The notes under the pieces: model-generated
Databases searched by the model: none
What the model was told of the DNA's origin: nothing
What the model saw: only the letters and a program-made list of their open reading frames with translations
Position numbers and translations under genes: made by a program
Shown here: piece by piece, positions 1-10,779 of the stretch
Position numbering within the stretch: the stretch's first letter is position 1
Layout: every line of letters begins with the position of its first letter
Source: a virus
Taxonomy: Duplodnaviria > Heunggongvirae > Uroviricota > Caudoviricetes
DNA length: 10,779 nucleotides
Reading direction: 5' to 3' (one strand)
IMG/VR virus record: IMGVR_UViG_2974696732_000001

Positions 1-540
1 AGTCCGGGATATCTCGCAGGTCTTACAAGCATTTGGAGGCACATTCCTAGGTCTAACACGCATCTGGCCCTCGAATCCAAGGCAAATAGGCTTCATAAGC
101 ATCGAAATTAGCCCCGAAAAATCACTCAAAACAAGCAGGAATCACGATATTTCGCCCCTAAATCGGACATTTTGCCCTGATTCTGCCCCGAATCCAGCAA
201 TTTTAACAGTCATTCGTAAAGCAGCCCCAATCCAGCCCTCATTCAGCCCCTAAATCCCCCGAAAATTAGGCATTCATCGTAAATGGACCCCACAATCTAA
301 GGTTGAATAGGCTCACATGCCTTAGATTGATAGGATTGGTGTCGATTCTCCCCATATACACGAGACACTGACCAATCTGGCTGTGATTGGGGATATCAGA
401 AATCCCCGGCAGTCTTAGAAGCCATTCGTAAATAGACTAAGTAAGCATACACGCATTATAGGTTGTTCTATGTATATGGGGTACAAGGACACCTATGACT
501 ACCGGCCTTGAATCATAGCTTTGTTGTCCATGTATATGGG

Positions 541-572
541 AAAAGCCCACACCAAAGTGTGGGCTTATTTTT
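541..572. terminator. Intrinsic terminator, possibly bidirectional
   Basis: AAGCCCACAC-CAAA-GTGTGGGCTT 10-bp stem (543-566), followed by ATTTTT on + and a short T tract on - (AAAA at 541-544). Confidence 0.7.
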
Positions 573-729
573 CTAACCAAATATGTCTCCAAAATCCGGG
601 AGTTTTCGGCCCCTTCGTAAAGGGAATCTCCGGGAAATTTAGGACGCTATCGTAAAGGGGAAAAAGTCGGACATGACGGACAAATCGTTGTCGATATTGG
701 TAGTCATCTAGTTAGTTAGGTTAGCTAAG

Positions 730-744
730 TGTCCGGGGCGGACA
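730..744. repeat. 15-bp palindromic box
   Basis: TGTCCG-GGG-CGGACA, perfect match to consensus. Confidence 0.9.
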
Positions 745-752
745 ATTGAAAG

Positions 753-831
753 GTCCCTGGGGAGAGGCCGACCTTCCTCTAATTAAGCCCTCGCCAGAAT
801 GACTGATAGGGCCCCCAGGGACACACTTTAT
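753..831 (-). ncRNA. Candidate structured small RNA (three-way junction)
   Basis: Directly downstream of promoter 838-866. Outer stem GTCCCTGGGG/CCCCAGGGAC (753-762/813-822) encloses hairpins AGAGG/CCTCT (763-780) and GCCCT/AGGGC (787-812). No listed ORF. Ends uncertain. Confidence 0.5.
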
Positions 832-837
832 ACTTCT

Positions 838-866
838 ATGTTAGCAAGGCAGTGTTACCTTGTCAA
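838..866 (-). promoter_or_regulatory. Housekeeping-sigma promoter (ncRNA candidate)
   Basis: TTGACA (861-866) -17- TAACAT (838-843) with extended -10 TGC. Confidence 0.75.
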
Positions 867-878
867 CATCACTTTAGG

Positions 879-1088
879 TCACCATTCCAGCTCGTCTTCC
901 ACGCAGTAGTGGGACACGAACGGAACGACCCATCGGGTATTGAGAAGATGACCCCTCTCCGTCCACAGAGTCAGAGTTGCAGTCTTGGAATCGAACTCGA
1001 TTCCCTTTCCGCCTCCCTGAATGTTATCGAAGATGAGTTCCCTTCGGACTCCCTCTTCCAGAACGATTACGGTTACCCTGTGAGTCAT
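879..1088 (-). CDS. Hypothetical protein, 69 aa
   Basis: RBS AAGGGGAAG overlapping the upstream stop; second gene under promoter 1298-1326. Confidence 0.8.
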   Translation of the reverse strand: MTHRVTVIVLEEGVRRELIFDNIQGGGKGIEFDSKTATLTLWTERGHLLNTRWVVPFVSHYCVEDELEW

Positions 1089-1097
1089 TGCTTCCCC

Positions 1098-1274
1098 TTA
1101 CACCGGCTCGTTCGGAATGATTACCTCGGTGTTGTCAGCGTTTCGGTAAACCGAGCAGTGACCACAAAGAGGTGTCTCAACATCGTTCAGGTTGAAGGTG
1201 CCGATGGCCCTGCGAGCGAAGCAACCTTCGCAGTCTTCGTTCTCTTCCGGACCGAAGGCCATGACCATCGCCAT
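1098..1274 (-). CDS. Small CxxC..CxxC putative zinc-binding protein, 58 aa
   Basis: Hand translation MAMVMAFGPEENEDCEGCFARRAIGTFNLNDVETPLCGHCSVYRNADNTEVIIPNEPV*; RBS GAAAGGGG; promoter just upstream. Not in ORF track. Confidence 0.85.
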   Translation of the reverse strand: MAMVMAFGPEENEDCEGCFARRAIGTFNLNDVETPLCGHCSVYRNADNTEVIIPNEPV

Positions 1275-1297
1275 GTCTTTCCCCTTTCGTTGATACG

Positions 1298-1326
1298 AGT
1301 CTAGCAGACTACAAGGACACTGTCTA
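1298..1326 (-). promoter_or_regulatory. Promoter
   Basis: TAGACA-17-TAGACT, extended -10 TGC. Confidence 0.85.
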
Positions 1327-1340
1327 CCCTGCCGGGCGAT

Positions 1341-1386
1341 TGTCCGGGGCCGCCAAAATCCCCCTAAACCCTTCTGGGCTAGGGGG
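1341..1386. repeat. Box plus hairpin module
   Basis: Box TGTCCG-GGG-CCGCCA (1341-1355); hairpin CCCCTA..TAGGGG (1361-1385). Confidence 0.75.
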
Positions 1387-1404
1387 ACTGGCGTGCCTAC
1401 TGCA

Positions 1405-2418
1405 TTACGCAGCGAGGCTCAGGACCGCCTTACGGATGCGGTTCTTTTCGGCGTTGACCACCGGGTCGAAACCGCTGGCAGCGATGAACAGGTTGTCCAC
1501 GTTGCCACCACGGGGCATCCGGTACCAGTCGATACGCTCGGTCAGAGCGTTCAGGGCACCGGCCATGGTTCCGGCCAGAGATTGAGTGGTCTTCGGACCG
1601 GGGGCCGTGTCGGTGAAGATGCCCATGAGCAGGTCACGCTTCGACTCCCACTTGACCATGCTGCCCTTGACATCCTTCTCGGGCTTGGGGTAGAGAGCCT
1701 GAACGATGCTGTCGAACTGGTCGCGCGTGCACTTGGCAGCGGCCAGCGTGGTCAGCTCACGCTCCAGCTCATCCCCGTACGCGAAGGTGATGTTCAGGGC
1801 CTCACGCGCGGCAGCCATGCGACCCTCGATGGTCTGCGTGTGGCGCATCTTGAACTGCTGCTTCACACCGTTACGGAGTGCGAAGTTCAGCGTGTTCTGA
1901 CACACGACACGGACCGGAGTGACGGACGCCTGAACGGCCACGGAACCATCGTGAGAGGTGTTGACCAGCAGATAGAGCTTGGTCACGTCGTCGTCACCGA
2001 TGACGATGTCACGAGAGATGGACAGAGACCCGAAGACCACACGCCCATCCTTGATGGAACCGGCAGTCTCCCAGGTTCCACCACCCGCGAGGATGCCGTC
2101 ACCGAAGCCGAACAGGTCTTCGTTCTGGACGACCTTGTACCGCTCGCCCACCGTGGCCAGAACGTCGTTCCGACCGGTGAAGGGGTTGGTACGGACCACC
2201 ATGTGCGGCTCGGTCACGAAGTCATAGGAGTCCGAGACCAGACCCATGATTTCCTTGACCGACTCCAGACGGACGTCCCAGCCCTTGAGGTGAGCCAGAG
2301 ACAGCATCTCGTCGGTGGTCAGCTCTCCCTCGAACACGGTTCCGAGGTTGTGCCACGCGGGCTCGTTGCGAGAAGCGAACGCGACCTGACCCTTGGAACC
2401 AATCTCAAGACCGTGCAT
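1405..2418 (-). CDS. DUF932 / TIGR03299 phage-plasmid-like protein, 337 aa
   Basis: Start moved to ATG 2418 (RBS AGGAGG). Family motifs recognised: PAWHNLGTV, LATVGERYKVVQN, WETAGSIKDGRVVF, LLVNTSHDGS, TPVRVVCQNTL, MRHT. Confidence 0.85.
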   Translation of the reverse strand: MHGLEIGSKGQVAFASRNEPAWHNLGTVFEGELTTDEMLSLAHLKGWDVRLESVKEIMGLVSDSYDFVTEPHMVVRTNPFTGRNDVLATVGERYKVVQNEDLFGFGDGILAGGGTWETAGSIKDGRVVFGSLSISRDIVIGDDDVTKLYLLVNTSHDGSVAVQASVTPVRVVCQNTLNFALRNGVKQQFKMRHTQTIEGRMAAAREALNITFAYGDELERELTTLAAAKCTRDQFDSIVQALYPKPEKDVKGSMVKWESKRDLLMGIFTDTAPGPKTTQSLAGTMAGALNALTERIDWYRMPRGGNVDNLFIAASGFDPVVNAEKNRIRKAVLSLAA

Positions 2419-2476
2419 GTTGTGCCTCCTAGGCAGATTGGTGTAAGGGCTGGTTTCCCTGCCCTTCGATGTCTCT

Positions 2477-2506
2477 AGTCTAGCAGTAAGCAAGGGTGGA
2501 TGTCTA
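2477..2506 (-). promoter_or_regulatory. Promoter
   Basis: TAGACA-18-TAGACT, extended -10 TGC. Confidence 0.8.
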
Positions 2507-2525
2507 CCCACACTGCCGGGCTCGA

Positions 2526-2592
2526 TGTCCATAATGTCCGATTTGCCGGTTGGCCGGGCCGGACACACCGAAGCCCCCTCCGGAGAGGGGGC
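2526..2592. repeat. Half-site array plus box plus hairpin module
   Basis: Half-sites at 2526, 2535, 2544; box TGGCCG-GGC-CGGACA (2551-2565); hairpin GCCCCCTC-CGGA-GAGGGGGC (2573-2592). Confidence 0.85.
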
Positions 2593-2613
2593 AGAGTGCG
2601 AGTCTTAGGAGAC

Positions 2614-3060
2614 TCAGTAGGCCGCGTCCAGCAGGGCACGCTCCCAGTCGGCCAGGTACATGCCGTTCAGCTTGGCCACGTAGGCGTCCACGATGTCCTT
2701 GGAGTCCTTGAGACCCAGACCCGTCTTCTCGCGGAGCTGCTTGATGCACTGAATCTTCTTGTGGGAACCGACCTCACGAACGATGTCCTTGACCAGCTCC
2801 TCACCCTGCGCCTTGACGCGCTTCTCGATGTCCCGGAGACGGGTCAGCTCCCAGCTCGTGGGCTGCTCGGCGTCGGCCTTGCCGGAGGCGTAGCCGTTCT
2901 TGTGGCCCTCGTTGTAGCCCTTGTCCTCGGCCACCCGCTGGACCTCGATGTGGTGGTCCATCATGCGACGGGCCAGACGCATCGCCTGGTCGAAGCTCAT
3001 GTGCGGCTGCTCGTCGTGCAGCATGACCAGGTAGACGGCGAGGTTGACGTTGGCGCTCAT
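2614..3060 (-). CDS. Protein with ribosomal bL12 (L7/L12) C-terminal-like segment, 148 aa
   Basis: Residues 101-125 KKIQCIKQLREKTGLGLKDSKDIVD match the bL12 CTD helix pair; RBS GGAG; high-GC3 codons. Confidence 0.8.
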   Translation of the reverse strand: MSANVNLAVYLVMLHDEQPHMSFDQAMRLARRMMDHHIEVQRVAEDKGYNEGHKNGYASGKADAEQPTSWELTRLRDIEKRVKAQGEELVKDIVREVGSHKKIQCIKQLREKTGLGLKDSKDIVDAYVAKLNGMYLADWERALLDAAY

Positions 3061-3106
3061 GTTAGTCTCCGTTTCTCAGGGGGTCCGTCCCCCTTTCGAT
3101 GTTCTA

Positions 3107-3136
3107 AGTCTACACGATGACAGGGACAAGGGTCAA
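3107..3136 (-). promoter_or_regulatory. Promoter
   Basis: TTGACC-18-TAGACT. Confidence 0.85.
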
Positions 3137-3157
3137 CACCGCCTGTGTGCTGATTTT

Positions 3158-3196
3158 TGTCCGGGCCCGACACGGGCCCCAGAAGTCAAGGGCCCG
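3158..3196. repeat. Box plus hairpin module
   Basis: Box TGTCCG-GGC-CCGACA (3158-3172); hairpin CGGGCCC-N10-GGGCCCG (3173-3196). Confidence 0.85.
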
Positions 3197-3202
3197 GTAG
3201 GG

Positions 3203-3538
3203 TCAAGGGTTCGTGTGTCCCCTTTTCAGTAGTATCTGTTCGATGACGAATTTGGAATCCATCACACGATTGAATTCGTCATCTGAGCGACTTTCCGTTC
3301 TTCCTGCCCACGCATTGAGCAGAGAGATGATGAATTGAAACATCACCGCTTGCACAGGCTCAGGGTAGGTAGAAAGGAGGTAGGCGAATGCATGGGGGTC
3401 GAAAGACCGTTTGTCCATTTCATCGATGAGCTTATTCGCCAGACGCTCATACGATGTGGGACGTGGTGTTACGAGTCGCGCACCCTCATACATGTCAGGT
3501 GCGATGATGCTTGTTCGTTTGAAGGGACTACGCGCCAC
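3203..3538 (-). CDS. Hypothetical protein, about 111 aa
   Basis: Probable GTG start at 3538 after GGGGGAGAG, overlapping the stop of 3528..3695; ATG 3493 is an alternative. The listed 3664 start overlaps another gene. Confidence 0.7.
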   Translation of the reverse strand: MARSPFKRTSIIAPDMYEGARLVTPRPTSYERLANKLIDEMDKRSFDPHAFAYLLSTYPEPVQAVMFQFIISLLNAWAGRTESRSDDEFNRVMDSKFVIEQILLKRGHTNP

Positions 3539-3695
3539 CCTCTCCCCCAAAATCCTGCGTTGTACCGTAGCCGTCTGAGACACTGACAGACAGGCCCAGC
3601 ACCTTTGCCATGAACTCAGCCGTAGCTGTGGCAAAGGGCCAGGCACTGTCGTGAGCGTCATCATCAGGCGTGTCGATTTCGATGATGACTGACAT
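3528..3695 (-). CDS. Hypothetical acidic protein, 55 aa
   Basis: Hand translation MSVIIEIDTPDDDAHDSAWPFATATAEFMAKVLGLSVSVSDGYGTTQDFGGEGGA*; RBS TAGGATAGGA next to the upstream stop; fills the operon gap. Not in ORF track. Confidence 0.75.
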   Translation of the reverse strand: MSVIIEIDTPDDDAHDSAWPFATATAEFMAKVLGLSVSVSDGYGTTQDFGGEGGA

Positions 3696-3704
3696 GTTCC
3701 TATC

Positions 3705-4223
3705 CTATCGCGCGTGAACCTCTACGTCCATCCCGAGCACCACCGGGGAGCCACAGCCGCAGTGCGACAGGCTGTAACCGCACTTGCACACCTCGCGCTC
3801 CGAGAGACGGATACGCTTGTTGCCGTACCAAGCGGTGTACTCCGTACGGGGCGAACGGGTCGGGTTGGCGTGCGGACGGACATCCTTGCCCGTCACCTTG
3901 ACGTGGACGCCGGGCGCAGCGGGCTTGACCTCCGGGTTGTCCGCCTTGTAAGCGGCCAGCACCTCAGCGGAGAGACGACCACGGGCCGAAACGGTCATGC
4001 CCTTGGAAGTGGCCCACGCACGGACCGCCTTCGCATCGAACTGTCCGGCCTTGGGAGCGGCCTTGACGACCTTGCGCGGAGTGGCGTCGGTGTCGGTGAA
4101 GACCTTGCCCGACTTCTCAGCCTCCGCGATGGCCTCGTATGCGGCAGCGCTCATCCGGCCACGGGACTCCTTGGCCAGGCCCAGAGAGACAGCGTACGCG
4201 CGACGGGTCATGTTGACGTTCAT
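3705..4223 (-). CDS. lsr2: Lsr2-like DNA-binding protein, 172 aa
   Basis: Residues 62-94 FDAKAVRAWATSKGMTVSARGRLSAEVLAAYKA match the Lsr2 C-terminal RGR (AT-hook-like) domain. A second RGR module lies at residues ~5-35 and a Cys cluster at 146-157. RBS GAGGGAAGG. Confidence 0.85.
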   Translation of the reverse strand: MNVNMTRRAYAVSLGLAKESRGRMSAAAYEAIAEAEKSGKVFTDTDATPRKVVKAAPKAGQFDAKAVRAWATSKGMTVSARGRLSAEVLAAYKADNPEVKPAAPGVHVKVTGKDVRPHANPTRSPRTEYTAWYGNKRIRLSEREVCKCGYSLSHCGCGSPVVLGMDVEVHAR

Positions 4224-4250
4224 GGGGTTTCCTTCCCTCGGTGTGCACTC

Positions 4251-4279
4251 AGTCTATCGGATTGAAGGCGGAGAGGCAA
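4251..4279 (-). promoter_or_regulatory. Inner promoter of lsr2-like operon
   Basis: TTGCCT-17-TAGACT. Confidence 0.65.
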
Positions 4280-4320
4280 GCCCCGGTGCAGAGGTTGGTT
4301 TCCCTCCCCTTCATGTCTCT

Positions 4321-4350
4321 AGTATAGAGGACGTAACAGGGTCATGTCTA
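4321..4350 (-). promoter_or_regulatory. Outer promoter of lsr2-like operon
   Basis: TAGACA-18-TATACT. Confidence 0.8.
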
Positions 4351-4360
4351 CAGCCTAGAA

Positions 4361-4416
4361 TGTCCGTTTTGTCCGATATGCCCGTTGTCCGGGCCCGACA
4401 TGCCCCCGAAGGGGCA
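4361..4416. repeat. Half-site array plus box plus hairpin module
   Basis: Half-sites at 4361, 4370, 4379; box TGTCCG-GGC-CCGACA (4386-4400); hairpin TGCCCC-CGAA-GGGGCA (4401-4416). Confidence 0.9.
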
Positions 4417-4421
4417 AGGGG

Positions 4422-5156
4422 CTAAGCCTTCCTGCGCTTAGGAACCTTAGAGGCGAATCGGATATCCGCCTTACCAAAGATGCAAAGGCCACACGTCACA
4501 CATGCGCCTCCATCCTTAGTGATAAGGGGAATGCGCTTGGCATTCTCAGGGCAGATAGCGCCAGGCTTACCAGTTTCGGTAAGCATGAATTCCTTGCCCT
4601 TTTCGTGAGTCTCGTCAAGGTAGGCAAGACGCACAGACGGATATTCCTTTTGCGTTTCCAGCGCCTTTTCCTTGTTCTCACTGTCTACACTGAGATACAC
4701 AGAGAGATTGGGCAGACCGTAGATGAATCCCACGTACTCGAAAGAGCGCGTGTAAATCCAGAATTGCACATCCGGAAAGGATTCACAGGTCATTTCGATG
4801 GCCTCTGCATAGGTGGCAGAGAAAATGTCACCATCTGCGTGCCAGCGGAATACCTTGGGAACGTTGTGCTTTTCGCATTCCTCTCGGAACTCACTCACCA
4901 TTTCGGCAAGCAAGTAAACCATTCGAATGAGGCTTGCGTCTTTCAGCAATTCCCAATTGTGCAGGGCAAGGTCACGGAATGCCGGGTATTGCTTTTCCAG
5001 CTTACCGGCATAGCAGACCGTCTCACACACGCCGGTCGCGCCAGGGCAGGAATACGCCTTGCCACTGGGCAGGGAGAATGCGTTTTTGATGAGAGACTGA
5101 GTGCCAGCACCGTTTGCACGATTGGCAGTCTTACGGTCGTGCGAGCGCTTGAGCAT
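4422..5156 (-). CDS. GP88-like Cys-rich (putative Fe-S, radical-SAM-like) phage protein, 244 aa
   Basis: Start moved to ATG 5156 (RBS GAAAGGA). Motifs FSLPSGKAYSCPGATGVCETVCYA, FRWHADGDIFS, WIYTRS, NLSVYLSVD, CPEN..ACVTCGLC. Confidence 0.75.
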   Translation of the reverse strand: MLKRSHDRKTANRANGAGTQSLIKNAFSLPSGKAYSCPGATGVCETVCYAGKLEKQYPAFRDLALHNWELLKDASLIRMVYLLAEMVSEFREECEKHNVPKVFRWHADGDIFSATYAEAIEMTCESFPDVQFWIYTRSFEYVGFIYGLPNLSVYLSVDSENKEKALETQKEYPSVRLAYLDETHEKGKEFMLTETGKPGAICPENAKRIPLITKDGGACVTCGLCIFGKADIRFASKVPKRRKA

Positions 5157-5182
5157 GACAGTCCTTTCGTTGACGTAAGTCG

Positions 5183-5211
5183 AGTCTATCAGAGACAGGC
5201 TACGTAAACAA
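5183..5211 (-). promoter_or_regulatory. Promoter
   Basis: TTGTTT-17-TAGACT, extended -10 TGA. Confidence 0.7.
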
Positions 5212-5221
5212 GCCCTCAAAA

Positions 5222-5278
5222 TGTCCGTTTTGCCCGATGTCCGGGGCGGCCAAAGGCCCCCTCCAAACGGAGGGGGCC
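5222..5278. repeat. Half-site array plus box plus hairpin module
   Basis: Half-sites at 5222, 5231; box TGTCCG-GGG-CGGCCA (5238-5252); 10-bp stem GGCCCCCTCC-AAAC-GGAGGGGGCC (5255-5278), TTT after it on the minus strand. Confidence 0.85.
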
Positions 5279-5298
5279 AAGTGGGTTGAACTGGTGAC

Positions 5299-5472
5299 TC
5301 ACTCGGAGTCGGAAGGAGCGAACTCGCCCTGCTCGAACGCGATGTCGAGGAAGCGCTGCGCCTGCTCGCTGTCCAGGTGGGCGATGGCCTCGTTCACGAG
5401 GGTCTGCCGGGTGCTGGCCTTGAGCGGGGTGTTGGCGAAGGAACGGGCGATGGTGTCGAGGACGAGCTGCAT
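5299..5472 (-). CDS. Hypothetical protein, 57 aa
   Basis: Hand translation MQLVLDTIARSFANTPLKASTRQTLVNEAIAHLDSEQAQRFLDIAFEQGEFAPSDSE*; RBS AGAAGGAG; 54 of 57 codons end in G/C. Not in ORF track. Confidence 0.9.
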   Translation of the reverse strand: MQLVLDTIARSFANTPLKASTRQTLVNEAIAHLDSEQAQRFLDIAFEQGEFAPSDSE

Positions 5473-5518
5473 GGTGATTCTCCTTCTCTAGGGGGTGTTT
5501 CCCCCTTTCGATACCCTA

Positions 5519-5548
5519 AGTCTACACGACGCCTAGGGCTGTGTGCAA
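5519..5548 (-). promoter_or_regulatory. Promoter
   Basis: TTGCAC-18-TAGACT. Confidence 0.8.
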
Positions 5549-5569
5549 GCCTGAATCTGAGGTGATTTT

Positions 5570-5603
5570 TGTCCGGCCCGGACACAGACCCCCGAAGGGG
5601 CCC
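5570..5603. repeat. Box plus hairpin module
   Basis: Perfect box TGTCCG-GCC-CGGACA (5570-5584); hairpin CCCC-CGAA-GGGG (5589-5600), extended by G-U pairs only on the minus strand. Confidence 0.9.
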
Positions 5604-5607
5604 GGTG

Positions 5608-5667
5608 TCAGAAGAGAATGAGCAGAATGAACAGGACTGCGATGAGCCACACATACCCATCACGCAT
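5608..5667 (-). CDS. 19-aa hydrophobic micropeptide (single TM-like)
   Basis: MRDGYVWLIAVLFILLILF*; RBS GGAGGT inside the upstream ORF; start overlaps upstream stop; stop just before the hairpin module. Confidence 0.6.
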   Translation of the reverse strand: MRDGYVWLIAVLFILLILF

Positions 5668-5737
5668 TCTCGCACACCTCCCGGTACCAAGCGTAGTGCG
5701 TGTAGGGGTAGAAGTGAAGCCATTCCACGAAGTACAT
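5660..5737 (-). CDS. 25-aa aromatic-rich micropeptide
   Basis: MYFVEWLHFYPYTHYAWYREVCENA*; RBS AGGAGT overlapping the TAG of the upstream gene. Confidence 0.6.
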   Translation of the reverse strand: MYFVEWLHFYPYTHYAWYREVCENA

Positions 5738-5744
5738 GACACTC

Positions 5745-6044
5745 CTAGAAGAGTTCGGGTCCGGACTCGCTGTCTTCCGTCCAGTCCTCAGTATACTCGA
5801 TGAACTCGACGTTCAGCAACCACGCGATAAGAACTCGGTGGTGTCCGTTGAAAACGGTGTTCGACTCCACCATGTAGATGATGGGGTCAAGGATGCCCTT
5901 GGAGCAAGATTCAACAAACTCAGGGTTTCCCTCAAAGAGGTCGTTGAACTTCTCTTCGAACATCTGCCAGGTGGTGTGACCCTTGGCCTCAGCATCATTG
6001 AAGATAGCCGACTCAATCAGCTTCGCAACAGATACCTTGGCCAT
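5745..6044 (-). CDS. ParB/Srx N-terminal-like domain protein, 99 aa
   Basis: FVESCSKGILDPIIYMVESNTVFNGHHRVLIAWLLN fits the ParBc pattern G..xPI...[DN]GHHR..A..L; no HTH; RBS AAGGAGG. Confidence 0.65.
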   Translation of the reverse strand: MAKVSVAKLIESAIFNDAEAKGHTTWQMFEEKFNDLFEGNPEFVESCSKGILDPIIYMVESNTVFNGHHRVLIAWLLNVEFIEYTEDWTEDSESGPELF

Positions 6045-6070
6045 GTCGCCCTCCTTGGCTTGATAGGTCT

Positions 6071-6099
6071 AGTCTACATGAGTACAAGGGCTGTGTCTA
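6071..6099 (-). promoter_or_regulatory. Promoter
   Basis: TAGACA-17-TAGACT. Confidence 0.85.
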
Positions 6100-6113
6100 G
6101 TGCCGGGCCAAAT

Positions 6114-6152
6114 TGTCCGGGGCGGCCAAATGGGGCCCCGGAGGGCCCCATT
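6114..6152. repeat. Box plus hairpin module
   Basis: Box TGTCCG-GGG-CGGCCA (6114-6128); 10-bp stem AATGGGGCCC-CGGA-GGGCCCCATT (6129-6152). Confidence 0.9.
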
Positions 6153-6155
6153 GGG

Positions 6156-6428
6156 TCAGTCTTCGCTGGTGTCCTTCTGGCTCACCAGCTTCGCACGGCC
6201 GAGCAGAGAGGCGTCGGCCTCCTTCCACTTCTTGACCGGCTTGCCGACTCGCACACGGGGGAACCGAGCGATGATGGCACGCGCACGGGTCTCGTCCGCC
6301 TCCAGGATGTCGAACCGCTGGAAGGGGGCACGGGTGGCGATGGGGCCGAACTCGATGTCCACCCCCTGGACAATCATGGCCACGCGGAGGGAGAGGGCGT
6401 CACGGACGGGAACGATACCGGCAATCAT
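6156..6428 (-). CDS. Hypothetical protein, 90 aa
   Basis: RBS AGGAGT; high-GC3 codons; stop adjacent to the hairpin module. Confidence 0.85.
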   Translation of the reverse strand: MIAGIVPVRDALSLRVAMIVQGVDIEFGPIATRAPFQRFDILEADETRARAIIARFPRVRVGKPVKKWKEADASLLGRAKLVSQKDTSED

Positions 6429-6491
6429 GTGAACTCCTGAGAGTCGAAGTAAGCTGGGGTATTCAGTTATCAGAGACTTTGGCAGGAAGGG

Positions 6492-6513
6492 AAAAACCTC
6501 ACGTTGCGAGGCC
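6492..6513 (-). terminator. Terminator or attenuator-like hairpin in the leader of 6156..6428
   Basis: Minus strand GGCCTCGC-AAC-GTGAGGTT followed by a U run (AAAAA at 6492-6496); G-U pairs work only on the minus strand. Confidence 0.5.
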
Positions 6514-6542
6514 CTGTGGCCTGTCCCCTTGTGCTTAGCTAG

Positions 6543-6572
6543 AGTCTATCAGCCTGACCTAGTTGCAGTCAA
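6543..6572 (-). promoter_or_regulatory. Promoter overlapping the 3' end of 6559..6741
   Basis: TTGACT-18-TAGACT, extended -10 TGA; no box upstream. Confidence 0.75.
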
Positions 6573-6741
6573 CCAGGTATTCGGGCTCGTCGTCCTCGGA
6601 GACCGTCCAGATGTCGGCCAGCCAACCCTTACGGATGACACCGGCCGTCTCGAACTTGTGCGGCTCAGCGGACTCACGAACCGCATCTGCGTACTCCTCT
6701 TCGGAGATGATGCTGTAACCCTCGGGAATCTCGAACGTCAT
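6559..6741 (-). CDS. Hypothetical acidic protein, 60 aa
   Basis: RBS GAGAGGAG; own promoter upstream. Confidence 0.85.
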   Translation of the reverse strand: MTFEIPEGYSIISEEEYADAVRESAEPHKFETAGVIRKGWLADIWTVSEDDEPEYLVDCN

Positions 6742-6786
6742 GACCGCTCCTCTCGTTGGGAGGCTTCCCTCCCTCTCGATGTTCTA

Positions 6787-6815
6787 AGTCTACATGACCG
6801 ATGGGACAGGCGCAA
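6787..6815 (-). promoter_or_regulatory. Promoter
   Basis: TTGCGC-17-TAGACT. Confidence 0.75.
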
Positions 6816-6843
6816 CAACCAATATTCGTTAGTCTGCCTAAGT

Positions 6844-6872
6844 TGTCCGGGGCCGACAGGCCCCGAAGGGCC
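6844..6872. repeat. Box plus hairpin module
   Basis: Box TGTCCG-GGG-CCGACA (6844-6858); hairpin GGCCC-CGAA-GGGCC (6859-6872). Confidence 0.9.
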
Positions 6873-6877
6873 CTTTG

Positions 6878-7033
6878 TCAGTCTCCCATGTCGTCCAGAT
6901 GAGCATCCGGAGCGGGCTCGAACTCAAGGAAGGTGTCTTCGAAAATCACCATCCATGCGTAGCCCTCACGATTGTCCGGATTGCACTTGCCACGGTGCAT
7001 GTCACCCATGGCAGCGCCACATTCGATGCACAT
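6878..7033 (-). CDS. Small CxxC-containing acidic protein, 51 aa
   Basis: Hand translation MCIECGAAMGDMHRGKCNPDNREGYAWMVIFEDTFLEFEPAPDAHLDDMGD*; TGATG coupling to the upstream gene. Not in ORF track. Confidence 0.8.
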   Translation of the reverse strand: MCIECGAAMGDMHRGKCNPDNREGYAWMVIFEDTFLEFEPAPDAHLDDMGD

Positions 7034-7257
7034 CAGCGCCCCAGGTTGTAGAGAGAGGCAACCAGCATCTCAACTCGGTTGACTCGAATCGAAAGGCGGG
7101 AGCCGTTCGCGTCGGTGAGGGTGAACAGCTTCATGTCGTTGTGAACCGCTTCGGTCCATGCCAGATTGATGGCATCGGGCGTGGTGTCCTTGATGTAGGC
7201 CACCAGCGTCTTGTCACGGTCGTGGAAGTACAGCTCAACACGAACATCGTTCAGCAT
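7033..7257 (-). CDS. Hypothetical protein, 74 aa
   Basis: RBS GAGAGGA; own promoter. Confidence 0.85.
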   Translation of the reverse strand: MLNDVRVELYFHDRDKTLVAYIKDTTPDAINLAWTEAVHNDMKLFTLTDANGSRLSIRVNRVEMLVASLYNLGR

Positions 7258-7302
7258 GGTGCATCCTCTCTTCCGGGAGCTTTTCTCCCTTTCGATGCTC
7301 TA

Positions 7303-7331
7303 ACTCTACAGCATGTGGGAGGCAGATACAA
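7303..7331 (-). promoter_or_regulatory. Promoter
   Basis: TTGTAT-17-TAGAGT. Confidence 0.7.
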
Positions 7332-7345
7332 CCCCAATTTGAAAG

Positions 7346-7378
7346 TGTCCGGGCCCGACACGGGCCCCGAAGGGCCCG
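7346..7378. repeat. Box plus hairpin module
   Basis: Box TGTCCG-GGC-CCGACA (7346-7360); hairpin CGGGCCC-CGAA-GGGCCCG (7361-7378). Confidence 0.9.
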
Positions 7379-7389
7379 GCGGAAAGGTG

Positions 7390-7674
7390 TTACTTCTTGG
7401 CCTTGGTGCGACGGTTGCTGTGGTTGCCGTTCATGAGGGCGGTGAAGTCCAGCATGATGTTCTGCTTGAAGTTGGTCGCTCCGTGGAACTTGCCGTCCTG
7501 GTCACGGATGACGATGCGGACCTCGGTGGAGTCGCTGCCCGGAGTGGTCTTCCAGGTCTCCAGCCGGATGCTGTAGACGGACTTGGAACCCTTGACCTTG
7601 AAGCCCTCGGAGATGGTGACGGAGGAGACGATGTTGTGGTTGACGTCGGTCTTCTTGGCGAGGGTAACGGCCAT
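7390..7674 (-). CDS. Hypothetical basic protein, 94 aa
   Basis: RBS GAGGAG; all 11 Lys codons are AAG; basic C-terminal tail RRTKAKK. Confidence 0.9.
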   Translation of the reverse strand: MAVTLAKKTDVNHNIVSSVTISEGFKVKGSKSVYSIRLETWKTTPGSDSTEVRIVIRDQDGKFHGATNFKQNIMLDFTALMNGNHSNRRTKAKK

Positions 7675-7728
7675 TTGAAGCTCCTCAGAGTCTCGCTTGG
7701 GGGTTCCTTCCCCCTTGCTGATAGCTAA

Positions 7729-7758
7729 AGTCTACACGACCCAAGGGACATCGCGCAA
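7729..7758 (-). promoter_or_regulatory. Promoter
   Basis: TTGCGC-18-TAGACT. Confidence 0.75.
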
Positions 7759-7770
7759 CCCCTGAATTTA

Positions 7771-7814
7771 TGTCCTTTTTGTCCGTCCGGGCCGGACAGG
7801 GCCCCGGAGGGCCC
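7771..7814. repeat. Half-site array plus box plus hairpin module
   Basis: Half-sites at 7771, 7780; box CGTCCG-GGC-CGGACA (7784-7798); hairpin GGGCCC-CGGA-GGGCCC (7799-7814). Confidence 0.9.
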
Positions 7815-7819
7815 GTCCA

Positions 7820-8161
7820 TCACTCGGAGGGGAAAGACTCAGCGAAGAACTTGGCACGCTCCCTCTTGGCACGGCTGTGAGCACCGTCACGGCTTGCGTA
7901 CTCCTGGAACTCCGACACGGTGTCGATGGTGAGATGTCCGTTTTCGTCCAGCTTGGCCACACGAACGGTGTAGAGTCGGGGAGACATGTCGTCGAAGCGC
8001 TCGGAGGAGACGAAGAACATCGTCTTCCCCTGCAAGTCGCTGTAGCACATCTCGGAGATGCGGGAGTTGAAGAAGCGCAGGGTGGCCCGGTCGAAGAAGT
8101 GGTTGTTCTGGTCCTTGGCGATGGCCTTGACGTCTTCCAGAGAGAACATCTGAGTGCGCAT
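7820..8161 (-). CDS. Conserved-looking phage hypothetical protein, 113 aa
   Basis: Start moved to ATG 8161 (RBS GAGAGGA). Motifs HFFDRATLRFFNSRI, FFVSSE, RLYTVR resemble a widespread phage family; family ID not certain. Confidence 0.85.
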   Translation of the reverse strand: MRTQMFSLEDVKAIAKDQNNHFFDRATLRFFNSRISEMCYSDLQGKTMFFVSSERFDDMSPRLYTVRVAKLDENGHLTIDTVSEFQEYASRDGAHSRAKRERAKFFAESFPSE

Positions 8162-8192
8162 TGTGTGGGTTCCTCTCCCTCGGTGTAAGTAG

Positions 8193-8222
8193 AGTCTAAC
8201 ACAGCTCAAGGACAGGCCACAA
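8193..8222 (-). promoter_or_regulatory. Promoter
   Basis: TTGTGG-18-TAGACT, extended -10 TGT. Confidence 0.7.
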
Positions 8223-8247
8223 CACCTACCGGGCCTTTTTCTGAAAG

Positions 8248-8278
8248 TGTCCGGCCCCGACAGGGGCCCGAAGGCCCC
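8248..8278. repeat. Box plus hairpin module
   Basis: Box TGTCCG-GCC-CCGACA (8248-8262); hairpin GGGGCC-CGAA-GGCCCC (8263-8278). Confidence 0.9.
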
Positions 8279-8283
8279 TTCTG

Positions 8284-8607
8284 TCAGGTGAGCTGAGCCA
8301 GGAGAGAACTGATTTCCTGACGGAGTTCGGACTGAGGCCGGTAGCCTCGCTCCGCCTTCAACTGACGCTCGAAGTAGGCGCGAAGTTCGGTCTTGTTGTA
8401 CGGACCGTACGCCTGGTCAGCGTAGTCGATGTCCTCGAACGGAATGGGGCAGGAGCAACCGGAGTCGCTTGCCACGTAGTACCGCCCTCGGGCCTCCTTC
8501 CACACTCGCGTCTCGTTGAACTGGTAGGATTCGTGGTCCCAGTCGAACCCACCGACGTAGGTCAGGCTGTCCAGCGAAATACGCTCGGGCTTCGAAAGGT
8601 CGGTCAT
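8284..8607 (-). CDS. Actinophage hypothetical protein with DSGCSCP motif, 107 aa
   Basis: RBS GAGGAGG overlapping the upstream TGA; YYVASDSGCSCPIPFED motif recalled from actinophage proteins of unknown function. Confidence 0.85.
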   Translation of the reverse strand: MTDLSKPERISLDSLTYVGGFDWDHESYQFNETRVWKEARGRYYVASDSGCSCPIPFEDIDYADQAYGPYNKTELRAYFERQLKAERGYRPQSELRQEISSLLAQLT

Positions 8608-8616
8608 GGTTCCTCC

Positions 8617-8760
8617 TCAGATGTCTTTACGCTGAACTTTATCACACTTGGAGCACTGGCGCACCTGAATCAGCGCCTTCCAGGTACCGAGCTTGGGGAA
8701 GAGAGGGGAGTCGAACGTTCCCACCATCTGCTTCCAGTTGGACCACTTGTGGAAACACAT
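8617..8760 (-). CDS. Small putative zinc-binding protein, 47 aa
   Basis: Start moved to ATG 8760 (RBS GGAGG): MCFHKW...QVRQCSKCDKVQRKDI. Confidence 0.8.
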   Translation of the reverse strand: MCFHKWSNWKQMVGTFDSPLFPKLGTWKALIQVRQCSKCDKVQRKDI

Positions 8761-8785
8761 CCCGTCCTCCGTTTTCGTTAGCTCT

Positions 8786-8814
8786 AGTCTACAGGGCCAA
8801 TTTTTGAGTCGCAA
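8786..8814 (-). promoter_or_regulatory. Promoter
   Basis: TTGCGA-17-TAGACT. Confidence 0.75.
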
Positions 8815-8820
8815 CCCCAA

Positions 8821-8874
8821 AGTCCAGATTTTTAGTCGCAGATTTTTAGTCCGGGGCGGACAGGCCCGAAGGCC
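8821..8874. repeat. Tandem repeat plus box plus hairpin module
   Basis: AGTCCAGATTTTT / AGTCGCAGATTTTT (8821-8847); box AGTCCG-GGG-CGGACA (8848-8862); hairpin GGCC-CGAA-GGCC (8863-8874). Confidence 0.85.
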
Positions 8875-8881
8875 CTTCCGC

Positions 8882-9196
8882 TCACTCCCAAGGCTTGTAG
8901 TCACTCCAGTCCGCACCCTCGCGCGGCTCGATGAGGATTTCGATGGTGTCGCCCAGACGGTGATTCACGCTGTACAGAGAACGGGAAGAACCCTGGTAGC
9001 GACGCTGCGCCTTGGCCCACTTGACCAGCTTCTCAGCCTGCTTGGCCGAACGACAGGGCCATGCCTCGATGCACAGACCGTAGTTGAACCACCATCCGCC
9101 CTCTTCGCTGCCTCCCCATGCACGCTGCAATTCGTAGACGTTCACCCAGTGCTTGTTCCGACGACGCTGGCCCATACGGAGTGACTTCTTCGCCAT
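8882..9196 (-). CDS. Phage hypothetical protein with GGSEEGGWW motif, 104 aa
   Basis: RBS AAGGAGG; own promoter. Confidence 0.85.
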   Translation of the reverse strand: MAKKSLRMGQRRRNKHWVNVYELQRAWGGSEEGGWWFNYGLCIEAWPCRSAKQAEKLVKWAKAQRRYQGSSRSLYSVNHRLGDTIEILIEPREGADWSDYKPWE

Positions 9197-9219
9197 GTTT
9201 CCTCCTTGGTGATGACCTA

Positions 9220-9248
9220 AGTCTAACAGACGCCTAGGACAGACTCAA
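9220..9248 (-). promoter_or_regulatory. Promoter
   Basis: TTGAGT-17-TAGACT, extended -10 TGT. Confidence 0.8.
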
Positions 9249-9281
9249 CATGCTTGTAAGGATATTTTTTCATTTAGGGAG

Positions 9282-9296
9282 TGTCCCGCCCGGACA
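9282..9296. repeat. 15-bp palindromic box
   Basis: TGTCCC-GCC-CGGACA, one mismatch. Confidence 0.85.
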
Positions 9297-9310
9297 AAAA
9301 ATTCGCCCAC

Positions 9311-9371
9311 AAATTCACCCCTCTTTTCTAAGGAAATCTAGGCGAAAATCCTTGAAAAGAGGGGTGAATTT
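9311..9371. repeat. Long inverted repeat (terminator or cruciform)
   Basis: AAATTCACCCCTCTTTTC (9311-9328) and its exact reverse complement (9354-9371), extended inward by AAGGA/TCCTT after a 1-nt bulge; 14-nt loop. Confidence 0.85.
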
Positions 9372-9394
9372 TTTCTATGAAGTTTTTTCGAAGG

Positions 9395-9607
9395 TCAGAT
9401 GGCGACTTTTTCGTCTTTTCCTGCCTCACAAAGGCAGTATTTCGAATGTGTCGCCTCGATTGCGGTAAAACCGCTTTCCTCGTAGCGTGCGAGGAGATTC
9501 GCCAGAAGGGACGAGTTGAATACCGAAGTTTTCGATTTCAGCCCGTCCCTTTCCAGCAAAAGGGACATACTGTGGAATTGTACCGGTTTCGGCCTTTTCC
9601 TGAACAT
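9395..9607 (-). CDS. Hypothetical protein, 70 aa
   Basis: RBS AAAAGGGG; AT-richer codons (all 7 Lys are AAA). Confidence 0.65.
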   Translation of the reverse strand: MFRKRPKPVQFHSMSLLLERDGLKSKTSVFNSSLLANLLARYEESGFTAIEATHSKYCLCEAGKDEKVAI

Positions 9608-9625
9608 GAATGCCCCTTTTAGGTG

Positions 9626-9769
9626 TTACGCCAGTTCGGCCATGTGCGGGTAGGCGTCCCAGTCGAAGCCGTCCACACGGTCCGCATCCCGAACGTCGGA
9701 AACGGGAACCGTGATGGTGGTGAAGACACCCGCGTCAGCGGCCTGCTCAAGAAGGTCACGAAGGTCCAT
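9626..9769 (-). CDS. Hypothetical acidic protein, 47 aa
   Basis: Hand translation MDLRDLLEQAADAGVFTTITVPVSDVRDADRVDGFDWDAYPHMAELA*; RBS AGAGGA; own promoter. Not in ORF track. Confidence 0.85.
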   Translation of the reverse strand: MDLRDLLEQAADAGVFTTITVPVSDVRDADRVDGFDWDAYPHMAELA

Positions 9770-9801
9770 GGTGTGTACTTCCTCTCGCTTGGTGTAGTAC
9801 C

Positions 9802-9830
9802 AGTCTACACAAGGGGTAGGGCAGATGCAA
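9802..9830 (-). promoter_or_regulatory. First leftward promoter
   Basis: TTGCAT-17-TAGACT. Confidence 0.8.
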
Positions 9831-9884
9831 GCCCAAAGTCTCCGGGAATTTTTCGTGCCTATCGTACACGCGCGGGGGAAATGT

Positions 9885-10031
9885 GGGGTATGTACGTAAC
9901 GCCCCTTAAAAGGGCCTATATCCTAGATGTCCCATATGTACCCTATGCCCTATATGGGTGGGTATGGGATGGTATGCCCTATATGTACCCCTATGTATGG
10001 GTATGTACCCAATGTCCGTTTTGCCCCATAT
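9885..10031. repeat. Degenerate GGGTATG / CCCTATATG repeat tract
   Basis: TATGCCCTATATG at 9944 and 9973; GGGTATGTAC at 9886 and 9999; further GGGTATG and CCCATAT copies. Confidence 0.75.
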
Positions 10032-10048
10032 GTCGTCCGGGGCGGACA
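10013..10048. repeat. Half-site array plus box
   Basis: Half-sites at 10013, 10022, 10031; box CGTCCG-GGG-CGGACA (10034-10048). Confidence 0.85.
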
Positions 10049-10092
10049 GGTAACGCTTAGGTAAAGCTTCCAAGATTCTTGCTGAATTGGGG

Positions 10093-10120
10093 TTGCATGG
10101 GTGTCCGGGGCGGGTATGCT
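10093..10120 (+). promoter_or_regulatory. Rightward promoter with an embedded box
   Basis: TTGCAT-16-TATGCT; box TGTCCG-GGG-CGGGTA (10102-10116) fills the spacer and overlaps the -10. The 16-bp spacer is suboptimal. Confidence 0.55.
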
Positions 10121-10153
10121 GTAAGCACAGCAACGAACAAGGGAGACAGGGAC

Positions 10154-10591
10154 ATGAACACCACCACCGCTCACCAGTGCAAGTACCAGAATGAAACCCA
10201 GGTCAACGCCCGTATCCGTAGGCAGGTGCTCGCTACGGTGCTGTACCTGGCCACCCTTACGGGTGACAGTGACGGTGCTACGTGGGCCAATTGTGTGGGG
10301 TGTGGGGAGCGTGCCCACGTGGGAGGTACCCCTAGGGCTATGGACACGTTCAACCTGGGGCACGTGCTGGCAGACGCTGAGGGTGGGATGTACTGCCCTT
10401 GCAACCTGCTCCCCCTGTGCAGGCAGTGCAACGCTGACATGGGTAAGGAGACCCTTACTGATGTGCTTGTTCCCCGTTACGACAATCGGGAAATGTGGAA
10501 CGGTAAGGTTCTGCCCGACCCTGGCACGGTGGCCGCTAAGCCTGAGAGCAACCGTGGACGTGCCCGCTGGAACGCCCCTGTGACCGTCTGA
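10154..10591 (+). CDS. HNH endonuclease-like protein, 145 aa
   Basis: CVGC...GHVLADAEGG...NLLPLCRQCNADMG matches the zinc-binding HNH pattern; start moved to ATG 10154 (RBS AAGGGAG / AGGGA). Confidence 0.85.
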   Translation: MNTTTAHQCKYQNETQVNARIRRQVLATVLYLATLTGDSDGATWANCVGCGERAHVGGTPRAMDTFNLGHVLADAEGGMYCPCNLLPLCRQCNADMGKETLTDVLVPRYDNREMWNGKVLPDPGTVAAKPESNRGRARWNAPVTV

Positions 10592-10605
10592 GACGCTGTG
10601 AAGGT

Positions 10606-10633
10606 GCCCCCTAGGGTAGTTTGCCTAGGGGGC
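10606..10633 (+). terminator. Hairpin after the HNH gene
   Basis: GCCCCCTAGG-N8-CCTAGGGGGC 10-bp stem, 14 nt after the stop; no clear U tract. Confidence 0.6.
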
Positions 10634-10690
10634 TAATTCATGCCCGCAGACGGGCCCTCAGCCCTTTTGAAAACGGCTTTCAGGTTGGGT

Positions 10691-10713
10691 GGAACCTTCC
10701 CCGGAACCTTCCC
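10691..10713. repeat. 11-bp tandem direct repeat
   Basis: GGAACCTTCCC at 10691 and 10703. Confidence 0.7.
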
Positions 10714-10779
10714 GCGACAGAATGTCAAGGGGTATGGGCGCACTATTTGGATTGTTACAAAGGTATGCGAAGCATGTAT

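Follow-up and report, generated by a model that had tools for sequence, protein, structure and literature searches.

The terminal repeats of phages SPO1 and T5 are host-takeover modules that combine small early genes with many host-type promoters and terminators. To our knowledge, no comparable uniform dyad box has been described in them. In T4-type phages, small early genes are said to be arranged in promoter-early stem-loop (PeSL) cassettes, reportedly described by Arbiol and colleagues in 2010, each with its own promoter and a boundary stem-loop and shuffled between relatives. In phi29, the protein p4 binds as a dimer to inverted repeats upstream of early promoters and represses through contact with RNA polymerase; its sites are few and the protein p6 is needed. 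The stoperators of cluster A mycobacteriophages (L5, Bxb1) are asymmetric sites of 13-14 bp that occur genome-wide, oriented with transcription, and vary in sequence by subcluster. They are bound by the lysogenic repressor and block elongation. Cluster O mycobacteriophages carry more than 30 near-invariant copies of 17-bp repeats, TGTTCGGNNNCCGAACA. The repeats are palindromes bounded by TGT...ACA and variable in the 3 bp at their centre, and the phage, which shows no sign of lysogeny, has ParB-like domain proteins as well (Cresawn et al. 2015, PMC4351075). A dimeric binding protein was predicted for these repeats, and the authors argued against control of initiation because the sites are found genome-wide, a third of them in coding sequence and most away from promoters (PMC4351075).

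The DNA analysed here (10,779 nucleotides, hereafter the window) belongs to a lytic Streptomyces phage of cluster BE1. It constitutes the direct terminal repeat (DTR; 10.8 kb) of that phage and is 99% identical to Bartholomune. Phages of cluster BE are large, lytic and infect Streptomyces, and their gene regulation has so far not been studied. The size of the DTR compares with the 10-13 kb of SPO1/T5-type terminal repeats (PMC5764925). The original prediction described 16 intergenic copies of the palindrome TGTCCG-N3-CGGACA with G/C-only centres. A search of the window allowing up to two mismatches recovered all of them at exactly the predicted starts, as 16 of 17 matches; shuffled versions of the window averaged 0.72 matches and never exceeded three. 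Each of the 16 boxes has a G/C-only centre and falls between genes annotated in Bartholomune. The 17th match, at 2202, has two mismatches and the centre GCT, lies within the DUF932 gene and looks like a chance occurrence. When the whole Bartholomune genome (131.9 kb) was searched, good boxes were found in both DTR copies, with one just beyond the boundary, and nowhere else; the 110-kb unique part holds only about five matches, all with two mismatches and chance-like. We found no published description of this box in the literature.

Thirteen of the boxes precede leftward (minus-strand) early promoters of host-type pattern (TTGnnn, a 17-18 bp spacer, TAGACT). The distance from box centre to -10 is 45 bp at the promoters 1298..1326 (TAGACA-17-TAGACT; box 1341..1355, two mismatches), 6071..6099 (TAGACA-17-TAGACT; box 6114..6128) and 7303..7331 (TTGTAT-17-TAGAGT; box 7346..7360). 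It is 53 bp at 3107..3136 (TTGACC-18-TAGACT; box 3158..3172) and 5519..5547 (-10 TAGACT; box 5570..5584, a perfect palindrome), and 57 bp at 5183..5211 (TTGTTT-17-TAGACT; box 5238..5252), 7729..7758 (TTGCGC-18-TAGACT; box 7784..7798) and 8193..8222 (TTGTGG-18-TAGACT; box 8248..8262). Longer distances are seen at 6787..6815 (TTGCGC-17-TAGACT; box 6844..6858; 59 bp), 8786..8814 (TTGCGA-17-TAGACT; box 8848..8862; 64 bp), 9220..9248 (TTGAGT-17-TAGACT; box 9282..9296; 64 bp), 4321..4350 (TAGACA-18-TATACT; box 4386..4400; 67 bp) and 2477..2506 (TAGACA-18-TAGACT; box 2551..2565; 76 bp). A further perfect palindrome, assigned by motif match and context, occupies the left non-coding end of the repeat (730..744), and the box at 10034..10048 lies in a divergent region with a rightward promoter 44 bp downstream. 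In addition to the boxes, six of the spacers that separate box from -35 contain direct CGGACA half-sites, and the half-site occurs in 33 copies against 7.9 expected. Examples are found at 4361-4375 on the promoter side of the box at 4386, at 5222-5227, at 7780-7785, where the half-site overlaps the box, and at 10013-10018 beside the box at 10034.

Along the direction of transcription, each cassette runs from a host-type promoter through a 5' UTR hairpin and one to three small genes to a GC hairpin and the box. The gap between GC hairpin and box is 0-3 nt in 12 of the 13 cassettes, a tighter tie than that between box and promoter; for example, a minus-strand hairpin with a UUCG loop at the end of the upstream cassette (7362..7377) lies 1 nt from its box. 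The distal half of the box often forms the base of the neighbouring hairpin stem. Promoters without an upstream hairpin are also without a box, so the box is dispensable for promoter function as such. The adjoining hairpin, the inclusion of the distal half in its stem and an unequal conservation of the two halves are three features absent from the original prediction.

The box is conserved as sequence, without the compensation expected of a stem, in the manner of a regulon controlled by a dimeric factor. Perfect palindromes account for 15 of the 69 distinct boxes of the T type, one of the box types that we distinguish by the letters T, G and C. At pair 5-11 of these 69 sites, C-G is found 40 times, G-G 20 times and C-C nine times; the 29 mismatched combinations stand against not one compensated G-C. 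The neighbouring hairpin, in contrast, varies in sequence and keeps its stem. With no change in one half compensated in the other, the evidence supports the box as a DNA site of a dimeric protein and not as an RNA stem. An intrinsic terminator formed by the box itself is rejected: the box folds alone at only -1.6 to -6.5 kcal/mol, many copies being weak, its halves show no compensation, no T-tail follows any minus-strand hairpin in the window, and the stem-loop of the cassette is the neighbouring GC hairpin.

A more elaborate role in termination deserves consideration. The box could belong to a composite element that terminates or insulates transcription. It would then either form a second RNA hairpin or extend the lower stem, or else, when bound, serve as a stoperator-like roadblock that makes GC hairpins without a U-tract terminate. 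Such a role would account for the 0-3 nt spacing, for the lack of T-tails and for boxes being found only where a hairpin is present. It also fits the minimum free energy folds, which often pair the distal half with bases 5' of the hairpin: GACA with UGUC at 8248, 6844 and 5570, and CGCCA with UGGCG at 1341, where the distal half reads TGGCGG on the coding strand. Likewise, in the phages Mildred21, Jay2Jay and Coruscant the distal half and the hairpin's 3' arm are sometimes one and the same. We nevertheless consider this role unlikely. In addition to the missing compensation, the half that is much better conserved is the promoter-proximal one (CCGGACA on the coding strand; 47/69 vs 30/69), which has no part in such a stem, and distant relatives carry CCCCCGGGGG in the same slot, which cannot self-fold. 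No box accompanies hairpins that lack a promoter downstream (Coruscant 4002-4203; StarPlatinum 2827-2883 and 10372-10413), and a terminator element would not be predicted to be phased to the next promoter.

Such phasing is present. The box-to -35 gaps of 14 to 44 bp on which it was originally proposed were reproduced; within the window alone, the periodicity is weak (Rayleigh p about 0.03-0.08), and it becomes clear with the addition of nine related terminal repeats. Across these 10 genomes, the box centre and the -10 are separated by 114 distances that group into bands at 33-37, 42-46, 51-59, 61-67, 75-77 and 84-85 bp, and the zones between the bands are empty. Their periodogram peaks at 10.5 bp, where Rbar is 0.58. 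Orthologous sites across genomes are not independent, which inflates the p-values for phasing, but the band pattern is still plain. The bands are broad, and that at 51-59 bp has sub-peaks 4 bp apart. In C-type genomes, the distance is constant at 53 bp. The helical phasing of boxes to promoters is therefore real, and fixed or phased positions of this kind are as in a regulon of a dimeric factor.

Box sequence differs between lineages, and box architecture does not. The same slot is occupied in relatives by other 6-3-6 palindromes (GGCCG-CCC-CGGCC, TGGCGC-CSG-GCGCCA, GTGCGC-CNG-GCGCAC and TTGCGG-NNN-CCGCAA), each version being uniform within its genome and, when searched for genome-wide, confined to the repeat. 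A dyad-symmetric site that is over-represented (16 copies vs 0.72) and retains its 6-3-6 symmetry in five lineage versions also resembles the target of a dimeric-factor regulon. The uniformity within genomes could partly reflect gene conversion between repeats. The sharpest contrast is that between Mildred21 and its sister Bmoc (terminase 96%, DUF932 91%): the Bmoc promoters are orthologous to those of Mildred21, yet the whole Bmoc box set is of another type.

It is conceivable that the box has no reader at all. It would then be a repeat that marks the boundaries of mobile promoter-gene-terminator cassettes and owes its uniformity to recombination and gene conversion, as proposed for PeSL. The cassette layout fits, genes have been gained and lost beside these boundaries between relatives, and the ends of blastn blocks accumulate at the box. 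However, gene conversion alone would yield neither dyad symmetry in five versions nor a 10.5-bp phasing to promoters, and uniform boxes beside diverse hairpins would be left unexplained. We regard this account as highly unlikely.

The original prediction left open whether the binding factor comes from the phage or the host. Phages of T and G type have S. griseus ATCC 10137 and S. lividans JI 1326 in common as isolation hosts, which points to a reader that is encoded by the phage and evolves together with its site. A host Streptomyces protein, for the T type possibly the activator PafBC, has the attraction that early genes need to be expressed before any phage protein exists, and the PafB contact, tGTCgg, is similar to the half-sites TGTCGG and TGTCCG of the T type. 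It would have to read five unrelated box sequences in one slot, among phages that share host strains, and we judge it extremely unlikely. The PafBC element (tGTCgg, 10 nt, TAnnnT) was itself excluded, as the sequence has no -10 at that spacing after any box. The spacing is met instead by a different GTC inside the promoters.

We propose that a homodimeric protein encoded by the phage recognises the box and acts on the repeat's early promoters, and assign this reading a probability of roughly one half on the basis of the sequence patterns. With its centre about 45, 55, 65 or 76 bp upstream of the -10 of the next cassette, or roughly at -57, -67, -77 or -88 relative to the start site, the box would present its protein on one face of the helix. 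The bound protein could touch RNA polymerase, most simply the alpha C-terminal domain, and one factor could set the output of about 13 promoters together. An additional copy (10102..10116), as read from the sequence, lies in the core of the rightward HNH promoter, within its spacer (TTGCAT-16-TATGCT), and this position is repressor-like. The early promoters look strong already, so we consider activation somewhat less likely than a coordinated shut-off or damping once the early phase is over, in the way that phi29 p4 acts at its early promoters. The original prediction of a dimeric factor at early promoters thus holds for the site, which is of dimeric type, phased upstream of 13 leftward promoters and part of a set found only in the early region. 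We identified no protein that binds it, and we infer on/off switching, as we do protein binding, polymerase contact and the sign of the effect. The closer tie of the box to the hairpin than to the promoter, the frequent use of its distal half in that stem and the existence of promoters with neither hairpin nor box also weigh against the proposal.

In line with the original remark that no obvious helix-turn-helix (HTH) regulator is present, Pfam and PHROGs revealed no HTH protein in the window. The only annotated HTH protein, gp90, is excluded as the reader, as its HTH is identical in Mildred21 and Bmoc, and WhiB is excluded by its 93-99% conservation. A ParB/parS system was also rejected. The ParB-like proteins are 99-117 aa long, the copy in the window has no Pfam match, and although Bmoc has switched its box, its copies still share 81-89% identity with those of T-type phages.

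When all Bmoc ORFs were compared with eight genomes, only one repeat gene, among about three genes genome-wide, showed similarity tracking box type rather than backbone. This gene encodes a 145-aa HNH endonuclease (10154..10591, plus strand), an unproven candidate reader. The Bmoc protein is 69-71% identical to those of G-type phages and 58-61% identical to those of T-type phages, and HNH sequence clusters correspond to the T, G and C box types, a pairing that is biased in its extension to contigs found via HNH itself. PacI and Hpy99I are examples of small HNH restriction enzymes that recognise palindromes in homodimeric form. By this precedent, the box could be a target that the HNH protein nicks, cuts or merely binds, with possible consequences for repeat recombination, cassette exchange and box-set conversion. 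The invariance of His70, Asn84 and Asn93, the box in the gene's own promoter and the tendency of inter-repeat homology blocks to stop at the box agree with such a target. On the other hand, the co-variation amounts to a single switch event (the Bmoc clade) in a gene physically linked to the boxes, the nucleotide-level preference for box type is a few percent only, and a fold search returned only generic HNH matches. A nuclease site would also leave the promoter phasing unexplained, and sequencing groups, who described ends only, reported no internal read pile-ups. We consider an HNH target quite unlikely. That HNH and boxes form a matched pair, in which a dimeric HNH protein reads the 15-bp palindrome and then nicks, cuts or occupies it, is likewise improbable. 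If true, the pair could drive terminal-repeat recombination and cassette shuffling between co-infecting phages and convert a whole box set to a new type, as in the Bmoc clade, an integron-like or homing-like system within a host-takeover region.

Under the proposed homodimeric phage reader, the boxes would mark out some 13 to 15 promoters as a compact early regulon. The boxes predict a regulator that has undergone at least five changes of DNA specificity while site architecture and position were kept. In the hunt for this protein, Mildred21 and Bmoc offer a natural contrast that narrows the field. The timing of host-takeover genes in a lytic actinophage becomes accessible to testing, as does the question of what reads such dyad repeats, those of cluster O mycobacteriophages included. 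In addition, site-reader pairs could be tested as mutually orthogonal control elements for Streptomyces engineering.

Compared with the systems described above, the BE1 repeat combines familiar features in a distinct arrangement. It resembles the repeats of SPO1 and T5 as a large terminal repeat packed with small early genes under host-type promoters, and differs by its uniform dyad box. With PeSL cassettes it shares arrays of small early genes, each with an early promoter and a boundary stem-loop; PeSL reportedly lack a separate lineage-specific dyad box between stem-loop and promoter. A proposed upstream dyad site at which helical position is relevant recalls phi29 p4, but BE1 has about 16 sites and no sequence or protein similarity to that system. 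Like stoperators, the boxes are many copies of one short site in short intergenic gaps, with a lineage-dependent sequence. They were rejected as stoperators given their dyad symmetry, their confinement to the repeat and a lytic phage with neither repressor nor integrase annotated in its genome. The cluster O repeats are similar in being many-copy palindromes with a 3-bp centre and TGT...ACA ends in an actinobacteriophage with ParB-like proteins, whereas the BE1 boxes are all intergenic, repeat-confined, terminator-adjoining and promoter-phased.

Bartholomune, a Streptomyces phage, matches the entire window at 99.0% identity (121099-131879 of its record) and does so again at its left end, while 82 further cluster BE Streptomyces phages match at lower identity. 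As the Bartholomune match recurs at both ends, the window is the ~10.8-kb direct terminal repeat of a BE1 phage (genus Samistivirus, family Stanwilliamsviridae). Published announcements of BE phages liken the size of this repeat to those of T5 and SPO1 (PMC5764925) and place 20-25 small genes of unassigned function in it; beyond this, they make no mention of repeats or promoters. Of the genes in the Bartholomune repeat, 21 run leftward and one, for an HNH endonuclease, runs rightward. Pfam and PHROGs searches of the window detect DUF932, an L7/L12 C-terminus-like domain, an Lsr2 DNA-binding domain, GP88, DUF7447, and DUF7574, and no HTH protein, which bears out the original prediction on this point. 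No Rfam family matched the window. The L7/L12 C-terminal-domain-like early protein (2614-3060, minus strand; Pfam E = 9e-8) is present again in all related repeats and may act on host translation.

Allowing up to two mismatches, the 6-3-6 palindrome TGTCCG-N3-CGGACA (T-type box) has 17 matches in the window versus 0.72 expected. All 16 copies claimed from the sequence are recovered, intergenic and with a G/C-only centre as described; the 17th match (start 2202), intragenic and with a mixed centre, is apparently fortuitous. In a scan of the whole Bartholomune genome, good copies are confined to both copies of the repeat and one site just beyond the boundary, with only ~5 chance-like matches in the 110-kb unique region. 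The extra copy (10839-10853 of the record, two mismatches) lies outside the repeat by ~60 bp, on the downstream side of the HNH gene, and Jay2Jay has a perfect box at the equivalent position (11496). A literature search on BE phages returned no paper that describes the box or mentions a repeat or promoter motif. The present analysis contributes the phasing, the further box types, the switch in phage Bmoc, the HNH lead, and grounds to exclude gp90 and WhiB.

On the minus (coding) strand, the elements of every gap with a box follow one order: stop codon, GC hairpin, box, spacer, promoter, 5' UTR hairpin, and ribosome-binding site. The GC hairpins, whose loop is often UUCG or UCCG, vary in sequence from gap to gap with the stem preserved, and lie 0-3 nt from the box in 12 of 13 cassettes. 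The spacer that follows is 14-44 bp long and richer in A/T, and the early promoters take the form TTGnnn, a 17-18 bp spacer, and TAGACT. Given this proximity of hairpin and box, an element coupled to termination is a possible, if unlikely, explanation; a T-tail is absent from all hairpins examined. The gap at 6429-6558 has a promoter and neither hairpin nor box, and in relatives the hairpins without a promoter behind them are also without a box. The box therefore marks junctions between a terminator-like hairpin and the next promoter. The exception is copy 10102, located within the spacer of the promoter that drives the HNH gene rightward (TTGCAT-16-TATGCT). A cassette boundary that no protein reads is an improbable account of these junctions. 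As to recombination breakpoints, blastn block ends between repeats cluster at the box, which fails to separate the hypotheses because the variable spacer after the box would give the same pattern.

Many cassettes also carry a short hairpin (G-run, 4-5 nt, C-run) between the -10 element and the ribosome-binding site, for example at 3070-3100, 5480-5515, 6745-6780, 7262-7295, and 7690-7725 (minus strand). Its stem sequence differs among cassettes with pairing kept, and it is probably a 5' stabiliser of early mRNAs.

The box itself has the character of a DNA site. Six T-type repeats (the window, Jay2Jay, Mildred21, Peebs, Tribute, Warpy) supply 69 distinct boxes, all intergenic, and just 15 of these are perfect 6-3-6 palindromes. 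At pair 5-11, 40 boxes have C-G, 20 have G-G, nine have C-C, and none has the compensated G-C; isolated boxes fold weakly in many copies (-1.6 to -2.8 kcal/mol). The proximal, promoter-side half CGGACA is intact in 47 of the 69, versus only 30 for the distal half TGTCCG. Such behaviour fits a protein site in which one half-site is strong and the other weaker, not a selected stem. The distal half is often base-paired to sequence 5' of the hairpin, or else constitutes the hairpin's own 3' arm; as it so frequently takes part in hairpin pairing, it may be under two simultaneous constraints.

The proposed helical phasing of boxes to promoters is weak in the window alone and better supported when related repeats are pooled. 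From box centre to first -10 base, the window distances are 45, 45, 45, 53, 53, 57, 57, 57, 59, 64, 64, 67, and 76 bp, with a Rayleigh p of only about 0.03-0.08. Together with five T-type repeats and four repeats with G-type (GGCCG-CCC-CGGCC) boxes, 114 distances form bands at 33-37, 42-46, 51-59, 61-67, 75-77, and 84-85 bp with empty zones between, and their periodogram peaks at 10.5 bp (Rbar 0.58, given here without a pooled p-value because orthologous sites are not independent). The band pattern recurs across box types, and in two repeats with boxes of the Coruscant kind (C-type) a distance of 53 bp is held in 23 of 24 cassettes. The constraint is loose, since the 51-59 band is broad.

Relatives carry different boxes in the same slot. 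The T-type is shared by Jay2Jay, Mildred21, Peebs, Tribute, and contigs L074 and L080, with several intergenic copies per repeat. The Karimacvirus members StarPlatinum, Quaran19, Wofford, and Yaboi have 13-15 exact core copies of GGCCG-CCC-CGGCC per repeat, and none occurs outside the repeat in StarPlatinum and Quaran19, the two genomes searched whole. Coruscant (15 per repeat, none elsewhere) and contig L076 have TGGCGCC-S-GGCGCCA; Mandalore (15 core copies in a single block) and contig L077 have GTGCGCC-N-GGCGCAC-like boxes; and contig L075 has ~9 copies of TTGCGG-NNN-CCGCAA. In the distant contigs L078 and L079, CCCCC(N)GGGGG follows the hairpin and a second palindrome, TCTCA-N5-TGAGA, adjoins the -35 element. 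Such a second palindrome, particular to the lineage and placed between box and -35, is also seen in Coruscant (TAGATG-N7-CATCTA) and in Karimacvirus (AAGATCTT, in the StarPlatinum gaps); the control region may be bipartite.

The most telling case among these is Bmoc, with Riptide. Bmoc is a sister of Mildred21 (terminase 96%, DUF932 91%), and in alignments its promoters and 5' UTRs line up position by position with their T-type counterparts; all of its boxes nonetheless belong to the GGCCGCCCCGGCC type, with no T-type box among them. Across orthologous gaps, the core CCG-SSS-CGG is kept and mainly the outer triplets differ, TGT...ACA becoming GG(G)...CC(C). The original prediction had suggested that the binding factor may be encoded elsewhere in the phage or by the host. 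T-type and G-type phages share isolation strains (S. griseus ATCC 10137, S. lividans JI 1326), and thus a host protein of fixed specificity cannot read all box types; recognition by a host factor is highly improbable. The simplest account is a reader encoded by the phage and co-evolving with its sites. Uniformity of the copies may be maintained in part by gene conversion.

To search for this reader, all Bmoc ORFs were compared with eight genomes (T-type, four; G-type, two; C-type, two), with a reverse comparison from Bartholomune. The genes that track box type over backbone are the repeat HNH and MazG, joined in a less clear-cut way by a hypothetical protein of 92-122 aa. The Bmoc HNH is 69-71% identical to those of G-type phages versus 58-61% for T-type phages, and it is the only gene of the Bmoc repeat nearer to G-type phages; T-type members are mutually 70-90% identical, and Coruscant and Mandalore 87%. 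The family is found only in BE-like phages and metagenome contigs, has invariant His, Asn, and Asn residues, and yields a confident predicted structure (pLDDT 81). A fold search with this model recovered generic HNH domains only, all with E above 0.02, and a sequence search of solved structures found nothing significant. The HNH protein is a candidate reader, a lead rather than a result: the association involves a single evolutionary switch, the gene is physically linked to the boxes, and the signal at nucleotide level is small. That the box is instead the target of the HNH endonuclease is quite unlikely.

Other candidates were rejected. The HTH of the annotated HTH protein gp90 is identical in Mildred21 and Bmoc; WhiB is nearly invariant and likewise the same in both; the Lsr2-like protein, which has two RGR hooks and a Cys-rich tail, lacks any region specific to a lineage; and the ParB-like proteins do not co-vary with box type. 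The 92-122 aa hypothetical near 105 kb tracks box type in part, with Mildred21 deviating, and is an unlikely reader. So is MazG (97-99% versus 80-83% in the Bmoc comparison), an enzyme with recent transfer that also tracks box type in part.

Further elements occur in the promoters and at the repeat ends. GTC lies exactly 12 nt upstream of -10 in six of 15 early promoters of the window (minus strand: 3107-3136, 6787-6815, 7729-7758, 8193-8222, 9220-9248, 1298-1326) and is nearly absent at other offsets; the same holds for 5-8 of 14-17 promoters in Jay2Jay, Mildred21, Peebs, Bmoc, Coruscant, and L076. This spacing equals that of the mycobacterial PafBC motif tGTCgg(N10)tA(N3)T, in which the PafB HTH reads GTC (PMC8635444). 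The early promoters may carry a -26 element besides -35, which could tie them to a host DNA-damage activator. CGGACA(T) half-sites, spaced 7-9 bp apart, form short arrays of direct repeats that in some gaps separate the box from -35 and that also occur at both repeat ends (window 4361-4375, 5222-5227, 2535-2540, 7780-7785, 10013-10018, 668-682; Coruscant 1-868, 10901-11292). As the arrays occur too in phages with other boxes, they may be a second, separate site family. Dense GGGTACATA-like and CATA/TATG repeats fill 9790-10030, between the rightmost leftward promoter and box 10034, and repeats of this kind are likewise conserved in Peebs, Bmoc, StarPlatinum, Coruscant, and L077. The window's closest match to the promoter consensus (TTGACA-17-TAACAT, 838-866, minus strand) has no ORF behind it and leads into a strongly paired stretch (745-835, minus strand) that ends at box 730. 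Directly adjoining this box, TTAGTTAGGTTAGCTAAG (700-729) is conserved in Jay2Jay, Peebs, and Mildred21, and resembles the actinobacterial IdeR/DmdR iron box.

We propose that a phage-encoded dimer would bind the box at each cassette boundary, on the side that faces the promoter, modulate RNA polymerase jointly at ~13 early promoters from helically phased upstream positions, and also occupy the core of the HNH promoter; these three steps together have about even odds. Additional direct CGGACA half-sites in six spacers (33 copies versus 7.9 expected) could extend binding towards the promoter. The Streptomyces vegetative promoter consensus is TTGACN and TAGAPuT; the early promoters are close to it and have to be active before phage proteins are made, which is why we lean towards shut-off or damping rather than activation.

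Among published cases, the nearest is the repeat TGTTCGGNNNCCGAACA of cluster O mycobacteriophages (PMC4351075). Like the BE box, it has TGT...ACA ends, a 3-bp free centre, a predicted reader, and ParB-like proteins in the genome; unlike the BE box, it is spread genome-wide and mostly distant from promoters. Stoperators, T4 PeSL cassettes, and phi29 p4 sites each have one aspect in common with the BE box.

Follow-up and report, generated by a model that had tools for sequence, protein, structure and literature searches.

A predicted structured RNA gene with its own promoter in the terminal repeats of cluster BE Streptomyces phages

The terminal repeat and its early array

The window (the whole stretch of DNA analyzed, 10,779 nt) was 99% identical over its full length to the right end of the Streptomyces phages Bartholomune and PinkiePie, and its positions 400 to 1400 matched the left end of the same two records at 99.9%. 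Because it matches both ends of those records, the window should represent one whole direct terminal repeat; judged by these matches, it is the complete 10.8-kb direct terminal repeat of a cluster BE1 Streptomyces phage (Samistivirus, Stanwilliamsviridae), starting approximately at the left end of the Bartholomune record (base 2; window position 400 is record position 399). Phages of cluster BE are siphoviruses of 131 to 134 kb with defined ends and direct terminal repeats of about 11 kb (PMC5764925). The GenBank record carries no annotation in the first 877 bases, and gene 1 occupies 879-1088 on the minus strand.

Within the repeat, early cassettes follow one another leftward, each ordered as gene(s), a GC hairpin with a UUCG-type loop, the palindrome TGTCCG-N3-CGGACA, a promoter, and the next gene; besides the intergenic copies of the palindrome counted in Table 1, a 17th match in the window sits within a coding region. 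The last cassette consists of a promoter, a three-way junction, an 8-nt tail, and a palindrome (744-730), and no gene lies between that palindrome and the genome end in the window. A predicted RNA gene would fill the payload slot of this cassette (promoter, payload, palindrome). Gene 1 (879-1088) stops 12 nt ahead of the -35 hexamer and has neither a hairpin nor a palindrome of its own, so that any read-through mRNA from it would likewise end in the junction.

Between the last palindrome and the genome end, several short elements were observed on the minus strand. A block directly after the palindrome (708-729) holds stop codons in all three frames, with a core, CUAACUAAC, that 16 of 17 aligned phages share unchanged; the block resembles either a protein-binding site or a natural stop to translation in all three frames at the array end. 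Positions 570-700, between the RNA unit and the terminator, hold conserved blocks with direct TGTCCG half-sites and repeated TTTACGA units; such blocks were found in phage Mandalore too, despite its lack of the RNA, and are probably DNA-level signals of the genome end. The terminator at 543-566 has an A run before it and a T run after it and probably shields the genome end against transcription from either direction. Beyond it (470-535), there are two copies of a box, CCCAUAUACAU(A/G)GAACAAC, whose core, CTATATACAT, is conserved in BE1 phages.

Elsewhere in the array, the early transcripts at 3070-3100, 5480-5512, and 7265-7296 (minus strand) open with AUCGAAAGG and a short hairpin (GGGGG, loop, CCCCC). 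This pair of elements, placed ahead of the real ribosome-binding site, reads as a 5' leader module that is common to several cassettes. Three proteins encoded on the minus strand gave domain matches: gene 3 (1405-2418), a DUF932 protein (E = 8e-47) whose homologues occur in over 500 records of actinophages and other phages; a 244-amino-acid protein (4422-5156) of the mycobacteriophage GP88 family (E = 8e-57); and a 148-amino-acid early protein (2614-3060) in which Pfam recognises the C-terminal domain of ribosomal protein L7/L12 (E = 9e-8, above the cut-off). The last of these, a phage copy of a translation-GTPase-recruiting domain within a host-takeover region, merits separate attention, and it has homologues in phages LukeCage and Mandalore.

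Promoter, fold, and covariation of the RNA unit

The earlier note had described a minus-strand promoter of the form TTGACA-17-TGC-TAACAT. The site (866-838) reads as stated, matches the consensus at 10 of 12 positions plus the TG, and is among the two best sites found by the promoter scan in the window. Its perfect TTGACA is not the sole one pointing leftward, as had been claimed, since a second lies at 10728 (minus strand); the scan calls no promoter there. The promoter ends 15 nt ahead of the junction fold (822-753) on the same strand, and a transcription start near 831 follows from the usual 7-nt distance to the -10 hexamer. Host RNA polymerase carrying the principal sigma factor would start there, from the best promoter of the leftward early array. 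The quality of the promoter and its position in the early array suggest that the RNA is made early and in quantity.

TABLE 1 Features of the RNA unit and of its immediate surroundings (window coordinates unless a phage locus is named)
Feature	Position	Strand	Remarks
-35 hexamer TTGACA	861..866	-	Promoter scan; identical in 35/35 copies
Extended -10, TGC-TAACAT	838..846	-	17-nt spacer to -35; TGn-TAnnnT in 35/35 copies
5' leader from predicted start (~831)	823..831	-	Last six bases, AAGUGU (828-823), conserved
P1, 5' strand, GUCCCUGGGG	813..822	-	Pairs with 753-762; 100% of cells paired, 5/10 pairs with double changes
P2a, 5' strand, GCCCU	808..812	-	Pairs with 787-791; 100% paired, 2 pairs covary
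Internal loop AUCA	804..807	-	Nearly invariant; faces a single purine at 792
P2b, inner helix: GUCA, apical loop UUC, UGGC	793..803	-	U.G invariant; apical loop variable
P2a, 3' strand, AGGGC	787..791	-	Pairs with 808-812
Junction linker UUAAUU	781..786	-	Variants among phages: UUAAAU, UUAAAA, UAAUG
P3 hairpin: AGAGG, 8-nt loop AAGGUCGG, CCUCU	763..780	-	GGUCGG invariant; 2 pairs covary
P1, 3' strand, CCCCAGGGAC	753..762	-	Pairs with 813-822
Single-stranded 3' tail, CUUUCAAU	745..752	-	Invariant; 3' edge of the conserved unit
Cassette-end palindrome TGTCCG-N3-CGGACA	730..744	-	One of 16 intergenic copies in the window
Two-way intrinsic terminator	543..566	-	Terminator scan; position conserved, stem covaries among phages
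Inserted ORFs	L019:548-673 (Pepperwood), L016:506-628 (StarPlatinum)		Mutually unrelated; same insertion point after the tail

Copies were collected from 18 representative phage loci, three IMG/VR contigs, and 11 metagenome contigs; 35 copies, of which 23 were distinct, were compared. In all 35, spanning Samistivirus, Karimacvirus, and the metagenome contigs, TTGACA-17-TGn-TAnnnT stands 15 to 24 nt ahead of P1, with the -10 hexamer varying as TAACAT, TAGTAT, TAGACT, TAGCAT, or TACACT. Between phages, the sequence of the spacer changes, and so does the gene ahead of the promoter, of which at least four unrelated kinds occur; the stop codon of that gene overlaps the -35 hexamer in some cases. 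Hexamers that stay constant while spacers and neighbours vary point to a selected promoter and a self-contained transcription unit.

The junction described in the earlier note (a 10-bp closing stem, two hairpins, and a UUAAUU linker) was recovered exactly as the RNAfold minimum-free-energy structure of 745-835 (-38.8 kcal/mol; z = -3.6 against dinucleotide shuffles, of which 1 in 200 was equally stable), and it was retained when a 297-nt transcript model was folded. The transcript would be about 87 nt long, or about 290 nt if the conserved terminator forms its 3' end. The transcript core (822-753) is thus predicted to fold into the 10-bp closing stem, a bipartite arm (P2a, AUCA opposite a purine, P2b), and a short arm with a GGUCGG loop. 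Across the copies, the refined anatomy comprises P1 of 10 bp, P2a of 5 bp, AUCA opposite one purine, P2b of 3 to 4 bp, a variable 6-nt linker, P3 of 4 to 5 bp with the loop A(A/U)GGUCGG, and the invariant tail CUUUCAAU. The P3 stem pairs 780-776 with 767-763, its first pair being absent in 12 of the 23 distinct copies.

Covariation was counted on the 23 distinct sequences. The proposed stems are kept among homologs: 97.4% of the cells for the 20 core pairs hold a standard pair, compensatory double changes occur in 9 of the 20, and one pair shows five pair types. When the 3' partners were slid by 1 to 3 columns, pairing fell to 34-63% and the double changes nearly vanished, and none of 500 column shuffles matched the observed covariation score. 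One detail of the original fold did not survive the comparison, namely, the inner CAG/CUG hairpin, which pairs in only about two thirds of the sequences; a shifted helix, GUCN/NGGC (803-800 with 796-793), is favoured in its place. A mutual-information scan gave a single extra covarying pair, 29:35, inside the large hairpin-1 loop (AU, 12; CG, 6; GU, 1; other, 4), and it is this pair that defines the shifted helix with its invariant U.G. Including the inner helix, 24 pairs were 97.1% paired and 10 had double changes.

The same alignment bears on strand and coding. G.U pairs occur at 9:76 and 16:69 and, invariantly, at 27:37 (two P1 positions show G.U); read from the opposite strand, each would become an A.C mismatch, which argues that the sense strand is the one read from the promoter, i.e., the minus strand. 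The claim that the unit lacks an open reading frame (ORF) also held, since indels of 1 to 2 nt in the loops, together with the pairwise pattern of substitution, exclude a coding frame on either strand. Two small frames were considered and rejected: a 15-codon GUG-initiated frame inside the RNA and a 22-codon frame beyond the palindrome, each of which is disrupted by indels or loses its start codon in relatives.

A covariance model built on 19 sequences scored all 35 copies at 94 to 114 bits. The alignment is shallow, consisting of close relatives with an effective sequence number of 1.18 in the model, and the invariance of the loops may therefore partly reflect shallow divergence. Two further ideas about the unpaired bases failed in relatives. 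A pseudoknot between loop 2 (GAAGG) and the tail (CCUUU) is broken by an A-to-U change in Karimacvirus without compensation, and the same check offered only AU-rich candidates for base pairs joining the tail to the leader or the junction. A codon-like (tRNA-Ile) function of AUC in the internal loop is contradicted by changes of its A to U and G in two lineages.

Taken together, these comparisons strongly support the prediction of a structured RNA without an ORF, driven by its own promoter and belonging neither to the tRNAs nor to the hammerheads, and the locus is very probably a real structured RNA gene.

Distribution and comparison with known families

BLAST recovered the element from 77 records of Streptomyces phages; for the Karimacvirus phages (cluster BE2), which are more distant, only the body of the RNA aligned. 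In the complete Bartholomune and LukeCage records, the covariance model found one copy per repeat, or two per genome, and no further match elsewhere. Phage Mandalore (Coruscantvirus, same subfamily) has a gene 3 homologue that is 70% identical and an array end of the same kind, with a plain hairpin followed by TTTACGA repeats; the promoter-junction unit is absent from that array end, and the model gave 0 matches in the whole record. The absence of the RNA from Mandalore marks it as an accessory payload, outside the core machinery of replication or packaging.

In Pepperwood and StarPlatinum, an ORF of 40 to 41 codons with a ribosome-binding site lies between the tail and the palindrome, the two being independent insertions (Table 1). 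As both begin right after the tail, CUUUCAAU would mark the 3' edge of the conserved unit, and their position downstream of the junction indicates that the junction is not an absolute terminator. The StarPlatinum ORF has a CxxC motif, and the Pepperwood insert carries its own hairpin.

Searches for host mimicry returned no homolog. A first exact-pattern scan of 185,579 prokaryote genomes gave 0 matches, and a second pattern scan of the same genomes gave 48, none of which fits the covariance model; five Streptomyces matches among them fall in a conserved coding gene. With a loose pattern, IMG/VR yielded 118 loci, of which only the known copy in EGole fits the model. Four public sequencing runs gave only sparse Logan contigs, and the sole piece over the element (668-869, depth 3) begins upstream of the -35 hexamer and is accompanied by similar scattered pieces elsewhere, so that it represents DNA or is uninformative.

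An Rfam scan of positions 1-2000, including matches up to E = 10, placed nothing on the element, its weak matches all falling on the terminator at 543-566. This agrees with the earlier exclusion of a tRNA cloverleaf and of a hammerhead core: ARAGORN found no tRNA at the element, the hairpins have no T-loop sequence, and the junction's 6 unpaired bases vary. The RNA is not mentioned in the description of cluster BE (PMC5764925) or elsewhere in the literature searched. It constitutes a new family, without an Rfam entry and without annotation in every GenBank record inspected.

Several known classes were tried and rejected. A self-cleaving ribozyme, the hammerhead included, is contradicted by the empty Rfam scan and the variable junction (6 unpaired bases), and a three-way-junction riboswitch aptamer (purine class and others) by the same two results together with the lack of a downstream ORF in most phages. 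A Y RNA or YrlA does not fit: there is no Rfam match, P1 is fully paired, and the phage Ro60 gene is also found in Mandalore, which has no such RNA. A canonical intrinsic terminator is not called at the element by the terminator scan, the tail CUUUCAAU has 4 U in 8 nt, and ORFs follow in two phages. Mimicry of the ribosomal GTPase-centre junction was considered on account of the L7/L12-like neighbour; the L7/L12-like gene also occurs where the RNA is absent, and the conserved loops of the GTPase-centre rRNA, as we take them to be, have nothing in common with those seen here. Ro60 and the L7/L12-like protein are encoded in all three genomes compared, Mandalore included, and neither gene therefore covaries with the presence of the RNA.

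Candidate functions and meaning

The reading that best accounts for these observations, to which we assign a probability of roughly 0.55, is that of a small RNA gene of a new family, expressed early and acting in trans through protein binding. The gene would be present twice per genome, with one copy in each terminal repeat, and its own strongest promoter, its double dose, and its accessory distribution all fit an RNA that acts in trans through recognition by a protein. So do the invariant letters of the internal loop, loop, and tail, which stand beside freely covarying stems, whereas the variable junction argues against a ligand pocket. The partner would most likely be bound through the invariant loops and the tail CUUUCAAU, and the role would be accessory, in host takeover or counter-defence, rather than in core replication or packaging. 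The mode of action itself, as a trans-acting protein-binding RNA, we hold tentatively, at slightly less than even odds. A narrower version, in which the RNA is a phage decoy, made in bulk from the DNA that is expressed first, that captures a host protein (for instance a nuclease of a defence system, a ribonuclease, or a factor of transcription or translation) via AUCA, GGUCGG, and the tail, is unlikely in that specific form.

The nearest published parallel is found in the Kayvirus phage K, for which RNA-seq detected small noncoding RNAs in the long terminal repeats (PMC9241854). Those RNAs are likewise early, promoter-driven, and located in a long terminal repeat with host-takeover genes (PMC9241854). 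They are unrelated to the present RNA in sequence and host, and they were recognised from RNA-seq, without a conserved covarying structure, whereas the RNA described here is defined by structure and conservation.

Among the alternatives, the first to be weighed is a cis-acting RNA end element, i.e., an elaborated form of the cassette GC hairpin that serves as a partial terminator and exonuclease shield of the last early mRNA or as a 5' stabiliser of the RNA behind it; we consider it unlikely, with perhaps somewhat better than one chance in five. The junction occupies the slot ahead of the TGTCCG-N3-CGGACA palindrome in which the other cassettes have a simple hairpin, the palindrome follows 8 nt after it, and gene 1, 12 nt ahead of the -35 hexamer, has no hairpin of its own. 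The tail behind the 10-bp GC stem contains UUU, and in Pepperwood and StarPlatinum the junction forms the 5' leader of a small ORF. Those other cassette ends, however, consist of plain GC stems capped by UUCG-type loops and lack promoters of their own, whereas the present structure is branched, has invariant loops, and stands directly behind a dedicated near-consensus promoter in 35 of 35 copies. Neither a terminator nor a block to nucleases needs invariant loops and an invariant tail, and in Mandalore a plain hairpin suffices. The terminator scan does not call the element, and the downstream ORFs in two phages oppose efficient termination. Among cis-acting systems, the HK022 put RNAs are antiterminators of about 70 nt that come right after an early promoter and need no ORF of their own. 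They consist of two hairpins without a closing stem and act on downstream genes, whereas most of the phages compared here have no downstream gene and a conserved terminator follows.

A base-pairing regulatory RNA, in which CUUUCAAU or one of the loops would pair with phage or host mRNAs, appears improbable, although the 8-nt tail never varies and stays single-stranded in all folds. The sequence CCUUUC (which includes the last base of P1) is complementary to GAAAGG, the motif that opens several leaders of early transcripts and ribosome-binding regions of the window. Against this, the best leader match has an A.C mismatch, and the perfect complement, ATTGAAAGG, is not enriched once the DNA of the RNA gene itself is excluded, with 2 sites in Bartholomune and 1 in LukeCage against 1 to 2 for the backward control. 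A role against ribosome-binding sites was rejected on the same ground, the complement of the tail not being enriched in the phage genomes. Nor is the host lineage known to have an Hfq-type chaperone.

A genome-end RNA, either a packaging RNA like the pRNA of phi29 (RF00044) or an RNA that primes or forms R-loops in replication or end processing, is very doubtful. The phi29 pRNA is transcribed toward the genome end from an early host-type promoter close to that end. The RNA described here resembles it as an ORF-less phage RNA with a three-way-junction core, encoded about 750 to 830 bp from the physical left end and transcribed endward from an early host-type promoter (866-838), and the adjoining repeat arrays are typical of end regions. 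The two differ in that there is no similarity in sequence or covariance model, including no match to the Rfam pRNA model, and in length (about 70 to 87 nt, versus 120 to 174 nt for pRNA). Contact between the loops could involve only GGC/GUC pairs, which are weaker and not extended in Karimacvirus, and no loop-loop covariation was found, the loops being invariant. The phage is a 131-kb siphovirus, and the RNA is missing from Mandalore, which represents a sister genus of the subfamily and whose end region is of the same kind. In BE phages the ends are defined, carry direct repeats of 11 kb, and are not protein-primed (PMC5764925).

A DNA-level site, in which nested inverted repeats would be bound by the reader of the TGTCCG palindrome or would extrude as a cruciform, is hardly credible: the outer P1 bases UGUCCC and GGGAC do resemble palindrome half-sites, but three nested helices covary, G.U pairs are tolerated asymmetrically on one strand only, and a conserved promoter is directed into the structure.

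Phage host-takeover regions read almost wholly as sets of small proteins, and here one cassette appears to carry a structured RNA. The comparative support is unusually clean (promoter in 35/35 copies, compensatory changes in 9/20 core pairs), and testing should be easy because the unit is short and self-contained and a sister genus does without it. If it were only an RNA end cap, it would show cassette boundaries evolving into complex structures. If it were a protein decoy, the few RNA-based counter-measures known from phages would gain a further example, and an RNA-based effector of host takeover or counter-defence would be carried by these phages as a swappable early cassette.

Follow-up and report, generated by a model that had tools for sequence, protein, structure and literature searches.

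Judging from its matches to phage genomes, the 10,779-nucleotide stretch analysed here in full (positions 1..10779; henceforth the window) is the complete direct terminal repeat (DTR) of a Streptomyces phage in cluster BE1 (Samistivirus), and we propose, with a probability of roughly 0.7, that this repeat is an array of early gene cassettes whose boundaries serve as recombination joints. The window aligns over 100% of its length, at 99.0% identity, with positions 121099-131879 of Bartholomune (OK310502.1), the left end of which it also matches, and every matching record has it at two positions. BE1 terminal repeats of about 10.8 kb have been described and compared with those of T5 and SPO1 (PMC5764925). 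The phage is of a large, lytic, siphovirus type with a Gram-positive, high-GC host. Since each genome end carries the DTR, there are two copies of it, and it is the first DNA into the cell no matter which end goes in ahead; it is a candidate immediate-early region of the host-takeover type. Public runs holding the window sequence are metagenomes, in which it is stored as contigs.

The minus strand of the window carries 15 predicted transcription units and 16 predicted promoters (Table 1). A preliminary description had recognized an array of about 13 cassettes at 1298-9371. The array is real and far above chance, but its nature as a terminal repeat had been overlooked, and the range was drawn too narrowly, with the first promoter (9830-9802) and the last palindrome (730-744) falling outside it. 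The order of parts given there recurs in 13 gaps, in detail as stop codon, GC hairpin, palindrome, -35, -10, leader, GGAG-type RBS and ATG, and each unit indeed holds one to three small ORFs; likewise, the gap set apart as boxless (6429-6558) has a promoter and neither hairpin nor palindrome. That description had missed the conserved AUCGAAAG leader stem-loops, the lack of a U-tract after the hairpins, the confinement of the palindrome to the DTR, its close spacing to the hairpin and its genus specificity. The first unit is devoid of a hairpin because there is no gene upstream of it.

Table 1. Features of the terminal-repeat array, with breakpoints and variants seen in related phages.
Feature	Span	Strand	Hairpin	Palindrome	-35	-10	Start	Other features
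First unit control region	9770..10048	-		10048-10034	9830-9825 TTGCAT	9807-9802 TAGACT		repeat-rich spacer
First unit ORFs	9626-9769, 9395-9607	-						predicted to be driven by promoter 9830-9802
M1	9197..9394	-	18-bp stem 9371-9354/9328-9311	9296-9282	9248-9243	9225-9220	9196	stem is an inverted repeat, 100% complementary
M2	8761..8881	-	8875-8862	8862-8848	8814-8809	8791-8786	8760	
M3	8162..8283	-	8279-8262	8262-8248	8222-8217	8198-8193	8161	orthologous hairpins differ by paired changes
M4	7675..7819	-	7814-7799	7798-7784	7758-7753	7734-7729	7674	leader stem-loop; stem swaps GGGCCC/GGGCCC vs GGGGCC/GGCCCC among relatives
M5	7258..7389	-	7378-7361	7360-7346	7331-7326	7308-7303 (TAGAGT)	7257	AUCGAAAG leader stem-loop; cargo 3' of RBS replaced in Braelyn, Persimmon, WhereRU
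M6	6742..6877	-	6873-6858	6858-6844	6815-6810	6792-6787	6741	AUCGAGAG leader stem-loop; Braelyn-type crossover inside palindrome; additional cassette in Jay2Jay between window 6817 and 6840
M7 junction	6429..6572	-	none	none	6572-6567	6548-6543	6428	-35 within end of upstream ORF 6559-6741; 114-nt leader with short stem + UUUUU, kept in Coruscant; whole-leader fold no better than shuffles
M8	6045..6155	-	6152-6129	6128-6114 (TGGC variant)	6099-6094 TAGACA	6076-6071	6044	Peebs breakpoint at 6110
M9	5473..5607	-	5604-5585	5584-5570	5548-5543	5524-5519	5472	AUCGAAAG leader stem-loop; Mildred21 and Peebs breakpoints at 5569/5570
M10	5157..5298	-	5278-5255	5252-5238	5211-5206	5188-5183	5156	extra CGGACA half-site; Mildred21 and Jay2Jay breakpoints at 5243/5249, inside palindrome
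M11 (Lsr2 operon)	4224..4421	-	4416-4401	4400-4386			4223	two extra CGGACA half-sites
M11 tandem promoter P1		-			4350-4345	4326-4321 TATACT		
M11 tandem promoter P2		-			4279-4274	4256-4251		
M12	3061..3202	-	3196-3173	3172-3158	3136-3131 TTGACC	3112-3107	3060	AUCGAAAG leader stem-loop, GGGGG/CCCCC to GGGAG/CTCCC in Peebs; Mildred21 breakpoint at 3158
M13	2419..2613	-	2599-2565	2565-2551	2506-2501 TAGACA	2482-2477	2418	extra CGGACA/GGACAT sites; leader stem-loop; Mildred21 breakpoint at 2508
M14	1275..1404	-	1389-1357	1355-1341 (TGGC variant)	1326-1321 TAGACA	1303-1298	1274	Jay2Jay breakpoint at 1298
Array end	730..866	-	long, ORF-less, ~830-753	744-730 (last)				promoter-like TTGACA-17-TAACAT (866-838); palindrome position kept in Jay2Jay, Mildred21, Peebs, centre varies
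Cargo	879..9769	-						21 annotated small ORFs and two unannotated micro-ORFs; ORFs intact

The promoters conform to a consensus of TTGNNN or TAGACA, a spacer of 17-18 nt and TAGACT. A search of the window for T[TA]GNNN-N17/18-TAGACT gives 14 minus-strand matches and none on the plus strand (0.06 in shuffles), and the variants TAGAGT (7308-7303) and TATACT (4326-4321) raise the number from 14 to 16. The strict pattern is found 14 times per repeat versus 10 times in the 110-kb unique region; promoter activity and early timing are predicted for the array. About half of the leaders display the conserved AUCGAAAG with a stem-loop. The GC hairpins at the unit ends are stable (dG -9 to -25 kcal/mol) and keep their pairing via paired changes among relatives. 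No U-tract comes after any of them, and a consensus terminator scan of the coding strand found no terminator; hence, long transcripts could run through the array.

Among the cargo ORFs, Pfam recognizes an Lsr2 DNA-binding domain (3705-4223), GP88 (4422-5156), DUF932 (1405-2418), a bL12 C-terminal-like stretch (2614-3060), DUF7574 and DUF7447, and assigns the other cargo ORFs to no family. Their PHROG matches are all of unknown function except for Lsr2, and the small basic proteins encoded by the repeat gave no fold or family lead.

A further part of the module is the 15-bp palindrome, TGTCSG-N3-CSGACA. The window holds 15 copies of TGTCSGSSSCSGACA when up to one mismatch is allowed, where 200 shuffles predict 0.04: 13 copies lie within 1298-9371, one per gap, and two outside (730-744 and 10034-10048), with a further two-mismatch copy (10102-10116) in the spacer of a plus-strand HNH promoter. 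The palindrome is present as previously described, but is imperfect, with arm positions 1, 3 and 5 varying without compensation. Across 65 copies the arms are near-invariant and the flanks almost information-free. The palindrome begins 0-3 nt past the hairpin in 11 of the 14 modules, its distance to the -35 box (14-44 nt) not being fixed. In Bartholomune each repeat holds 10 strict copies, and the rest of the genome, its 110-kb unique part included, has none; Coruscant and Quaran19 have 16 and 17 copies per repeat of their own motifs, respectively, again with none elsewhere. In the sister genera the motif is RGCCGCCCCGGYY (Karimacvirus) or TGGCGCCCGGCGCCA (Coruscantvirus), confined to the repeats, and across the three genera it has been replaced as a set with the layout of hairpin, promoter and leader retained. 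Within BE1, the palindrome is kept at orthologous sites in four species of about 80% overall identity.

These patterns suggest that a protein binds the palindrome as a boundary site, and that the palindrome is more than a stretch of shared homology; we give roughly even odds to its being an operator for a protein. The putative binder is probably phage-encoded: BE1 and BE2 phages share a host strain, S. griseus ATCC 10137, and differ in their motifs, which argues against a host factor. Among the annotated DNA binders of the phage, none varies along with the palindrome: the Lsr2-like zinc domain, a 50-aa HTH protein and the FtsK-like protein's C-terminus are each conserved across genera. The central bases of the palindrome are C-rich on the transcribed strand (in 14 of 16 copies in Coruscant), a strand bias that is not expected in a symmetric operator.

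That bias would instead fit a palindrome working in RNA, be it as part of a tandem two-hairpin terminator lacking a U-tract, as a 3'-end stabiliser or as a processing site; a comparable intergenic cleavage is known for the early RNAs of T7 and SP82. Such a role would also account for the close apposition of palindrome and hairpin, for the potential of the motif, in all three genera, to pair over about 6 bp around a C-rich triloop, and for the missing canonical U-tracts, which would call for an extra signal. However, a full stem can form in just 19 of the 65 copies from four BE1 phages, given the uncompensated arm changes, and the mean dG is -3.8 kcal/mol as against -13.1 for the adjacent hairpins, which, unlike the palindrome, maintain pairing by double changes. 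Moreover, a plain structural element would not need a conserved arm sequence, and copies occur where no transcript end is expected, namely upstream of the first promoter (10034-10048) and at the 10102-10116 variant. We hence consider an RNA role unlikely.

Alignment of the relatives bears directly on the proposal that the modules act as recombination joints. As anticipated in the preliminary description, gene content and order are not invariant: the gene-order table reveals cassettes that were gained, lost, duplicated or relocated, including lineage-specific ones, against a gene order that is mostly conserved within BE1. Its expectation that breakpoints would fall in modules was likewise borne out, with 13 of 21 distinct breakpoints lying in modules that make up 24% of the sequence (P=2e-4). 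Six of the 21 have a palindrome no more than 5 nt away (P=0.01, conditional on module location), partly an alignment effect, because the motif is common to every module and alignments ending at it can partly mimic recombination there. In Jay2Jay one cargo family (fam24) is flanked by BE1-type boundaries, and in Coruscant by boundaries of the Coruscant type. Several gene-precise indels also occur inside operons, away from modules (8619-8764 and 875-1097).

Could the array simply be ordinary, its shared sequences stemming from a duplicated ancestral intergenic region, with palindrome and recombination having no special role? The modules do match one another at 70-84% across positions and fall into subfamilies (the 108-nt repeat D4, and D1 and D9), and selection alone would likewise leave surviving breakpoints between genes. 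Against this, conservation is punctate, the 15 palindrome positions being kept next to bases with almost no information; the motif changes as a set per genus within a constant layout and persists at orthologous sites despite overall divergence; and the breakpoints inside modules are enriched at palindromes. This makes an ordinary origin improbable in our assessment. Least probable of all is that the palindrome acts at the DNA level in a repeat-specific process other than transcription, such as oriented loading of an FtsK/TraB-like pump, control of packaging or injection, or strand-specific nicking: the motif is confined to the terminal repeats in three genera and orientation-biased, its BE1 positions 6-13 (GSSCCGGA) are identical at 7 of 8 positions to the pSVH1 TraB site GACCCGGA, which is exact in 7 of 65 copies, and the phage has genes for an FtsK-like protein and for a DUF2637 membrane protein, but such a process need not place one copy per transcription unit 0-3 nt after a hairpin, the FtsK-like protein shows 91-92% identity in its C-terminal part between BE1 and BE2 even as their motifs differ, the BE2 and Coruscant motifs bear a weak likeness to the TraB site, and Pfam did not confirm the FtsK domain.

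An operator-like reading of the palindrome has known parallels. In the stoperators of mycobacteriophage L5 and the conserved inverted repeats of the Streptomyces phage phiC31, a phage regulator binds the sites and blocks transcription that passes through the intervals or starts from them. As in BE1, one short site recurs in many copies between genes; however, L5 and phiC31 are temperate and their sites are bound by the immunity repressor, whereas the BE1 phage here is lytic, and the L5 sites are asymmetric and genome-wide, whereas the BE1 site, a palindrome, is limited to the terminal repeat and joined to a hairpin. At the E. coli yobI terminator palindrome, LexA both lessens read-through and represses the next promoter (preprint 10.64898/2026.08.19.745784). 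The yobI and ruvA sites resemble the BE modules in having a palindrome between a terminator stem-loop and the following promoter, but the LexA case is single and chromosomal and the stem-loop itself is bound, as opposed to a separate palindrome after the stem-loop in about 15 repeats.

In terms of architecture, the closest described counterparts are, as the preliminary description held, the promoter-early stem-loop (PeSL) cassettes of T4-type phages (Arbiol et al. 2010, PMC2839356; Comeau et al. 2014, PMC4122927). Both combine a stop codon, a GC-rich stem-loop, an early promoter of the host sigma-70 type and a Shine-Dalgarno sequence, are concentrated where small orphan genes abound, and have the insertion, deletion and replacement junctions between relatives within the elements. 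The BE modules differ in adding the 15-bp genus-specific palindrome after the stem-loop and often a 5' leader stem-loop, in having the stem-loop always upstream of the promoter (in PeSL it is often within or across it), and in residing in the terminal repeat of an unrelated siphovirus whose host is high-GC and Gram-positive. For PeSL, mini-circles as well as activity of the promoters and terminators have been demonstrated, whereas the BE modules are known from sequence. By location and content, the array is akin to Bacillus phage SPO1's host-takeover module, likewise in a long terminal repeat (13.2 kb against 10.8 kb here) with about two dozen small early genes, mostly of unknown function, in about a dozen short operons (PMC6873191, PMC10531801). 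Each operon has a strong host-type promoter and RBS, as predicted for BE. No gene homology between the SPO1 and BE cargo was detected with Pfam and PHROG. Host shut-off has been demonstrated for SPO1 genes, whereas the BE genes are known as sequences, and we know of no repeated boundary palindrome in SPO1.

Taken together, we propose that the host RNA polymerase with its principal sigma factor would start at the 16 closely spaced promoters to yield 15 short mRNAs, each for one to three small, mostly orphan proteins. All would bear a strong GGAG-type RBS, and about half would begin with AUCGAAAG and a GC stem-loop, probably a 5' stabiliser. Each unit would end in the stable GC hairpin without a U-tract and then the palindrome, where we infer that a sequence-specific dimeric protein, probably phage-encoded, binds and marks the unit boundary. 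Once bound, the protein may make the weak hairpin a more effective terminator and may repress the promoter that follows or insulate it, by which the early region would be controlled as one block. At the same time, the boundary repeats would constitute short homologies, recombination at which would have exchanged, duplicated, inserted and deleted cassettes in related phages.

The window aligns over its full 10,779-base length with the genome of the Streptomyces phage Bartholomune (OK310502.1) at 99.0% identity, and does so twice, at positions 1-10,781 and 121,099-131,879. All 83 matching records are Streptomyces phages, with two places of match per record among the matches listed. Given this paired match, the window is the complete direct terminal repeat of a phage of cluster BE1 (genus Samistivirus, family Stanwilliamsviridae); whole-genome counts were taken on Bartholomune, which at 99% identity stands in for the window's own genome. 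The repeats of the BE cluster, of about 10.7-11.5 kb and likened in size to those of T5 and SPO1, have been reported to hold 20-25 ORFs of unknown function, an lsr2-like gene included (PMC5764925). In the literature that we searched, including that report and the paper on phage Coruscant, we found no description of promoters, hairpins or palindromes of these repeats.

The genes between 879 and 9769 are all intact and all on the minus strand. When every gap between them is read in the direction of transcription, the repeated order claimed in the preliminary description is apparent, and 13 gaps hold it in full: stop codon, GC hairpin, palindrome, -35, -10, leader, GGAG-type ribosome-binding site and ATG, a unit that we call a module. 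A scan for the promoter pattern T[TA]GNNN-N17/18-TAGACT gave 14 hits on the minus strand and none on the plus strand (0.06 in shuffles); together with one TAGAGT and one TATACT variant, this gives 16 promoters for 15 transcription units, each of 1-3 ORFs. These elements are predicted to be early promoters of the host sigma-70 type, and in Bartholomune each repeat holds 14 of the strict TAGACT type, compared with 10 in the entire unique region. Modules do occupy the range 1298-9371 to which the array had been assigned, but the array reaches further on both sides, to its first promoter and its last palindrome (see the table). The one junction previously described as boxless indeed lacks both hairpin and palindrome, and the -35 of its promoter lies inside the end of the upstream ORF.

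The hairpins of the 13 modules range from -9 to -25 kcal/mol and often carry a UUCG or UCCG loop. In no module are they followed by a U-tract, in place of which the stems run into the palindrome, and a consensus scan of the minus (coding) strand of the window found no terminator-like site; the missing U-tract rules them out as canonical intrinsic terminators, which combine a GC stem-loop with such a tract. About half of the leaders start with a conserved AUCGAAAG, followed by a GC stem-loop with a purine-rich 5' arm (GGGAGG-like). This type of leader element is common to all three genera examined, and the pairing of its stem is kept through double changes, with GGGGG/CCCCC in one leader becoming GGGAG/CTCCC in the same leader of the BE1 phage Peebs. 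A stem-loop at this 5' position would be expected to stabilize the mRNA. A search of the window against Rfam with E up to 0.1 gave no match.

Several further features accompany the array. The leader at the boxless junction holds a short stem followed by UUUUU (CCTCGCAACGTGAGGTTTTT) and is kept in Coruscant; its overall fold is no better than that of shuffles, and it could be an attenuator. At the far end of the array, the window's best match to an E. coli-type promoter, TTGACA-17-TAACAT plus a TG upstream, has no ORF downstream of it and is followed by a long hairpin and the last palindrome; belonging to no Rfam family, this locus may be a small RNA gene that closes the array. Downstream of the ParB-like gene lie two overlapping unannotated micro-ORFs, one of about 25 aa (MYFVEWLHFYPYTHYAWYREVCENA) and the other a hydrophobic one of 19 aa (MRDGYVWLIAVLFILLILF); both are also conserved in the BE1 phage Mildred21, in the corresponding gap, which is unannotated there too. 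The repeat ends in gene-free, repeat-rich stretches on both sides, with CATTCGTAAA-type repeats about 212-224 nt apart, inverted repeats of TGTATATGGG, and runs of TATAGGGCATA and GGGTACATA; these may be linked to packaging, genome ends or injection.

Coordinates of features in and near the terminal repeat (window positions unless stated)
Feature	Position	Strand	Remark
First promoter	9830-9802	minus	
Palindrome of the first unit	10048-10034	minus	203 nt upstream of the first promoter
Last palindrome	744-730	minus	after a long hairpin without an ORF
Junction without hairpin or palindrome	6429-6558	minus	
Leader at that junction	6429-6545	minus	114 nt
Divergent HNH endonuclease promoter	10093-10120	plus	TTGCAT, 16 nt, TATGCT
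AAAWCGGACAT sites	160-175, 660-684, 2530-2545, 4359-4380, 5220-5241, 7769-7790, 10011-10032		repeat family D6; plus strand AATGTCCGTTTTG
Candidate small RNA gene	753-866	minus	promoter match at 866-838
Two micro-ORFs	5608-5742	minus	
Gene-free end stretches	1-870 and 9840-10030		
Lsr2-like protein	3705-4223	minus	
148-aa protein with bL12-like stretch	2614-3060	minus	
Swap in Mildred21	5244-5569		palindrome to palindrome
Palindrome holding a Braelyn-type junction	6858-6844		
Indels inside operons	8619-8764 and 875-1097		gene-precise
TGTCAC/GTGACA cluster (locus L002)	Bartholomune OK310502.1, ~13,000-13,600		outside the repeat

The palindrome of the module is 15 bp long and has the form TGTCSG-N3-CSGACA. 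At up to one mismatch, TGTCSGSSSCSGACA is present in 15 copies in the window against 0.04 expected, and across the full Bartholomune genome its strict core GTCSGSSSCSGAC occurs 10 times per repeat and not once in the 110-kb unique part, and the density of the half-site CGGACA in the repeats is 13 times that elsewhere (3.06 versus 0.24 per kb). The array as a whole is a real, well-defined feature and far from random. Hexamers of the type TGTCAC/GTGACA form a dense cluster (13 in 500 bp) in and around a gene for a DUF2637 membrane protein just outside the repeat; this cluster is separate from the CGGACA system, from which it differs in both hexamer and location. In 11 of 14 cases the palindrome starts 0-3 nt past the stem, but the gap to the -35 varies between 14 and 44 nt, over which we found no fixed or helical spacing. 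It is tied to the hairpin and not to the promoter.

In the 65 copies examined, which come from four BE1 species, positions 2, 4, 6, 10, 12 and 14 of the arms are almost invariant, the three central bases vary freely, and the flanking bases carry almost no information. Changes at arm positions 1, 3 and 5 are not mirrored in the opposite arm; a full 6-bp stem is possible in only 19 of the 65, and the mean dG is -3.8 kcal/mol as against -13.1 for the neighboring hairpins. Those hairpins differ in sequence between modules and between orthologues, with their pairing kept by paired changes. What is conserved is therefore the structure of the hairpin and the sequence of the palindrome.

The palindrome is further set apart by its confinement to one genus. 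The other Samistivirus species Jay2Jay, Warpy, Mildred21 and Peebs, about 80-85% identical, have 15-18 copies at corresponding sites. In Quaran19 and StarPlatinum of the genus Karimacvirus (cluster BE2) and in Coruscant (Coruscantvirus), a search for the BE1 palindrome returned one two-mismatch match in Quaran19 and none in the others, even though the layout of their repeats is the same. After the hairpin, BE2 has RGCCGCCCCGGYY, frequently together with AAAAGATCTTG, and Coruscant has the perfect palindrome TGGCGCCCGGCGCCA and then TAGATG-N7-CATCTA, with TAAGCT as the -10 box. These motifs are equally restricted, with 17 copies per repeat in Quaran19, 16 in Coruscant and none elsewhere in either genome. 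The genus motifs look as if they had diverged from a single ancestral site, since one BE1 variant, TGGCCGCCCCGGACA, stands between the forms of BE1 and BE2. The strain S. griseus ATCC 10137 was the isolation host of BE1 and BE2 phages alike; a site that differs by phage genus on a shared host is unlikely to be read by a host protein. Unlike the palindrome, a second motif, AAAWCGGACAT, is common to all three genera and clusters by the first promoter, the promoter of the Lsr2 operon and the left end of the repeat; it may be bound by some conserved factor, for which the Lsr2-like protein is a candidate.

The best-supported reading is that the palindrome is a putative DNA site for a sequence-specific, dimeric, phage-encoded protein co-evolving with its sites. 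Its location, with a weak hairpin on one side and the next promoter on the other, points to two functions, whereby the putative binder would strengthen termination and also control or insulate the promoter that follows. A comparable arrangement has been described for LexA, which at the palindrome of the yobI terminator lowers read-through and represses ruvA; in the same study, a promoter within about 35 bp improves termination (preprint 10.64898/2026.08.19.745784). In its full form, the proposal is of a dedicated insulator/operator system whose repeat-only boundary sites, flanking each of the transcription units, re-specified in each genus and read by the putative phage protein, would first insulate and then collectively silence (or activate) a host-takeover region, while supplying termination to hairpins unable to achieve it alone; we give this a probability of about 0.35. 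On the plus strand, the spacer of the divergent promoter of an HNH endonuclease gene holds a weakened, two-mismatch copy of the palindrome (TTGCAT-ggg-TGTCCGGGGCGGGTATGCT), a classical repressor position that suggests repression by the same putative factor.

Certain features do not fit neatly with a symmetric operator, namely the center of the site, which is C-rich on the transcribed strand (in 14 of 16 cases in Coruscant), and its abutment on the hairpin. This strand bias and this abutment keep in play an action of the palindrome at the RNA level, which we nevertheless regard as unlikely. Less probable still is that it serves a process specific to the terminal repeat other than transcription, for instance as loading sites for an FtsK/TraB-like pump: positions 6-13 of the BE1 motif agree with the TraB recognition sequence GACCCGGA at 7 of 8 bases, and at all 8 in 7 of 65 copies. 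The clt sites of Streptomyces plasmids bound by the FtsK-like TraB are clustered direct 8-bp repeats; the BE1 sites are palindromic and dispersed at one per gap, and the phage's FtsK-like protein does not vary with the motif.

With respect to the putative DNA-binding protein of the preferred reading, Pfam and PHROGs searches with all repeat-encoded proteins recovered no DNA-binding family other than Lsr2, the only informative families being Lsr2, GP88, DUF932, a bL12-like stretch, DUF7574 and DUF7447. PDB sequence searches with four basic small repeat proteins returned nothing usable, and Atlas look-ups for repeat-encoded proteins gave scores all below 0.8. Three annotated DNA binders are poor candidates for a genus-specific site, as their likely DNA-reading parts are kept across genera and do not track the motif: the Lsr2-like protein with its zinc domain, the FtsK-like protein with its C-terminus, and an HTH protein of 50 aa. 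The Lsr2-like protein itself apparently has two RGR-type Lsr2 DNA-binding repeats, with Pfam scoring only residues 63-94, and its C-terminal cysteine cluster CKCGYSLSHCxCG is almost invariant in the three genera.

When the repeat-encoded proteins of seven phages were clustered into families and their gene order was compared, we observed a largely shared backbone with clear changes at the level of cassettes. One family (fam24) forms an extra single-gene cassette in Jay2Jay, between units that adjoin in the window, and has a homologue (47% identity) at a different array position in Coruscant; its boundaries are of the BE1 type in Jay2Jay and of the Coruscant type in Coruscant, so that the cargo moves while the framework stays genus-specific. 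Another (fam21) is found both in the window and in Coruscant, where its place in the array is different; the copy number of the ParB-like gene is one or two, and several units are ordered differently in BE1 and BE2. The gene for a 148-aa protein, residues 94-127 of which match the C-terminal domain of bL12 (Pfam PF00542, E=9e-8), has a tandem duplicate in Peebs and occupies other positions in BE2 phages.

In pairwise alignments, the segment swapped in Mildred21 starts and stops exactly at palindromes; a replacement in Braelyn, Persimmon and WhereRU spans two genes together with their hairpin, with junctions at the ribosome-binding site/ATG and inside a palindrome; and the Jay2Jay insertion sits between a palindrome and the -35. 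Altogether, modules account for 24% of the sequence but contain 13 of the 21 distinct breakpoints (P=2e-4), and 6 of the 21 are no more than 5 nt from a palindrome (P=0.01 given module location), counts to be read with the caveats that alignments extend into any motif common to all modules and that selection alone favors junctions between genes. The earlier proposal that the modules serve the shuffling of cargo is therefore upheld in that cassettes have been gained, duplicated and relocated, with most breakpoints in modules, but it requires tempering, as gene order inside BE1 is mostly stable and two indels are gene-precise inside operons. The libraries that contain the sequence are contig sets of metagenomes or metatranscriptomes, with no RNA-seq of an infection among them. 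Long-range joints in four of these libraries all fall in modules, but with sides of only 20-40 nt at 88% likeness, on short contigs, we accord them no weight, and they do not bear on transcription.

The promoter-early stem-loop (PeSL) cassettes of T4-type phages (PMC2839356, PMC4122927), named at the outset as the closest architecture, prove an apt comparison, sharing the same parts, orphan-gene setting and location of junctions. Both combine a stop codon, a stem-loop, a sigma-70-type early promoter and a Shine-Dalgarno sequence, and both are concentrated in plastic regions of small orphan genes, with the junctions of indels and replacements in the elements. The BE modules differ in the addition of a genus-specific palindrome and a leader stem-loop, in a stem-loop fixed upstream of the promoter, and in host and phage lineage. 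They also fail to show the AT-rich tract found upstream of the -35 in PeSL elements, with only some having a short A- or T-run after the palindrome, in the interval of 14-44 nt. In the PeSL system the stem-loop, joined to the promoter, serves to terminate or attenuate transcription, and recombination between neighboring elements yields mini-circles. Judging from these shared and divergent sequence features, the BE array would be a convergent analogue of the PeSL system and not a member of it. SPO1's host-takeover module (PMC6873191, PMC10531801) offers a second parallel: it too is placed in a long terminal redundancy, the BE repeat standing at both genome ends, and contains many small early genes grouped into short operons whose promoters and ribosome-binding sites are strong, as in the 15 units of 1-3 ORFs with GGAG-type sites and predicted early timing seen here. 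The SPO1 products (gp37-60) shut off host processes, and no family ties the BE cargo to the SPO1 genes; with no gene family in common, the relation is one of analogy and not of membership, and the BE array parallels the SPO1 module in genome position and likely in role. An integron-type array, with an integrase and promoterless cassettes that each bear an attC and share one common promoter, is ruled out because every cassette has its own promoter and no integron-type integrase or recombinase is annotated among the 272 features of Bartholomune. Repeated intergenic operators occur in temperate actinophages, as with the stoperators of L5 and the inverted repeats of phiC31; to our knowledge, no lytic phage is known to use such operators as boundary sites that occur only in its repeat.

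In conclusion, the terminal repeat consists of PeSL-like cassettes in a setting of the host-takeover type, together with a genus-specific, repeat-confined palindrome that points to a putative regulator and lends itself to direct testing. Cluster BE, a large and much-sequenced phage group, obtains a putative transcription map if its repeat is viewed as a modular early region, and the genes that act first on the host can be predicted. The comparisons among relatives also extend the idea of composite terminator-promoter elements as recombination joints from T4-type myoviruses of Gram-negative hosts to an unrelated family of actinomycete siphoviruses, and suggest that the same solution evolved convergently in both lineages. 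For the engineering of Streptomyces, the modules could be a source of boundary elements, 5' leaders and promoters that are both compact and strong. Moreover, if the proposed role of the palindrome is true, the early region of a lytic phage would possess a dedicated insulator/operator system, and its genus-specific versions would provide a natural toolkit of orthogonal boundary elements for Streptomyces.

What the first reader, a model, noticed from the sequence alone, without database searches (positions are those of the whole stretch)
2614..3060. Phage protein carrying the translation-factor-binding surface of ribosomal protein bL12
Seen: residues 101-125 KKIQCIKQLREKTGLGLKDSKDIVD. From memory, Streptomyces bL12 reads about [25 protein letters not shown]. 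Established: the K-x3-IK-x2-R and downstream K residues of the bL12 CTD contact EF-Tu, EF-G, IF2 and RF3, and bL12-like genes are known in some phages. Here only the helix pair is recognisable, fused to an unrelated N-terminus with GxxxG repeats (KGYNEGHKNGYASGKA), and the L10-binding dimerisation domain is absent. Inference: a decoy or adaptor for translational GTPases, or a mimic that affects defence systems monitoring translation.
Basis: partly seen in the sequence, partly recalled or inferred. Interest (0 to 1): 0.7.

Follow-up and report, generated by a model that had tools for sequence, protein, structure and literature searches.

The report
Phage protein with bL12 helix pair
An early gene in the terminal repeat of a Streptomyces phage encodes a small helical protein whose best-conserved part copies only the two helices that ribosomal protein bL12 uses to catch translation factors; the likeness is real and already annotated in a sister phage, but its function is untested.

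Summary
The 148-aa ORF lies on the minus strand at 2614-3060, and the quoted residues are exact. It matches Pfam Ribosomal_L12 above the curated cut-off (E 9e-8), but only at profile positions 5-37 of 67. A family profile aligns to true bL12 at 98.4% probability over 36 columns, which are helices 4-5, the published docking site for translational GTPases. Every conserved residue of that surface is kept. This stretch is also the most conserved part of the family (77% against 36-47% identity).

The bL12 N-terminal domain, the hinge and the second half of the C-terminal domain are absent. It is therefore not a ribosomal protein.

The gene has its own host-type promoter and sits in the direct terminal repeat of a cluster BE phage, so there are two copies per genome.

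The same short module occurs in over a thousand bacterial protein clusters, usually in 2-6 tandem copies.

The likeness is already published for a sister phage (Riptide, 2025), the class was described in 2019, and this scan noted the family on other DNA.

GTPase docking off the ribosome is the best reading (about 0.4) but is untested. Many orthologs, though not this protein, end in the host SSB tip DEPPF.

The parts
2614..3060 (-). CDS of the 148-aa protein (P0002), stop codon included. It equals gene 4 of Streptomyces phage PinkiePie, annotated as a hypothetical protein.
   Evidence: phrog_5819 E 1.6e-74
2680..2781 (-). bL12-like stretch, residues 94-127. It covers a remnant of strand beta1, then helix 4 (102-113) and the start of helix 5 (117-133).
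   Evidence: Pfam PF00542 positions 5-37/67; hhalign 92-127; helices from AF2
2635..2808 (-). Compact C-terminal helical module, residues 85-142. Its helices are 85-97, 102-113, 117-133 and 138-142. The last helix carries the near-invariant L-A-D-W-E-R motif.
   Evidence: AF2 on residues 84-148: pLDDT 91, pTM 0.76; conservation
2875..2922 (-). Conserved Y-x2-G-x3-G-x3-G motif (residues 47-62) inside a long predicted helix. It is a possible helix-packing or oligomerisation surface (inference).
   Evidence: Y49, G56 and G60 invariant, G52 near-invariant; helix 23-64
2926..3060 (-). Variable N-terminal helical region, residues 1-45. It has no detectable relation to the bL12 N-terminal domain.
   Evidence: hhalign probability 0.3%; no PF16320 hit in 15 members; 36% mean identity
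3107..3136 (-). Sigma-70-type promoter, TTGACC-18 nt-TAGACT, 47 nt upstream of the start codon. Its -10 hexamer and leader are part of a 38-nt element repeated 9 times in the window.
   Evidence: family D1
3067..3070 (-). Ribosome-binding site GGAG, 6 nt before the ATG.
   Evidence: read directly from the sequence
3158..3196 (-). GC-rich hairpin (7-bp stem) followed by a 15-nt near-palindrome, upstream of the promoter. This is the end of the preceding cassette.
   Evidence: families D2 and D4
2574..2591 (-). GC-rich hairpin (7-bp stem, 4-nt loop) 23 nt after the stop codon, without a T-run. It is a candidate terminator or processing site.
   Evidence: read; the consensus terminator scan did not call it

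Best explanation
This is an early, host-polymerase-transcribed phage protein. Its compact C-terminal helical module is derived from helices 4-5 of the bL12 C-terminal domain. Shown: the sequence relation, its limits, the conservation, and the gene's setting. Inferred: the module still presents the basic, partly hydrophobic face that bL12 uses to dock the G domains of IF2, EF-Tu, EF-G and RF3. It lacks both the uL10-binding domain and the helix-6/beta-sheet half that meets uL11, so it would do this off the ribosome. The likely outcome is competition with the stalk for factors, or re-routing of factors, during host takeover. The N-terminal helices with the G-x3-G zipper probably oligomerise the protein, so that several weak docking modules act together. 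That would parallel the 4-6 bL12 copies on the stalk and the 2-6 tandem modules of the bacterial relatives.
For: The match covers only helices 4-5 and is significant. These helices are the mapped GTPase-binding site (PMC6753160). Mapped to E. coli numbering (query residue n corresponds to E. coli n-37), K65, V/I66, I69, K70, R73, T76, G77, G79, L80, K81, E/D82, K84 and D85 are kept at 80-100% in 20 family modules and are invariant or near-invariant in A1. This stretch is the most conserved part of the protein, at 77% mean pairwise identity against 36-47% in the three regions before it and 53% in the tail. The helix-4 pattern K-I-x2-I-K-x2-R survives even in the diverged tandem paralogs of sister phages. 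These residues are not needed for folding as such: some repeats of a Nannocystis multi-L12-domain protein have replaced them. The module folds confidently on its own (pLDDT 91), and its helix pair superposes on 1CTF at 0.2 A over 24 columns. The gene has its own promoter in a repeated cassette array inside the terminal repeat, next to Lsr2-like, ParB-nuclease-like and DUF932 genes. It is conserved in all 61 matching cluster BE records. Multivalent display is the rule in cellular relatives: 134 of the 150 best hits carry 2-6 modules.
Against: No binding, expression or phenotype data exist. Single bL12 C-terminal domains bind factors weakly (my own knowledge), and EF-Tu is very abundant, so simple titration is implausible for EF-Tu. 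Half of the parent domain is gone. I could not inspect the model coordinates, so I cannot say whether I103 and I106 stay exposed or are buried by helix 85-97 or by the L-A-D-W-E-R helix. The helix pair also resembles the HU/IHF N-terminal pair at about 1 A, so it is a common shape. Many orthologs end in the host SSB tip, which points to DNA-side partners. The gene neighbourhoods of cellular relatives show no link to translation. Oligomerisation is only inferred.
Confidence: 0.4

Rival explanations
1. The helix pair is only a stable helical hairpin inherited from bL12 and reused as a generic scaffold or protein-protein contact. Its partners have nothing to do with translational GTPases, and the conservation reflects the packing of the new mini-bundle.
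For: Only 36 columns are shared. The whole-module fold search returns generic three-helix bundles at Z up to 6.3, and HU/IHF helix pairs fit about as well as bL12. Cellular carriers sit in unrelated contexts: membrane anchors, coiled coils, metabolic neighbours.
Against: The conserved positions are those of the exposed factor-binding face of bL12, including two surface hydrophobics. They are kept across phage paralogs and in 206 cellular modules, whereas other L12-domain repeats lose them and still persist.
Confidence: 0.28
2. It is an adaptor or decoy in DNA metabolism. The family plugs into the host SSB partner network or nucleoid proteins, and the bL12-like hairpin serves another contact.
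For: At least 13 of 29 family members end in x-D-E-P-P-F. That is the tip of Streptomyces SsbA and of mycobacterial SSB (PMC3616714, PMC7847540). No PF00436 SSB was found in the phage record. The neighbours are Lsr2-like and ParB-nuclease-like genes. Three members give weak Bac_DNA_binding hits (E 0.034).
Against: The protein in this window has no such tip: it ends L-L-D-A-A-Y. The tip is the variable part of the family and the bL12-like stretch is the constant part. The HU similarity is not significant.
Confidence: 0.12
3. It is an anti-defence decoy. A free copy of the bL12 docking face soaks up host or immune proteins that must first dock on the stalk, such as stalk-captured ribonucleases of the Cami1 type.
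For: PDB 8PHJ (Cami1 on the 70S ribosome) contains a resolved bL12 C-terminal-domain chain that matches this module. That Cami1 is captured by the stalk is my own recollection of the 2023 paper. The gene lies in an early array of the kind that often holds counter-defence genes.
Against: There is no hit to any PADLOC model. Which face of bL12 such effectors use was not checked. No such system is known in Streptomyces hosts.
Confidence: 0.08
4. It is a true ribosomal-protein substitute that enters the host stalk in place of bL12.
For: Some phage bL12-domain proteins co-purified with 70S ribosomes in E. coli (PMC6375957).
Against: There is no N-terminal dimerisation/uL10-binding domain and no hinge, and only half of the C-terminal domain is present. 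TIGR00855 scores 28.5 bits against a cut-off of 84.4.
Confidence: 0.03

Closest known systems
Bacterial ribosomal protein bL12 (L7/L12), C-terminal domain helices 4-5 (Pfam PF00542; PDB 1CTF, 1DD3, 1RQU)
   Same: There is 47% identity over 36 profile columns. All conserved residues of the basic GTPase-docking face are kept. The predicted helix pair superposes at 0.2-0.4 A.
   Different: It has no N-terminal dimerisation/uL10-binding domain and no hinge. It lacks beta2, helix 6 and beta3, so it has neither the alpha/beta fold nor the helix 4/6 cleft that receives uL11. The beta1 remnant is predicted helical. It is not an equivalog.
Cluster BE orthologs, e.g. Streptomyces phage Riptide genes 258/259 (= 3/4), published as 'ribosomal protein L7/L12, C-terminus domain' (PMC12509530)
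   Same: Same protein family (Riptide gp3 is identical to P0014, 41% identity to this protein). It holds the same position in the terminal repeat and the same architecture.
   Different: Riptide and EGole carry two tandem paralogs, whereas this phage has one. Riptide gp3 ends in the SSB tip x-D-E-P-P-F, whereas this protein ends L-L-D-A-A-Y. The gene is still annotated as hypothetical in PinkiePie.
Phage bL12-domain proteins described by Mizuno et al. 2019 (PMC6375957)
   Same: A bL12 C-terminal-domain match is embedded in an otherwise unrelated phage protein, with the factor-contact residues kept and independent acquisition proposed.
   Different: Those came from podoviruses of Proteobacteria, mostly with the whole domain. 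This one is from a 132-kb actinophage, carries only half of the domain, and sits in an early terminal-repeat cassette.
Stand-alone short L12 helix-pair modules of bacteria (parts of Pfam DUF6793 PF20593 and NCBIfam NF005269; automatically named 'ribosomal protein L7/L12')
   Same: They show the same truncated match (PF00542 positions about 8-38), preceded by a helix, with the same conserved residues.
   Different: Cellular forms are mostly 2-6 tandem copies on P/A/S-rich linkers, often with a membrane anchor or coiled coil. The phage protein has one copy on a helical N-terminus with a glycine motif. None has a tested function.
C-terminal tip of bacterial SSB (Streptomyces SsbA ...DEPPF)
   Same: Many orthologs of this protein end in the same five residues.
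   Different: The protein of this window lacks the tip.

Membership tests
Ribosomal protein bL12 (TIGR00855; PF16320 + PF00542) | N-terminal dimerisation and uL10-binding domain (PF16320) | tested here: not met
   No PF16320 hit in any of 15 family members at E up to 10. hhalign of the N-terminal alignment against true bL12 gives probability 0.3%.
Ribosomal protein bL12 (TIGR00855; PF16320 + PF00542) | Complete alpha/beta C-terminal domain (beta1-a4-a5-beta2-a6-beta3; PF00542 positions 1-67) | tested here: not met
   Only positions 5-37 match. Only 21 residues follow, with no likeness to beta2-a6-beta3. The AF2 models contain no strands.
Ribosomal protein bL12 (TIGR00855; PF16320 + PF00542) | Conserved basic GTPase-docking face on helices 4-5 | tested here: met
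   K102, I103, I106, K107, R110, T113, G114, G116, L117, K118, D119, K121 and D122 correspond to E. coli K65 through D85. They are invariant or near-invariant.
Ribosomal protein bL12 (TIGR00855; PF16320 + PF00542) | Full-length equivalog score | tested here: not met
   TIGR00855 scores 28.5 bits against a cut-off of 84.4.
Ribosomal protein bL12 (TIGR00855; PF16320 + PF00542) | Binding to translational GTPases and presence on the 50S stalk | not testable with these tools
This needs biochemistry.
Phage bL12-domain proteins (Mizuno 2019) | PF00542 match above the gathering cut-off in a phage-encoded, otherwise non-ribosomal protein, with factor-contact residues kept | tested here: met
   32.8 bits against 25.9. 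The window is 100% identical to Streptomyces phage PinkiePie over 2400-3300. Residues as above.
Cluster BE terminal-repeat L12-like family (phrog_5819) | Full-length homology and conserved position in the terminal repeat | tested here: met
   phrog_5819 E 1.6e-74 over residues 2-148. 15 homologs at 38-97% identity. Same place, with two copies per record, in 61 Streptomyces phage records.
Stand-alone short L12 helix-pair modules (DUF6793 / NF005269 type) | Truncated PF00542 match (about 8-38) preceded by a helix, without the second half of the domain | tested here: met
   NF005269 is only weak (19 bits against a cut-off of 90), and DUF6793 was not hit by this protein. The shared feature is therefore the module, not membership of those two families.
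Stand-alone short L12 helix-pair modules (DUF6793 / NF005269 type) | Multivalent display (tandem copies or oligomerisation) | not testable with these tools
   There is one module per chain.
SSB C-terminal tip mimics | Acidic tail ending in the host SSB tip (DEPPF in Streptomyces) | tested here: not met
   This protein ends L-L-D-A-A-Y. At least 13 of 29 relatives end in D-E-P-P-F or a close variant. The host tip is from PMC3616714.

The most novel reading that the evidence does not exclude
Helices 4-5 of bL12 are a portable, free-standing docking module for translational GTPases. Bacteria display it multivalently away from the ribosome. Large Streptomyces phages use it within minutes of infection to capture or re-route host factors, or to decoy stalk-dependent immune effectors. 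In many orthologs it is combined with a copy of the host SSB tip, which would make the family a two-headed mimic linking the translation and replication partner networks.
Probability: 0.15. Interest if true: 0.75.

Novelty: new member of a known kind. Interest (0 to 1): 0.4.

Why it matters
Phage-encoded bL12 domains were reported in 2019, but no function has been shown. This family is a clean minimal case: only the factor-docking helices survive, they are the most conserved part, and the gene sits in a strongly promoted early array of a culturable phage with a tractable host (S. lividans). A simple binding and mutation study could show whether the two helices alone suffice to bind translational GTPases. 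That result would also explain the more than a thousand unstudied bacterial protein clusters built from the same module. The host SSB tip on many orthologs is a second, easily testable lead.

Tried and rejected
1. I suspected that the N-terminal 35 residues were a diverged bL12 N-terminal domain. This is rejected: hhalign probability 0.3%, and no PF16320 hit.
No factor-binding model was attempted either.
3. Foldseek against PDB with the full-length and the C-terminal models gave no match at E <= 0.001, only local helix-pair overlaps. VIA-align wide gave generic three-helix bundles, Z <= 6.3.
4. The Atlas search by features for residues 1-90 gave no usable hit. By structure it gave only generic helical hairpins.
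5. PADLOC gave no hit for this protein, an ortholog or three neighbours.
6. The search for sequencing runs found DNA holders in soil and water metagenomes but no infection transcriptome. Expression timing could therefore not be checked and no reads were laid.
7. Gene neighbourhoods of cellular short-module proteins (Mycolicibacterium, a gammaproteobacterial MAG) showed no link to translation.
8. The uL24-like gene reported for Riptide was sought in PinkiePie with PF17136, and no match was found at E <= 0.01.
9. A literature search for the bL12 residue numbers returned nothing relevant. The residue-level mutagenesis (Kothe 2004, Helgstrand 2007) is therefore cited from my own knowledge and from reference lists.
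11. In a sample of 201 Actinomycetes genomes, 20 of the 185 with a PF00542 match had a second match. This is only a rough frequency: matches are not copy numbers and some are duplicates. The sample included four unpublished genomes (G008, G033, G037, G044), each with a single match, and nothing specific is drawn from them.

Full report
WHAT IS THERE. The finding's coordinates hold a real ORF, but on the minus strand. It runs from 2614 to 3060 and encodes 148 residues. The window is 100% identical over 2400-3300 to Streptomyces phage PinkiePie (cluster BE, 132 kb), where the ORF is gene 4, annotated as a hypothetical protein. A Pfam scan of that whole phage record finds exactly two matches, at 2679-2780 and 124200-124301. 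The gene therefore lies in the roughly 10.8-kb direct terminal repeat and is present twice per genome.

IS THE bL12 LIKENESS REAL? Yes.
- Pfam Ribosomal_L12 (PF00542) scores 32.8 bits (E 9e-8), above its gathering cut-off of 25.9.
- phmmer against all PDB chains returns 14 bL12 chains (E 1e-4 to 3e-2) and nothing else below E 0.3.
- A profile of 15 family members aligns to a profile of 17 true bL12 proteins with 98.4% probability, E 5e-15, and 47% identity over 36 columns.

The match is sharply limited. It covers Pfam positions 5-37 of 67, which are residues 94-127: a remnant of strand beta1, then helix 4 and helix 5. After residue 127 only 21 residues remain, and they show no likeness to beta2, helix 6 or beta3.

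WHAT IS MISSING. None of the 15 members hits the bL12 N-terminal domain model, even at E 10. I briefly suspected that the N-terminal helices were a diverged bL12 N-terminal domain, but profile comparison gives 0.3% probability. The NCBIfam equivalog model for bL12 scores 28.5 bits against a cut-off of 84.4. The protein therefore cannot be filed as a ribosomal protein. It lacks the uL10-binding domain, the hinge and half of the C-terminal domain. That missing half includes helix 6, which forms with helix 4 the cleft that receives uL11 on the ribosome (PMC3505967).

ANATOMY.
- AlphaFold2 on the family alignment gives an all-helical chain with pLDDT 78 and pTM 0.43. Its helices are 7-17, 23-64, 69-97, 102-113, 117-133 and 138-144.
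- Folded alone, residues 84-148 give a confident compact bundle with pLDDT 91 and pTM 0.76. Its helices are 85-97, 102-113, 117-133 and 138-142.
- The helix pair of this bundle superposes on E. coli bL12 (1CTF) at 0.2 A over 24 columns and on T. maritima bL12 at 0.4 A. These local matches are not statistically significant, and the N-terminal helix pair of HU/IHF fits at about 1 A too.
- A whole-module search finds only generic three-helix bundles.
- In the ESM Atlas the nearest shapes are mostly small non-ribosomal proteins that also carry a PF00542 match.
- The long helix 23-64 carries the motif Y49-x2-G52-x3-G56-x3-G60. Y49, G56 and G60 are invariant and G52 nearly so.

THE CONSERVED FACE. 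A paper states that IF2, EF-Tu, EF-G and RF3 bind the bL12 C-terminal domain through a highly conserved, positively charged site in helices 4 and 5 (PMC6753160). Using the PDB alignment (query residue n corresponds to E. coli n-37), the phage residues map as follows:
- K102, I103, I106, K107 and R110 correspond to K65, V66, I69, K70 and R73.
- T113, G114, G116, L117, K118, D119, K121 and D122 correspond to T76, G77, G79, L80, K81, E82, K84 and D85.

All are invariant or nearly so in the family. The stretch 98-127 has 77% mean pairwise identity. The three regions before it have 36-47%, and the C-terminal tail has 53%. The pattern K-I-x2-I-K-x2-R persists even in the diverged second paralogs of sister phages. 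Some repeats of a Nannocystis protein made of full L12 domains have replaced these residues. The residues are therefore not simply required for folding, which argues for a functional constraint on that face.

SETTING. A sigma-70-type promoter (TTGACC, 18 nt, TAGACT) lies at 3136-3107 on the coding strand. The scan found two such sites in this 1-kb stretch against 0.2 expected from shuffles. A GGAG ribosome-binding site lies 6 nt before the ATG. The -10 hexamer and leader belong to a 38-nt element present 9 times in the window. GC hairpins and near-palindromes separate the cassettes. Almost all genes of the repeat run leftward in such cassettes. They include an Lsr2-like protein, a ParB-nuclease-like protein, DUF932 and a GP88-family protein. 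Host-type promoters in a terminal repeat suggest early expression. This is an inference, because no infection transcriptome was found. The family occurs in all 61 matching Streptomyces phage records, always in the repeat. Sister phages such as EGole and Riptide carry two tandem paralogs there, whereas this phage has one.

WIDER RELATIVES. An exhaustive profile-free search of 1.84 billion representatives finds 1265 clusters at E <= 0.001. Apart from the phage family, the best 150 are almost all bacterial proteins with 2-6 copies of the same short module, and 134 of the 150 carry two or more. The copies are separated by P/A/S-rich linkers, and the proteins often carry a membrane helix. Their Pfam matches are cut at the same place, positions about 8-38. 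Other forms exist:
- Mycolicibacterium chromosomes encode 95-100-residue proteins made of a coiled coil, a linker and one module, in addition to their true rplL.
- There are tail-anchored single-module proteins.
- There are proteins built from several complete L12 domains.

Pipelines name these 'ribosomal protein L7/L12'. Pfam DUF6793 and NCBIfam NF005269 include the module. None is characterised. Multivalent display is the shared theme, as on the ribosomal stalk.

A SECOND MOTIF IN ORTHOLOGS. At least 13 of 29 family members, including Riptide gp3 and Angela gp260, end in Y/F-x-D-E-P-P-F or a close variant. DEPPF is the C-terminal tip of Streptomyces coelicolor SsbA, described as essential for its protein contacts (PMC3616714). 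Mycobacterial SSB ends in D-D-E-P-P-F (PMC7847540). No canonical SSB (PF00436) was found in the phage record. The protein of this window lacks the tip and ends L-L-D-A-A-Y. I record this as a lead that opens a DNA-side reading for the family.

HOW IT MOST LIKELY WORKS. My best reading, at confidence about 0.4, is as follows. It is an early protein whose C-terminal bundle still presents the bL12 docking face and engages G domains of translational GTPases away from the ribosome. This would compete with the stalk or re-route factors. The N-terminal helices would assemble several chains so that weak sites add up.
- Shown: homology, its limits, conservation, and the gene's setting.
- Inferred: exposure of the face, binding, oligomerisation, and timing.

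The rivals are:
- a generic helical scaffold with other partners (0.28);
- a DNA-side adaptor, suggested by the SSB tips and the neighbours (0.12);
- a decoy for effectors that dock on the stalk, such as Cami1, whose ribosome complex 8PHJ contains a bL12 C-terminal chain (the biology is from my own knowledge) (0.08);
- true incorporation into the stalk (0.03), which is contradicted by the membership tests.

KNOWN OR NEW. Phage proteins with embedded bL12 domains that keep the factor-contact residues were described in 2019 (PMC6375957). The orthologs in phage Riptide were published in 2025 as 'ribosomal protein L7/L12, C-terminus domain' (PMC12509530). UniProt and JGI name several members likewise. 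This scan had already followed up the family on a sister phage, and had noted the membrane-tethered bacterial modules. The gene is therefore a new member of a known kind.
- the exact limits of the likeness;
- the rejected N-terminal homology;
- the confident stand-alone fold of the module;
- the residue-by-residue conservation across phage, cellular and ribosomal sets;
- the SSB tip in orthologs.

LIMITS. No binding or expression data could be obtained. The tally of second PF00542 matches in Actinomycetes (20 of 185) is rough. It includes four unpublished genomes, from which nothing specific is drawn.

Noticed in passing
relatives P0009-P0016, P0024, P0036, P0041, P0070, P0084; L090:2498-2986 (Riptide gp3): Many orthologs of this protein end in Y/F-x-D-E-P-P-F, the C-terminal tip of Streptomyces SsbA and mycobacterial SSB. 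The protein in this window ends L-L-D-A-A-Y instead. No PF00436 SSB was found in the PinkiePie record.
   Followed up: partly
window 1282-9241: A 38-nt element holding the -10 hexamer and leader recurs 9 times, together with GC hairpins and near-palindromes of the TGTCCGGGCCCGACA type. The terminal repeat is therefore an array of similarly promoted leftward cassettes.
   Followed up: partly
L091:3404-3844 (EGole gp4); L090:3111-3521 (Riptide gp4): Sister phages carry a second, diverged tandem paralog. Its module keeps K-I-x2-I-K-x2-R but has lost the G-L-G-L-K turn. This phage has only one gene of the family per repeat.
   Followed up: partly
L013:2797-3087; L004, L009-L016, L020: Mycolicibacterium chromosomes encode conserved 95-100-residue proteins made of a coiled coil, a P/A linker and one short L12 helix-pair module. 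They lie far from rplL, between a prolyl-oligopeptidase-like and a monooxygenase-like gene.
   Followed up: partly
L005:546-809; L006:2935-3204; L029:2773-3237: Small tail-anchored proteins of Limnocylindria, Pedosphaera and an unnamed metagenome chromosome carry one or two short modules followed by a C-terminal membrane helix.
   Followed up: no
window 3705-4223 (-): This is an Lsr2-like protein. The Lsr2 DNA-binding domain lies at residues 63-94, followed by a Cys-rich C-terminus (C-x-C-G...C-G-C-G). It is annotated as an Lsr2-like DNA bridging protein in PinkiePie.
   Followed up: no
window 1405-2568 (-) and 4422-5219 (-): The first is a DUF932 protein (E 1e-46) directly downstream of the L12-like gene. 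The second is a GP88-family protein (PF17338, E 8e-57). Both are of unknown function and both are conserved in the repeat.
   Followed up: no
window 10079-10591 (+): This is the only rightward gene, an HNH endonuclease, at the inner edge of the terminal repeat.
   Followed up: no
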